DNA of 64,000 bases, the filler included, from Dirinaria sp. TL-2023a (Eukaryota): assembly GCA_051941275.1 (NCBI GenBank). It is 7 parts of 7 records of this genome, joined end to end, with 100 filler letters (N's around TTAATTAATTAA, not from the genome) between each part and the next. Parts side by side here need not be neighbours in the genome. Positions count along the whole stretch, not along the records: positions 37,196 to 46,388 come from JAVEBF010001085.1; 6 more parts are not named here. The stretch is one strand, 5' to 3'. Within the stretch, counting starts at the first letter, position 1, and each line of letters starts with the position of its first letter. The position numbers and the translations under genes were made by a program. Below are positions 1-64,000 of the stretch, one piece after another. The notes under the pieces were generated by a model that saw only the letters and a program-made list of their open reading frames with translations, did no database searches and was not told where the DNA came from.

Positions 1-226
1 GTGTATGGTGGTTCAGGTCCGGGTGTGTGAAAATCATCAGAATGGGAAGGATACCCATGTCAGAGGTGTCCAGCTTTTCGCCAGGGATGAGCGCCGCTCG
101 AATAATGAGGTGAGGAGGGAATTGGGCGAAGGGGATGCTAAGGGATTCGGACAGAAGGGGGTGATGAGTGAGGAGTTGGCCGGATATGATGAGCTGGAGT
201 GGAGGGGGGAGCCGGAGTTGAGGTGA
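1..226 (+). CDS. APC10: Anaphase-promoting complex subunit 10 (Doc1), C-terminal part only
   Basis: Contains the APC10 C-terminal signature VQVRVCENHQNGKDTHVRGVQLF; the 5' part lies outside the window. Confidence 0.85.
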   Translation, partial: CMVVQVRVCENHQNGKDTHVRGVQLFARDERRSNNEVRRELGEGDAKGFGQKGVMSEELAGYDELEWRGEPELR

Positions 227-472
227 TTGACTCTGGGATGCGGAGATGGTTCAGGATTTTTGGGTCTCTGCTTGCCAGCTTGAGTCCGGTGGCACGTCCG
301 AATGGCCTACCCAAGCAGAGTCAGGGTAAAGAGAGCACGCTCGGTCGATCGACACCAACCATATTCTACGACTGCCGTTGTGATGCAACAACAGGCTGCT
401 TTAGCGCAGCACTAGGTTGTAATATGTATGTCTCCCCGTTTTTATTTTTGCGTTCAGTATCGCTAATTAGGT

Positions 473-1836
473 TCAAGATGACAGTAACTTTTCTAGCTCT
501 TTAGCAACAGCATCCCCAACTTCGCTGGTGCTGGCTTTGCCACCAATATCTCCCGTCCGTACGCCGCTGTCGATGGTTCTCCTGACAGCCTCCTCTACTA
601 CTTTCGCTTCCTTAGGTAGATTCAAAGAATATTGAAGCAGCATTGCTGTGGAAAGAATCGCTGCTACTGGATTCACAATGCCTTTCCCTGAAATGTCCGG
701 CGCCGAACCTGCCATTCTCATTAGTTCGAGTTTCAAGGTTCGCCTTTGGCTGCTCGCTCACCGTGGATGGGCTCGTAAATACCATTGACCTTGCTCTTGC
801 CGTCCGGGACACCGCTCAAGCTCGCACTCGGCAGCAAACCTAGACTACCTGGAATCACACTTGCCTCGTCACTGATGATATCCCCGAACAGATTGCTGGT
901 GACCACGACCCCATTGAGCGCCCGTGGATCTCGGACCATAATCATCGCCGCGCTGTCGATCAACTGATGCCCTAGCTCAAGCTGCGGGAATTCCTTCGAC
1001 ATGACCTCGCCCACGACTTTCCTCCATAACCGGCTCGTGGCTAGCACGTTGGCCTTGTCGAGACTCCATACCTTGGCGGGTGGACTCGACTGCAGGGCTA
1101 AATGCGCCGCAAGCCGAGTGATTCGTTCGATTTCGGCGCGCGAGTAAGGTTCTGTGTCCCATGCATTGCCGTCGCCCTCATCTTCTTGACGCTCTCCAAA
1201 GTATATCCCTCCAGTCAGCTCGCGGATAATGGTGAAGTCGACACCACGACACACCGAAGATTTTAGCGGGGAGATGTCGACGAGGGATTCGGAAGCGAAG
1301 TTACAGGGCCGAAGGTTTCCAAAGGCGGACATTTCTTTGCGCAGGCGCAGGAGGCCTTGTTCTGGGCGGACCAGCCCAGTACCCCATTTCTAGAACCTCG
1401 TCAATAGTGGTGGCCGTTGTAGAATGGAGATGGGCAGACCGGCCCACCAATTGCCCCCAATATCACCGCGTCGGCGTTCTTGGCGGCATTGAGTGCTTCA
1501 TCGGTCAACGGGGTTCCGACAGCGTCAATTGAGGCCTATGGAGAACCCAATGCCTTAGTAAGTGGTAACTGAAGGCTTGGAGAGAGCACTTACGCCGCCA
1601 AGAAGATGCTCTTGGAAGTTGAAGCTGATCTCGGGTTCCTTTTTCTCGAGAACGCGTAGAATCTGAGCTCTGCATGAGCCATGCAGTGCAACAACAATTG
1701 TTAATGCTAACCTTGAGCGCCTCAGCTGTCACCTGTAGGTTTGCTGTCAACCAGCGCCTGCAAAATTGCTCGATTTGGTTATTACCTCGGGGCCACAGTG
1801 ATCGCCGGCGAAGACGACAATGTTGTACTTTGGCAT
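473..1836 (-). CDS. LEU2: 3-isopropylmalate dehydrogenase (5 introns)
   Basis: ATG at 1836 gives [17 protein letters not shown]. Exons encode [49 protein letters not shown] and [28 protein letters not shown] introns restore the frame, including a 21-nt microexon (VTAEALK). Confidence 0.97.
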
Positions 1837-1964
1837 CTCTAAATCATATGTAGTTTACGCGGAGGGTACGAGCAAGGCGAGGCACCATGTGCAAGTAGCG
1901 AGGCTCACATGCAAAGAGCGATGGCTACAGTACCAAATGTACAGCCAAGGGAAATGTCCCGCGG

Positions 1965-1974
1965 CCGTTATCGG
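1965..1974. promoter_or_regulatory. Leu3/LeuB-type CCG-N4-CGG element upstream of LEU2
   Basis: CCGTTATCGG lies ~130 bp upstream of the LEU2 ATG and is followed by GATA motifs (GATAAG, TTATC) and a CACGTG. Confidence 0.6.
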
Positions 1975-3587
1975 GGGTTGATCAGATTGATAAGATTATC
2001 GTAAATCACGTGTTTAGGAAAAGCCCTTGTGCAATGGCGATCAAACGACCTCACCGTGTACTACTGGAACGCAGGCCTCGTGGTGCTCAAAAATTACGCG
2101 AGGATATCAAATATGGCCCACATCTTAACCTTGTGACCAAAGAGGTGCCCTTGTTTAGGGACCTTTATCTGGCCCTGAAACGCTAGACAGAGAGAAGAGA
2201 TGCCCCTCTGGGCGCTCATTCTCGTCGATTGGCAGAACACGACCCAGAATGAACGAACGCCATCCTATCTCCTAGAGAAACAAATCCAAATATATTGTCC
2301 AAGACAGTTGCTAGTAAACATAGCTTTGCGGCTGTCGAAATGGTCCACGCAAAGAAGCGAAAACGTGAGCATGGTAGACTTAAGAAAGCCCGACGCGCAG
2401 TCGAAGTCGTGGAAGTGATTGGGCCTTGGGAGGCGTTACTATTAAGTATTATAGACGAAGGCTTTAAAAACATAGTCTGGAATCGCAGTGCGGGAGAAGA
2501 TCTTTGATCGCGACGTGCCGCCCGCCAATGGACAACGCCATGGAGGGGGCATAGTATTGTGGACCGGCCCCTATTGCAATCAAGATCAATTCTTATTTTG
2601 TGGCAAATTTGAGAATATTTGGTGCATTTGCGCCTAAGGTCCTCTAGACCAACGAGCAAGCTGTGCCTTGGCAGTCAATGCAAGAGCTAATCAAGGCTGG
2701 TCAAAAAATTGCTGGCGCGTCGACAAACGACTGAAGCCTGGTGATGTTGGAGAATCGCTCTAGATTGCATATAGACGGCGGAACTGTCCATGAAAATTGA
2801 GTATACGCCACTCTGGCCTCGGTTGCTTCCCTCATCATCAATAATATATGTTGTTAATTTTCTGCTTTGAGTTCTGGGGGAAATTCGTAAGCGCTCCGCT
2901 CAAAATTTGCAATATTGCAGATAGTTATTACGGGACCCGCTAGAGTAGGCTTATAGCTTATTAAGACATCAAGCGACACTGACGACCCAAGACCGTTGAT
3001 GATAGGCGACAAGGTGACGTAGCCGTGGCCTTCAGTAAAGTTCAGCAATCGTACAATTGGGCGAAAGTATCAAGCACGCAAAGAGTAATTTCTTTCGCGT
3101 GTATGCGAATCTCATCGCAAAACCTGAAAAGTCAAATCTAATTATCAGCGTCAGTCATTAGAACCATCTCGAACACAAAGGGACATACACGATGGTCAAG
3201 AGGATGAAGACAGAGCCAGACCCTACAAAGGAACTGGAAATCTCTCAATATGAATCGCGATGCAACGTGGCCGATTTCTGATTTGAACGTCGTGCTGAAG
3301 CTCTTACGTGTGGGCCAGACCTGCGAATACAGACTTTTTCAAGCGTCTCAACCGGTGGCCTTGGACTCAATTTCTACCCCACGGGCGCCCTCTAGCCCAC
3401 TTCCGAGATCATGCGGTCGCGAGAAGTAGGGTTGTCTGTACCTGTTGGTGGACTGACAGGAAATGGGAGTATAAGCGAGCCTTATGCACGGCAGTTCTTG
3501 GCGGCTAGTGAGACTCATGGAGAATGATTGGTGTGTGCATTGAGGCTCTGAATGCTTGTCAAGAGAGACAGGACATGGATCTTGCGT

Positions 3588-5010
3588 TCATCTGAGATAG
3601 AAAGAGTCGACTGGAATCGCCTGTCGTATGACTCGCGCTTCTCGGGTAATCGCTTGAGCCACACGGGCTTCCTCAGCGCGGCGGAAGTCGTTGGCGCATA
3701 TAGAACACTGCGCCCGAACAAGACCTGGACGTAGCCTTGTGTTCAGAGTTACGGCTGGAAATGGCCTGCTCAGCTCCACGTATGTTGTTCGGACTGGTCG
3801 GGATTGAGGAACTCTGCGTGTTGACGTGCTTCTCGAAGCACGACGGCGCCGGAATAGCGCGGGTACAGTAGGCGTTGAGGAACATATTATACCAAGGTTT
3901 TGCTCGAATATGCTATCGAAGCGTTAGCAAAAGTCTATTGACGAGGACACTTTGCCGGTCGATACATACGTGAATATGAATACCGGCGTCGCATTCCAGG
4001 TTGCATCTGGAGTATAACGCAGGCGTGATCTGAAGTAAAGAGACATAACACTAACTACACAGGCGCTCCTGCACGGCGTTAGGATCTCCAGTATTCTTTG
4101 GGCAATGGGGAACTTACAAAAGCCCAGAAGAAAAAATAGCGACGAGACCGAGTTTATATCGCCCCGCAATATGGAGTCTAGCAACGGCCAGGATGGGAAG
4201 GAACAAAAGATAAAAGTCCCCACTGATGTTGAGACTACTGGCAACAATGACAAGTGCATTGAACCTGTAGCTGCCGATGGCACCTCGGCTGAGCACAGCG
4301 CTTAAGACCATCGACACTGAATAGAGGATAAGGTGAAAAATGATCCCTGCATAAATCAAATACCTCAGGGTGCGGCCCGATCGAAAAAGGCGAAAGTATA
4401 GCAATAACAAAGCGAGCTTTGTAAAGAACAAGGTCGGACCCCAAAGGAGCACAATAGCGCGAATCTCCTAAAGAGATCCACTTAGAGGCCGAGATGTTTG
4501 CCAAGGCTGATGGGTTTACCTTTCGCAGAAGGGAGTCCAGGTGGGCCACGGTAATGTCCCACTGATGGACCCCGAAACCTTGCTCATAGACTGTCAATAT
4601 CAGCGTGGAACGACGACATGATCCAGTATTCTTGAACTTACTGTCCATCACGAGAATCAGATTGGCAAGGGAGAAAAGCTGTCAAGTCAACCACGGAGTA
4701 AATACTTGATAGGAGTCACTGACAGCAGCAAGGACGCAAATGTCTTCGCTCTGCTTGTCAGCAAGGACGATATAAAATCATTTGAAAAATCCTCACAGTC
4801 ATCCCAACCAACAGAACGAATGATATACATCTTGGTGTAGACTCTGAGTGCCACAAAAAGGACCATTACTGCAAAAATACAAGCACAGGGAATGAGCGTG
4901 ACATTCGTTCGTGTCGCAGGGCTTACGAAGTCTGAGGAAATCCCCGAGGGAGGAGGAAGACTTGGGGTAGTAGATAGATTTGCCAAGTGTGGATAAAGGG
5001 AAAGGTCCAT
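3588..5010 (-). CDS. Pth11-like fungal rhodopsin-domain integral membrane protein (spliced)
   Basis: Exons encode PPPSG, ALRVYTK..VGWDD, GFGVHQWD, KLALLLLYFRLF, NISGDFYLLFLPI..V.RL, GLLACVVS and EQNLGNICSSTP, typical motifs of this family. Confidence 0.85.
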
Positions 5011-7161
5011 ATGCCAGCAGCCACAGTATCACCTGAAAGTTGGTCCTCGGGCACTGGGCATCGGGATTCAGATCAAGTATTTGAAGAAAAGGCATCAGCT
5101 CAATCCGAGAGTCTGAATATCTTAATGAAGACATAGAAGAGGAAGTCGCGCATCATCAGCGCGCTCCCGAGCCTCTTATGTGATTGGGATAATTCAAGTC
5201 ATACAACTCATATCGAAAGAAAAGATCGACGATTATCCTTGCATTCCTCAGTCTAAGGGTCCGAAGCTGCCCTGTCAAACGGGCACAATCGGCTCGCGGG
5301 TGATGGTACAGCTTTGTGGTTCTTGCTAATTCAGTGGGTCGCTTTTCGGACGTCTTGCGCTTACATCGCCAATATCAGAATCCTCGCCAACGTCATCCAA
5401 TAAAGTAAGGAAGAAGAATCTCGATCAGTTTGTAAGGGTCATTACTTACCGCCTGCCTGGAGACCTGTGGTTTAAAAAGCGAGGTCTGTGTACCGTACAT
5501 AGATCTCTAATCTCCGTGCTACTCGAGGAGAAAGAGCGTGGTAAGGCAGTACTGACATAAGCAATTGGATCCTCTCGTTGAGAGCGGGTGTCAACGAATT
5601 ACTGGACGCTTGTCCGACGGAGATTTGTACTTAATGATCCTAAGTATGGTTCTGCAGAATCATTAGCACCCGCATCCTATACTTTGCTCGTGACTTTGTA
5701 GATCAGTGCATGCCCAAGTGACCTCGCTCTAGAGAACCATATCCATGCAGTGCCATACTCGGACACACCGGGTCAGCCATGCCAGGATGCGTATCCTGCT
5801 TCCCTCAGTCAATTCAAATGTACAGGGCTGGCTGTAAGATACCTCTATGGACCGGATAATACGGAATGAGGCCACGTTTGATAGGATTCTACTCAATCCC
5901 CGAGCGAATCATTTGCTCCTTAAGAACGAACGCTTGGAAATGGAAGGGTGGTATACAGCCATCGTCATATTCTAGCGAGTTTGGTGCAGGGTCTTCCCGT
6001 GATCGACCGGTACGCGGCCGGTATAAGTGGGATATCGTGGGAAATTCTCCGAAATGTAAGACATGCAACCTATCGGACAAGCTTTATATGCGGTCCATCA
6101 TGATGGTGTACAGGTTATGGAAATGACTTGGGCGGTAAGCGGCTATATCGACAAAAGGCTGCTATCCCGTTTGCAATCCCGCAGGTTGCTGAACCTCGAA
6201 ACGGAGAATGCTCCTTTGGTAGCCCATCAGTGACGCTGAATTAAGTTTCCGAGACGCAGTTGCATGAGTTTGACAAGCTCTTGCTTCAAGCTTATCTTTC
6301 CCGAATCTTTTGGGTTCAACACACGTCGTATATCGACAGCATATTGAGACAGCCAATCCAGGCTAAGTGAGAGAGGCGAGCTCGGCAGGCGTATAAAGCT
6401 CAGCACGTGAGATGATATGCATAATCGGCCAATGTAAAAGATCGAGTGGTGGTGAAGGCCTTATGGCTCATTGACAGGGTTTCTTGTTTCACCGAATCGA
6501 CGATCATAAGGTAGGATTGGAATCATCACGCGCCACCGACGCAAGAACTGATTCGTTCAGCATAATGTACCCGGATGAAGACAAATCTCAACCGGGTTCC
6601 TTATCAGTCTGCAGACGAAGGTTTAGGATTCGGAAGAATTTAGAAACAGCACGTGGGACCATGTCGAGCATTTTGACGAAGCACGGAATATTCAGCGAGT
6701 AATCACAGTCATCGAAGCCAACGGGTATGATTCGGACTGAGAAGTGGTCGTTATGCGCCTCGATCCTTTGCTTCTCGTATTATCAGGAGTCCACAAAGAG
6801 TCAGGATGATCTCGCACACCTGCAATTGTTGGGTCCGTATTCTCTACTGTCCTGCTCGTAAAGTCACGGGACCAGAGTCTGAATCAGGTTAGCGTTTAGG
6901 TAGGGCTGGTACTGCCAAGTATCAATCGATTGTATGTCAAACATGAAGCTGCATTAAGCTATCTTGTATTTGTAAAGAGAAAAGTTGTTTGTACGTTCCC
7001 TTAGTTTGGCATAACCTTCAATGCTCCATATCCTCTCCATCTTGTCTCCTTAGTGTTCGCCCACCACCATCTCACCAATGCTTTCGTCAGACCGTTGCAT
7101 GGGCCCAATATTCTTACGAATGGCTTGAAACAAACAGCAAGCCTCACTGTGTTTAGCAGCC

Positions 7162-9207
7162 ATGGATGACAGCCAACCTGCGATGAGTGAGCCCGACTCT
7201 GGAGCTCGGAATATAACGCTTAATATTCTTTCACCTTCGACCGAAGTGCCTGATAAACTTACCTTCAGCGACTGCACGCCTTCTACAACAGTAGCAGATC
7301 TAAAATCTAAGATACAGAATGCCGTCGCGACAAGGCCTGCTCCGGAAAGGCAACGCTTGATATACAGAGGCAGGCCCCTTGTACAGGATACTGCGACTCT
7401 AGCGGATGTCTTTACACCCAGCGTGGTAGGTTTCTGCAGACTTGACCGCCCGGGCAAGCTGAAAGATTAGTAGATCAGTGTCGCGGACGAATTCTCTCTA
7501 CACCTCGTTCTACCGCCAGCAATAGCTCCTCGCGCACCCCAAGCGTCTTCGGTACCAGCGGCTGGTACTACCACTGCTCAGCGATCATCATACCCTATGG
7601 CGCCAGAAACCGGCAGGGTAGCAGCTACCCTACAACAACAAGGCGCACACGGTCATAGAATAATGCCGCATATGCCACACATGCCGTTCATGCAGCCCCA
7701 ACCTGGTCTAAACGTTCCTCTTCCCATGCCTCCTATGCCTCCCATGCCTCCCGGGCAGTTTCCCCCACATCTACAAACTGCGCTGCAAAACCATCTTCAG
7801 GCACTCGGTCAACAGATTGGTGCACAGATGGCGATGCACGGTAATCAAGTCGGACAGGGGCCGCTGTTCAATGCAAATCAAGGGCAGGGTTTGGAGCAGC
7901 AGCAGCCTTTTCCTCCGTCATCTTTTCAGCAAATAGTCGCTCAACAGCAGCAAGCCAGAGCTGCAGCTGGACGGCAGGGGGCTGGTGACAATGCAGGCGC
8001 TCAAGAAACGAACATGCAAGCAGAAGTTTCTGGGCAGACTCCTCGCGCAGCCACGCCAGCTGGTGAACAACAAAATCCGAGTACACTTCCGCCCAACACT
8101 TATACTGCCTTGAATAATAATCAAAGTAACAACGGAGAGGGCTGGCGCATGGTAATCCAAAGTACTTCAACTGTGACCGGTGTTAATCCAAATTTGCAGC
8201 GGGTTCCAACTCCGGTGAACATTGCCTTGCAGCAACCACCAGGAGCAATATCTCAACCAGCTCCTCCTATACCTATACCACTACAGGGGCCAGGAAATGC
8301 ACCTATGTCTACGCCGAATCAGATGCAACTACAGATCCTCGAACAGGAGATCTCGGCAATCCAAACCACCCTGACACGTGGCACAGCACCCGCTCCGTCA
8401 GTCTTTGATAATGCCAGAACCATGCTGAGAAATATCGAAAACATCAATGCTGCACCAGGTCTCGAAGCCATGTTCCGGACCCAGATTGATACTCTTGCGG
8501 CGCAAGCAGATCATCTACGTATGACCTTGAATCGTATGCTCATGCAAGTAGTTACCCAGCAGCCCGGCTCGCAATCAGCCCCACCATCTTCAAATATTGA
8601 GCCATCACCATCACACCGCAATCCAATGCCGTTCTCATCTCCTTCTATTTCGTCACCTTCCTCCTCCGTCTACATTCTATCCTCTCCAAATGGCCCTCAA
8701 GCCCTCCTTGTCTCACCCGCCGGCACATATCGTGCTCCATGGCCTATGTCACAGCTAGACCTCACGGCACAGCACTCTCGTCATAACCGAGCATTCAACC
8801 ATTTACCAAACAACAATAACAACAACCATAACCACCATGTCCCGCCGGGACCACAGCAGCCGCGCATGATCCCCGCAAACGGCGCACAAGCCCACCAACA
8901 CCAGCGCCCAGCGGCCCCCCAGCAGCAACAAGGGAACGAAGTGCGCGATCTCCTCCGCCTCCTCCTCCCCCTCGGCGGGCACCTATGGCTCCTAATCCGA
9001 CTCTTCGGGTTCGTCTTTTTCTTCACCGCGGGCGGCGGTTTCCGGCGCGCCCTGCTGCTCGGCTCCATCGCCTTCGTAGTCTTCGTCGCCCAGACGGGCA
9101 TCTTCCGCCCTCTGATCCAAGCCGTGTGGGAACCGCTCCGAAGACACGTCGAGGGCCTGGTGGTAGCCGGCAACAACAACAACGACCACCCCCCTGCTGC
9201 GCCCGCC
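7162..9207 (+). CDS. N-terminal ubiquitin-like domain membrane protein, Usa1/HERP-like ERAD factor; truncated by the linker
   Basis: UBL domain (TTVADLKSKI..PAPERQRLIYRGR), an intron at ~7426-7473, a Q/P-rich middle, YILSSPNGPQALL, and a hydrophobic hairpin HLWLLIRLFGFVFFF..SIAFVVFVAQTG. Confidence 0.7.
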
Positions 9208-9307
9208 NNNNNNNNNNNNNNNNNNNNNNNNNNNNNNNNNNNNNNNNNNNNTTAATTAATTAANNNNNNNNNNNNNNNNNNNNNNNNNNNNNNNNNNNNN
9301 NNNNNNN
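9208..9307. other. Artificial contig linker
   Basis: 44 N + TTAATTAATTAA + 44 N (stops in all six frames). Confidence 0.98.
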
Positions 9308-9805
9308 TAAATATAGAGGATTAAAAGAGAGAGGAAAAGCAAGAAGAGAGAAAGAGAGAAAAAGAAAAAATGGATAAAAACTTAGAAAGAAAGAAGAGCC
9401 GGATAGGGTGGGGTTACTCGAGGTACATACAGAAAAAGGGGGGAAGAGGAGAGATGGATTTTTTTGAGAATTTGCCTGTTTTCTGGGGTTTCTCTTTTTG
9501 CCTTTATCTCTCTCTTCCCCCCCCCTTTTGGTTGTGAGAGGGGAGAGGGTGGGAGCCTTTCTTCCAAGTCCGTGAAGAAGGACCAGGAGAAAGGTCTATG
9601 ATAAAGGAAATACAGGCCAAAAAATTATTTTACTAACTAAGCATCTATTGGCACCGAATCGCGGACAGCAAACGCCCAATGTTTTGAATTAAGGACATTT
9701 GCATTTTCGGGGTTCTGTAAACCTCTTGCGCTATCACAAACCCTTTCCTCGAATCAGATCCATGAAGGTCAGTGCTGCGGAGATCTCGGTAGTCTTTCCA
9801 GCCGC

Positions 9806-10300
9806 TCAGAAGAGGGCGATCGGATTCGTGGCATTGGCGGGCAAGGCCTGGTTCACATCCCAATGCTCGACGACGCAGCTGCCATTCAGGCGGAAAAGGT
9901 CCGTCAGAGCCAACAGGGGCTGGCTGTAGACTTTGAGGTGAACAAGGCCGATATCGTTCTCGAAGGTCTCGTGCAAGATGGTGCGATTGAGCGAGGGAAT
10001 CAGGAACGACAGGAAGCTGATCGCGGCGGCGCGGCCCTGAGGGGCGTAGGGGCTGTGGTTGATGTAGTCCGGAGAGACGTAGGTAAGGTAGGCGTCCGTG
10101 GCGTTTTTCTGGACGTAGAGCTTGTCGATGAAGTCGAAGAAGATGGCGTGTTGCTCGCTTGGGCTGACATCCTGAGGAGGGCAGTATGGCCCTGCTGGGA
10201 GGCCAGATGATGGCTCCGAAGGGTGGTATCGATGGAGAGCCGGGCTGGCTAGGAGGGTGGGAACGAGGCCTAGGACGGGTGCAAAGGCGAGGAGACGCAT
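9806..10300 (-). CDS. Secreted SnoaL/NTF2-like fold protein
   Basis: Signal peptide MRLLAFAPVLGLVPTLLA; YVSPDYINHSP..PQGR and DLFRLNGSCVVEHWDV motifs. Confidence 0.8.
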   Translation of the reverse strand: MRLLAFAPVLGLVPTLLASPALHRYHPSEPSSGLPAGPYCPPQDVSPSEQHAIFFDFIDKLYVQKNATDAYLTYVSPDYINHSPYAPQGRAAAISFLSFLIPSLNRTILHETFENDIGLVHLKVYSQPLLALTDLFRLNGSCVVEHWDVNQALPANATNPIALF

Positions 10301-11133
10301 TGTAATTGTGATAATACTAAATGAGCGCCGAGTTTGTTCGGGATTCGGTGTGTCGTGATAAAGATTCTTCGGAATAAGGCGACGGAAAGAAGTCTTGTGG
10401 AAAAGAAGGGCAATTACGACGAAGGAAATCGATGGAACATGAAGAGATCTTTATACTTTCCATTCTTCTTCTAACGTACCGAAGCTTGTCTCAACAGTCG
10501 AACGCCTCTGGGCCAGTGGATGACGTTCTGGAGGCCGGATGGCCGGCTACATTCACACACGTTCTCGGCTGGAGATCGAAGGTCAATGCTCGAAGGAGAA
10601 CCAGGTGAAATCACCACTTTTGGTCAAGGTTGGAAACTTTTGAAAGGATCCTCGGATGAAGAATAACTGGCTGGTGTAACGTTGCCAAGTGCCAAGACCC
10701 CAGTGCCAAGCTTCAAGGGCAATTGAAAACATGCGAGTCTCGGTGACCGCACGGCAAGGCAAGTAAGGTGAAGTCAGGTACCATCTTATTTTTTGCTTTT
10801 CCTCGCTGGATCCGTATTGATTTCCCGGGACATGTGCTGTAGCGATTTGCTGAACACCCCTGTACAGTCCGGAAGAATCTCCGTTGTTTACTGTTGCGGA
10901 GACGGAGTCCTGCGGCAAGTGGAACTTTGTTGAAGGTCAGCGGAAGTTCCTGGCAACGGCGCAAGAACCACAATGACCAGCATCTGCCTTACTGTATGAA
11001 ATACAAGATGGCGCATACCCAATGCCGAGTCCATGCAAGAGATTATCGTTGCCGACATCAAAGCACACGGTGACGACTCGGATCTGGAGTGAAACGGAAG
11101 GGATTTCAAGGGCTTGTCACTGCCAAGAACACC

Positions 11134-11291
11134 TACTCGTACTCACCTACCTTACTTTCTTGGGAGGGTTAGGGTTACCCCCATCAGAATTCTTCCAACC
11201 CTACCTTATTTAGGGTTATGGGATTCTTGGTGAGATAACCCTAACCCTCCCAAGAAAGTAGGTGACCCAAGAAAGTAGGTGAGTACGAGTA
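11134..11291. mobile_element. 158-bp foldback/MITE-like element with TTAGGG-containing inverted arms, TA-flanked
   Basis: Left arm TACTCGTACTCACCTAC..ACTTTCTTGGGAGGGTTAGGGTTA (11134-11177) is the reverse complement of right arm TAACCCTAACCCTCCCAAGAAAGT..GTAGGTGAGTACGAGTA (11236-11291). The right arm carries a duplicated CCCAAGAAAGTAGGTGA. Confidence 0.7.
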
Positions 11292-11701
11292 TCCGGATGG
11301 GGGCTAGTGGCCTGAATCAATTGGGCAGCCCCTTTATCCATGTCGTCTTTGTACATGGAGATAAAGATCACTGTGCGATGAATCTTGTCCACCGAAATAC
11401 CATATTCCTCTTCCCTTTGACAATGACGCATGTGGACAGAAGGTCCAGGATTGAGGCGCATCATGTCCGTAGCCTTGGCATCAGCTCGATACCTAGCCTT
11501 GGTTTTGAGTGACCGGATGACGAAAATTGTTCCACGACAGCTCTCAGGTACCTTATTGTCTACGGTGTTGAAACTTGATTTGGGTGTGGGATCGAAGGAT
11601 TCTTCTGAGCTGCGTAAAGCCTCCATAACCCCTTGGTCAAAGGTTAGGGACAGATTCTGTGGAATCATTAGGTAGATGTATTCGAAATCCGGCGAGGCCA
11701 A
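11292..11701 (-). pseudogene. Hypothetical ORF running into the foldback element
   Basis: The 161-aa ORF's last ~24 codons derive from the inverted repeat. No recognisable domain, so it may be spurious. Confidence 0.25.
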
Positions 11702-12032
11702 CGCTAGAAAGCGGTGGAATCAATTATAGTATGTAGCTATATTGAGCTTTCAGAACAACAAAGCTCGACTCGGCATGATGAGAGCATTTTCTTCCAGCAC
11801 TGCCTGAAATGCTTTGAAGGAGAAGTTACCAGAATAAAGCTTTGCTTGCAAATGGGGAGATCCAGCGCCACGTCCTTCGATAGGGTTGGTAGCAGCTAGA
11901 AATCTTCCTAAGCCATCTGAGAGACTGGGAATGCTGCCATAGGGCGCATCGATTCCCTAAGCTGTGGTACTTTGTCAAATCACGAGCTCGGTTTGGCAAT
12001 GCGTGCTTCGATGCTGTGCAGCCACGAACCTG

Positions 12033-13841
12033 TCAAGTTTTGATGCCGACGATAACAAGGTTCCTGGGACTTTGCTCGTAGTCGAACACAGCCTCAACCC
12101 AGCAGTCCGAGACTTCCTGCTGCTCCTTCAGGTAGAGCCACCTGTCTACGACGATAGCAGACTCAACTACGCTTGCACTGAATGCCATGAGGCTCCAGAC
12201 AATGCTGAGCTCCTTTCTCCTGTCTTTGTAGGCATCTGCGTAGTCGTCAATGGCCTCATCGCTGAGCTCGCTGTCCAGTTTTGCAATTGCTTCACCATGA
12301 AATGGGTCGTTGCGTAGCTTTGAGAGAGCGCCACGCACGTAAGCAGTGAAAGAAATATAACACGACTTTCGTAAGGACCCTATGATGATTGTCTCTCTGG
12401 CACCGTCTAGATTACTGGTGTTACTAGGGACGGCGGACTCGGCATCCGTGCTTGGTTTGCCGAGCACGCCGTGATCGACAAAGATCCGCTGGAGCAAGGC
12501 CCGAAAGAAGTGGCGTGTGAAGAAACCTTCAGAATCTTGCGTCGTCCAATTCGAAGGCGCTTGCACCGCCATCATACGGGCGGTAATGTTCAGCCGGACA
12601 CCTTCTCCGTATCGATGCTTATAAGTAGCTACGCGTTCCGACATTGGATAGCCGTGAGGATCGCAAGCGGTGGCGGAAGTGTCCAGTCTTTCATTTGGGA
12701 GACGGAGAGATGGAATCTTGTATGTGGCTGGGCCAAGTCTCTCCGTCATCAGGTTGTAACAGCATCCGACCATAGCAACAGCCTTCACAGAGGGGTTGAG
12801 TATGAGAGAGCGAAGGCCATGATGCAGAAGATTGCCGCAAGAATGCAGAGAGACTACCATAAGTTGTGGCTCTCGTGAGCCTTCGACAGTATGTCGTCGA
12901 TCTCTTATGCAAGGAACTAAGGCCGAGAGATCTCCGTCTTGTAATACTTTTTCGAAGTACTCTATCGAGCCATGTCTCTCATTCAAGTCGAACATAGCAT
13001 TGGAATGCCCCACAGCATTACTTGTAACGTGGATCAAGGGCGAAGCTGCATCACATGCGCTGGCTTCACCAGCTCGGAATGCCTTCTTGTTCCTCATGAT
13101 TTTCTTTTTGATTGTGAGCTTAGCGGAGACATCCATTGCCCGCGCGCCTTCAATGTTGTGCTGTTTGCTTTCTATAGCGACAACGTCCTTACAACAAGGC
13201 GGGGTGGCCAGAGCTCGCCCGAGATAGTTCTGTCCTGAGCCAAAGTCAACGATGTGGGAAATGTGATGATCAGGAGACGAAGCATTGTAAGATGTCAAAT
13301 CATCAATGTACCTAACAAAATGCGCCACCTCGTGTATCTTCTTTGGCTTCATGCCTACAGCAACATGTTGCGGCAGCTTAGCTTGTCCGCACTTGATTTC
13401 GTTTGTCGTGAGGGGCGGCTTAAATCCTCTTTCAAGAGAGTATCTCCTTACATCACAGATGTACTTCACAAGACTTTCTGGAGGCCTTTCAGTGCCGCGC
13501 CATCCGCCAAGACGTTCTGAAGAAGACTTTGAAGAGCTCATTCGCCCTTCATCTGGTATGTAGTGGTCATCGCACTGTTTACGAAACTGGTTCATATTCT
13601 CTCTTAAAAGAAGATCGAGTATGTCTGGCAATTCATGGGACTGGAGCCACGTTCGCCAATCTTCAGGAAGCAGAGCGGAGTACAGGTCAGGATCTCGAGT
13701 AAAAAAGTCCAGAATATGCACTCCACCGCATAATTTCTGGAAAAGTTCATTAGTGGTAACGAAATGAAGCAGTGACTCAATATAGAATTCCTCATCCGCC
13801 CATCCTGGAGACAGTGGCAGGGACCTCGAGGGTCTCATCAT
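12033..13841 (-). CDS. METTL25/RRNAD1-like SAM-dependent methyltransferase (Methyltransf_32 type)
   Basis: MKPKKIHEV, IVDFGSGQNYLGR (motif I), SLHSCGNL, VGCCYNL, ES..VVDRWLYL and SPRNL; first ATG at 13841. Confidence 0.88.
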   Translation of the reverse strand: MMRPSRSLPLSPGWADEEFYIESLLHFVTTNELFQKLCGGVHILDFFTRDPDLYSALLPEDWRTWLQSHELPDILDLLLRENMNQFRKQCDDHYIPDEGRMSSSKSSSERLGGWRGTERPPESLVKYICDVRRYSLERGFKPPLTTNEIKCGQAKLPQHVAVGMKPKKIHEVAHFVRYIDDLTSYNASSPDHHISHIVDFGSGQNYLGRALATPPCCKDVVAIESKQHNIEGARAMDVSAKLTIKKKIMRNKKAFRAGEASACDAASPLIHVTSNAVGHSNAMFDLNERHGSIEYFEKVLQDGDLSALVPCIRDRRHTVEGSREPQLMVVSLHSCGNLLHHGLRSLILNPSVKAVAMVGCCYNLMTERLGPATYKIPSLRLPNERLDTSATACDPHGYPMSERVATYKHRYGEGVRLNITARMMAVQAPSNWTTQDSEGFFTRHFFRALLQRIFVDHGVLGKPSTDAESAVPSNTSNLDGARETIIIGSLRKSCYISFTAYVRGALSKLRNDPFHGEAIAKLDSELSDEAIDDYADAYKDRRKELSIVWSLMAFSASVVESAIVVDRWLYLKEQQEVSDCWVEAVFDYEQSPRNLVIVGIKT

Positions 13842-14169
13842 GTAGAAAGCAGAAACGTGAAGCGAGACGCGGCTCGATAGATCAGAAAGGCCCAAAGTCA
13901 GCTTAGACAAGTCTATCGGAAAGCTAGAGCAAAGTCATACCGGTAAGCAATTAGTGATAAGACAAGCGATCTGGAAAGTAGTCCGTAAGTATCATGATTA
14001 CTAATAAGGTAAGTACGGAGTAAAGTACTTGGCTCTATTTCAGTCCGGCAAGCCACAACGCCATTTGCGCAAAAAGCTACTTTGCCAATGGTAGCCCAGG
14101 AACCTCCAGAACCTCTTGTTCTCTGAGAGCTGACAGACTCCCATCCATGAGGAAGTCAACGCTTCCGAT

Positions 14170-15014
14170 ATGATGTCCTCGACCAACAACAATGACCCTT
14201 TCCTGGAAGCGCAAGCGTCGGTCTCGATATATCACCACCTCAACCCAACCCGCTGACCAGTGAACAGCGATGTCCTTTCCAGCATAGACACTACGCGGTC
14301 GCTCTTCTCTTCCTACCTTCGGATCCGCTCTCTTGCCTCTGCCACTTCGCCCGAACTCGTTCAAGCGCGTAAAGAGCTTGAAACCGCGGTTCAAGACCTT
14401 AGCTCCGACCTTCAAGATCTGGTCGATAGCGTCCGCGCAGTCGAGCGGGATCCATTTCGCTATGGCCTCGAGATTGACGAGGTTGGGAGGCGGCGCAGAT
14501 TTGTGGGGGACGTGGGCAACGAAATCGAGGATATGAGGAAGGAGCTCAGAGATACGACAGGCAGGAGGAAAAGCTCAGGCGCCAACGGCACGACACTACC
14601 ACCGCCAGATACTTTTGGCTTGGACTCTCCTCCGCCCGAAGAGAGAGACGATTATGGGGCATTTGAGGAACAGAGACAGGTTGAGATGATGCAGGAGCAG
14701 GATGAGGCGCTGGACGATGTATTTCGGACCGTGGGTAATCTAAGGCAGCAGGCAGATGACATGGGAAGAGAGCTCGAAGAGCAAGGGGAAATGCTCGAAG
14801 ACGTGGATAATCTAGCGGATAGGGTAGGAGGAAAGCTACAGAATGGGATCCAGAAAGTTGGATGGGTCATCAAGAAGAATGAGGGTAGAATGCGGCCATC
14901 ACAGATGCAGCTCGTTTGGAAAGCTAACAGTTGGCAGACACATGGTCGAGCTGCTGCATCGGAGTCCTCATACTGGTGCTCATCCTACTGCTCGTGCTCG
15001 TACTTATTCTCTAG
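14170..15014 (+). CDS. TLG1: Tlg1/syntaxin-6 family Qc t-SNARE (2 introns)
   Basis: N-terminal NDPFLEAQ|ADVL, DLQDLVDSVRAVERDPFRYGL, SNARE motif QDEALDDVFRTVGNLRQQADDMGRELEEQ, and a spliced C-terminal TM SCCIGVLILVLILLLVLVLIL*. Confidence 0.92.
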
Positions 15015-16983
15015 GCTCGGAGAACTTGCGCCTTACAACAGTTGACAGATCACTCGCCCGCACCGCCGACGCCACGCCATGTACCTAGTTCACCGGTTTT
15101 CCTCCTAGCCCAAGCGATTGCTTGCTATCACCAACAACTCAACTGGTTACTGTGGCATCAGTACGACCATCGTAATCCTTCCACGATGTCTCGCTCATCT
15201 TTTGTCGAGCTATTGAAGCTTTGGACTGATAAAAAGCCGTGCTAGCGCGGGGTTGCACGACCTTGGAGTTCTCGACTTTGTACCTGATGAAGGGCACGAC
15301 TGGTCAGCGCTCAGACTGTTTCATGCAACGGCACAAACGAGCCGATTCAGTAGTCATCCCAGGCTCTGGTAATAATTTACAGGGGATGGCGTGGCTCCGG
15401 TTCTGGACCCATCGGCGTCGAGAACGAGGCAGCCTAGGGCCGGAGGAGATGAATGAAAGGTGTTGAAAGAAGACAGGTAGGAGTAGATTGTAGTAAGGCG
15501 TGACAGATATTCAGGGGCCATTAGCAAGAGTGGCCGAGCAGAAGCAGTCCTGGAGATGGGACACATTTAATTCAGGAGTAATGTTGTTAGTGGTGTATGT
15601 GCCCATTCACGTGATCCTGTACTTGAGGCCTTGGGCGCTTGCACGATCACTGATAATCATCCATTAGTATTGCCGAGTCTCTGAGATCTTTGTACGGGAG
15701 TACTAGTGTCTCAGATGCTGTGGAGTCATTGCTTGGTACCCAATCGCTGCTGTCGGGCCGGTTCTGTTGCCGACAAGATGCTTGGCAGCAGATTCACCCC
15801 TTGTGGTGATCCGGAGCCCCTGATGGATTCCGAAGACTTCCTCCTCCCTACTATTCCCGAAACTCTACCACACCACGTCGTGACATTGTTCGTGTTTCGA
15901 TGATGGATGGCCATCATCGACACTTTTCCTGTTGATCCACTGCTTCTGTCCCCTGTACTCGTACTCGTACTACTGCCTTGTCTCATGCTGTCCATTCACT
16001 CCGCCATTATGACCCACTCAAGACCAAGCCTCGGATTAGGCTCGCACCAAGTTACAAGCATTGTACCTCAAGTATTTGAGACCTCACTTCATACTCTAGT
16101 CCTCTCTAGCCAGGCTGCTTCACCTCCAGCGCATGCGTATTGCGCAAGCTCTTCTCTAGCTCTGAAGCGCGCGTTCTTGGTTCATGCATCAGGAGTCAAC
16201 TCAGAACTGCATGGACCTCGTTTCTATTGAGAGCCTGCTACGCGCTCCCACTTAGTTTCGTTTTACCCTCATCGCCACTTCACCAGTCACTCGCCTTTGC
16301 GCCTTCCCAGATGAACTGTAGCAAGGCATCGGACCACCACAGTCCACCATGGACTTGCAGACGGGGTCGTCTTGAAATTGAAGCTTGGCAACTATTTAAA
16401 CACCATCCATGTCCCACTTGATCCTCTATCAATCAATACGCGCTGCACTCCTGTCTCGGCTGGCCCATACTCACATTTTCCTTCTCTACAGAACATTCTG
16501 CTGCTCGACGCGGTCTCACTACACTTTCGTTCTACAATACCATTGTTGAAACTGCATTAGGTAAGCTCCGTGACATAATTGCATTGATCCCGAAACAAGC
16601 CTCTCCTTTGTTCTCATTCACTCTTCACTGTTATGTTCGGTATACGCTACAACCCTATTGTTGTTTTCATTGTCAGCATCAACAATTTTATTGTTCATGA
16701 TGCTTCACCACACGGTTGAGGGTCTCTTTGTTTGGAGCATTCTTGCCACCACCAGTATTTATAGATTCTCCGCCACCGCTTTCTAGAACTCCATCTCGCA
16801 CCATCAAACCCAGTTCGATCTAACAAAGCGGCAGACAAAAGTCCAGCTACAAAAGCAAAAAGCATTCTCTTTTTCGAAACTTCGTCAGGCACGAAGTTCC
16901 CACATTCTTAAGAAGCCTTTCCACAGATTCTTCAGGGAAGATCATCTACAACAAAAAAGAAGAAAAAAAAAACTACCTGCATC

Positions 16984-18138
16984 ATGGCACCAACTTCAGC
17001 TATTCTCTTCGCCGCTGCGACCATCTTTTCTTCAGCTTCGGCTCATATGAAGATGGTCAACCCACCTCCCTACGGCCCGGACTCTCTTGACAACTCACCG
17101 CTCCTCGCTGATGGGTCCAACTTTCCTTGCAAGAACAACCGACCTGACGTGTTTGGACCACCCAAATCGACTGCCACCATGCCCATTGGTGCTAAGCAGA
17201 CTCTGCAGCTCCAAGGTGGCGCTACCCACGGTGGCGGTTCTTGCCAGATTTCTTTGACAAAGGACTTGAAGCCAACAAAGGACAGCCAGTGGATGGTCAT
17301 TCACTCTATCGAGGGTGGCTGCCCTACCTCCGCAGCTGGCAACATCGGCGAAGACGCAGGTGCTCTTGACCCTACGACATTTGAATATTCGATTCCCGAC
17401 GGCATTGCTCCTGGCAACTACGCGCTTGCTTGGACCTGGTTCAACAAGATCGGTAACCGTGAGATGTACATGAACTGTGCACCTGTCACTGTCACTGGCG
17501 GTAGCAAGAAGAGATCCGAAGAGGTCGAAGAGCCTGCCTTCAACGAGACCATGGGTTCCGAATACGCCCTCGCCGAACGCGCCGCTTCATTCCCCCCCAT
17601 GTTCACGGCGAACATTCCCGCTACAGATTGTACCACGACGGAGTCGACAGACGTCGAATTCCCGAACCCAGGCCAATCCGTTGTTAAGAATTCGCAAGCT
17701 TTGAAGCCGCCGACTGGCCCTAAGTGCGGCCAAGGCAACGCCGCTCCAGCGGGTGGTTCTTCAGGCTCCGCCCCATCTGCCGCTCCCCCCGCTGCTGCCC
17801 CTTCGGGCTCCGCTGGGTCTGCGAACTCGCCAGGTACCGCTACAGTCCTCGCTTCGCCTTCCGCTGCAGCTCCGTTGCCCTCCGCCGCCGCCGCCGCCCC
17901 AGCTCCGGCTGCTGCAGCCCCATCTGCGGCCGCACCAGCTCCCTCCGCCGCTGCACCAGCTACTGGCGGAAGCTCTTCCTCCGGCTGCAGTGAAGGCGCG
18001 ATGATGTGTTCCGCAGATGGTACTCAATTCGGTCTCTGCGCCAATGGCCAGGTAAAGTTTCAACCAGTGGCTGCAGGAACTAAGTGCACCTCCGGCAAAA
18101 TCGACTTCGCCAAGCGCAGCGCCAAATTCCGGGCCTAA
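16984..18138 (+). CDS. AA11 lytic polysaccharide monooxygenase with A/P/S linker and C-terminal 4-Cys module
   Basis: The signal peptide ends ASA, leaving N-terminal His (HMKM). Also HGGGSCQ, WTWFNKIGNREMYMNCA (His brace plus Tyr) and a C-terminal CSEGAMMC..FGLCANG..VAAGTKC. Confidence 0.9.
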   Translation: MAPTSAILFAAATIFSSASAHMKMVNPPPYGPDSLDNSPLLADGSNFPCKNNRPDVFGPPKSTATMPIGAKQTLQLQGGATHGGGSCQISLTKDLKPTKDSQWMVIHSIEGGCPTSAAGNIGEDAGALDPTTFEYSIPDGIAPGNYALAWTWFNKIGNREMYMNCAPVTVTGGSKKRSEEVEEPAFNETMGSEYALAERAASFPPMFTANIPATDCTTTESTDVEFPNPGQSVVKNSQALKPPTGPKCGQGNAAPAGGSSGSAPSAAPPAAAPSGSAGSANSPGTATVLASPSAAAPLPSAAAAAPAPAAAAPSAAAPAPSAAAPATGGSSSSGCSEGAMMCSADGTQFGLCANGQVKFQPVAAGTKCTSGKIDFAKRSAKFRA

Positions 18139-18507
18139 AGGCTGACAGGTTTCAGTCTTCGGATGGTTGGGTTGTCAAAATTCGCTCTGCGCCCTGTGTT
18201 TTCTTTGAAAAAATTACTTGCTGTTGGGTTTTGGATATAGCATATTGTAGCATGCATTGGGTAGGTAGGATAAACTGTACTTGAAATAGCATAGCATGTT
18301 GTAGTTACTTTACTTCAGATGGAACATTTTATAGTCATTCACCACCCCTCCAGACTTGCTCATCTGCCCGCTTTTCTCTCCTTCCATTTTTTTGACTTTA
18401 ATCCAACCCTAAGTAGTGCAACCCTAAGTTCCCCAATCATTCTAAAAATTAGTTCTAACGTTGTCATTTCTTTTTTCTATTCTGTCGCGTTCGTAACGTT
18501 TCTCGCT

Positions 18508-18607
18508 NNNNNNNNNNNNNNNNNNNNNNNNNNNNNNNNNNNNNNNNNNNNTTAATTAATTAANNNNNNNNNNNNNNNNNNNNNNNNNNNNNNNNNNNNN
18601 NNNNNNN
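18508..18607. other. Artificial contig linker
   Basis: 44 N + TTAATTAATTAA + 44 N. Confidence 0.98.
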
Positions 18608-19532
18608 CCTCCATACTTACTCGCACTCCTCTGCAATCCCATCCCCATCCCCGCATTCCCATTCCCATTCCTATAATTCCCTGGCCCTTCAGGCATGAGA
18701 TAGAAATACAAAAACTCGACGAGCTTAAGCTTCACCTCGCGGCTCGTGGAGCGCGCTTTGAACAGCGAGGTAATAGTGAGCAGGCCGTCGAGGGATTCAA
18801 AAGCGCGCGTGTTTTGAGGTGTGGAGAGGAGGGCCGTGACGAGGGTTAGGAGCGTGCTGGACTGGATTGCGGGACAGGACGTTGGGTCGAGGAGGTCGAG
18901 GAGGAGCTATTTTGGAGCGGGAGATTTGCGTTAATGGCGGGCTGGGGTTTTTGGGGGAGACTGGTAGGGGAAGGAGGAAGATGGGAGGAGGGGAAGACAA
19001 ACATTCATGTATATTTCGCGCGCGAAGAGGGAGCGCGAGGGAGGGTGCATGAGGAGGATGCCGTGGAGGAGATCGAGGGTCGAGACTATGAGGAGGTCGT
19101 TTTGGCCATCTTTTTTATCATTCATTTTTCACTTGTCAGCTTTTTCACCCATATCTTCCGCGATTGAGGTAAAAGCAAATGGAAACCGATTGAGAACTCA
19201 CTACTCCCCTTCCCAAGCAACCTCTCCAAACACGCCACCAGCCTCGTCGCGACATTCCATTCGAACCCTTCTTGCAACTTGAAAAATTCCCGGAACGCGG
19301 GGTCGTCTTTCAAGCTCGATAATTCTTTCGTAGCTGTAGCGGATGGATCTGAAGAAGGAGGGTGGTTGTTGTTGTTTAGGGCGACGGAGCGCCGTCTGTT
19401 GTTGTTGCTTGCGCTTGGTTTCGAGAGACAGATCTGCGCCAGCAGACCTTCGAGCTGGCGCAGTCCTTTGCGAATTTTGACCCCGTCGTGGGAAGAGAGG
19501 TAGTCGAAGGAGAGGGAGAGCAGGGATTCCAT
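18608..19532 (-). CDS. cdc14: Septation initiation network component Cdc14 (S. pombe type, not the phosphatase); 3' end truncated
   Basis: MESLLSLSFDYLSS..KIRKGLRQLEGLLAQICL, DPAFREFFKLQEGFEWNVA and GILLMHPPSRSLFAREIYMN. Later exons continue to the linker. Confidence 0.85.
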
Positions 19533-20093
19533 TTGCGCGTTTCGAGTATTAGGTGGTGGGGTGGGAGAGAGGGTTCTTGGGATGTGGTGATGAGGTAATG
19601 GAAGTTAGATGTGCGGGTTATTGGAAAAAAACTCTAAACAAACACCTGTTGGCCGGGTAAACATGTCAGACCTTTCTACGGACGTCTCTTTGTGAAGATC
19701 AACTTCATCTCGTTTTCTTCATACTTTTGGCATTCAATAGTAATACCTGGGCACAGTCATGAACATTCAGGATGCAGCACTTTTGCTTATGATGGGTCAT
19801 CCGACTCTTCGACGAATTACTGGATGTCACTTTGTTTCGTTTGAACTTCTTGGCTTGCAGGGGCGCCTACTTAAGCTGCATATGAACATACTGTAATAAC
19901 GCTCTCGCAGTAGACATGTAAACACGATATGGGGTCATAGGCACAGGTAGAATCCACCTAGCCAATGGAATGCAATAATCCTGGCTGTACCGTAATACTG
20001 GTTCACACTGACCGTGTGCCAGCAGCACATGCTCCCCTTTTTAACGCCGACGCTATGCATTTTCCTGAGGCGAATGGCACGCGATGCCTCATT

Positions 20094-22718
20094 CTAATCC
20101 ACGTCTTCTATCTCATCTTCAATCGTGACAGCTCTGCCTTTGCCCTTAGCCTTTCGCCTTTCAGCTGCTAAAGCCTCAGGCTCGACCGTATCGCCAGGCG
20201 ATCGCGCAATGCCGTTCATTGAGCCATGTGTTGTATCAGCCTTACTCGATTCTGGATTTGCTGCGGGTCCATTATGTAATACCGGAGCCGATCCCCAATT
20301 GGGAATTGAGGAAGGAGTTGGATCTTGAGGCGGTTGGTTGGACGATCTGGTAGATGGCGGTTCAGATCCAGCTCCGCCGTCTGATCCATTCGGCAGCGAT
20401 TGAGGGATTGGCGTTTCAACCGCATGTTGTCCGAGCTCTGGCGCGCTTGATGTAGTTATCTGGGTACTGCTCTGAGCAGCCGGTATCGCTGTTGGCTGTA
20501 TGTGGAGGTTGTTGAGTGAGAGATTGGTTTCGTTGGCTGCTCCTTGCAGCTGGGTAGAATTTTGCGCTGATTGGGAGACAGAATCTGACTGCGCAAAATT
20601 TACGTCATTGCCTTCGCTGTTAATTGGAGGATTGTCTTGGGCGATACGTTGTAAAGGCAGGATTGACCACCCCTCGGGGAGCACCATACCAGGTGGTAGA
20701 TCTGGATGACCAGAACCGAGTGGCTGCTGTTGATGATTATTTGTAAAGACTTGGGGAATGAACGGAGCTTGCGCATTTTGGAATGCTTGGAGCCCTTGGA
20801 CTGCAACATTAGGCGGTCCTTGTTGGCTGGGGTTAGGAGATGGGTTGCCACCGGCCAGTTGGTTCGCTTGTGACTGCTGGATACGTAATCTTGCAAGCTC
20901 ACCTTGAAGAGAGCGCACTAAATACAGCTGGTCTGCCTGCAGTCGAAGTGCTTGAGCCTCTCGGAGTATCTGAAGCTCTATCTGGTGTAGCTGGGCTTGC
21001 ACATTGAGGGGCGGAAAATTGGCCATTGTTCGCTCCCGAGACTGCCGAAAGAGACCGAACCCATTGTTAATGCCTTGGTTGTTGCCACCTTGAACTTGCT
21101 GGTTGGGAAATGCAGGATTATTGTTCGCTTGTGGTGGGAAAGCTTGGCCACCAATCCTCGCTCCAAAGGCTAAGCGGAAAGGACCCAAATTGAAGACATT
21201 GTGTGCTATTGCAGGTTGGTGGCCTGCACCGTGACCTAAATTGGCAGGCTGTTGTTGCCCAGGAGGTACGGCGCCAATGTTCTGGTTTCTAGGAGCCACG
21301 GTGGTTGAAGAGGCTGCACCACCAGGAACAAGAACGGGTCTTCTGCATGTTGGGCAGTTCTGTTGGCGCTCGAGCCAGCTACGCAAACAAGCGAAATGTA
21401 GAATGTGTCCACAAGGCAGCTTTTTGGGCCTCAATCGTTCGTCCACAACAGTAGGTGCTTGTCGTTGGGCTGTGGCCTCAGGATTTTCTTGAGCACCTTG
21501 CCTTCCCGCTCTCATATCCTCTCGGCAAATGATGCAGACATCTTCTCTGGCAATTTCTTCCGGCGTGGCATCGGGGTATCTGCTATTCATGTCCCTTGTT
21601 GCTTGTCGATAACGCACAAAGTCGTTGATCCGCTTGTAAAATGAGCGGATGGTGAGAGCGACGTCCCGGATGATATGTATAGGCATGCCATAGAACACGC
21701 ACAGAACAAAGAAGAAGGTCAGATAAAGAACGAGCTTAAGGAAATCTAGCAAGGTACAATCAGCGAACCAAACATGCAAGCAAACAGGATGGTAATTACC
21801 AGTGAGTAAATCCAGGTAGAAAATCCATCGGCCTTTCTCTTCCCAACCAGGTACATCAATGTCTATGTCTTCAACATTCTCATCTTCCCCAGCCGTCGTC
21901 TGATTGGATCCTGTTGCAGGCTCAGCATTGCCGGACGCTGCAGCTCGCTGTCTTGCTTGCACCCGTTCTCGCCGAATCTGATCCCTTCGACTCTTCGTCT
22001 GACTTTTGATAACTGATGCTTCGTAGAGCGAGATGCAATAGCGAGAGACGGTTGACAAGGATAGGACTTGTAAAACGGCGAATTCAAATGCAAAGACAAC
22101 CATCATGTTCGGCCGCGCTTGCTGGAGAACCGTCTGAACAGAGTAGACTAGCATGTACATATCGAATAAAGCCGAGATGACGAGAGATAGAGAAAGCCGT
22201 AGGTGGAAGAGCCCGGGGTTCGCAGGTGGCTGTTGGTCTAGGATCTCCACACGGCCCTCCCCTATCCAGCCCCAGACTTTGCCGATCAAGAGACTCACGA
22301 ACATGACCAGAAAGTATGCTCCCACCTCTTCTCGGAAGATTGTCATAGCTAGACATGTTTCTGTAATCGCGAACCAAGCTTTCTCGTAAAGTTGTTCAAT
22401 TTCGATCGGTCTTAGATTCCCGAAGAATAATCTTTGCAGACCAAGCATAAAACTTCCAACACAGAGAAGAGCAAGGTTTGTCAGTATCTGGCGAAGTGTG
22501 AGCCGGATGGAAGTGTAAGCTGCGACACCTCATAATCACCATTAAGCACGCATTGCTATGCGCTAGATAGACACTTGCTGAGTAGAAGTTTGCTCTTTGA
22601 TGTAATGCTCGGAGGATGACGCCGGTCGCAAGGACCGTTGAGGCCTACAACGAGAAATTAAATGAGGTCGTTCCAAGTGACATGTGATACATACCGTAGC
22701 ATACATAGCGAACCTCAT
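20094..22718 (-). CDS. HRD1: ERAD E3 ubiquitin ligase Hrd1/synoviolin (spliced)
   Basis: ATG 22718 MRFAMYAT|..QRANFYSASVYL; FFGNLRPIEIEQLYEKAWFAITETCLAMTIFR; RING-H2 CIICREDM..KKLPCGHILHFACLRSWLERQQNCPTCR. Confidence 0.95.
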
Positions 22719-23208
22719 CCTCCAGGCTACTAAGCTTGAACCTGTTGGCCGCTCAGTCACCGTCTGGAGGGACCACAGTAAGAGGTGCTATCATCTCCTC
22801 AATGAAGAGCGATGAGTTAGAATAACAACATGAAAGAAAGTCATGGATAGATTGAACTTCTTCATGAGTCCGGAGCAAAGATTAACTTCACTTGACAGAT
22901 GCCACGATTTGCTCATCAATGGCTCTTGCTGATTGGTTAGATAAGCGCCGCCACTACAAGCGCCTGGCGGCTGTCTTTTGAAGACTAGCCTGGTGAGTTC
23001 CATAAACAGAGGCATCGGCTTATCTATGGGTTTTCACAGATTTGACCATAGGGACATAGAATAGTGGGTTGCAATGATTTTCTAAGCTACATTTAAAATT
23101 GGCAAGATATTCTGGAAACGGTCGCTCGGATATAATCGCAATAGCGCCTTGCAACATCACCGACCACAAGTCAAACATGTTAGAATTGAAGACGAACTGT
23201 GTAACCCA

Positions 23209-25170
23209 TCATTGCCAGGCACCCTGACTTAAAGACAGGAGATTCTGGACGCAGTCCAGCTCCTCTGATCCACGCGGCAATTGAGAAGTAGCCGTTGTAG
23301 CCGTTATTCCCCCGTCCACTACCTCATCTTTGTCTAGCTTCTTCCCCGCTTTCGCACCGCCGTCTGATATTTGTGAAGACGCAGAATTCTCCCGTCTCAT
23401 AAGCTTATCGAGGCTAGAGGATTGACTTGGAACCCGCAGACTCTCTTCAAGCACTGCTCGAGCTGTTCTTGATGTGGGAAATGGAACAGGTGCTGGACGC
23501 CTATGCTGCGCTCTCGAACGAGTGCCAGGTTCCCAGTTCTCTTTGTCCGAATCCCCAGAATCATCGAGTTCTATTTGCGATGATGGCTTCCAGGGCTTCC
23601 TGTGGCCAGCGGTTGGATCGTCTGCGCCACTCTCCACCGTCTGAAGTCTGGCTATGGAAGACTTGGCTCGACTAAGCTTCCGTCTATGAGCTTTCACATC
23701 ATTTGCCTTCAGCCGCTTCGTTGATTCAAGTTTTTCGGGACGCGCATTTCGCTTGTGGGAATTCAATGCGAGGGCTTGGTTGCTCCGAGATCTAATCAAT
23801 CCAATGGCATTAACGGCGGAGCCTTTCTGCTCACGCTCAGCCTGCTGAGTTAATGCATCTCGGGCATTGCTGTCGCAATAAAACTCCCACGTTCTGGAGT
23901 CACGTGATCTACCGGGTATCGAGGCCTTTTGAGGCATGAACGCAGGAGAAGCCATCACCTCGCTACCCTTTTGCTCAGTCACACTTTGGCTCCGCTGAAG
24001 ACCGGTGACGGGTCTTGGAGCTCGCAATTTGGGAGGGGACGGCGAATCGCCTACTGCAACCTTCGCACTTCCTTCCAGCGAGGTCGATAACCTGACAAGC
24101 GAAGATGTTCGCCTCAGCGTAGCTGGTAAAACTGGGATCGCGGCGTTCTGCTTATTAGATCCATCTTCATGGGCATCCGCGTCCACTGATACGCATTGAG
24201 CGTCTTGGTGTATGGAGAATGGCGAAGTATGGCGCTTTACAAGACCATTTGGTCTTTTCTTTGACAACGCAGCAAAGTCTACTATTGGCAGATCGACTTC
24301 CGAATGGTATCAGCCATGTTCATAGGTCGAGATATTTGGGAAAGCCTCACCTGTTGTTCCATGTACAGGGGCGGCCAACTTGTCAATATCAGACAGCGAG
24401 TCCCTCTGCGGTTCGAACGTCGTGTCTGGGCCCTTATCGCTCACTCGTTTACGTAGTGCAGCAGCAGATGGAAGCGTCTCATCCGACTTGTCCACCGGCA
24501 TATTGATATTAGGCTGTGGACAGTCCGGCTGACTCTTAGGAAGGCTGCTTTGGCTTGACAGGGGCTCTGACTGGTTGTATGTACTCAAAGAAAAGCTGGA
24601 GTATACAGAACTGCCAAGGCTCTTTTGGCTTAAGTATAGGGAAGAGTCAAGAGCGAACGAAGAAGGCGGCTGCGACCTCCGGCGCGTCATCTGTCGACGA
24701 TTTTGGAACCAGATCTGCAAAATATCATCAGCACTAGTCAACAACGAGTCGATTTGGAAGTGGCATGTTGAAGCTGTCTCTTGATTAGGGGAGCAATTGA
24801 GACTTACCTGCACTTCTTTCTCTCCAAGAGCTACGCGGTTTACAATGTCTGCTCTCGCAGCTTTGTCCGGCTTCGGGTTCTTCTCATACTCAGCTTCTAG
24901 GATGGCTTGATCTTCAGGACTTCATAACGCAACTAGTCAGCTACTCGAATTAATAGGTCTTTGGTTGGGCTTATACCTTGTGCGACGGCGCTTCTGGCGG
25001 GAGTTGACCTGGTTGTCACGGCTTGATGGCAAGTTGCTATTCAATGTGTCTTGGGAATGAACGAAGATAGCAAGATTGCTTGCTTTGATTTCATCCGGGG
25101 TAGATTTTGCCTCGTGGAGCGGTGATGAGGACCGCTGGCCAGTATCCGGGCTTGACATGGTTGCAAACAT
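23209..25170 (-). CDS. Homeodomain transcription factor, Yox1/Yhp1-like (3 introns)
   Basis: Spliced homeodomain RQKRRRT|SPEDQAILEAEYEKNPKPDKAARADIVNRVALGEKEVQ|IWFQNRRQ. Intron 24297-24350 joins the two downstream ORFs. Conserved tail WEFYCDS..DKENW..ELDCVQNLLSLSQGAW. Confidence 0.85.
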
Positions 25171-25247
25171 CAAAGGTACATATTGATGCTACAAAGTTTA
25201 AAGATACATGGTTTAAGGAATGCTGAAGTGGGAAGTGTAAAAGAAAA

Positions 25248-25258
25248 TCGCGTCGCGT
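25248..25258. promoter_or_regulatory. Tandem MCB-like element (ACGCGACGCGA on - strand)
   Basis: TCGCGTCGCGT ~80 bp upstream of the homeobox gene ATG. Confidence 0.5.
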
Positions 25259-26740
25259 GTTGGGATGGCCTTTCGATATCGCCGAGCCGACTTTAGCGTG
25301 GGTTGCCGGGGGCGACCCTGACTGACGATCTCCCGTTTCGGGCCGACCAGTGTTACCGATCAGACTTCACACTCGGCATAAGGTAAGTAACTGCATTACT
25401 GTACAGGACAGTCCATTAAATTCGCAGTCACAGATCTCCGTTGTCCCCCTTTCCAGCGTCACATTGAGTGGACCATGTACTTCAGCCTTTTGAATTCAAC
25501 TTCTCTATAAGACAACTCTCCTTATGGTAGGACAATTGGGCTAAGGTGGGACTTTGCCCAACGCACTGCTCATGGCTCTTGAGATGATCTCCCACCAAGT
25601 CCCGTTGATGCATCCTTAATTGGTCAACAGAATTGAGGATATCCTGAGTAGTAATACCAAGTCATCGACTGACCCTCTCTTTCTGGCCATAGATCCTCCA
25701 TGAATCTAGACCGCGTTCACTTCTTGGGTTTCCATTGGTAGGTGCTTGGTCTCCTTCCCCTTCTATTTCGCTACTATCCTCCGTCGGATATACGCGTGGA
25801 TCATTCCTGGTCCAAAGCCTCCGCTGTTCTAGAGTACCAGCAGCAGACCATCCAGAGTGATAGAGCTGTGAAGGCGAAAAGCAGCATTAGGATGAGGACG
25901 ATCACGAGATCCCGCTTCATTTCTTTTTCGAGAATCCAAACTGTTTGTCAGATTAGCATGAATTCAGAACGGAGAGAGGGGCGGAAGCAAACCTTTCTTG
26001 CACGTGGATTTGGTGAGACACTTTACCCTTAAACCCTGCAACCTGGTGTGAGTTCTGAGCATGTGCTTTGGAAAGTGTACCTATTGCTTATGATTGATCG
26101 TAACCAGTGTGCTATGCCCAGTGAAGTCAAAAGGGATACATTGAACGTTAGTCAGATTCACCCTGGAGTTGAATAATGGCTTTTGAGTGGAGCCTTGTTG
26201 AATCAAAGTCACCATTGGATGATTGAATCAAGATACTTGAAGCTAGGTTTGCATTCATGGACGAGCTCAGGCTTCTCAACCTCTCTACGCCTTGTTTGAC
26301 AGTAGTATTGCATGGCGAATCAGTCCAACATCACTCAGTTGAGCCTATGCTGAAAATTCGCACCCTGTCAGAGCAAAGAGACAGACCAAATTGACCCTGA
26401 GACACCACCAGGTCGAGGGCGTTGATGGGTGAAAACGAGTCGTGTGAAGGGTGGTGTGCCGGGAATGATCCTAACATAAATGCTGCAATTGAATTTGGTA
26501 CCATTGACTTGTGGTTGGTGACTATCTTCTCCTTATTTAGTAGTCACATTGATCCTTGGTTGTTCATTACCGCCCAACACAGCAAATTGAATGTTTTAAA
26601 GCACTCAAAAGAGTAAAATAATATCCTACCGAATTAAGAAATCACATTGGCAGCAACATCAATAATTTACTCCCTGGAAAACACCAAATAAATTGGAAAA
26701 AAGAAATACAAATGAATCCATATGATTAAGAAATAAGCCC

Positions 26741-27101
26741 AATTCCCTAACCAAGGCCGTTACGGTCGAGTGGTAATTCGGGTGCTAACCCGCGCCGCTG
26801 AGCCTAAACCCCAAGGTTCAGTGTTCGACCCTCGACAGTAACAAAATGAGGCCAACCTAGCGGTTGCCTTCTTCTGCCCAATGTCCCTGACCGCCTCCTC
26901 CCCCCAAGAAGCGCAGACACAGAAGAAGCGTGGGTCCGTTTCCTTTCCCCCCGGGGAGGAAAGCCTGCAAATACTACTAGTTTCGAGACGGTGCAAACCA
27001 GGTGGTGCTGGTTTCATTACCCTCAAAACGCCCTCCAAAGGACACCGCCAGCTGGCCTTGGAGCGCGGAGGGGAACTTTTGCCATTTTGGGGTAGGGAGT
27101 T
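26741..27101 (+). ncRNA. Putative structured non-coding RNA of unassigned family
   Basis: At least seven helices can be paired by eye. Non-Watson-Crick pairs are mostly G-U on the + strand. The ends are complementary and followed directly by a long T tract. No convincing ORF. Confidence 0.55.
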
Positions 27102-27581
27102 TTTTTTTTCTTTTTTTTCTTTTTTGGGTGGCTACTTTGGGAATTCTTTTTATTGCATTGATTATCTACGAGAATGTGTAGTTTGTAATTATGGCTGATG
27201 GAGGGACGGACGCTTTTGATGATTCCTTGAAGGCGGTACCAAAAAGGGGCGCTGGGTGCACGTGACTTACCCTTCATTAGTAGTATCTTCCAAACAACGA
27301 AGGAAAACTGATAAAGATCTCGTAAAATCAGTCATTCAACCTCCTATCCAAACATCATGAAACCACTTTCCTAGATCTAATGAACCGCAAAGCCCTTCCC
27401 TCCTCAACCACCCATCCCTTTCAAACCCCATCCATGTGACAAAAATCCCGACATTTCTCCACACTTAAAAAAACAACCTTTATCCAATCCAACCCAACCA
27501 TCCCTCAAGCAAAAAAAAAAAAAAATCGCATCCTGCACTCCCTTCTCCACTCCCCACCCCTCGTTCCTCACTCCCATCATC

Positions 27582-27710
27582 TCACGCTCCCCACGGATTA
27601 ATAAACCGCGGCGGCCGCACGGTGCAATACAGCCACCACGAACCCGCGATGCCAACGCAAACCAGGACCGGGATCGCGATCGCGAGGAATATCACCGCTT
27701 CGTGCGGCAT
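27582..27710 (-). CDS. Possible 42-aa single-pass membrane microprotein, or last exon of a gene cut by the linker
   Basis: MPHEAVIFLAIAIPVLVCVGIAGSWWLYCTVRPPRFINPWGA*; A at -3 of the ATG; GC-rich island in low-complexity flanks. Confidence 0.35.
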   Translation of the reverse strand: MPHEAVIFLAIAIPVLVCVGIAGSWWLYCTVRPPRFINPWGA

Positions 27711-27801
27711 TATTTGCGGCCCGCCCGAGGGGTTTGGCTGGATTGGCTTTTTTTGTCTGTCTGTCTGTCTGAAAGGAAGGGGGGTTTGGATGTGCTGTTT
27801 G

Positions 27802-27901
27802 NNNNNNNNNNNNNNNNNNNNNNNNNNNNNNNNNNNNNNNNNNNNTTAATTAATTAANNNNNNNNNNNNNNNNNNNNNNNNNNNNNNNNNNNNNNNNNNN
27901 N
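27802..27901. other. Artificial contig linker
   Basis: 44 N + TTAATTAATTAA + 44 N. Confidence 0.98.
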
Positions 27902-28102
27902 GTATGGAGCTATGATACCTCCTTGGAGTTGTGTTCTGTGAGGTTTTGGAATTTCGGCTCGTCAGGCCGCCAATTGCCGAGAAGTTGAGCTCCGATATCA
28001 TATCGACTTTGAAGGACTGCTCTCGAAGGAAGAATTACGGGAGATGCTTTGGCATCTGTTCCCAGATGAAACCATTGGTTTCCTACTTTAAGGTACATAG
28101 CA

Positions 28103-28984
28103 ATGGCATCCATCAAAAAAAGTTGCGGCAAAGTCGTCTGCATAGGCCGCAACTATGCGTATGGATTTCTCCCGTCCCATCATCCCCCCTCAACTCCTTT
28201 CCTTCACTTTCTTTCTTAAGATGGCAACTTTTCGCTCACCGAGCTGACAGTCCTCTCAAGCGATCATATCACCGAGCTGTCCAACGCACGCCCCGAACGA
28301 CCTTTCTTCTTCCTCAAACCCCGTTCCTCCCTCCTCCCACCGAACCACGGCCCTATCCTCCGACCTAAGGGCGTGGACCTGCATTATGAAGTCGAATTAG
28401 CACTTATAATAGGACGCCGGGGCCTGAAAAATCTACACGAAAATAATACAAAGCAGGCCATGGAAGCCATTAGATGTATATCCCCTCTCCACCCCTCTCT
28501 TCTTGGAAAAGAGGGCGGAGAGTAGCTGGCTGATATGGGAGGATATATGTCACCAGCATACGCAGTGGCTATCGATCTCACGGCGCGAAATATCCAGTCA
28601 GAAGCCAAAAGTAAAGGGTTGCCATGGACCATTGCGAAAGGGTTTAACACCTTTTGCCCGATTTCCAACTCCATCGATCCACCCAGAATCCCTGACCCGC
28701 ATGATGTGGAAATTTATCTCAAGGTGAATTCGCACGTTAGGCAGTGCGATAGCACGCGGTTGATGCTGTTCGGAATACCGAGGCTTTTAACGGATATCAG
28801 CCAGGTTATGACGTTGGAGAAGGGGGATGTCGTGCTGACGGGCACGCCAAAGGGGGTGGGAAGCGTGGATGTGGGAGACGTGCTGGAAGCAGGATTGAGG
28901 GTTGGTGGGGCTGAAGTCGAGGAGGGCAAGATCAAGGTAACGGTAGCGGAAAAGGACGGTCCATATAGGTATGGGGAAACCTAG
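28103..28984 (+). CDS. Fumarylacetoacetate-hydrolase family protein (FAHD1/Fmp41-like; 2 introns)
   Basis: KVVCIGRNYA|DHITEL, PFFFLKP, DLHYEVELA, IDLTARNIQ..GLPWTIAKGFNTFCPIS and GDVVLTGTPKGVG. Confidence 0.93.
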
Positions 28985-29233
28985 TGGGTAGAAGTAGGTG
29001 GATAAGAACTATCCCTTAGTGTAGACACGGGTCTCGCATTGCGAAAGCTATGCTAGATTAGCCCAAAACCCTCGACGTAGATTATTTTCTCGCGCTCAGC
29101 TCCTTAGCTCTGTTGGCATTGAATCGTCAGCATTTGGCCATGATCGTAATGGTGATGGCAAGCCTCCATCACCTTTTTCTTGGTTGTAATAGCTCCTTGC
29201 TAATCTAAGGTAAGTTCATCGCTGAAAACCCAT

Positions 29234-30756
29234 TCATGTCCTCCTTTTCCTCTTCGCGAATCGACCGTTCGCAGTCCTCGGCTGCGGTGCTGCCAACTGC
29301 TGCAGCTTCTTTGTCCCTATGGTTGGAATAGCACGTCCTTCCCTAAGGACGTGGTTGATCTCTTCAAAAGTCATCTTCCAAGTCCATCCTGCTTTATCAA
29401 GTCTCCTCCGCATGGCAACCCTGTGCTCTTCTTGTCGAAGACCGGCAACAAAAGCCTCGACGATCTTGGCTTCATATGCTAGTAGTAATGGTGGGATGCT
29501 GTCTTCGCTAAGGGTAATATATTCGTCCAGAAAGCGGTTTCCCTGAGGCTCCAGAACGGTAGACAATGGCGTAATAAGTGAGATTTCCGCTTGTTCTTCT
29601 TTTCTTATAGGCTGCTCCGCGTGTGCGCAGCGGATAAGGGTCGAGGCTTCCGTCATATCAACTGATAAACATTGTCCGTGATCTTCATCGGTATCTCTTG
29701 TCTCATCGTCATCACTAGCGACTGGGCTTGTTGATTGCGCCTTTCCACTCCAGCTGCGAAGTTTCAGAGGGTCATCTAGGAATCTCTGCACTCCTCGGTG
29801 GAGCTCAGAGGATCTCGTGCAGGATACCGCATTATTCGATTCTGGGCAAGAAAAGATATTAGTCGACCGAAGGGAATACCGCTGTTTGTGAACCCACCGA
29901 CTGCTCGAGTAGTAAGCTCGGCCGTTTGGACATCGGTTCTTCGGTTGTTAATAGCATTGTTGCGTTCTTCTAGAGCAGCAAGCGATCTTTGGTAATCGGT
30001 CGTGAGTATGGAAAGCTTCATAGTCTGCTCTTCATACTTCGTTCGCAAGTGAGCTACTTCCCGGTTAAGCAGAGTACTTGTATCTTCATTTTGCTGCTGT
30101 ATGTCTGTGACGGTTTTGGCCGTTTGCGCTCGGCACTTTTCAAGCTCTTTGGCCAGAGACCTTTTCTCTGCCGTCAGCTTGATAATCCTCAAATCTGCCT
30201 TATTAATATCAGCCTCGTATCGCGCCCGTGCATCCTTGCTTGCTTGCTGAGCTGATGAGAGATTCTTCCGTAGGCTCTCGATCTCATGCTGTAGCGCCTT
30301 CATCTGCTGTTGATGACCGTCCGTGACGTTTGATCGGCTCTGGAGTCTTGCAGCTAAAGTCAAATCATCAATCTCCGCTTGCTGAGCTGATGAGAGACAT
30401 TTTTGTAAGCTTTGAACCTCGTGCTGCAGCTGTTTCACCTGCCCTCGTATGGGTAGTAGCTCATCGATGAATCTTGATTGGGCTTGGACTTGTTCTGCAA
30501 AAGGCTGCAGCTCCTGCACTTGCTCCCTGAGCGGCAAAAGCTTGTCAACAACTCTTGATTGGGTATGGAATCGTTCAGCAAAAGGCTGTAGCTCCTTCAC
30601 CTGCTCTTTTAGGGGTAGTAGCTCCTTCACTTGCTCCTGGAGAGGTAATAGCTTATCAATGATTCGTGACTGGCCTTGCAGCCGTTCAGCTAGAGTCTGC
30701 GTCTGGTCTTTCTGCCTCTTAGCCCATAATAGCCATTCTGGGTCCGCGGCTGCCAT
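29234..30756 (-). CDS. Hypothetical coiled-coil protein with internal repeats (1 intron)
   Basis: ATG at 30756; a GT..CTAAT..CAG intron near 29844-29897 joins ORFs 29776-30792 and 29234-29791 in frame; repeats of the type QSR.IDKLLPL.EQV.ELQPF. Confidence 0.7.
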
Positions 30757-31348
30757 TGAGAATGACCTCGCTAGACTGGAGGAGCCAGACAAAGATTTGG
30801 TAGCGATCTATTACTTGGAAATCGAATGAAAGAATGGAAAGCAATCTACATGTATGTTGATAGGCTGAGCTCATTAAGTGAAATATGATATCGGTCATAA
30901 GGTACATTTTCGGGGTCCAACTTTAGGTAAGCGGGTGGATTGGGAGAACTCGCTCAACATGGCAGTGAGCTGCTACTCGATGGTGGATCATTAACGGAAC
31001 GGAAGGAGATACATGCATTTCACCGTTCTATTTGGATTTGTAGGAACGTACATTACGACCAGAGCACTGTGAATAGTAGGCAGAGCATAGCCTTGCCCGA
31101 ACATCGCCACCATGCTCCAAGGCACAGCGCCTGAATCCCAATCGTGGATTCTTGTGTGCAACTTTTGAAGAGACATTGTGAGCCACTGAAACCAAAGAGA
31201 ACATGCTATCGCATACTGAAGAATCACCACTCGCATATCCATCTTCTGTCTATCAGCGCCCCGAAGGCGCAATACACTAATTGGCCCTCAAAACCCGGGT
31301 ATCTCGACGTCGCTAAAAGACAACGAGATAGCGTAGAAGTCGTAACGT

Positions 31349-32818
31349 CTAAATGAGATCTGCACATTCCATTAGCGATGGCTCCAGGATCTCCAAGGCA
31401 AAAGGGACATACCGGCAACGTTCATTGGCATCTCTTCAATTTGAGTGCTGTAAAATTGCTCAATCTCACGCATCATTCGTACGTCATCAGCCGTGACAAA
31501 GTTGATGGCAACACCTTTCCGACCAAATCGACCGCCACGACCGATACGGTGAATGTAGTTCTCGCGGTTGGCAGGCAGGTCGTAGTTGATGACCAGCGAG
31601 ACCTGCTGGACATCAATACCACGCGCCAGAAGATCTGTGGCGATCAGGACACGAGAGGATCCGGAACGGAACTCCTTCATGATCAGATCACGCTGACCCT
31701 GATCCATGTCTCCGTGCATCGCCGAAACCGTGAAATCACGGGCACCAAGCTTGTCGGTGAGCCAGTCGACCTTTCTACGAGTGTTGCAGAAAATAACAGC
31801 TTGGGTGATCGTGACCGTTTCGTACAGGTCGGATAGAGTATCCAGCTTCCAGTCCTCCTTCTCGACCGCAATATAGAATTGCTTGATACCCTCGAGAGTA
31901 AGCTCGGCCTTTTTAACCAAGATGCGGACAGGGTCCCTCATGAACTTGGTTGTAACTTCAAGGACATCCTGTGGCATAGTGGCGGAGAGGAGGACAACCT
32001 GAGTTGACTGAGGTAGGAGCTGGAATATGTCGTAGATTTGCTCGGTGAAACCGCGCTGCAGATAGTGTTAGTTTAGCCGGCCAATCTGCCTGTGTGAAGG
32101 CCACTCACAGAAAGCATCTCATCAGCCTCGTCAAGAACGAACATCTTCATCGAATCGGTCTTCAGCACACGACGCTGGATCATATCTTGGACACGGCCAG
32201 GGGTACCGACGACCACCTGGGGCCCATCCTGCAAAGCCTTCATGTCCTCACGCACGCTAGTACCTCCGATGCATGCATGGCATTCAATGTTCATGAAATC
32301 GCCAATAGCGACAACCACTTTCTGGATCTGCTGAGCAAGCTCGCGAGTGGGCGCAAGAATCAGTGCTTGACACGCTTTGACATTCTGGTCAAGCTTTTGT
32401 AGGACGGAGATGGAGAATGTTGCAGTCTTTCCAGTCCCTGACTGGGCCTGTGCGATGACATCGGAGCCTGTAGCCTCGATTAATTTAATGTTCATGAGAT
32501 CGAAGTTGGGTATAACTCACCTTTGATAACGGGCATGATAGCTCGCTGCTGGATAGCAGACGGGCGCTCGAAACCGTATGCATAAACGCCTCGTAGGAGC
32601 TCGCCCTTGAGAGACATGGAATCAAAGGAATCGGTGACCTCGTCATAGTTGGATTCGATCTGGGCTGTAGATCCAAACTATCAGTTGAAGATTCACGCTT
32701 TAACTCCAAGCTCCGCGAGCACATGTGCTGCTTTGAGCTCTTCCTCCGATCAGCAATCTTCCATGAGTCTGGACTTACTCTCCGGGATCTCCTCGAGACC
32801 CTTATCAGCGGAAGCCAT
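31349..32818 (-). CDS. TIF1: Translation initiation factor eIF4A (DEAD-box helicase; 4 introns)
   Basis: [62 protein letters not shown]; last exon ADLI*. Confidence 0.97.
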
Positions 32819-33329
32819 GTTTGCGACCGAACGTTACAAAAGACCACGATCGAGCGACCGCGATCTTTGTGTGATGCGAAGAAAAGTTTTTGGTGGGAGT
32901 GGTGTTCTGTGTGCGCTCAAGGCTAGCACGCAGAAATAGTTACTTTTGTTTCAGAGGGTAGTAGTGATATCAGAACGCTCTTGAGTGAGCGTTGAGCTGA
33001 TATCCGGAAGTGTTCACAAGTCTTGGGTTTCTTTTCTGATTGTGGAAGGAACAGGGAGTGAACAGGCTTTTAATAATTTTTTACCTGAGGTCAGAAAATT
33101 TGGCAGGCACGCTAAGGACGATTTGCCGCTTCACATTTAAATTCATCGAGTGTCCCGCTGGTGGCGTGGGACTCTTCAACATCTGCAATATCTGCTTACT
33201 TTACATGCACACTTTACATACAAGCATCATTCCTTGAATTATCCATTAAATCTGTCCAGCCTTCGCTCATTCTGCATTCTTTCCTTCTTGAATGACTCAT
33301 TCATTTAGACAGATCCAAGCCACCGCAGG

Positions 33330-35312
33330 ATGAGTGAAACTGTTCTGCTTTTGGACCGGATCAAAGATTTGATAAAACGGATTCAGGTTCGGAAGAAGAA
33401 TATGAGTCAGATCACAGCAGGCCTTCCTCCCCATCCTTGGGCGATTAAGCCATTAGGGAACGCATTCGGTGCTGAGCATAACATCAAGACAGCAGCTGGA
33501 CTGTTCGCTGCCTTGCCAGATGAATTCATACTACGGATCTTTGAACTTCTAGGACCGGAATCCATACTTAGACTCGGAGAGACATGCAAGTTCTTATGCG
33601 CTTTTTCTAGATTTGAGGAGCTATGGAAGACAAAATTCATAGAGTAAGTTGCCACCCTCGGTTTCTTTCGCCGATGACTGCTGCTGCAGATATTCCGGGA
33701 AATTGTCAGATCTAAGGTACCCATACATATAGCCCCCCTTTTGGCACTTGTTGCGTTCTGAAACTCTTCAGCGATATTGGCAGTCTTCAATCTCAACTGA
33801 AGATGCATCTTTGTTCTTTGTGTATCTAATCAAAACTTACCGCTTCTGCGATAGCAGCATGAAGCATAGCCGTCGTCGCCAACGTCTTGGATGGTCTGGC
33901 GACTACTCACAGATTTAGTAATACATGCAATATCATATCATATATCGTGCTTCTAGCCAGTTGATGCGCACTTTGTACGAGAGTGTACTAAGTGCGCAAG
34001 TAGGTGCCCTGTCAATGAACCTTGGCTTGGTAGCTGGTTTGACACTGTGACAAGATGGGTCGATGACAGTAGCATCAAAAGACGCCCAATTCGATGCGAA
34101 GGCCTCTACTCGGACGTCCTATACCGGCCTTTTGAAAACGCTCACGCCCCTCTACGCCATCATCTTAACATACCCCCAAATAACCAGATACCTAGAATAG
34201 GCCAGCTTAGCGCCGAAGAATTCGAAGATAAATGGTATGATAAACCATTCATTGCTACTGAGGTCGTGAACGACTGGCCAGTGATGCAATACTGGAACTG
34301 GATAGATTTTGCAAGGAAGTGTAATGGAGCCAGTTTCACGTGTGAAGCGGTAGATTTGTCGTTCAACAAGTACTTCGGATATATGGTAGATCAAGAGGAC
34401 GAGAGCCCCTTGTACCTGTTCGACAGTACTTTCGTCGAGAAGCTGAACCTCAAGGTTGGCAGAAGTCCACAGCGGGATGAGGCCTACTGGGTTCCGGAGT
34501 GCTTCGGGGTGGACTACTTTGGCGTCTTGGGTGCCCAGAGGCCTGATCATCGCTGGCTCATCGTTGGGCCCCAGAGAAGTGGGAGCACTTTCCACAAGGA
34601 CCCCAATGGTACAAGGTCAGTTCCCAGATTGTGGAGAATTGCTTGGGAGTGTGGCGAGGCTCTGACCGGTAACAGTGCCTGGAATGCTGTCGTACTGGGC
34701 AGCAAGTATTGGATCATGTTCCCCCCAATCTCGGTCCCTCCCGGAGTTTTTGTTTCAAAAGATCAGAGCGAGGTCACAAGTCCAATAAGCATCGGAGATT
34801 GGCTAAGGGACTTCCACGCACTGGCAAGAGACACCCCAGACTGCAAGGAAGGAATCTGCTCGGAAGGGGAGATACTCCATGTCCCCGCAGGATGGTGGCA
34901 TCTTGTCATGAATCTGGAGGAAGGCATCGCCATTACGCAGAACTTCGTTGGGAGACGATACCTATCGCACGCTCTAGGCTTCTTGAAATACAAGCCTGAC
35001 CAAGTATCTGGTTTTGACAGCGATATCACTGATCCGTACCAGCTCTTTGTCTCTCGTCTCGAAGAACAGCATCCCAAGGAACTGGAATGGGCCCTTGTGG
35101 CAATAAGGAAGAAGCATGCGCTCAGGAAGAGGAAGTGGGACGAGGTAACCAAAACAGACTCGTCGGAGAAAGAATCGTCGGAGAGAGAAGCCGACTCTTC
35201 TGGTAAACGGGTCGAACAGGAAAGTGCACCCGAGGGATCGAAGAGAAGTATAAGTGATTGTTTCAGGTTCTGCTTCAGTTGCGGTGACGGAAGTGATGAG
35301 GAGGTTCCTTAA
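33330..35312 (+). CDS. F-box + JmjC domain protein (JMJD6-like)
   Basis: IKPLGN, F-box LPDEFILRIF..L.ETCK; intron 33644-34003; DESPLYLFD, STFHKDPN (HxD) and VPAGWWHLV..AITQNFV. The start may instead be the ATG at 33402. Confidence 0.9.
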
Positions 35313-35528
35313 GCGAATATCATCAGTTTACAGTGTTTCTTGCATGGCCACCGGCGTAGATTAGAGCGTTTTATGTCTATCAAAAGTCACTAGGGCATTC
35401 CGTAGCCAACATCAACGGCAAGTCATATTTGAAATGGCTTATGAAATTTCCAAAGTACAGATTTGAGTCCACATACGCACCCACGCATAACCTATCCAAA
35501 TATCCACACACACACACATAGCCTATCT

Positions 35529-36338
35529 TCAATGACAAGCCACGCTCTTGGTAGCAGACGAATTTCCAAAAGCCAAGTAACCCACAAAAGCACCCACCGC
35601 AACCGACAGCATAACCCAACCGTTATACGTCATGAACAGCAACCTGCCGATGGAATCGCTTCAGCATTTCGCATTTCCCCACAAAACTAGGCCTTCCCCC
35701 CCTCCCCAGTGCCCCAACAAAAAGAATAGACACAGATACTCACATGATAAAAAAACTGTAAAAGACCTGAACGGCGTATAACGCGGCCTTGACCAACTTG
35801 ACCTTGGTCTCCGCCTGCTGCGCATTTTTCCCTGACCAAAGCAATGATGAGCTGCGATCATTGCTGTTGCCTCCATCGACTATCGAATGTTTTGCTCAGC
35901 CGTCATATCTCCCGGCCCCAGCCAACCTCCAACTTCCCCACAACAACAAAAGTTGCAGACAACAATCTTCCACAGGTTTACGCGAAGGGACCGGAAGAAA
36001 CTTACTGGGTAAACTATTCATATACTCCGCGCTCGAAGCCTCGTACCGGCGGCTCATGTCGCGGACGAACTCGTAGCCGGCGGTCAGAAGTATGACGCCG
36101 AGGAGGGAGAAGAGCAGTGTGGTTGTGGAACGGATGTGCCAGCCGGGGAAGATGATGCAGAGGTTCGTCGTGTCCCATGTGAAGAGCATCTATGCACACG
36201 GCAACAGAAAGAGTGTAAGTAAACGGTGGGCGGAACAGCTGGAGAAAGGGGGAGGAGGTATATATGTACGCTCATCTTGCATTGGGAGCCTGAGCCCATG
36301 TCCATGTCTCCGTGGCCCATGTGCGAATGGTGGTCCAT
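35529..36338 (-). CDS. CTR2: Ctr-family copper transporter (vacuolar Ctr2-like; 3 introns)
   Basis: His/Met-rich N-terminus MDHHSHMGHGDMDM, CKMS|MLFTW, MLLFMTYNGW (MxxxM), GAFVG and C-terminal ACH*. Confidence 0.92.
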
Positions 36339-36725
36339 TGTAAGCCTGAGAGTGAGAGCGCCGGAGGGTTCAGATGGAGGTAGTTCGAGCGAGGTGCCGA
36401 TATAGAGAATAGTTCTGCGACAGCGAGATCTCTTGCGCTCTTTTCGGAGATCGAAGAATGATTTACGCCTTTTCCCTAGAGCTCCAGCAAAAGCTAAAAA
36501 AAAAAAAAAACAGAAAAAAAATCCGAAATCCAAGTGTCTTGTTCAGCTATTGAAGAACATCTCCGTTGTCAGATCGAAAGTATCACCAGATCCAACCGAG
36601 CAAACAGTGCAAACACCCAACGTGCTTTTCTCGAAAACTCCAATATCTACAACCACACCCACGCCCAATTAAAACTCCAAACCCCTCAAAGATCACATCC
36701 ACGGTGTATGTGACCTAGATAGGTA

Positions 36726-37095
36726 ATGGCCGAAAACGCCCCTCCACCATCCACCACCGCCACCGGCGCCGGCACAAACCCCTCCACCGTCCCCACCACC
36801 ACAACCACAACAACCACAACCACGAACGCAGACTCGACGCGCGGGCTGCCGTACTACGAAAAACTCAAGCGCGACCTGCGATCAACCCTGCTGAAAAAAT
36901 CGCACCTGGACAAATCGCTCTCGGCGCTGGAATCGAGCCTGTACCGGCACGAGACGCTGTACCTGGAAGACACGTCGGCGGGGAACATCATCCGCGGGTT
37001 CGATTCGTACATCAAGGGCTCGAGCACGGCGCCTGCCGCCGCTGCTGGGCCCACGAGCCAGAGCAGCACGCGCCGCAAACAGGGCGTCGGGGACG
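36726..37095 (+). CDS. EAF6: NuA4/NuA3 subunit Eaf6, truncated by the linker
   Basis: GLPYYEKLKRDL..LE..LYRHETLYLEDTSAGNIIRGFDSYIK. Confidence 0.9.
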
Positions 37096-37195
37096 NNNNN
37101 NNNNNNNNNNNNNNNNNNNNNNNNNNNNNNNNNNNNNNNTTAATTAATTAANNNNNNNNNNNNNNNNNNNNNNNNNNNNNNNNNNNNNNNNNNNN
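37096..37195. other. Artificial contig linker
   Basis: 44 N + TTAATTAATTAA + 44 N. Confidence 0.98.
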
Positions 37196-37675
37196 CAGAT
37201 GTGTTGCCCCATGGCGTTGTACCTAGAGTGTTGCTGGCACTAGCGTGGTTGCCTCGGTGAGTTCTACCTTATGTAGAACCCACACACACATACTTCATAG
37301 ACTTTAGACAATGCAATGCTTCATGTATGCCACTAAGTGCATTGCTCAGTGCTTCAACATCCTTGACGGATACTATTGAAGGTCAAATCTATTTAGACGC
37401 CAATTTGACCGCGCATTTTCTCAGATCTTCAAGTCAATCTCTCTGCAAAAAATCCATACGGAAGTTCTATTCTACGTCCTCAAAAAGTAACATGACGGGA
37501 TGCGAGACCAGGGCAGGGAAAATTTCTTTATGCTCGACTCTAGTATCTATCATCTTAGCTTTGGCATACTAATATTGGTAGGAGGCGAATAGAAGGTTTC
37601 TAATAAATACGAAGTGTCCGTCCCCAGCACGGGTTGAATCGAAATAGGTCTTCTAGCGCTCTTTGGGACGCCTTT

Positions 37676-39307
37676 TTATTCCATAGCTGGTCTTTGGACA
37701 GGCCACAGCGCGACTTTCGCCCCATTACCACTTTCTGTCGTAATTCTATATACTTCCACAAACTCCTGCACAGCGTCTCTGCACTCGATCTTCTCAAATT
37801 CGAGTAGAATCTGTACAATGCAATATCCTACTTCTGTCAACGCCAGCTGCTGCCCAGGACAAACCCTCGGTCCGCCGCCGAATACCATATAACTCCATGG
37901 TACTGGTCGCAATGTCTCCCAGCGCTCAGGCCTGAAGATGTGTGCATCTTGTCCGAAAAGATCAGGCCGACGATGGAGTGCATAAAAGGATACTGTCACA
38001 ATGGAACCCTCCCGAACAAAGATTGGCACGGCTTCACAAGTCGGTTTTTTGTATGCTCGTCCTCCTGTGGGTAGAACGGTGTCGCGTAGAGCCATGCGTG
38101 TGGTCGTGCCAATTGCGGGGTTAAGGCGAAATGTCTCGTTAATAACATACTGAAGGTATTTCACAGATTTGAGCCTCTCAAAAGTCCACTTGGGTCCGCT
38201 GTGATCGCTCTTTTCCGCGTCGCTTGCCCAGACCGCTGGGGCGGACAATATCTCCGAACGGAGCTTGTCATAGACGTCAGGGTGACGAGCAAGGTTGAAG
38301 AATACATTGGTGAGAGTTACAGCTGTAGCGTCGTGTGCGGGTAAAAAGACGTTGAGGAGTTGGTCACGGATACTTGATGATGGCTCGTTACTTCCTTTGA
38401 TGAGCTCGTGCGCGAGAACGTAATGTTTCGGCTCTCCTGCGCCTCTGATCTGCCTTTTTATCGTGTCGGTTCCACCACAGATGGACATTCCCTTTGCAAT
38501 ATAGCCTTCTGCAAACTCATGGGCAACACGGCAAGAATCTGAGAAACGTCTGTCTTTCCTGATAAATTTCCATCTGGGCAACTGAATTCTTTGACCGACA
38601 GCACTTTGACCATAACTATAAGCTGACAAAAATGATTGCGCGTCTTTTGAGACGCCATTGTCTGTCAAAGAACCGATAGACTCTCCAAAAAGAAATTCCG
38701 TTGAAGAATCCAACGCAAGTCGGACGAACAGCATCCTTAGGTCCACTGTTGAACCATCTCTAGGTATCAGCTTTACAAGTCGCTGCACATGATCGGCATA
38801 CGCGTCCAGATGCAGGTCCGTTATATTGGTTCTAGTGAATGTCGGCTTTATCAATGCGCGCGAGTGCTCCCATAAAGCCCCGTCAGTGTTCATGATTCCC
38901 TTTCCAATAAACGGTTCAAAAGCGAAGAGACGCATTGGTTGGACCCCCCAACTAGAGAACTCTGTCGCAAAGATGGTCTGAAGATTTTTGGGCTCTATAG
39001 TGTATATCTTCGTTGGAGCGATCCAGGACTTCGATTGGAATGTAGGTCCATAAATTGAGAACAGCTGCTTGATCGAGATATTACGTCGGTTCTCTTTGAG
39101 CGCACGAGAGAGTCTCCAAGTGGTGTCGAGCCCAAAAAGTGGGTCACGTTGAGCAATGGATGGCGGCGGCCGACAACCATACCTCCTAGACATCGAATGT
39201 CGACGATAGAATCTTCTGATCAGCGATGATAATATAATGACTAGTGAGGGAAGTGTACCCAACATGACTAGTAAGGACGGGGAAGCAAGCATGGCGATGA
39301 TTTGCAT
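37676..39307 (-). CDS. Cytochrome P450, CYP52-clan-like, intronless
   Basis: N-terminal TM, DPLFGLD, GKGIMNTDGALWEHSRALIKPTF, LDSSTEFLFGES, ETFR (ExxR), PERW and heme motif FGGGPRVCPGQQLAL. Confidence 0.95.
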   Translation of the reverse strand: MQIIAMLASPSLLVMLGTLPSLVIILSSLIRRFYRRHSMSRRYGCRPPPSIAQRDPLFGLDTTWRLSRALKENRRNISIKQLFSIYGPTFQSKSWIAPTKIYTIEPKNLQTIFATEFSSWGVQPMRLFAFEPFIGKGIMNTDGALWEHSRALIKPTFTRTNITDLHLDAYADHVQRLVKLIPRDGSTVDLRMLFVRLALDSSTEFLFGESIGSLTDNGVSKDAQSFLSAYSYGQSAVGQRIQLPRWKFIRKDRRFSDSCRVAHEFAEGYIAKGMSICGGTDTIKRQIRGAGEPKHYVLAHELIKGSNEPSSSIRDQLLNVFLPAHDATAVTLTNVFFNLARHPDVYDKLRSEILSAPAVWASDAEKSDHSGPKWTFERLKSVKYLQYVINETFRLNPAIGTTTRMALRDTVLPTGGRAYKKPTCEAVPIFVREGSIVTVSFYALHRRPDLFGQDAHIFRPERWETLRPVPWSYMVFGGGPRVCPGQQLALTEVGYCIVQILLEFEKIECRDAVQEFVEVYRITTESGNGAKVALWPVQRPAME

Positions 39308-39581
39308 TTGCGACCGATTTTTCTAAGATCACCGCTTCTTTTTTTGTTTTCAAATGGACCTGGCTCAATACGCGAGACAGAGAGATTGAGATGTTCGAGC
39401 AATCAACAGTGAAGATAATATATGGCTGAGAAAGACAGTGAAATGCTGCATAAGGTGGGGTGGATACTAAGCTGCGCTAAGTCATATAATAATGTCCGAA
39501 GTACCACAAAATGATGACCACGTCTGCCCAGGCTTGTTTATGCACGGAGGTAGCTTCTCTATGTATACTTTCGTGCGCAAA

Positions 39582-39940
39582 TCACTCCCTGCAAGTAATG
39601 CAGTTTCTGCGTGGTACCCAAGTCAAAATCTTGCGCACGCAAGTGTCCCAATTTCTACATACCCGACTTTGAGGCCGCTTAGTCAAGGCTCGCATCCTTG
39701 ACCGCCTGACCGGCCAATTTCTACGTAACGTAGTCTGGGATTCGAAGCGATTCTGCTCAATGTATTGATCCGGCATCATGTTGGAGAAGAAGTACCGTGA
39801 ATATTGATAGCCGTATTTCCATAAGAAAATTTGACGTCACCTGCTTTGAGATTACAAGAGAACCCCAGTGACAATATGCGCAGACGATCTCTAAACAAGC
39901 CTGGTTTCTGTCATTCTGAAACCGTTTAGCAAGCTTCAAG
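39582..39940 (-). pseudogene. Decayed UstYa/DUF3328-like oxidase relic
   Basis: Fragments in the expected order: QACLEIV...HW, YSRYFFSNM.P....EQNR and RVCRNWD(TCVR)KILTWV. No intact HxxHC motif. Confidence 0.4.
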
Positions 39941-41565
39941 AAGCTATTTAGCCTTCAGACTGAGCATAGAATTGTGCTACAAACTGGGTGGTAACGGGAG
40001 AACAGCAGCTCTACTAACAAACGCGTACTAGGTGAGAGATTCCATCAGCAAAGGAGGCCAATATTTCAATCAGTCCACTAACGGGAGCATTAGGCTTCTC
40101 TATAGCCTCAAAGATTTTTTGTAATGCAATGCCCGAATAGAACAGCAAAATAGCTCGCTAATATGCGTGAATGTGACTGCCTTTAGACAATCCATTCACC
40201 TGTAGCATATGACATGCCTTATAAGTTGGACTTAGATGCCTACCTTGGATAGTACGGAATTAATACTGTAGTTGGAGCCCAGTCTGTAATGATACAGTTT
40301 CACAACAAAATCACCCAGGTATTGTCGTTTAGACGTTTCTAAGTTGACACCGCTAGAGTATCAAATGCATGCATGGTTGCCTTCTTTTGAGATTCTGCTC
40401 CATGCAGGATACTTTGGTACCCTATCTGCAATCCCGCACCATTCACAGCCTCTTACACTTGGTCGGAATTCGGCAGGCATCATGTACACCCGAGGTTTTC
40501 CGTCGCATGACACTCGACGTGTGCTGACCTGACCCACAAATAATACAATCTCGATGAGAGCCATTCGAAAACTATACCTAACCTAGTCAGTGATCAGACC
40601 GTTGCAGCATTAATTCTAGCATATCGGATTTTCTCTTGGAACATGAGCGATTCTAAACGCTCCTTAGTTCTCTCGTCTCAACACGCGTGCCCAGACTTGT
40701 GTAATAGGTCTTGTCTAGTACCATCAGGACAACTGCTGACCCATTTTTTTTTCGCCTGGTTCTCAATAGTAGTATTGATTTCGCTCTAGATTCAGTTCAG
40801 TACGAGTACTCTCCTACCACTGCTGCACTAGTCAAAAAGTCGGAAAAGAACTACTGGCCTATGATAGATCAAGGATGGAAAGACTGAAAGCCCAGGCAAT
40901 CCTAGCCTGTTGCTGCTTTGTGTTACTTACTCCAAGCATGATCTATGCATAGCTCACCTGCGCTATCTGCAGGCAATGCTCCGTAGAGTCCCCGCTCATT
41001 GCTCAGTAGCATGCATACCTACTCAACCCTGTGAAGATTTGCGAAGCCGGCAGAGAATGTTTCAGTGTACCACATGTCAATTCGTGCTGGTCGTTCCGAG
41101 AGGCTGAGCTCGATCCGACATTTCCACAGGCGGGCACGAGAATTGCCTGATCCTCTAGTTTGCTGCTCAATAACTGCACGGCTGACCGAAATGCATGCAT
41201 ATGCCCTAAAACGGCACGGTAACCGGCTTCCAAGCGTAAGTACGGAAATGGCTCATTACCTTCAATCTCCGCCCAATAAGGATTACTGCTAGAACAGTGG
41301 GGGCTAACATGGATAACGCGCGGGCGTTATCCTAGGAATAGAGGACAACTTGAGGCTCAGATTACTGCCGGGCTGAGAAAGGGTCTATGCTGGCTTATGA
41401 CTCTTTCCAAACGATGCTTCCTACTTTTCGTCCTCTGTGTCGAGTCTTTCCCTTGTTCACAAGTCAGCAAGATTGGCGTTTCAGAGCTGCTTCTTGTTTT
41501 TCACCAAACAAACATCATATAGAGGACACGTCAAACAGCAAGAATCGTTTATGAAATCGTCAGAC

Positions 41566-42017
41566 ATGCGTACGGCCAGTCTTATCACCAGCTTGATCTA
41601 TCTTGACCTGTACTCAAGCGCTTCACCTATAATTTGCCCCATTCCGGAAGTCCGGTATTTGAGAAACAACGTTGATAATATTTGACAGCTATCCATCGTC
41701 GCGAAGTTGCACACACCAAAGCCGAATCCGGTTCTTCCAGACGTAGCGCCGCCGAGAATGCCGTAGAGTATCCTGATTCTTACAAACGCGACGCCGTCGA
41801 GGGTGCAATTGTATACCCGGATAGCTATAAGCGAGACGTTAGCGTTGGACGATGCGATTGCTCATCTGGATTGTTATAAACGCAGCATGATGCCAAAGCG
41901 TATCCTGATTCTTACAAACCTGATGCTGCTGACGATCTGGTTGCGTACCCTGATAGCTATATGTCATCTGCCCTCGCGATAAAGGTGCTTTGCTCGCCGT
42001 CTCACCAGCATCTGTGA
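41566..42017 (+). CDS. Kex2-processed repeat peptide (KEP)/dikaritin-like precursor with YPDSY core; possibly pseudogenised
   Basis: Signal-like MRTASLITSLIYLDLYSSASPI; four same-frame YPDSY copies (41769, 41814, 41901, 41946), two followed by KR; acidic spacers; two degenerate copies. Confidence 0.7.
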
Positions 42018-42217
42018 GAGGCTTCTTAGCCGCTAAAGCCTTATGAGCGTCAGCTTTGACATATGAGGGTTGAAACAACTCCGTGACATGGATCTACGGA
42101 GTCATATAATAAGCACTACTCCCCTTTATGACCCACTTAGTGTTATTAATGGCTTCTTTACGTGTCACGCCGACTAATGCGTTGACCCAATTTTGAACCG
42201 ATTTTGCGGTGTGATGT

Positions 42218-42245
42218 GGTAGGTAGGTAGGTAGGTAGGTAGGTA
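42218..42245. repeat. (GGTA)7 microsatellite, followed by short degenerate tandem repeats to ~42480
   Basis: Direct inspection; also TGGCACAGT x3 at ~42449-42478. Confidence 0.9.
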
Positions 42246-43502
42246 AGGTACACCATGTAAGGTAAGTATGTACCTTAGGTAAGATGGGGGGGTATCATGA
42301 ACAGGTAGAAATACCTTGCCGGAGCTGCTTTTGTCAAGCTGCCTGAGCTGCCCCCCGAGCCCCCGAGCTGCCCTGAGAGTTTCAGTGAACCCTCGCAGTT
42401 GCACCCTCGCAGAGTCGCAAGCCTCGGTCCGCAGCGGGACCCGCGCGGTGGCACAGTTGGCACAGTAGTTGGCACAGTAGTAGCTAAGTTGCCTTTAGCC
42501 TTCTATTGCTTGTCTGAGCTTGTCTGACAGTCTGAGCTTCGGTCATGTTCGGGCGAACCTGCCACACAGGAATTACGAGTACATGTACTAAGAAAGTACT
42601 ATCATATGTACTTTTAAATTAAATTGAAAGGTCAGCGCAATCATTAAATGGACCCTGGAAACATCTGCCCTGCTAACTTGATATGCTGATAATAATCCCA
42701 GCTTCGCTTAAAGCTCTCTCTCTCGGTGCTATTTCCCATTGGGAGGGTCAATAATAATCCCGATTGACTGCATGATCCAGATGTCACGGAGGAATTCATT
42801 GCTTGTCGTCCTGTGCCAAGCCTACAACCGCATCACGAAATCGATATTGATAACCCGCTAACGAATGACCTAAGACCCTCCGTCTGCTGAAGAAAGGCAG
42901 CAAGAGGAAAACGGGTTCAGGCACGGCTGCAGAACCAACCCCCTTAGGATCGCATTAGGAATTTAGGATTTGCATTTCTTCAAGATCGACTAAAAAAGGT
43001 AATGGAGATCTACCTGAATCCCATCGATTGGCTTCACACAGGGTCTTACCTCCTTCTCGACGACCACCTTCGGTTAGAGACCTTCTGTAGATCGCTGTGG
43101 ATCATACTACAGTACATGCAACTCATGGGACTCGGATGTCGTGCTTTTCCACCACGTGGCTGTGACGCGTCTCGTACGGTTTCTTCGCAACTAGCAACAC
43201 TTCAAACTATATTGCACCAGGTTGTTCGATCAAAGAGCGCCTCGCTTGCCCGCTTTGATCTCATTTCCTGGGGAATCACGTCATGGAGCAATTTGAAAGG
43301 GGTAAGGTACAGCTCCACGCCTTTTTAACTAGCTCACCAGGAGATTGTGAGATCGCGCCTGCCATCGGCCTCCGTGGAAATGTCCTCATGCACAATGGAT
43401 ATCTATGCTTGGATGTGTACAGAAAAAGGATAGACCCGTGGGCCTGGCCAGTGCCGTCCCGCCTGCGCCCCGTCCAGCTACCCACATTGAGGAGAGATCG
43501 CC

Positions 43503-45872
43503 TCATAGATACACATATCTGCACGCATGCACCGGATCAGTAAAGGCGTCTGGCGAGGTGGTGCATAATAGGGCTAGCTTACCTCCAAATACGTGCTCGC
43601 ATGTCGCCGCTACCAGTGGCGAAGAGCTCCCCGGTAGGGCAAGGAGCCACCGAGATGACTAAAGCGGTAAATGTCAGGAACGCTTGCGACTGGACAGGGA
43701 TTGGAACTTGCCTGAGTTTTTGTGACCTTGCAGCATAAGATGGGTTTCCCCAGTTCCAGGGTGCCAGAATTGGACCCCTCGGTCTTTGGAGCCGCTAAGC
43801 ACCCATTTACCGTCTGGCGTTAGAGCCACACTGAGGACAAAGTCCTGGGGTAATCCGTTAGCTCGAACCACGCAATGCACATGATTTGTAGCTGGGGGGT
43901 TCGACAGACCTTGTGACCCTCAAATGTTCTTAAACATCGTCCAGTTCGGGACGTTTGCTGGGTGATCATGCCGTGGGTGTTGGTCAATTCCCACATTTTG
44001 ATGGTTTTGTCCAGACTGCCGCTGACCAAAGATCTGCCATCGGGCGCGAATGCTACGGAATATACGCTGTCCTTGTGACCTTCCATGGCGCCATCGAGCC
44101 TTTCGACCAACAAGCCAGTGCGAATGTCCCATACGCGGACGCTCTTGTCCAAGGATCCAGCGGCGACAAACTCGCCCCCGGGAGACATGGCTACGGTTGT
44201 TACGCCATCTTCGATGATGAGGTTCAACACTTCTCGTCCGCTATCGAGATCCCAGACACGCACGGTGCGATCGCCACTGCCAGATGCAACGTTCTTGCCA
44301 TTCCGTGAGAAGTCCAAGGAATAGATGTCTTGCTCATGACCAGTGAACGTGTGCCGGATTGTACGAGATTCAATGTCCCACACCTATAATGAAAGTAGTT
44401 AGCATATGACCTTACTGAAGTAGCAGTGCCTGAAGAAAACACAACGAACCCTGATTTGCTTGTCCTCTGCGCCGGTTGCAAGATATTTCCCATCGGGGCT
44501 GAAGCAGACACTTCGAATATACAAGTCACCGTCTTTGTCAACGGTCTCATCTTGGAGTTTGGTGAGTTGACGTCCAGTGGAAACTTCAAAGATTTGGGCT
44601 GATCGGTTGCACCCAGTAGCAATATATTTGCCGTCCAGACTGAACCTAACACAGCAGACTACGCTTTCGTGCGCGAGGTTGTGCATAAGATCCACGTCCA
44701 GACCTCTTCGAATACGCGGATTAAATACCGCGAACCAATCACCACCATCGTGTTTTAGCGACGGAGGTAGTAGGTCTGGATCCAGGTCAGCCAGCGTGTT
44801 GCCGACATCTTGGATTGGAGGCTGGGGATGTGGAGGGGTCTGTCTGCCCATTCGGGGCGAATTTCTCTCAGGGTATGGCATAGGCTGAGGTTGCTGCGGG
44901 GTTGCTGGACCTTGACCCGGTGGTCCTGGTGGTCCGCGATTGCTGCGAGCTTTACCTGGCCCGGGTGAAGCAATGACTTGCGAGTTCTGTGAATTATAGC
45001 CTAAGAAATCAGCTTATATACTCGCTGAAGAAAAGCGGTGTGGTTTTACGCAAGGGGCTGGGCTGCAAGGGGGCTTACCGTTGACAGGAGCGCCAGGGTA
45101 ATTGGGAAAAGGAGGTTGATGCAGCCCAGGCGGTGGCTGTGGCATCTGGTTCTGGGGGGGACCTTGCGGCTGGTCCTGAGACAGTGGAACCAAGCCCGGG
45201 TTGCCTTGGCCTGGTGGATTTGCCATTATCCCACCAAAGAGGTTGCTGGGCCCATGGCCAATAGCAGGAGGCTGTGACTGTGAGACTCCACCATGGGGAG
45301 GCAGACCGCTGACACCTACGTGGGAGGGTGGGCCACCGCGAGCTTCAAGCTCGTGACGCAAGCGGGCGATATCGTCGTCATATCTACGAGTCAAGTTCAG
45401 TTTCGGTGCAAACTGAGTATGAAAATCCATATTCCCTACCTTTGCTTCATGAGGACCTGGTTTTGCTCTAGGGTGTAGACTTTCTGCCTCACCATCTCCA
45501 TCTCTTGCATCTGTGCTGCCACTAAAGAGTGTAGATCGCTGATCAGCAAGCTTCGCTTTTCGTTCCCCATCTTTGCCCACCAACAGAGGCAAGAATTCAA
45601 TAACGAACGACCCGGAGGGCTGGGGGGAGATGTTGCATCATTATGAAGCTCCCGGGTTTGGGTAGTCTGGAGTAGGATACAAAGCAGCACCGGAGGAGCG
45701 CATGGTGCAGCGCAAAGCAAACGGATGGAGAGCTCCAAGCAAACTTACAATTCTGCTCATACTCTGCGGCCTTGTTCCTTTCGCCATCAAATTCTGTGCG
45801 GACCTGATCCAAGAGCTCCGTCAGACGAGTGTTCGCCTGGGTGGGAACCATTCCCCTGTGGGTGTTGTACAT
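43503..45872 (-). CDS. TUP1: General transcriptional corepressor Tup1/RcoA (WD40; multiple introns)
   Basis: N-terminal [74 protein letters not shown] and [18 protein letters not shown]. Confidence 0.97.
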
Positions 45873-46388
45873 CTTGATTGATGTGGCTCCTCCAAGCCCG
45901 AATCAGCTCGATGCAGGATGGGGAGCGCAGAGATTGGTGAAGGCGGAGGGTACAAAGGGCAGATGGCTATCGATGCAGCGAGTGGGATCTTGCAGTGGGC
46001 CAGACGCGAGCGCAAAGACGCTGATACCCGAGGCCGACAGTGCACAGATGGTCTGTGACGGCGTAGTCGTGTAGAGAGGAAGGCGTGCGCCTCGACGGAA
46101 CGACGAGGAGGTGGATCGGATGAGATAAACAAATGACCGCGATGTTGGCGCAAAATGGGCTGTCGAAATGCAGGCTTGATGATGCGCGACAGGCCTCGGC
46201 GTTTCTTTTTAGCAGGGACAGCCTTGCACACGGACGTACCGGCGTGGATCGCTAAAGTGGACGAGATTAGCCGTACAGACGATGTTAGAGAATGCGAGAA
46301 TTAATTACCAGCTGGGGCCAAGGCGAATCGAAAAATTTCGAAATTGACCCAGCTGGGGGAGAGGGGGGTTTTTGGAAAAAGAAGGTGG

Positions 46389-46488
46389 NNNNNNNNNNNN
46401 NNNNNNNNNNNNNNNNNNNNNNNNNNNNNNNNTTAATTAATTAANNNNNNNNNNNNNNNNNNNNNNNNNNNNNNNNNNNNNNNNNNNN
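46389..46488. other. Artificial contig linker
   Basis: 44 N + TTAATTAATTAA + 44 N. Confidence 0.98.
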
Positions 46489-46777
46489 GGTTTCTCCAGG
46501 CTCTAAAGTTGCAAAGTGGCATGTATATTGAGTAAGATAGGAGGGTGACAAATATTTAGAAGTTGAAGCTCAGGCTTCAGCAAAAATGACGTCTTGGAGG
46601 GCTTGAGATATCGAACCTCAACCACCCCCGACCCCTGCACTTCACCACACAATAACTCTCGAATCTATTACTGAACATCATCTACATAGTCACATATATA
46701 CCTTGTTTTTATGTAGGAAACTTCAAAGTCCAACACAACTTTGTCTCCGTGGTTGCAGCTGCTCTATCATATACCCC

Positions 46778-48259
46778 ATGTCTGCTCGCCGCCCAGCTCC
46801 TCGCCCCAAACGCGGCGGCGAAGAATTCGCCCGCTCCCACTACCTCGAAAGCGAAGGGCCCTCCTCCAAAAAAATCCGCTTCGACACCCGGAACCCCTCG
46901 GCGCTTGCGCCCGACGCCCCGGAAGAAGACGCGATCCTCGAAGCGGACGAGATCGGAAAGCGGGGGCAGCAGACGAAACGGAACGCGGTCAACATCGATG
47001 GCTACGAGTCGGACAGCTCGAACGAAGGCTTCGATGCGCGGGCAGAAACAAAAGCGAAAAAAGCGGCGCAGAGGCAAGGCAAGGTAGGACCAGACTCCAA
47101 AGCGGAGGAGGAAGCGGACATGTTCGCGGACCTGGAAGAGGATTTCCAGGACGGGGACGAGGATGAAGAGATCGATGGCGAGGAGGGCAAGAAGCAGAGG
47201 AAGAACGTCCGGTTTCTGGAGGAGGACGAGATCGTCGGGCAGGTTGCCGGGAGCAAGAGTGGAGGTCATGTCAGTGCGGATTTTTCGTTCAACGGAAGAG
47301 GGCCCGACGAGCAGCGCAATGCGATACTGCGCGGCAAGGGGAAGGAGGCGGAGCACGAGAGTACCAGCGAGAGCGATGCGGACGACGAAGAAAGAGCCGA
47401 TGTGGGGGATGTGGACGAGGAGCTGGGCGCGGGAAGCAAGAAGGCGCATGCGCCGAAGCTGGACGCGTTCAATATGAAGAGCGAGCAGGAGGAGGGAAGG
47501 TTCGATGCGCAAGGGAACTACGTGCGCAAAGCGGCCGATCCGGACGCGGTCTTCGATTCCTGGCTCGAGGGCGTTTCGAAAAAGGATATGAAGAAGGCGA
47601 AGGAAGCGGCCGATAAAAGGGACGAGGAAAGGCGGCAGCAGGATCTGGAAGCAGATGCGGTCTTGACCGCTGATATCTTAAAAGGTCTGCTCCCGCATCT
47701 GGAGCGGGGGGAAACTGTTCTCGAGGCACTGGCGAGGCTCGGGCGAGGCAATGCTACAAAACCGAAATGGCAGCAGAAGCACAAGAACAAGAACAAGAAC
47801 AAGAACAAGCACAACGGTGCATCACAGTCTATGGACGTAGAACCCGATAATAAGGCGCACGAAGACGACCCTGCGGAAACGCGGCGCAGAGATGCGGTCG
47901 AGGCGATCACGAACGGTGCAAACCAATTGCTGACTCGAGGCCAGCCCGAAATCTACGACGCAGAGAAGGAAGTTCTGATGCGGCAGTACCGGCGGGAGAC
48001 GGGAGAAGACTGGGTTGATCCTCCTCATCTTCCTAGAAACGAGCTCGAGGACGAAGCTCGTGATGGGAATGGAGACCCTGGTGGGAACAAGCAGTGGGAG
48101 TTTCGCTGGGCGGACGCGAGGGACGGTGGGGTGGTCCATGGACCGTACGATGGGCCTATGATGGTCTCGTGGAGCGATGCGGGATACTTTGGGGAAGAAA
48201 CCGAGTTCCGCAAGGCAGGTGACGGCGGTGATTGGAGTCGCTCTGTAGATTTTATTTGA
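46778..48259 (+). CDS. LIN1: U5 snRNP 52K protein Lin1/CD2BP2 (GYF domain)
   Basis: DGYESDS, KLDAFNMKSEQEEGRFDAQGNYV, GETVLEALARLG and C-terminal WEFRW..HGPYDGPMMVSWSDAGYFG. Confidence 0.9.
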   Translation: MSARRPAPRPKRGGEEFARSHYLESEGPSSKKIRFDTRNPSALAPDAPEEDAILEADEIGKRGQQTKRNAVNIDGYESDSSNEGFDARAETKAKKAAQRQGKVGPDSKAEEEADMFADLEEDFQDGDEDEEIDGEEGKKQRKNVRFLEEDEIVGQVAGSKSGGHVSADFSFNGRGPDEQRNAILRGKGKEAEHESTSESDADDEERADVGDVDEELGAGSKKAHAPKLDAFNMKSEQEEGRFDAQGNYVRKAADPDAVFDSWLEGVSKKDMKKAKEAADKRDEERRQQDLEADAVLTADILKGLLPHLERGETVLEALARLGRGNATKPKWQQKHKNKNKNKNKHNGASQSMDVEPDNKAHEDDPAETRRRDAVEAITNGANQLLTRGQPEIYDAEKEVLMRQYRRETGEDWVDPPHLPRNELEDEARDGNGDPGGNKQWEFRWADARDGGVVHGPYDGPMMVSWSDAGYFGEETEFRKAGDGGDWSRSVDFI

Positions 48260-48483
48260 TACCCCCACTCCTCCCCTTTCTGGATGCTTAGGGTGGCATC
48301 GCAATCTTAAAGGATCTATCATCTTCCTAGCTTACAGAAACCTTGCTTTCCCTTTTAAAACGGCCCCGCTCTGGCCATTAGGCACTCTGATATCCCAGAA
48401 GCTATTTTACAAATGTCTATTTCAATCCGGCTCGGAGTTTTTGTAAAGCAAACACCCCACCCAGAGGCGCCTTCGCTGCTTGG

Positions 48484-50001
<1,518 letters not shown>

Positions 50002-50839
50002 TTGGAACAGATGATCGGGAACTTCTGAATTTGCTCCACGCAGGAGCAGCGAGCATTTGTTTGCAACCTATGAGGAGTAATATCATTACCCAAGGGTACT
50101 TTATTTGATCTGTACGAATGCCGCCTGTAAATGATTGAGACGCGGTTAAAGCGCGTCCGAGACCCAATCAGCAGATGCGTGAGGTGCGTTAGCTAAGGTA
50201 AGGCTGGTAGATCGATTGTCGGCACGGCTGATTTAGCTAAAGTACTACTTAACTAAACTAGCTTACATAAGCCGCCTAAAGTAACGTTCAAAGTAGAGTT
50301 TTAGCTAAGGTATCCCTCAAACCTATGAAATTTCTACATCTAGGTGAGAGGTCAACCCTAATTTTGACCTAAGGATAGATAAGATACTGTATCTTGCAAA
50401 GACACCAAATCGTACTTAAGAAATCAAGAGTTTGGATATCCGAGTTCCGAGCACTAAGGTACGTTATCGCAATACCGTGAACATACATGTAAAGTACATA
50501 CCTAGCCGCGTAGGGGATTATCATTGGGTGGAACTTTCATAAATGGGGCTACGTTACTCGTTAGGGATCAACCCCCCGGGTCCCGAAAGAAAACTAAACC
50601 GCAGAACGCACCGACCGCCACTTTCCATCCCTGCTATTTCACGATCTACAGTGCGTAAGCGACAGTCGAGACTAGCCATTTCGGGGTCTGGGTTATGACT
50701 CGCGTGAGGTTTGTGAGCAAGAAAAAATCCACAGACGCGCAATATTCACTTTTCGCTCTTTCCCATTAATAATGATCTCTCAAAATCCCCTTCAGCTGTT
50801 CCGGGTAAACAACAATTAATATTATCAGTAATAATAATA

Positions 50840-53800
50840 ATGTCATTTGGGAAAGACCGACCCGGTGAGCTCGAGCGATCCTCTTTCTCCTTTAAGAAGC
50901 GGCCAGCCGCCGAAGATTTCTTCACTCCCGAGCAGGGCAAGCGCATTCGGCCTGAGCCAGTGTCGAGAAGAGGAAGTGAGCTGGGGCCGGGTTCGAACAG
51001 TCGCGATCCTCAATCTCACAGTCCCCGTGAAGCCCCTTTTTCTTTTTCCAATCAGGAAACATCCGTGCGGAACCCTTCCAGCCCTTTCGATGGGCATCGA
51101 GATTCCCCACTTGGGAGGCGCCCTTCTCTAGATAGACAATCATCAGACGCCCGACCTAGGTATCAGTGTAGGTGATTTCGTTGCCGCCGTTTGAATAATC
51201 CAGACCTTCCATACTGAACATGCTCCATCAGCGTACAAGCCATCGTACCGCAATTCACCGACTGGCAATGGCCATACATGGGATCCTGAAAGTACGTCAC
51301 GACGATGATGTAATTGTGATCATTCATGTGACCCTGCTACTGACTCCCCACGAAGATGCTCAAACTCCGCTGAACGGGTCAACTCATGCGCGAGGATCTG
51401 AAGGTATAGCTCTTTCACCGGTCAAGTCAGTTTCTTCGGGACTTACATCATGATTGATCAGAATCGACGGCCAAATCAGCGCCCGCGGTCAGATCTGGAA
51501 GTTCCACACCAAAACTGGCCATGACACCGACCGATCCTGAAAACATGGCCGAGGATGCATCAGTAAAGGCCAAGCCTGTGAATCGATTACTCCAGCAATT
51601 CTCACATGGTATTGTAAGTACGACGCGGGAAGCGAACCGGCGTGATTTGGTGAAAAAACACCAAGCCAGGTCGAAGAAAGAAGATCAAAAATGGCATAAC
51701 CGATATGATTTATTCGCGCCCTTGGCCGACTTACGGCGTCGAAATCTAGCCGGCAATGAGAAGAAAACTGCCAAGTCGGACTCAAAATTGCACGAGATAA
51801 AGTATGACCATCGAGACATCACGGGACAACTGGCTTCAACGCTAGGGGCGGGTGGCACCGGTGTTGAAAAATTCACAGTTAGTCACACACCGGCAGATCC
51901 GAAAGCGATCGAATCTATAGAATCAAACCAGCGTAAATTCGAGCATCGTCTCCGATCGATAGATGAAGGATTCGAGCATCGTTTCCGATCGATAGATGAA
52001 GGGTGTGCTGGGTTCGAAAAAAAAATCGCCGAAGTCCAACGAAGCACAGTGCCGAATGCCACCATACGAGCCATGGAAAAGAATGCTGCGGATCTTGTCG
52101 TGAATGCAGATAAGGTTGAGAAAACTGCCAAGCGTTCCGCCAATCTCGTATCTCAACTTGAAAAGAACGCAGAGAAGGTTGAGAAGACAGCCAATCATGG
52201 TGCCATTCTCGAAGCTCAACTCGAAAAGAATGCAGAAAAGGCTGAGAAGACATCCAATCGTTGCGCCATTCTCGAAGCTCGACTCGAAAAGCTGGAACAC
52301 GGGGTGAAAGCGAATGAGACGAGTATCAATCAGACTCGAGATGAAATCACAGCCCATAATAAGGACCTGCAGACGCTGCAAGGCAGCTACAAGGATCACA
52401 TTGATACAGTCTCAGACTTAAAGAGGACCGTGGATCAGGATAACGAAGGGTTGCGTGTTCTGAGAGAAGTTGTGGAGGGAGGCGAGGATGGTGATAGTAA
52501 GGAGAGGAGTCTCTTTGATATGATCATAGATGCACAGAAGGATGATTCGAAGCTTCGCGAGGCCATCAATGGCTTGGACTCAACGATAAACGATGTCGAA
52601 GATGGAGTGAAGGAGATCAAAGCACAAGTGACCAACTCAGAAACGGCAAAAGCTAACCTTGAAATCCGCCTGAATACTCTTGAAGATGAACGCTCAGGCA
52701 GCGATCTTCAAAGCGAGCTGACATGGATGAAAGAGCAATTGTCGGTCTTGTCCGAGGAGGTGAAGAAGGTCGTTAACGAGCAGCATGTCAAGGACGACAT
52801 GGTGGCTACGGAAGTTGAAAGACTTGACAATGAGCTCATAAGGCAAGCGAACAATGCCAAGGTTCTGTCTGAGAAGCTCGAAACTGCGCCTTCTAAAGGC
52901 TCTACCGAACCGCCTTCTGATCTTGTTCCTGAGGCCTCCAACACCCACCCACAGTTAGCCAATGGGATCCTGGAAAAGCATAGTGGAGACCAGCCTAATA
53001 CTGTCCATCAATTGGAGCTGAACCAAGAATCCATCAAGCAAGACTTTGATGGGCTACAATCGAGCTTTGAGCGATTCAAGAATCTGACAGCTGATATGAC
53101 AAGCACACACGATGTCTGCATTAATAGTCTTCAACAACGATTTGACAATCTAACCACAGATCATATGGTCAGAGCCATGATCAATCAACTGCAATCCCTC
53201 TATCCCAATCACCCAGGGAACCTAGTCAACCAAGTCAATCAGCTGGCTGTCAACCAACGCCATTTCTTCGACAGCATATCCCAAGTCTCACGGCAATACG
53301 CGGACCTCGAAAAGACCGTTAGAACGAATCAAGACCACGTCGTCCCACTCATCAACCAAGGCTGCGAAAAAGTCGAAAAGGTAATTCAGAACCGGCTCGA
53401 TGCCCAAAACGCGGGACGAATCCAGCTCCGTGAGAGCATCAAATCAGACATGGAGCAACGCCTCCAGGTCCTAAACGACGATAACCAAGAAACCAGTTCC
53501 GTCATCAAGCAAGACCTGGAGGCCCAGCTGAACCGGATCCAAAACATGCAAAAATCCCGCAACGAGCACGCGACAGCCATCTCGGCCTTGAAAAAAAACC
53601 TGCAGGACATCCAACAACAAATCATGAACCAATCCGAACAGCAACAACCACCACCACCGCCACCTGCCCCGCCGCCTAGCACCTTCCCGTCAGCAGAAGA
53701 ATTCCGCCACCTCGCAAACCAGCTAGCCGAGATGCGCGACAACATCGTACGCGAACTAACGATGCATTACGAGGCCATCAGAATCCTAAACGCGCAATGC

Positions 53801-54136
53801 GGGCTATCCAACGCTGCGCTCGTGGGCGATGCCGATGACGATTCCCCCAACAATACCCACACCCACAACACCCAATCTTCCACGAATAATGACGACGGCA
53901 AAAGAGCCCGTTCGGCATCTATCTCGCTTGGCCAACCTTCCTCCCCTCCCACCCCGTCCACGCCGCGCCCCGCGCCAGCCGCAGCCAGTCCTGCAGCGCA
54001 GCTCACGGCCATTGATGGCGCCGCGTCCGATAGTGATCCGCCCGTCAGTAATACTAGTAATCGCAAGCGCAGGGGCAGGCCCCGGAAAGAAGAAACTGGG
54101 GCGCGCGCGAGGAAGGTTAGTAAGATGGGCTCTTAA
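50840..54136 (+). CDS. Large coiled-coil protein with C-terminal AT-hook/NLS, unknown function (3 predicted 5' introns)
   Basis: An 871-aa ORF plus three upstream exons joinable in frame by GT-AG introns; heptad-rich; RKRRGRPRK near the C-terminus. Confidence 0.75.
51937..52290 (+). repeat. Intragenic tandem repeats (33 bp x2; ~63 bp x3)
   Basis: FEHRLRSIDEG/FEHRFRSIDEG and EKNAEKVEKTANHGAILEAQL-like units. Confidence 0.85.
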
Positions 54137-55677
54137 GGATTTTTGATGGTTGGTGGGATGGAGGGGAGGAGGGAATGGAGAGCAGGACAGGTGTGTAGGC
54201 GTGCAGAGAAGGCGGGCTGGGCTGGTCCTGGCGCTGCAAACGAAAATGAGACATGTCTGCATGGATGGAAAATATTGCATACCAGCTAACTCGGCTTAAA
54301 CCCCCCTCTCCATTCTCCATGAATGAGCTTACGGCTAGCTTTTCATCCTATCTCAGCCTTATCCTAATCATAGCACAGCAGCGGTTACTTCTTCATTCTA
54401 TTTCGGCATTATTCTACAACAAATCTTCAGTCCAGCAAGCATTGCTTTCTTATGTCGACCTACGTTGCATGCTTGTTATCTCTGTCTCTCTCGTCTTTCC
54501 TCTCTTCGCTTTCTCTTCCACTTTTCAAGCCCATCGCAGAATTCTTGTATTGCGGTTCTATAATATGGGTGAAGGACATTGCTGGCTAGCTAGCGACAAC
54601 AGCAGCAGAAGAGCAACGAGTACTTCTTCTCTTCGTATTTCGACATTAATTGTACCATAAATCTTTAGACTTTAGTCCATCAAGCATTCCTTTACCACGT
54701 ATCTTATCTACATTAAAATTTTCTCATCATTCTCTCTTCAATCTTTCCTCTCCCCCTTCAAATTTTTTCCTTTCAAGCCCACCGCAGATCTCCGTAATAC
54801 ATGTAATTCTACGATATGGTGGAGGGTATTACTTTCCATCTCGACTTTTTTTTTAAAAGATAAAGGAAAGGCATGAGCTTCAGCTTGCTAGCTAGTTTTT
54901 CATCCCATCTCACCTCTACTTTACCTTTCTCTACCTTAAAAACAAAAGCAGAGCAGCGATTCCTCCCTCACTTCATTTCTTCATTTTCTCTCAATATTAA
55001 ATTCCACCTTAACCGCCCAGTTTCGGTTTAACAAAACATCCCTCTACTCCCTACCTACCTAGTTTACCTATCTTACATACATATTCCTATCTCTCTCTCC
55101 CGTCTTTTTTTTTTTTTTTTTTTTCTCTTTCCTTTTCGAAGGCTGTTGCAGCTCCGTCATGACATAAAGCATATCCCCCCCCCCAACCCAATTATAATTA
55201 TAAACTAAACCAAGACACACACTATATCTCGCTTTTTCATCTCATTTTGTCTCAACAAGCTCTTATCTTTAAAACAGTAGAAGAGCAGCACGCGCCTTTC
55301 CTCTAACAATTTATTCATTTATTTCTTCCCAAAAACTCCACCCAACCCCACCCCAAATCCATTTCAATCCAATCCCTTGCGTTCACTTTCCATACATAAC
55401 ACACCTTATATATATACATCACTGTCTCTCTCTCTCTTTCATATTTGATTGAACCGCTTTGCGAACTCCCTATCCCTACTCCAACGTGACTGTAAAATTG
55501 TGATGAAAAGAAAATTGTTGATATCATTGAATTTGTATATTTGCCGTAGGTATGTGAGATTACTTAATTAAGTACCTTACTTCCGGGACAGACGGATGAA
55601 CGGATAGTAGGGGTTATAGAAAGGCCCGGGGGAAAAGGGTGGGAGGCTGGGATTCAAGCAGGAGCATACCATATCTT

Positions 55678-55777
55678 NNNNNNNNNNNNNNNNNNNNNNN
55701 NNNNNNNNNNNNNNNNNNNNNTTAATTAATTAANNNNNNNNNNNNNNNNNNNNNNNNNNNNNNNNNNNNNNNNNNNN
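55678..55777. other. Artificial contig linker
   Basis: 44 N + TTAATTAATTAA + 44 N. Confidence 0.98.
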
Positions 55778-56560
55778 CGAGCATCAGCAACCCAAAAACA
55801 AAGAAATCTCCGTCTACTCTATATTAGCCCCCTCGAGCTTACCTTACCCATGAAGATTGACAACGGAGCATCAAATGCACCGAAAACCTTCTCTCCTCCC
55901 CCGCTTTCCAACCAATAAAATCCGGCATATCATCTCTCACACAATTTCCAGCTCCTCCCGAGTCTGAACCCCCCAATCTTTGGAAGAAGTGCGCACCATG
56001 AAATAGTAGGGGTTCTCGAGCCCCCTGCCTTATAGATCAAATGGCTTTAATCTGCTGATGATATAAAATAATGTATATGTGATTAATATGGCGCGGAGCT
56101 TTTTTCCTTTCCTTTTCTTTTCTTTTCTTTTCTTTCTTTTTGTTTTGGAGAAATTATACTTCCAATATCTTTTACCTGATTGGAGAACAGCGACTATATG
56201 TAATGCTAATGTATGTTATGAAAAAATGGGCAGGGGGTTAGAGAGATTTTTGTATGTGTGGGGTCTTCTCTACCTATTGGAGAGGCAAAAACAAACAGGA
56301 AGGGTGGTGGTAATGTCTTGAACTACGGAGCTAGTAAGTAATGTAATAATGATATATGTGGGTGGCATGCGCCAGTTCCAGTATTCTACCTTAAGGAGGA
56401 ATACACTGTCGATACGCTACACTATCTGAGCCTGCGAAACTATATTCCCATGCACAGAATCGCTTATATACGAGTACGGGGCTGTTTGTCCCAGAAATAT
56501 ATCAATCTTCGCCTTCCCCACAGATAAAATGACAATGAAGCAAATACCCAGCGGCTAGCC

Positions 56561-58330
56561 TCACAGCATACCCTTCGCCTGGACCCAAAAGGTCTCCATC
56601 TTCGCCTTGCGCAAGATATCCATGGCCTCCTTGTCCGTTTCCACGACCCTGCTCCCCCACCTCCGGAACCCCTTCTGCTTCTCCTCGCCCTCGAACAGGA
56701 GCTGGCATTTATTCGCCGTCAGGTCCTTCAGCTGGCCATTCTCGTCCTCGGCGTTCAGCCACGCGGCCAAGGCCTCCTTGTTCCCCTCCCGGACCACGGG
56801 GTTCGGCGCCGAGTTCTCCGTCCAATCGATGCGGTTCAGCATGAGTTTTTTGTAGGCGGCGACGGAATGGGCGCCGCCTTCGACGACGACGAGGCTGAAC
56901 TTGGGGCTGATGAGGCAGGTGCCGACGAGGGCGTGCTGCTCGGCGTTCTTGTTGATTTTGAACCGGTGCCGGCCGTTGCTCAGGTTGTCGACCTTGTACA
57001 CGCAGATGTGCACCCCTTTCGCCACGTCCTGGGCTTGCTTCGTCGCCAGCTTCGCGTGCTGCTCCTCTTTATTCAGTTTGCGCTCTTCGTTCATGTCCGC
57101 GTGCGCTTTGGCGCGGGCGGCCACTTGCTCCCGCACTTGGGCCTCGACTTTCGTCGGGTCCCGCACCGCTTCTTCCCCGAGCACGCGCATCAGGTTGCCT
57201 AGTTTGACTTTGGGTGGGGGAGCGGGGACGAGCCCGAGCCGGATTTTCGCTTGTTCTTCTTTGAGGTTCTCCATGCGACGTTGACGGCGGACTTTGGCTG
57301 CTTCGGTGGAGGTCAGTGGGAGGGGTTTTTGCACTGTTAGGAGTTGCTGGGACGGCGGTTCTAGAGCGACTGGATGCTGGATGTAGACTGTGACGATGGA
57401 GTCCGAGGTATCGAGCCTTAGACCACTGGGTGAATCGATAGAATTGTAGTTACCATCTTTGACGAGTCCTTCGTCCCACCATTCGATCTCTGGGGGCTTT
57501 TCAACTATGAACGCCTTCTCAGTGTCGAGGTCTTCGTCGATACCTACTTTGCGGGAGGATTCGGCGATGCGCTTTTTCATCGCCTCCAAAGCGGCTTGTC
57601 GGCGGAGGGCAGCAGCTTGCTGGATGTATTTGCCTTTTTGGTTGAAGACGAGTTGTTTGGACTTGCGGGCTTTACTTGTGGCTGTCTTGGGGCCCATCGA
57701 GGCATCGAAATACGGGTTACTCCTTGTCTCCTCAAGTGAAGGACCGGATAGGTCGAGCTGCTGCTTTCCCTTTGCCGGCTTGGAACTCTGATTAGCAGGA
57801 GACTCTGGCCGGCGGTTCGCCATGGTTGTTGCAAACTTGGGCTGCATTGCTTGCCTGCCCTTCGAGGATTTCGCATCTTGTCCAGAATCACCCATCAAAG
57901 CCGGATGCAAGCCTACATCGAGCCCTCCCCGAGCACGGGAGAACGTATCCTCGTAGACAGGTGGCTGGTACGTGGGTGCTGGCGCTGCCGTCCGCTGCTG
58001 GGTTGAAGCATTTGTTTTTTGAGTAGCGGCAGCTACTCTAGCCTTCATCTGAGCTATCCTATCCATGGCACTGCCGCTGGCAGCAGATGTTGGCGCCGGT
58101 GAGGGAGACGGAGGTGCAGGGCTCCCTGGCCCACGCAACTTTGCCGCGGCAGCAGCAGCTCTGGCTCGCGCCTCTGCCATGATCTTGCTGACATCGGGCT
58201 TGCCAGATGGCGCTGAGCCGTTGACGAGAGGTATCGGGGAACCATTGTTGGAGCGCGACTTCTTCTGAGCGCCTTGCTGATCTTCGTCCGGATGAGGGCG
58301 CTTCAAGCCGTTGGTGGGGGCTTCTGCCAT
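56561..58330 (-). CDS. PRP3: U4/U6 snRNP protein Prp3
   Basis: GGLDVGLHPAL, NPYFD, EIEWWD, YIQHP, KIRLGLVPAPPPKVKLGNLMRVLG..DPTKVEA and VVVEGG..YKKLMLNRIDW. Confidence 0.95.
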   Translation of the reverse strand: MAEAPTNGLKRPHPDEDQQGAQKKSRSNNGSPIPLVNGSAPSGKPDVSKIMAEARARAAAAAAKLRGPGSPAPPSPSPAPTSAASGSAMDRIAQMKARVAAATQKTNASTQQRTAAPAPTYQPPVYEDTFSRARGGLDVGLHPALMGDSGQDAKSSKGRQAMQPKFATTMANRRPESPANQSSKPAKGKQQLDLSGPSLEETRSNPYFDASMGPKTATSKARKSKQLVFNQKGKYIQQAAALRRQAALEAMKKRIAESSRKVGIDEDLDTEKAFIVEKPPEIEWWDEGLVKDGNYNSIDSPSGLRLDTSDSIVTVYIQHPVALEPPSQQLLTVQKPLPLTSTEAAKVRRQRRMENLKEEQAKIRLGLVPAPPPKVKLGNLMRVLGEEAVRDPTKVEAQVREQVAARAKAHADMNEERKLNKEEQHAKLATKQAQDVAKGVHICVYKVDNLSNGRHRFKINKNAEQHALVGTCLISPKFSLVVVEGGAHSVAAYKKLMLNRIDWTENSAPNPVVREGNKEALAAWLNAEDENGQLKDLTANKCQLLFEGEEKQKGFRRWGSRVVETDKEAMDILRKAKMETFWVQAKGML

Positions 58331-58688
58331 GTTGAATATCTAGCGACGCTTATCGACTCCGGAGAAGGAGCCTACTTACTCTTGAATTGATGCGCGAATG
58401 AGTCCAAGGCACGCTGGGGGAGATATAAAAGGTTCCTTTACGCTGCATCAGAATTCGTCACTAAAGTAAATCAAGCACGAGCGGCTTTAAGTATCGCCTG
58501 CTCCGGGAGTCTTGGCAACGCTAAAGGCCTCGAGCCTGGGCATGTCAGATTACTTAAGCGGGTAAAGTTCCCTTGAATAGCTCCGACGCACTCTGATCAT
58601 TTAGAGAGCGAAGCAACGGCTTCCAGTGCAACTTTGCGTTTTCACGTGGACGGATTACTTTTAGATGATATGGCTTTTCTAGCACAGC

Positions 58689-61600
58689 ATGAATACCTCC
58701 CAGCCGATAGCTTCTTACATTGGAAGCGTAGACTTCGGATTTCTGTCGTCCGAAGAAATCAAAGCTCTCTCGGTGAAAAGAATTCAGAACCCCACGACCT
58801 TCGATTCTCTCCTACATCCAGTACCAGGAGGCCTATATGATGCTGCTTTGGGGGCTTGGGGGGATAACCCGTAAGCTTACACTGAAGCATAGAAGTGCTC
58901 GTCTCATAGCTGCAGATGCTCGACATGTCACCTCGGTATCTACAATTGCCCCGGCCATGCGGGCCATATTGAACTTCCGGTACCTGTATATAATGTTACT
59001 TTCATGGATCAGATGCTGCAGATATTGCGCGCAAGATGTTACCATTGTGGTTATCTAAAGCTCCACCCGGCGGAAAAAATCCGGTTCGCATGCAAACTGC
59101 GCCTCTTGCAGCATGGTCTATTACACGAAGCCCGAGAAATAGATAACATCACAAATCAGAGCTTCAAGGGCCCAAAGGTTACTCGAATGAACGGTGATAC
59201 TATGGAGGCTGCGACAGACAGCGAGGAAGAGGACGACAGTGATCCGGAAACACTTATCGATAAGAGACTTCGTTTTACGAAGCAGGCAATCAAACGAGCT
59301 GGTGGTAATATATCCAAAGTAAAATTAGCTGGGGAGAAGGCCGAAATTGTCTCTGAGGAGCGTCGGAATGTTGTCAGAGAGTTTCTACAAGTCATCACGA
59401 AGGGAAGCAAATGTGGGAGATGCAATGGGTACTTTCGCCTTGAGACGTCAATTATACAGCTGATTTAATGCTTCTAGGCCTGCACACGCCTTTCGAAAAG
59501 ACAAATACAACAAAATATTCGAGAAACCTCTCGGTGAAAGAGCCAAAGCCGCGGAGGTTCAGGGTCACTTCAAAGCTACGAATCCGCTACTTGAAGCGCT
59601 CAAGAAGAAAAAGGCGATGCAAAAGCAGAAACGCGAAGATCGAGAAGTGGACGAAGGAATCGTTGCGGATTTCGAGGACGTCACGCCCGACGATGAGTCG
59701 AGCGAAGATGTTGACATGCTTGATATTGGCAGTTCCGATACAAATTCCGACGATGCACCCACAGCTGCGGAGAAGGATCCAAAATCCAAGTCAAGCCGTC
59801 GAGATGAATTCAAGGACCCGCAGTGGGTCCGTGCATGCATATCAGACCTTTTCGTAAAGGAGCGAGAGGTTTTTGAGCTTCTGTACAACGTTGGAGTTTC
59901 GAATAGTACGAGCCTGCTGTCTGCAGATATGTTTTTCATTAAAGATCTCATTGTACCTCCTAACAGATTCCGTCCGGAAGCCATGACTGCCGAAGGTGAA
60001 ATCGCGGAAGCGCAACAGAATAGCCTTTACAAGCAGATTTTAAATCACTGTCAGACTATGGCTTTAATTAGTAGAGACATGACGGCAATGGACCAAGATG
60101 TTTCTCATCGCCCTCGAGAGCTGCGAGATCTCCAGAATGCAGGGATAAGACTGCAGGACGCCGTGAATTCATTGTTTGACACCAATCGAAACCCGATACA
60201 GGGCGTTGGAGGCAGGCAAATTGAAGAAGGTATAAAGCAGAAATTGGAGAAGAAGGAAGGACTCTTCAGGAAGAACATGATGGGTAAAAGAGTCAATTTT
60301 GCTGCGAGAAGTGTCATATCTCCGGATCCCAATATTGAGACGAATGAAATAGGAGTACCTCTAGTCTTCGCAAGGAAGCTGACATATCCGGAGCCCGTTA
60401 CAGACCACAATTATGCAGCTCTAAAGGAGGCCGTGCTCAATGGATCAGATAAGTGGCCGGGGGCTTCTGCAATCGAGAACGAGAACGGCCAGATTATCAA
60501 TCTCCGAAGCAAGAACCTTGAGGAACGTCAGGCACTTGCAAATCTATTGCTCGCTCGATCCAACATCAACGTCTCAGGCGCAAGGAACAAAAAAGTCCAC
60601 AGGCATTTGAACAATGGGGACATTGTCCTAATGAACCGGCAACCTACCTTGCACAAGCCCTCTATCATGGCTCATCGAGCGCGTGTTCTCCCGGGAGAGA
60701 AGACTATCCGGATGCATTATGCAAACTGCAATACGTATAATGCGGATTTTGATGGCGACGAAATGAACATGCACTTCCCGCAAAACGAGATTGCGAGGGC
60801 AGAAGCGCTGGGAATAGCTGACACTGATCATCAATATCTTGCAGCCACTGCGGGAAAGCCACTTCGAGGGCTTATTCAAGACCACATCTCGATGGGTGTT
60901 TGGTTGACAAACCGGGATACGTTCTTCAATCGAGATGATTATTATCAGCTTCTTTGCAGTTGCCTCAGGCCAGAGGCCGGCACAGTATCTGGTAGAGTTG
61001 AGACAGTCCCTCCGGCAGTGATCAAGCCGGCGCATCGATGGACTGGGAAGCAAGTCGTGACGACGGTCTTGAGGAACATTACACCCAGTTCTCATCCTGG
61101 CATAACATTGAAGTCCAAGTCTTCCACGTCGGCTGACCGTTGGGGACCCAAGTCGGAAGAGAACGAAGTCATCTTCCAAGATGGCGACTTGCTGTGTGGC
61201 ATACTTGATAAAGCTCAATTAGGGCCCACTGGAGGTGGATTCATCCACGCAATATATGAAGCTTATGGTCATACCATAGCCGGAAGACTCCTAAGCATTC
61301 TAGGTAGGCTGCTGACCAAATTCTTGCACATGCGCGCATTCACCTGCGGAATGGATGACTTGGGTTTGACCAAAGAAGGAAACAAAATCCGTTGCGAGGA
61401 GCTAGAAAAAGCTCGCTCAATAGGGATTGAAGTAGCATCGAAATACGTGACCTTGGAGAAGAATCGCGATCCAAACAACAAAGAACTCTTATCTCGCTTA
61501 CAAGACGTCCTGAGAGACGAAGATAAGCAAGCAGGCCTGGATAGCGTGTATAATTCTCGCACAGCTGGTCTGACATCACAGATCACTGCTGCTTGTTTAC

Positions 61601-63966
61601 CAGATGGATTGAGGAAGCCATTCCCAATGAATAATATGCAAACGATGACTACGTCAGGCGCCAAGGGATCTTCCGTCAATGCAAGTCTTATATCGTGCAA
61701 CCTTGGACAGCAAGTACTTGAAGGGAGAAGAGTGCCCGTCATGGTGAGCGGGAAGACACTTCCATCCTTCAAACCGTTTGAAACCGATATTCGAGCCGGG
61801 GGATATATTCGCGATCGATTTCTCACCGGCGTCAGACCACAAGAATATTTCTTTCACGCTATGGCTGGGCGGGAGGGACTGATTGACACTGCGATCAAGA
61901 CGGCAAGCTCGGGTTACCTGCAGCGATGCCTGATCAAAGGTATGGAAGGATTGACGGTCCAGTACGACGGTTCAGTCAGAGACTCTGACGGCACGATGGT
62001 TGAATTTCTGTACGGAGAGGATGGGCTGGATGTCACCAAGCAGAAGCATCTTACGGATTTTACGTTCCTCGCCGAGAACTATCTGTCGCTCGTTGCTCAA
62101 CTCAATGTCAAGGAAGAGTATTCGAAGCTTAGTGATCACGGTGCCTCCCAATGGCACAAGGCAGCTATGAAGAAGGTTAGGAAGACTGGACTTCTCGATG
62201 CGATGGATCCAGCCTTGGCACTGTTCAATCCAGGAAGCTCGATGGGCAGCACGTCAGAAAAGTTCACAGCAGCTTTGAAGATGTACTGCGAACAGCATCC
62301 AGAGAAATTTCTGAAAGGCAAGAAGAAAAGTGGCGAAGCCGCCATATCCAAGAAGACATTCGCGACTTTGCTTGACATGAAATACATGAAGTCGGTTGTA
62401 GACCCTGGCGAGGCTGTGGGGATCATTGCCGGCCAATCAATCGGCGAACCATCGACTCAGATGACCTTAAACACCTTCCATCTTGCTGGCCATTCTGCTA
62501 AGAATGTCACTTTGGGGATTCCACGCCTTCGCGAGATCGTCATGATGGCGAGCAAGTTCATCGCAACCCCTACAATGACGCTTCACCTCATACCCGAGCT
62601 AACGGAAGAGGCTGGTCAAAAATTCGCCAAAGGCATAACAAAGCTTACATTAGGAGAGATTATCGATAGCATTACGGTCAGTGAGTCTATAGGTCCAGGG
62701 ATTGGATTTGAATCTGCCAGGAAGTACGATATTCGACTGGATTTCTTCCCATCCGAGGAATATAAGGAAACGTACGCCATTGAGATTGGTGACGTATTGA
62801 GAACCCTGGAGTATAAGTTTATTCCGCAACTTGTCCGAGCGATAAAGAAGGAGCTCACGCTTAAGGGCGATGCGAAGCTTCTGAAAACAGGACATTCACA
62901 ACCTAAAATCGGCGAGTCCGCCGGCACTGTCCAGGACTTGCCCTCCCGTGCAGACGCCGAACGCGAAGGTGGGGACGATGACGAGGATGACGATGGGGAC
63001 GATGATGCAACAAACAACAAACAAAAACAGAACCAAGCTGAAGCAATCTCCTATGCCGAGCCCGACGAGGACGAAAAAGCCATTATGCAGGATGCGCGAC
63101 GACAGCGCACTGCTGGCGCAGAATTAGAGGACGAAGGCTTCAGCGGTAGCCCTCGCGAGAATCAAGCCGACGACACCGACGACACCGACATGGAGGAAGA
63201 GCAGCAAACCACACCATCCAAAATCGGCGCCACTCTCGCCCAAGAACGTCTCGAGCGCTTACAATCCAAGCACCCACCACTCACCAAATTCCACTTCGAC
63301 CCCTTGGCCGGCAACGCCTGCAGGCTGCAACTGGAATACGACGCCTCAACCGCCAAGCTGCTTCTGCTCCCCCTCGTCGAATCCGTCTGCCGCGCCACCA
63401 TAATCCAATCCATCCCCGGCATCACAAGCGGGACGTACGCGCTCGAAAAAGTCAAAGACCCAACCACCGGCAAAGACCTCAAAAACGCCGCCACCGGCGC
63501 CGACGTCACGGAAGCAGTCATCCACACCCGCGGCGTCAACCTGCCGGCCATGCACGCCTACCAGTCTCTACTCGACCCGCACCGCCTGCGCACCAACTCG
63601 GTGCACCACATGCACCGGCACTACGGCATCGAAGCGGCGCGCGGGGTCATCATCCTCGAGCTCGGCGCCGTCTTCGCGTCCCACTCCATCGCCGTCGACG
63701 CCCGCCACCTCGCCCTCATCGCCGACGTCATGACCCAGGCCGGCGCCTACCGGCCCTTCAGCCGCACGGGTATCCAGCGCGGGAAAACGAGCCCGCTGGG
63801 CAAGATGAGCTTCGAGACCACGGTCGCGTTTTTGAGGGATGCGGTGCTGGAGGGCGATTGGGATGATTTGAAGGGGCCCAGTGCCAGGATCGCGGTGGGG
63901 AAGGTGGTTAAGGTTGGCACGGGCGGGTTTGATGTTTTTATGCCGGTTTCGGATGGTTCTTCTTGA
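58689..63966 (+). CDS. RPA190: RNA polymerase I largest subunit (2 introns near the 5' end)
   Basis: GGLYDAALGA, Zn motif C..[39 protein letters not shown], catalytic YNADFDGDEMN and QSIGEPSTQMTLNTFH. Confidence 0.97.
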
Positions 63967-64000
63967 GGATAATTGTTGATGTTATAGTGAGGTTTTACTC

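Follow-up and report, generated by a model that had tools for sequence, protein, structure and literature searches.

To our knowledge, the Pol III transcripts described from fungi make up a short list, comprising tRNA, 5S, U6, SRP and RPR1 RNAs, a few orphans and milRNA precursors. SCR1/7SL genes carry internal A and B boxes and specify RNAs with paired ends. They are stand-alone Pol III genes that end in oligo-T and yield a structured product of ~300 nt (PMC4605306), and their transcription is TFIIIC-dependent (PMC2566860). In the RPR1 leader and in Yarrowia tRNA-Trp-RUF70, a tRNA-like 5' promoter drives an unrelated structured RNA (PMC2566860). The Aspergillus RNAs Afu-182, Afu-202, Afu-309, as well as Afu-336, are intergenic and structured, measure 220–350 nt, and were unclassed when described (PMC2377427); afu-182 has a phenotype (10.1101/2025.10.16.682787). 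The tRNA-related AfuSINE2 elements combine an A/B head, a body and an oligo-T end at low copy number, ranging from 140 to 493 bp with some single-copy (PMC5063351). The major milRNA genes of Neurospora are Pol III units in intergenic DNA that terminate in runs of T; among them, pri-milR-1 is ~170 nt long and lacks A/B boxes (PMC3547838). The 17 structures in PMC8216456 span 48–343 nt, the intergenic Pezizomycotina ones 92–144 nt.

Here, we analyzed an element of ~361 nt (positions 26741–27101, plus strand) in Dirinaria sp. TL-2023a, contained in a 64-kb stretch of DNA referred to as the window. It resembles SCR1/7SL in size, oligo-T end, predicted structure and apparent organization as a stand-alone Pol III gene, but unlike SCR1/7SL (RF01502) it has no UGUNR loop, helix 8 symmetric loop, long helix 5 or covariance-model match. 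A tRNA-like 5' promoter joined to an unrelated structured RNA is shared with RPR1 and RUF70; the element differs in having no intact tRNA, and RUF70 is only ~70 nt. Moreover, the two ends of the element are predicted to pair with each other, and this speaks against a leader that is cut away. The Aspergillus orphans are similar in setting, size and structure, and differ in that their expression was shown, whereas the element is known from sequence alone. Our literature search, made at the level of listings, returned no description of such an RNA.

Genomic setting of the element

The window contains fungal AA9, P450, RNA polymerase large-subunit, and Prp3 genes, and the best-matching named relatives of Prp3 come from lichen-forming ascomycetes (~69% identity). 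The assembly is fragmented (27.7 Mb in 3105 contigs). The element is intergenic and sits on contig C1083, whose end is ~700 nt away. The nearest upstream ORFs lie ~1.6 kb away on the minus strand and give a weak homeodomain match. The earlier note described the element as a GC-rich island in AT-rich DNA. This holds locally, with 56.5% GC in the element against 30–31% in the 100-nt flanks, but not across the window, which averages 50%.

The tract at 27400–27720 shows a strong C/A skew (GC skew -0.79), with CG-rich repeats after it, close to where the contig ends; it is possibly the promoter of a gene past the gap. An N-gap with a TTAATTAATTAA spacer (27802–27901) marks the end of the contig. 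Since the FAA-hydrolase gene past this gap belongs to another contig, its adjacency rests on scaffolding.

Promoter and terminator signals

An A-box-like motif, CGGTCGAGTGG, occupies 26763–26773 and a B-box-like motif, TGTTCGACCCT, occupies 26822–26832, both on the plus strand; a second copy of the element, described below, retains them as CGGTCGAGCGG and TGTTCGAATCC. The search pattern was built on what we take to be the A-box and B-box consensus. Requiring an A box, a B box, and T≥6, it matched once in the window (26763/26823) and once in the copy 2 locus, and 2 of 60 shuffled windows contained any match. The boxes are 60 nt apart in the window copy and 54 nt apart in copy 2. In yeast tRNA genes the two boxes are 31–93 nt apart and transcription starts ~18–20 nt before the A box (PMC4937561). 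The expected start is therefore at 26743–26745, 2–4 nt from the terminal helix of the predicted RNA, which begins 22 nt before the A box.

The T-rich run reported to follow the element consists of T10, T8, and T6 at 27100–27125 (T15 in copy 2). In both copies the first run of T≥5 comes directly after the terminal helix, and the body contains T4 runs at most (27077 and 27085). The boxes, their spacing and the oligo-T run, found in both copies, support a type-2 (tRNA-like promoter) Pol III gene architecture. The Pol III half of the earlier proposal, a Pol III-type or snRNA-like transcript, is thus supported. Its snRNA-like half is not, as an Sm site and the U1, U2, U5, and U6 motifs, searched with what we take to be their signatures, were absent from both copies, and there was no Rfam match. 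Transcription of the minus strand was rejected because of the fold, the box orientation and the T-run.

Upstream, the AT-rich proximal region (26696–26740; 31% GC in the 100 nt upstream), with CATATGA at 26719, is the likely landing region for TFIIIB. About 200 nt before the RNA lies the 10-mer GTAGTCACAT (26540–26549, plus strand), which includes the Homol-D core AGTCAC, is unique within the window, and is identical in copy 2 (L002 1331, at ~-190). Near-diagonal matches as long occurred in 3 of 300 and 7 of 300 shuffles (15- and 30-nt bands, respectively) and in 6 of 60 without a band. In fission yeast, AGTCAC forms the core of an element used by Pol II (PMC4138321), and no AGTCAC Homol-D-like site was present near the U3 gene of this genome. 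Judging from its sequence, GTAGTCACAT is a possible upstream regulatory site. We also weighed, and discarded, a DNA transposon bounded by AGTCAC, as only 6-nt repeats and no convincing target-site duplication were found.

Predicted fold of the RNA body

Every sequence and helix listed in the earlier note was recovered at the positions given there. The plus strand folds with an MFE of -137.7 kcal/mol, better than shuffled sequences (z -3.67, 0 of 100 as stable), and the minus strand gave z -1.70 with 4 of 100 shuffles as stable. None of the 46 fixed 361-nt control windows taken over the 64 kb reached the z-score of the element (-3.39 in that run; lowest control -3.15), a comparison that favors the element because its ends were chosen by hand and those of the controls were fixed. 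Two of the 46 controls folded unusually well in their own right (28801–29161, z -3.15; 5401–5761, z -2.67; 15 shuffles), and the former overlaps the end of the FAA-hydrolase ORF.

The body is closed by a 9-bp terminal helix, 26741–49/27093–101, with a pair probability of 0.92. High probabilities were also obtained for the GUUAC/GUCGAG helix (0.92–0.93), the CGGGU hairpin (0.86), the CGCUGAGCCU hairpin (0.99), the CUUCUUCUG helix (0.88), and the UUUCCUUUCC helix (0.93), with weaker values for the CAACC (0.56) and AAACCAG (0.45) hairpins. The pair probabilities delimit a 5' domain (26755–26853) that bears the promoter, is composed of a long helix and two hairpins, and is the most variable domain. 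It loosely resembles a tRNA with a long variable arm; ARAGORN predicted 0 tRNA genes, Rfam gave no tRNA hit, and no cloverleaf with a T-stem was found. The central domain (26857–26980) contains helices 26868–76/26920–28, 26930–35/26963–68, and 26939–48/26953–62 (p 0.88–0.93 in the window copy and 0.96–0.99 in copy 2) and is probably closed, in the folding model, by 26857–64/26973–80. It is followed by the hairpin AAACCAG-GUGGUG-CUGGUUU (26995–27014), the loop of which is complementary to CACCGC at 27043–48 (duplex -10.7 kcal/mol). A pseudoknot or alternative helix formed by this pairing is possible.

The 3' domain (27020–27082) includes the palindrome GCCAGCTGGC (27047–56) and, from fold energies and copy comparison, is predicted to adopt two near-equal folds. 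The first is a local hairpin (27020–27072); the second combines the long-range helix CCAAGGCC/GGCCUUGG (26751–58/27054–61) with a GGAA-capped 7-bp hairpin (27065–82). The long-range helix, as originally proposed, is perfect in sequence but has a probability below 0.15 in the ensemble of the window copy, where forcing it costs 1.2 kcal/mol (-136.5 versus -137.7). The hairpin CUCCAA/UUGGAG, put forward as its local competitor, reaches 0.77. In copy 2 the long-range and local folds tie (-124.2 versus -124.1). The CAACC-TAGC-GGTTG helix, for its part, appears in the window copy at the probability given above but is absent from copy 2, where CUAGCGGU instead pairs long-range with ACCGCUAG (p 0.97).

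A second, diverged copy of the element

A DNA search of the genome returned two matches, this locus and one on contig C166 (79% identity, query positions 20–415). The same two loci were found with the 3' part at E≤10, and the head pattern with 2 mismatches gave 4 hits, namely the 2 known copies and 2 unrelated sequences. The existence of a second, diverged copy on another contig is a new observation. Models built from the two copies and run on 15 and 7 sequence sources matched only those two copies. The genomic copy number, proposed in the earlier note as a test for a SINE, is therefore 2 as a lower bound.

The neighbors of the two copies differ: the window copy has a homeodomain-type gene, and copy 2 (contig C166, locus L002) is flanked on one side by a PME-1-like gene and on the other by an RFC-like AAA gene. 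The tetranucleotide correlation of contig C166 with the window is 0.80, compared with 0.82–0.85 for the window parts and 0.27–0.38 for two bacterial loci. A related fungus in the bin is an unlikely but conceivable source of contig C166; bearing on this question of contamination, U3, U6, MRP, and P each have a single match in the assembly.

Copy 2 retains the A and B boxes, the T-run, and most helices, and it also folds better than shuffles (z -2.83). The bodies are identical at 295 of 331 aligned positions, with 42 gap columns. From 5' to 3', identity by domain is 85/100, 99/113, and 111/118, and the 3' domain exceeds the rest (184/213) at p 0.04. The two copies also have a common 3' flank (27138–27268; score 78.5 versus a shuffle maximum of 31.5, 0 of 300), which reaches ~140 nt past the T-run at 90/125 identity, well below the body (Fisher p 2e-5). 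It ends in AAAAGGGG-N5/7-TGCACGTGAC (27242–27266), a pattern with 2 matches in the whole genome, one per copy, and 0 for the reversed control. On the 5' side, the proximal 45 nt are alignable with copy 2 (2 of 500 shuffles as good), and alignment of the 400-nt and farther upstream regions is at chance level (39/300 and 212/300 shuffles). No other similarity was shared by the rest of contigs C1083 and C166.

These comparisons fit a DNA-level duplication of the locus followed by selection on the body, and gene conversion could also have raised the body identity. They also bear on a rival reading, in which the element is a tRNA-derived SINE of low copy number, or the source gene of one, that spread by retrotransposition and whose fold is incidental. 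The tRNA-type A/B head, unrelated body, oligo-T end, size within the AfuSINE2 range, and decay of the 5' domain in copy 2 would suit such an element. We nevertheless regard it as improbable. Retrotransposition would not copy upstream DNA, and here the homology reaches upstream of the predicted start. The flanks common to both copies on both sides, unlike those of dispersed SINEs, are better explained by DNA-level duplication, and conservation is far higher in the body than in the flank. DNA searches and patterns gave only 2 copies, again as lower bounds. Neither copy has a flanking repeat longer than 7 nt that could represent a target-site duplication, the 6–7-nt repeats present being of chance length, although old duplications can decay.

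Conservation of structure and sequence between the copies

In the terminal helix, copy 2 keeps 7 of 9 pairs (3 via one-sided changes) and breaks 2. Across the 129 MFE pairs of the window copy, 89 are unchanged, 7 are changed on one side, 1 is changed on both sides, 15 are broken, and 17 fall in gaps. The single compensatory change is G-C to A-U at 26781/26790. One-sided changes preserve pairs in the terminal helix, the central helices, and the GGAA hairpin; among them, G-to-A at 27067 keeps its pair in the long-range/GGAA fold and breaks it in the local hairpin fold. Through an 11-nt deletion, copy 2 loses one strand of the 26796–26823 hairpin (p 0.99), and an 8-nt deletion trims only the tip of the 26939–48/26953–62 helix. 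Differences do not avoid helices, at 45 of 258 paired versus 21 of 103 unpaired positions (p 0.55), or 43 of 240 versus 23 of 121 in the other fold (p 0.89). The covariation signal between the two copies is thus limited to one compensatory pair, and the AAACCAG hairpin, being invariant in both, gains no support from covariation. With only two sequences the structure lacks statistical support, and given the broken and gapped pairs, the deleted hairpin strand and the lack of helix avoidance, the fold is predicted rather than demonstrated.

The weak covariation would be expected if the locus were a TFIIIC/Pol III-bound DNA element, or a weakly transcribed orphan gene, that makes no stable functional RNA and owes its identity to recent duplication or gene conversion. 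We consider this unlikely, since conservation peaks in the 3' third, well away from the promoter boxes, and both copies fold better than shuffles. The 3' third is near-invariant in stems and loops alike, which suggests constraint at the sequence level. A 105-aa ORF spanning the 3' half gave no match in Pfam; in copy 2 its ATG is missing and the frame is shifted. A coding role is therefore unlikely. The distribution of conserved positions is also informative about a Pol III precursor cut by Dicer or another nuclease into small RNAs, like the Neurospora pri-milRNAs. Such precursors are likewise intergenic units with T-run ends (PMC3547838), but pri-milR-1 is about half as long and has no A/B boxes, the longest unbroken stem in the element is 10 bp, and conservation extends over ~120 nt in the 3' part instead of being confined to a single block of small-RNA size. 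A precursor of this kind is accordingly a distinctly improbable reading.

Single exact patterns, a search of low sensitivity that misses any changed base, found no homologues outside this genome. One pattern each gave 0 hits in viral and prokaryote contigs. A metagenome scan with one 20-nt pattern gave 3 hits, all 3 by chance, with no similarity past 20–25 nt and in apparent bacterial or phage coding DNA.

Comparison with known RNA families

The Rfam scan suggested by the earlier note assigned neither copy to a family. At the gathering threshold there were 0 matches in the window; at E≤10, the element, in contrast to the Aspergillus orphans, matched nothing beyond two weak chance hits, and copy 2 gave no match at E≤0.5. 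Among those orphans, Afu-182 and Afu-309 presumably have Rfam models. Elsewhere in the genome the same approach located one gene each for MRP (95.2 bits), RNase P (37.3), U6 (92.7), and U3 (160.6). Complementarity of the element to these four RNAs is 6–10 nt at most, the longest lying in a variable C-rich loop. No box C was found for a U3/box C/D assignment, and CUGA occurs only at non-conserved internal places. The snR30/U17 m1 and m2 motifs, in the form we take them to have, are absent as exact matches, with one-mismatch look-alikes in the wrong places. Neither copy contains a full TTAGGG-type telomerase template, the partial ones being unshared; this repeat type was assumed and may not be that of the organism. 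In these motif searches, the absence of tRNA, SRP helix 8, snR30 m1, and P/MRP P4 motifs first reported from the sequence was borne out.

Nested end-pairing like that of RNase MRP/P RNA (RF00030, RF00009) had been noticed in the sequence, and it appears in one of the two near-equal folds. A derived P/MRP-like RNA would have P1, P2, a P3-like arm, a P19-like hairpin and, close to the 3' end, a pseudoknot. The nesting agrees with this, 26876–86 could form a crossing pairing with 27082–94 (-7.2 kcal/mol, and -13.6 in copy 2), and copy 2 carries AAAGUCCCC, as in the MRP CR-I region of this genome, a stretch that is altered in the window copy. However, CR-I and CR-V (P4) patterns fitted to this genome's own genes match its MRP (L003) and its P (L004), respectively, and neither copy of the element. 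RNase MRP has a GARAR pentaloop in P8 (PMC13184271); no such loop is present in either copy, the sole GARAR letters sitting in a helix strand. With both families encoded elsewhere in the genome, we judge this identity very unlikely.

The SRP RNA occupies a different position, since none was located elsewhere in the assembly, so that occupancy by another gene does not count against SRP identity. RF01502 found none at E≤10 (26 of 182 candidates scored), nor did Rfam when applied to all 7 loci with the helix-8 pattern and all 16 loci with Alu motifs. The element might then be the fungus's own SRP RNA, diverged past recognition and in two copies. It falls into the right size class, carries an internal A/B promoter and an oligo-T run and has ends predicted to pair, and non-canonical fungal SRP RNAs have previously escaped covariance models (PMC4605306). 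Even atypical basidiomycete SRP RNAs, however, keep the UGUNR loop and helix 8 (PMC4605306). UGUNR is absent from the window copy and occurs once in copy 2, at a non-conserved place. A helix-8 pattern (A-C pair, adjacent G, tetraloop), written as we take this motif to be and with no positive control in this genome, matched neither copy. A single GNRA hairpin, the GGAA one, has a good stem; it adjoins the 3' end and forms a regular helix that lacks the A-C pair. The fold is multi-branched, with no long helix-5 rod, and RF01502 was not among the E≤10 hits at the element or the hits for copy 2. As the assembly is fragmented, the SRP RNA gene may simply be missing from it. Taken together, we hold SRP identity to be quite improbable.

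A proposed Pol III RNA gene of an undescribed family

We favor, with moderate confidence, a stand-alone Pol III RNA gene of an undescribed family, which has been duplicated and kept under selection and whose product would act as a protein-binding scaffold. The gene architecture and the duplication are seen at the two loci; we infer the transcription, fold and function of the element. By analogy with known type-2 Pol III genes, TFIIIC would bind the internal A and B boxes and place TFIIIB on the AT-rich upstream DNA. Pol III would then initiate near 26741–45, pass the two T4 runs and terminate at T10, giving an RNA of ~365 nt with paired ends. The 5' domain would serve chiefly as promoter carrier and be free to drift. 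The near-invariant 3' third, loops included, would be the working surface that binds protein in a ribonucleoprotein, for which SRP and RNase P RNAs provide a model, and the 3' domain might switch between its two near-equal folds.

In a stronger version, which we consider rather doubtful, the element would be the RNA subunit of an undescribed ribonucleoprotein class, its 3' domain would have two states, and it would belong to a set of several orphan Pol III RNAs in this lichen-fungus lineage. In the boldest form of this version, the element would replace the SRP RNA that was not located in the assembly, with neither helix 8 nor UGUNR, which would overturn features thought to be universal. If the favored reading is true, the fungal Pol III repertoire gains a conserved RNA of 360 nt that is encoded twice and belongs to no family. 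Such an RNA would also be a well-defined object for RNA sequencing and for protein pull-down.

Additional observations in the assembly

Two further features were noted on other contigs. An AT-rich LSU rRNA with group II intron domains lies at L026 650–3011 on contig C26, which is probably a mitochondrial contig within the assembly. A telomere-repeat-like sequence, CCCTAACCCTAA, is located at L012 ~1173–1184, ~200 nt upstream of the U6 gene, and resembles what we take to be a Tbf1 site.

What the first reader, a model, noticed from the sequence alone, without database searches (positions are those of the whole stretch)
41566..42017. Secreted repeat-peptide precursor with a YPDSY core (candidate fungal RiPP/KEP)
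Seen: after a signal-peptide-like exon (MRTASLITSLIYLDLYSSA-SPI) the + strand encodes RR-SAAENAVE-YPDSY-KR, DAVEGAIV-YPDSY-KR, HDAKA-YPDSY-KP and DAADDLVA-YPDSY-M, all in one frame, plus two degenerate copies (KAESGSSRR; DDAIAHLDCYKR, the latter shifted by +1). The core is written with different codons (TAT CCT GAT TCT TAC vs TAC CCN GAT AGC TAT, even TCT vs AGC for Ser), which points to selection on the peptide rather than a DNA minisatellite. Established: signal peptide + acidic spacer + Tyr-containing core + KR is the architecture of Kex2-processed dikaritin precursors (ustiloxin YAIG, asperipin-2a FYYTGY). Inference: a two-Tyr core could be ether-macrocyclised. I do not recognise YPDSY as a characterised core. 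An Asp in the signal peptide, lost KR sites and frame problems suggest erosion.
Basis: partly seen in the sequence, partly recalled or inferred. Interest (0 to 1): 0.8.

Follow-up and report, generated by a model that had tools for sequence, protein, structure and literature searches.

The report
Decayed fungal cyclic-peptide precursor gene
This is a worn-down copy of a small secreted repeat-peptide gene that, in related fungi (many of them lichen-forming), lies beside the enzymes that would turn its YPDSY peptides into a modified natural product; here the peptide gene is damaged and those enzymes are gone.

Summary
Four in-frame x-YPDSY units lie at 41745-41960 (+). They are the only four exact matches to the degenerate YPDSY pattern in 64 kb and are written with synonymous codons. 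A fifth, +1-shifted unit and a signal-peptide-like ATG exon at 41566 are also present.

A metagenome scan gave 19 loci with intact genes: signal-peptide exon, intron, then 6-10 units A-[IV]-A-Y-P-[DE]-S-Y-KR. All 15 loci with at least 2.8 kb of upstream DNA carry UstYa (DUF3328, PF11807) genes 1.3-3.9 kb upstream. Many also carry an O-methyltransferase, a SAM methyltransferase and a P450 49-64% identical to the window's neighbour at 37676-39307. This is the layout of a dikaritin-type RiPP cluster, and I found its core nowhere in print.

The window's copy looks dead:
- an in-frame TAA at 41877-41879;
- every unit departs from family-invariant positions;
- KR is lost after two units;
- the signal peptide is weak and lacks a canonical splice donor;
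- no UstYa or O-methyltransferase trace anywhere in the window.

Verdict: relic of a new member of a known kind.

The parts
41566..41654 (+). Signal-peptide-like first exon (MRTASLITSLIYLDLYSSASPI...). It is homologous in position to the MR..AAP[LV] signal exons of intact relatives but is weakened.
   Evidence: Best 10-residue Kyte-Doolittle hydropathy is 1.86, against 2.69-3.00 in six relatives. It contains Asp. No GTRNGT-type donor follows it.
41655..41740 (+). Best formal GT-AG intron joining the ATG frame to the repeat frame (GTATTT...TTCCAG, 86 nt). The donor is weak and the splice is unverified.
   Evidence: Enumeration of 80 formal models. Relatives have canonical donors such as GTAAGA, GTATGA, GTAAGC and GTATGT directly after the signal exon.
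41745..41789 (+). Unit 1, SAAENAVEYPDSYKR, preceded by RR at 41739-41744. It has Glu where the family has Ala just before the first Tyr.
41790..41834 (+). Unit 2, DAVEGAIVYPDSYKR. It has Val where the family has Ala just before the first Tyr.
41835..41885 (+). Unit 3, degenerate and shifted to the +1 frame (LDDAIAHLDCYKR). Read in frame 0 it gives a TAA at 41877-41879. Positions 41838-41885 could formally be a 48-nt GTTAGC...CAG intron.
   Evidence: 2 mismatches, +1 frame. The intron reading is my inspection and is untested.
41886..41921 (+). Unit 4, HDAKAYPDSYKP. It has Lys where the family has Ile or Val, and the Kex2 site KR has become KP.
41922..42017 (+). Unit 5, DAADDLVAYPDSY, followed by an 18-residue tail (MSSALAIKVLCSPSHQHL) and the stop. 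Relatives have KR or a stop codon at this point.
37676..39307 (-). Intact cytochrome P450 gene. It is the only other surviving member of the cluster seen in relatives.
   Evidence: PF00067, E 3.7e-47. 60-64% identical to the P450 of L004 and 49% to that of L018; partial matches of 52-59% in L009, L012, L013 and L015. The FGGGPRVCPG heme motif is in the ORF.
39308..41565 (.). 2.2-kb stretch with no recognisable gene, in the place where L004 carries an O-methyltransferase and two UstYa genes.
   Evidence: No Pfam hit in any ORF of 45 aa or more. No tblastn hit at E<=10. Lineage HMMs give a best E of 0.4.

Best explanation
The locus is a decaying, most likely non-functional, copy of the precursor gene of an uncharacterised UstYa (DUF3328)-type fungal RiPP family.

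In intact relatives the gene encodes:
- a signal peptide on a first exon;
- a short pro-region ending in a dibasic site;
- 6-10 units of the form spacer-A-[IV]-A-Y-P-[DE]-S-Y-KR.

In four of the seven lineages the stop codon follows the last ...YP[DE]SY directly (L001-3, L004, L017/19, L018).

Inferred pathway in those relatives:
1. The precursor enters the ER.
2. The two neighbouring UstYa oxidases install Tyr-derived ether cross-links within the A-Y-P-[DE]-S-Y core. The chemistry would resemble asperipin-2a, because no tyrosinase gene was seen in the fetched flanks.
3. Kex2 cuts after each KR in the Golgi and a carboxypeptidase trims KR, so the second Tyr becomes the C-terminus.
4. The clustered O-methyltransferase, SAM methyltransferase and P450 tailor the peptide.

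In this window the two UstYa genes and the methyltransferases are absent. The P450 survives as an intact ORF. The precursor has accumulated a frameshift pair, an in-frame stop, loss of two KR sites and substitutions at invariant positions.

Shown: homology, architecture, neighbours, damage. Inferred: the chemistry, the processing order, and that the window copy makes no product.
For: Homology:
- phmmer of the window peptide against 1.84 billion representatives gave 13 hits, 8 at E<=1e-10 and the best at 1.4e-18. All but P0012, which carries a divergent AFPDLY repeat inside a 496-aa protein, carry AYP[DEG][SA]YKR repeats, and several have clear signal peptides.
- A profile search gave 14 proteins. 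The named ones are all 'hypothetical protein', from Seirophora, Haloplaca, Endocarpon, Byssothecium and Bimuria.

Intact genes:
- 19 metagenome loci have 3-10 units.
- Signal exon plus canonical intron were read in L001, L004, L005, L016, L017 and L018.

Selection on the peptide:
- 50 of 50 units from 7 lineages keep Y-P-[DE]-S-Y.
- 48 of 50 have Ala at -6 and 50 of 50 have Ile or Val at -7.
- Third codon positions vary, and both TCN and AGY Ser codons are used.

Cluster:
- UstYa (PF11807, E 1e-8 to 1e-17) matched ORFs of two adjacent genes in L001, L004, L007 and L018.
- UstYa homologues lie upstream of the precursor in 15 of 19 loci. The other 4 have under 1.2 kb of upstream DNA.
- HXXHC motifs are present.
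- O-methyltransferase is found in 10 of 19 loci, SAM methyltransferase in 10 of 19, and a P450 in 7 of 19; six of those seven are 49-64% identical to the window's, and L001's is a 30% paralogue.
- P0003 is a fused gene model of repeats plus P450.
- The Seirophora scorigena precursor and P450 carry consecutive locus tags.

Decay in the window:
- TAA at 41877-41879 and the +1-shifted unit.
- All 5 units deviate from the profile.
- KR has become KP, and KR or stop has become Met.
- Signal hydropathy is 1.86 against 2.69-3.00.
- None of the 80 formal GT-AG models has a consensus donor after the signal exon.
- No UstYa, O-methyltransferase or methyltransferase trace was found.

Background:
- DUF3328 proteins are needed for cyclisation of ustiloxins, asperipin-2a and phomopsins through Tyr ether bonds (passages of PMC7329392).
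- The asperipin cluster has no tyrosinase (passages of PMC6514808).
Against: - No RNA or product data exist for the window or for any relative.
- One formal model gives an uninterrupted ORF of about 95 aa: intron 41655-41740 plus a 48-nt intron 41838-41885. L016 shows that canonical introns can sit inside such arrays. Splicing could therefore rescue the frame.
- The window's whole genome is not held, so UstYa genes elsewhere in the genome cannot be excluded.
- The P450 is intact, so the locus is not uniformly decayed.
- No tyrosinase, transporter or peptidase gene was seen in the relatives' flanks. Only ORFs of 90-100 aa or more were scanned, in 5 of the 19 loci.
- The relatives are metagenome contigs whose organisms I did not determine.
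Confidence: 0.75

Rival explanations
1. The window's gene is still alive. Two weak introns (41655-41740 and 41838-41885) are spliced out. The resulting secreted protein would carry two KR-bounded units (SAAENAVEYPDSY and DAVEGAIVYPDSY) followed by a tail holding two more YPDSY motifs. UstYa enzymes encoded elsewhere in the genome would modify it, or it would be released unmodified.
For: A formal GT-AG model with an open frame exists (plus reading). Relative L016 has two genuine introns inside its array. The two frameshifts compensate each other within about 50 nt, so the downstream units remain in frame. The neighbouring P450 is intact.
Against: The donors GTATTT and GTTAGC are poor, whereas relatives use GTAAGA, GTATGA, GTAAGC and GTATGT. 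The supposed 48-nt intron is plainly a former repeat unit. Both KR-bounded units carry Glu or Val at the position that is Ala in 48 of 50 family units. The signal peptide is weak. No UstYa gene lies in 64 kb.
Confidence: 0.13
2. The family is not a RiPP family. It would be a set of unmodified Kex2-released secreted peptides (pheromone-like or signalling KEPs), and the UstYa, methyltransferase and P450 neighbours would serve another pathway.
For: Most KEPs (78%) have no DUF3328 neighbour, and many are thought to be linear peptides (abstract and passages of PMC7329392). No product is known. PAL, alpha/beta-hydrolase and a fungal-rhodopsin-domain (PF20684) membrane-protein gene also recur nearby and have no obvious RiPP role.
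Against: UstYa genes lie 1.3-3.9 kb from the precursor in 15 of the 15 loci with room for them. This holds across lineages whose gene order and orientation otherwise differ. Mating-factor KEPs are, with three exceptions, not accompanied by DUF3328 genes (PMC7329392). The core holds two invariant Tyr, which is the residue UstYa enzymes cross-link.
Confidence: 0.1
3. A chance or minisatellite repeat with no coding meaning.
For: There is no continuous ORF. The locus sits in a gene-poor 4-kb gap.
Against: The four exact pattern matches all lie in one frame, and none occurs elsewhere in 64 kb. Differences between units in the core are all synonymous. Protein-level homologues score down to E 1.4e-18. 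TRF finds no DNA tandem array.
Confidence: 0.01

Closest known systems
Asperipin-2a precursor AprA with the DUF3328 oxidase AprY (Aspergillus flavus)
   Same: Signal peptide plus KR-bounded repeats of a Tyr-rich hexapeptide core (FYYTGY there, AYP[DE]SY here). DUF3328/UstYa gene(s) lie next to the precursor and the cluster has no tyrosinase. The ether links there run from Tyr side chains to beta-carbons (passages of PMC6514808).
   Different: No sequence similarity of the core. Relatives here have two UstYa genes plus an O-methyltransferase, a SAM methyltransferase and a P450, rather than AprY, AprR and AprT. The product is unknown. The window copy has no UstYa gene at all.
Ustiloxin precursor UstA with UstYa/UstYb, UstQ and UstM (A. 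flavus, Ustilaginoidea virens)
   Same: A repeat precursor processed at KR by Kex2. A pair of mutually homologous UstYa-family genes beside it. A methyltransferase and a P450 in the pathway (PMC6514808: passages and the legend of its Figure 9).
   Different: The ustiloxin core YAIG is flanked on both sides (ED...KR), whereas here KR or the stop follows the core directly. The tyrosinase UstQ is essential there, and none was seen in the 5 loci scanned here.
Phomopsin precursor PhomA (Phomopsis leptostromiformis)
   Same: Signal peptide, eight KR-flanked core repeats, several DUF3328 genes and an N-methyltransferase (PMC6514808).
   Different: A tyrosinase (PhomQ) is required, there are five DUF3328 genes, and the core is different.
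UstY-containing 'Clan R1' clusters of Parmeliaceae lichens (Pasinato & Singh 2025, PMC12048977)
   Same: Lichen-forming Lecanoromycetes. Two UstY signature genes together with an O-methyltransferase and a SAM methyltransferase (abstract and passages read).
   Different: Clan R1 has a tyrosinase and an FGE-sulfatase, its O-methyltransferase lies between the two UstY genes, and its authors found no repeated precursor. The loci here have a clear repeated precursor, no tyrosinase in the flanks scanned, and the O-methyltransferase beside the pair rather than inside it. Whether the two are related was not tested.

Membership tests
Kex2-processed repeat protein (KEP) | N-terminal signal peptide | tested here: inconclusive
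   The window has MRTASLITSLIYLDLYSSASPI, with hydropathy 1.86 against 2.69-3.00 in six relatives and an Asp in the hydrophobic stretch. No signal-peptide predictor was available. Relatives have clear MR..AAP[LV]-type signal exons.
Kex2-processed repeat protein (KEP) | Tandem repeats each bounded by KR or RR | tested here: inconclusive
   In the window, 2 of the 4 in-frame units are followed by KR and RR precedes unit 1; units 4 and 5 end in KP and Met. In relatives, all units other than the last of each array are KR- or RR-bounded.
Kex2-processed repeat protein (KEP) | One uninterrupted coding frame through the array | tested here: not met
   In-frame TAA at 41877-41879 and a +1-shifted unit. 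Only an unverified 48-nt intron would rescue the frame.
Dikaritin / UstYa-type fungal RiPP precursor | DUF3328 (UstYa, PF11807) gene(s) near the precursor | tested here: not met
   Window: none in ORFs of 45 aa or more at 39300-43850, nor in ORFs of 85 aa or more at 20000-64000. tblastn and lineage HMMs over all 64 kb also found nothing, the HMMs with a best E of 0.4. ORFs of 1-20000 were not put through Pfam. Relatives: met in 15 of the 15 loci with at least 2.8 kb upstream.
Dikaritin / UstYa-type fungal RiPP precursor | Repeated core containing Tyr | tested here: met
   Two Tyr in every in-frame core. Both are invariant in 50 of 50 relatives' units.
Dikaritin / UstYa-type fungal RiPP precursor | Tyrosinase in the cluster (original definition of Ding et al., as quoted in PMC12048977; absent from the asperipin cluster) | tested here: not met
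   No tyrosinase Pfam hit in the window ORFs scanned or in ORFs of 90-100 aa or more of L001, L004, L007, L016 and L018. Flanks were limited to 10 kb.
Dikaritin / UstYa-type fungal RiPP precursor | Methyltransferase in the cluster | tested here: not met
   Window: none. Relatives: O-methyltransferase in 10 of 19 loci and SAM methyltransferase in 10 of 19.
Dikaritin / UstYa-type fungal RiPP precursor | A cyclic, ether-bridged peptide product | not testable with these tools
   Needs expression and mass spectrometry.
AYP[DE]SY repeat family (defined here) | Sequence homology of the repeat region | tested here: met
   E 1.4e-18 to 3.4e-4 for 13 proteins. tblastn 50-60% identity to L004, L005 and L007.
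AYP[DE]SY repeat family (defined here) | Invariant unit positions: [IV] at -7, A at -6, Y-P-[DE]-S-Y, then KR or stop | tested here: not met
   All 5 window units break at least one rule: E or V at -6, K at -7, HLDCY, KP, or Met after the core.
Fungal alpha-factor-like mating pheromone precursor | MF_alpha-type profile; no DUF3328 neighbour | tested here: not met
   No Pfam hit for the window frames. Relatives do have DUF3328 neighbours, which mating-factor KEPs lack with three exceptions (PMC7329392).

The most novel reading that the evidence does not exclude
The A-[IV]-A-Y-P-[DE]-S-Y repeat proteins are the precursors of a new, tyrosinase-independent dikaritin-like RiPP class. The class would be common in lichen-forming and some other ascomycetes, and largely invisible in annotations because the small two-exon gene is rarely called. 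Two UstYa oxidases would bridge the two Tyr-containing ends of the core, and an O-methyltransferase, an N-methyltransferase and a P450 would finish it. The family would supply the 'missing' repeated precursors for UstY clusters in lichens. The window would then capture such a cluster in the act of dying, with only the P450 kept.
Probability: 0.5. Interest if true: 0.6.

Novelty: new member of a known kind. Interest (0 to 1): 0.42.

Why it matters
Few fungal UstYa-type RiPPs have a known structure: ustiloxins, phomopsins, asperipin-2a, victorin (recalled, not checked in a call) and epichloecyclins. A recent survey of 111 lichen-fungal genomes reported UstY clusters but could not find repeated precursors for them (PMC12048977).

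This follow-up links a clear, strongly conserved repeat precursor (core AYP[DE]SY) to a pair of UstYa genes, two methyltransferases and a P450. The link holds in several lineages whose gene order otherwise differs. That gives a concrete cluster to express and a predicted core mass to look for.

The window's own copy matters less. It is an example of cluster decay in which one tailoring gene outlives the rest.

Tried and rejected
- Word-indexed protein search with the window peptide (59-191 aa candidates): 5 candidates, none scored. The exhaustive phmmer search was needed instead.
- Whole genome of the window: not held. Paralogous or relocated UstYa genes could not be sought.
- Sequencing runs: none was listed and no RNA holder was listed. 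Expression and splicing are therefore untested.
- Tandem Repeats Finder: no array at the locus.
- Earlier findings of this scan: nothing to show.
- Literature: YPDSY, AYPDSY, AYPESY, YPDAYKR, PDSYKR, PESYKR and IAYPD, searched anywhere in full text, gave only irrelevant papers. YPDSY, YPESY and YPDAY are absent from the three held supplementary tables of Umemura 2020. Those tables list accessions and types and may not hold sequences, so this is weak evidence of novelty.
- Cluster-member look-up for accessions, to cross-check Umemura's table: the query could not be made.
- Synteny of the window's other neighbours (Tup1, JmjC, Ctr, GYF, TIP49, DEAD) with the 19 loci: no hit at E<=1e-5.
- Rejected: a dikaritin cluster present in the window itself, because no UstYa gene was found.
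- Rejected: 'KAESGSSRR' as a degenerate repeat. It is more likely the pro-region's first dibasic site.
- Considered and left open: identity with lichen 'Clan R1'.

Full report
**1. The observation**

On the + strand an ATG at 41566 opens MRTASLITSLIYLDLYSSASPI. Frame 0 from 41679 reads ...AESGSSRR-SAAENAVEYPDSYKR-DAVEGAIVYPDSYKR-DVSVGRCDCSSGLL and stops at TAA 41877-41879. The same frame resumes as TQ-HDAKAYPDSYKP-DAADDLVAYPDSY-MSSALAIKVLCSPSHQHL, with the stop at 42015-42017. Between the two halves the +1 frame reads LDDAIAHLDCYKR.

- The degenerate pattern TAYCCNGAYWSNTAY has four zero-mismatch matches in the 64-kb window on both strands. All four are here and all are in one frame.
- The fifth copy, at 41863, has two mismatches and lies in the +1 frame.
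- The remaining 20 matches, with one or two mismatches, are scattered; 15.8 are expected by chance.
- The cores are written TATCCTGATTCTTAC (units 1 and 4) and TACCCGGATAGCTAT or TACCCTGATAGCTAT (units 2 and 5), so every difference is synonymous.
- Tandem Repeats Finder sees no DNA-level array.

The frame is broken by an in-frame stop. 'KAESGSSRR' is better read as the pro-region's first dibasic site than as a degenerate unit.

**2. The setting**

The window is ascomycete-like DNA with housekeeping genes:
- Hrd1-like RING ligase
- homeodomain protein
- FAA hydrolase
- DEAD-box helicase
- F-box/JmjC protein
- Ctr copper transporter
- Tup1
- GYF-domain protein
- TIP49
- Prp3
- RNA polymerase large subunit

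The locus lies in a 4-kb gene-poor gap. On one side is an intact cytochrome P450 on the - strand (37676-39307; PF00067, E 3.7e-47). On the other is Tup1. No ORF matched UstYa/DUF3328, among those of 45 aa or more at 39300-43850 and of 85 aa or more at 20000-64000.

**3. Relatives**

The word-indexed search found nothing. An exhaustive phmmer search of 1.84 billion representatives found 13 proteins, 8 at E<=1e-10. Apart from P0012, which carries a divergent AFPDLY repeat inside a 496-aa protein, they carry repeats of the form [DE]A[IV]AYP[DEG][SA]YKR, and several begin with a clear signal peptide.

A profile of seven of them (A1) retrieved 14 proteins. The named ones are 'hypothetical protein' entries from:
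- the lichen-forming fungi Seirophora scorigena, S. villosa, Haloplaca sp. and Endocarpon pusillum;
- the Pleosporales Byssothecium circinans and Bimuria novae-zelandiae.

The same profile retrieved 19 loci from metagenome contigs. I sorted these by similarity into about seven lineages: L001-3; L004; L005-6; L007-15; L016; L017/19; L018.

**4. Anatomy of the intact genes**

- Six lineages were read in detail. They show a first exon encoding a signal peptide (for example MHSSIILIVTLCASVIAAPLG or MRFTAIVVVLATVASAAPV...), a canonical intron (GTAAGA, GTATGA, GTAAGC or GTATGT, with a CTAAC/CTAAT branch site), and then the array.
- Arrays hold 3-10 units.
- In L001-3, L004, L017/19 and L018 the stop codon follows the last ...YP[DE]SY directly. 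This places the C-terminus of the released peptide at the second Tyr.
- Over 50 units from seven lineages, Y-P-[DE]-S-Y is kept in 50 of 50, Ala at -6 in 48 of 50 and Ile or Val at -7 in 50 of 50.
- Third codon positions vary freely, and both Ser codon families are used. This is selection on the peptide.
- L016 carries two canonical introns inside the array, each splitting AYP|ESY.

**5. Neighbours of the intact genes**

All-against-all comparison of ORFs, Pfam and tblastn give these maps:

| Locus | Gene order |
|---|---|
| L004 | P450 (-), O-methyltransferase PF00891 (-), UstYa (+), UstYa (-), precursor (+), then aminotransferase, alpha/beta-hydrolase, fungal-rhodopsin-domain (PF20684) membrane protein, SAM methyltransferase |
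| L018 | Pyr_redox_2, O-methyltransferase, SAM methyltransferase, P450, UstYa, UstYa, precursor |
| L007-15 | O-methyltransferase, UstYa, UstYa, precursor, PAL, hydrolase, membrane protein, SAM methyltransferase, P450 |
| L001 | UstYa, UstYa, precursor, SAM methyltransferase, and further genes |
| L005 | UstYa, UstYa, precursor |

- UstYa homologues lie 1.3-3.9 kb upstream of the precursor in 15 of 19 loci. The other four have 5-1119 bases of upstream DNA.
- The UstYa ORFs carry HXXHC motifs.
- No tyrosinase was seen in ORFs of 90-100 aa or more of L001, L004, L007, L016 and L018.
- The P450 of L004 is 60-64% identical to the window's and that of L018 is 49%. Partial matches of 52-59% lie at the edges of L009, L012, L013 and L015.
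- Two independent signs of the same linkage exist. P0003 is a fused gene model of repeats plus the N-terminal half of this P450. In S. scorigena the precursor and the P450 carry consecutive locus tags on one 22-kb contig.
- Order and orientation differ between lineages while the linkage holds, as in a biosynthetic gene cluster.

**6. What has happened in the window**

Only the P450 and the repeats match the relatives.
- tblastn of every ORF of 50 aa or more from six loci finds nothing else at E<=10 in 36000-43800. It finds one irrelevant hit elsewhere at E<=1e-3.
- HMMs built from the relatives' UstYa exons and O-methyltransferase score no better than E 0.4 against the six-frame window.
- The P450-to-precursor gap is 2.2 kb here, against 6.1 kb in L004, where it holds three genes.

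The precursor itself is damaged:

| Unit | Damage |
|---|---|
| 1 | Glu at the Ala position (-6) |
| 2 | Val at the Ala position (-6) |
| 3 | Frame-shifted, reads HLDCY, and yields the TAA in frame 0 |
| 4 | Lys at the Ile/Val position (-7) and ends in KP |
| 5 | Leu at -8, then an 18-residue tail in place of KR or stop |

- The signal exon is less hydrophobic than in relatives (1.86 against 2.69-3.00) and contains Asp.
- Of 80 formal GT-AG models that join an ATG to the repeat frame, none has a consensus-like donor after the signal exon. The best is 41655-41740, GTATTT...CCAG.
- A 48-nt GTTAGC...CAG stretch (41838-41885) could formally remove unit 3 and restore the frame. It is plainly a former repeat unit, and its donor is poor.

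**7. Mechanism**

By analogy with ustiloxin, phomopsin and asperipin-2a (passages of PMC6514808 and of PMC7329392), the intact relatives most likely work as follows:
1. The precursor is sent through the secretory pathway.
2. Its cores are cross-linked at Tyr by the two UstYa oxidases.
3. Kex2 cuts at KR.
4. The two methyltransferases and the P450 tailor the peptide.

The absence of a tyrosinase in the scanned flanks points to asperipin-like phenol-O to beta-carbon ethers rather than ustiloxin-like chemistry. All of this is inference. In the window the pathway cannot run as encoded locally.

**8. Novelty**

The core is not in the searched literature, nor in the three held supplementary tables of Umemura 2020. 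The named members are unannotated. A survey of lichen RiPP clusters found UstY clusters but no repeated precursors (abstract and passages of PMC12048977). Whether those clusters are the same as the ones here is untested.

Umemura counted 1758 KEPs with DUF3328 neighbours, so another such family is a new member of a known kind, not a new kind.

**9. Verdict**

The window holds the relic of a UstYa-type RiPP cluster: precursor eroded, oxidases and methyltransferases lost, P450 kept. The more interesting result is the family it led to.

Noticed in passing
L016:3135-3720: Two canonical introns (GTAGGT...ATAG and GTACGA...ATAG) lie inside the repeat array, each splitting a unit between AYP and ESY. 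A stop-to-stop reading therefore wrongly suggests a broken gene.
   Followed up: partly
window 41769-41960 and L004:8431-8847: Codon spellings of the core alternate unit by unit: TATCC.GATTCTTAC against TACCC.GA.TC.TAC or AGCTAT. This holds in both the window and L004, which suggests that arrays grow by duplication of two-unit blocks.
   Followed up: no
L007:15889-17130: A Tc1/mariner-like transposase ORF (DDE_3 plus HTH_Tnp_Tc3_2) sits inside the cluster between the hydrolase and the membrane-protein gene. The sister locus L009 lacks it.
   Followed up: no
L001, L007-L015, L016 (for example L007:11264-13138): A phenylalanine/aromatic ammonia-lyase, an alpha/beta-hydrolase and a gene for a membrane protein with Pfam's fungal rhodopsin domain (PF20684) recur next to the precursor in three lineages. 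Their link to the peptide pathway is unknown.
   Followed up: no
P0015 (Bimuria novae-zelandiae), P0016 (Endocarpon pusillum): Other family members also look eroded or reduced. P0015 has units AYPGSYKW, AYSESYKR and APYLESY. P0016 has only two units. Decay of this gene may be common.
   Followed up: no
P0054, P0056: Two P450 relatives are annotated as fusions with a class I/II aminotransferase domain. L004 has an aminotransferase ORF 1.4 kb downstream of the precursor.
   Followed up: no
window 42218-42250: A (GGTA)8 microsatellite lies just downstream of the locus.
   Followed up: no
window 9208-9307, 18508-18607, 27802-27901, 37096-37195, 46389-46488, 55678-55777: Paired 44-base runs of N recur about every 9.3 kb. 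They look like masking rather than assembly gaps. One pair interrupts an ORF at about 36720-37150.
   Followed up: no
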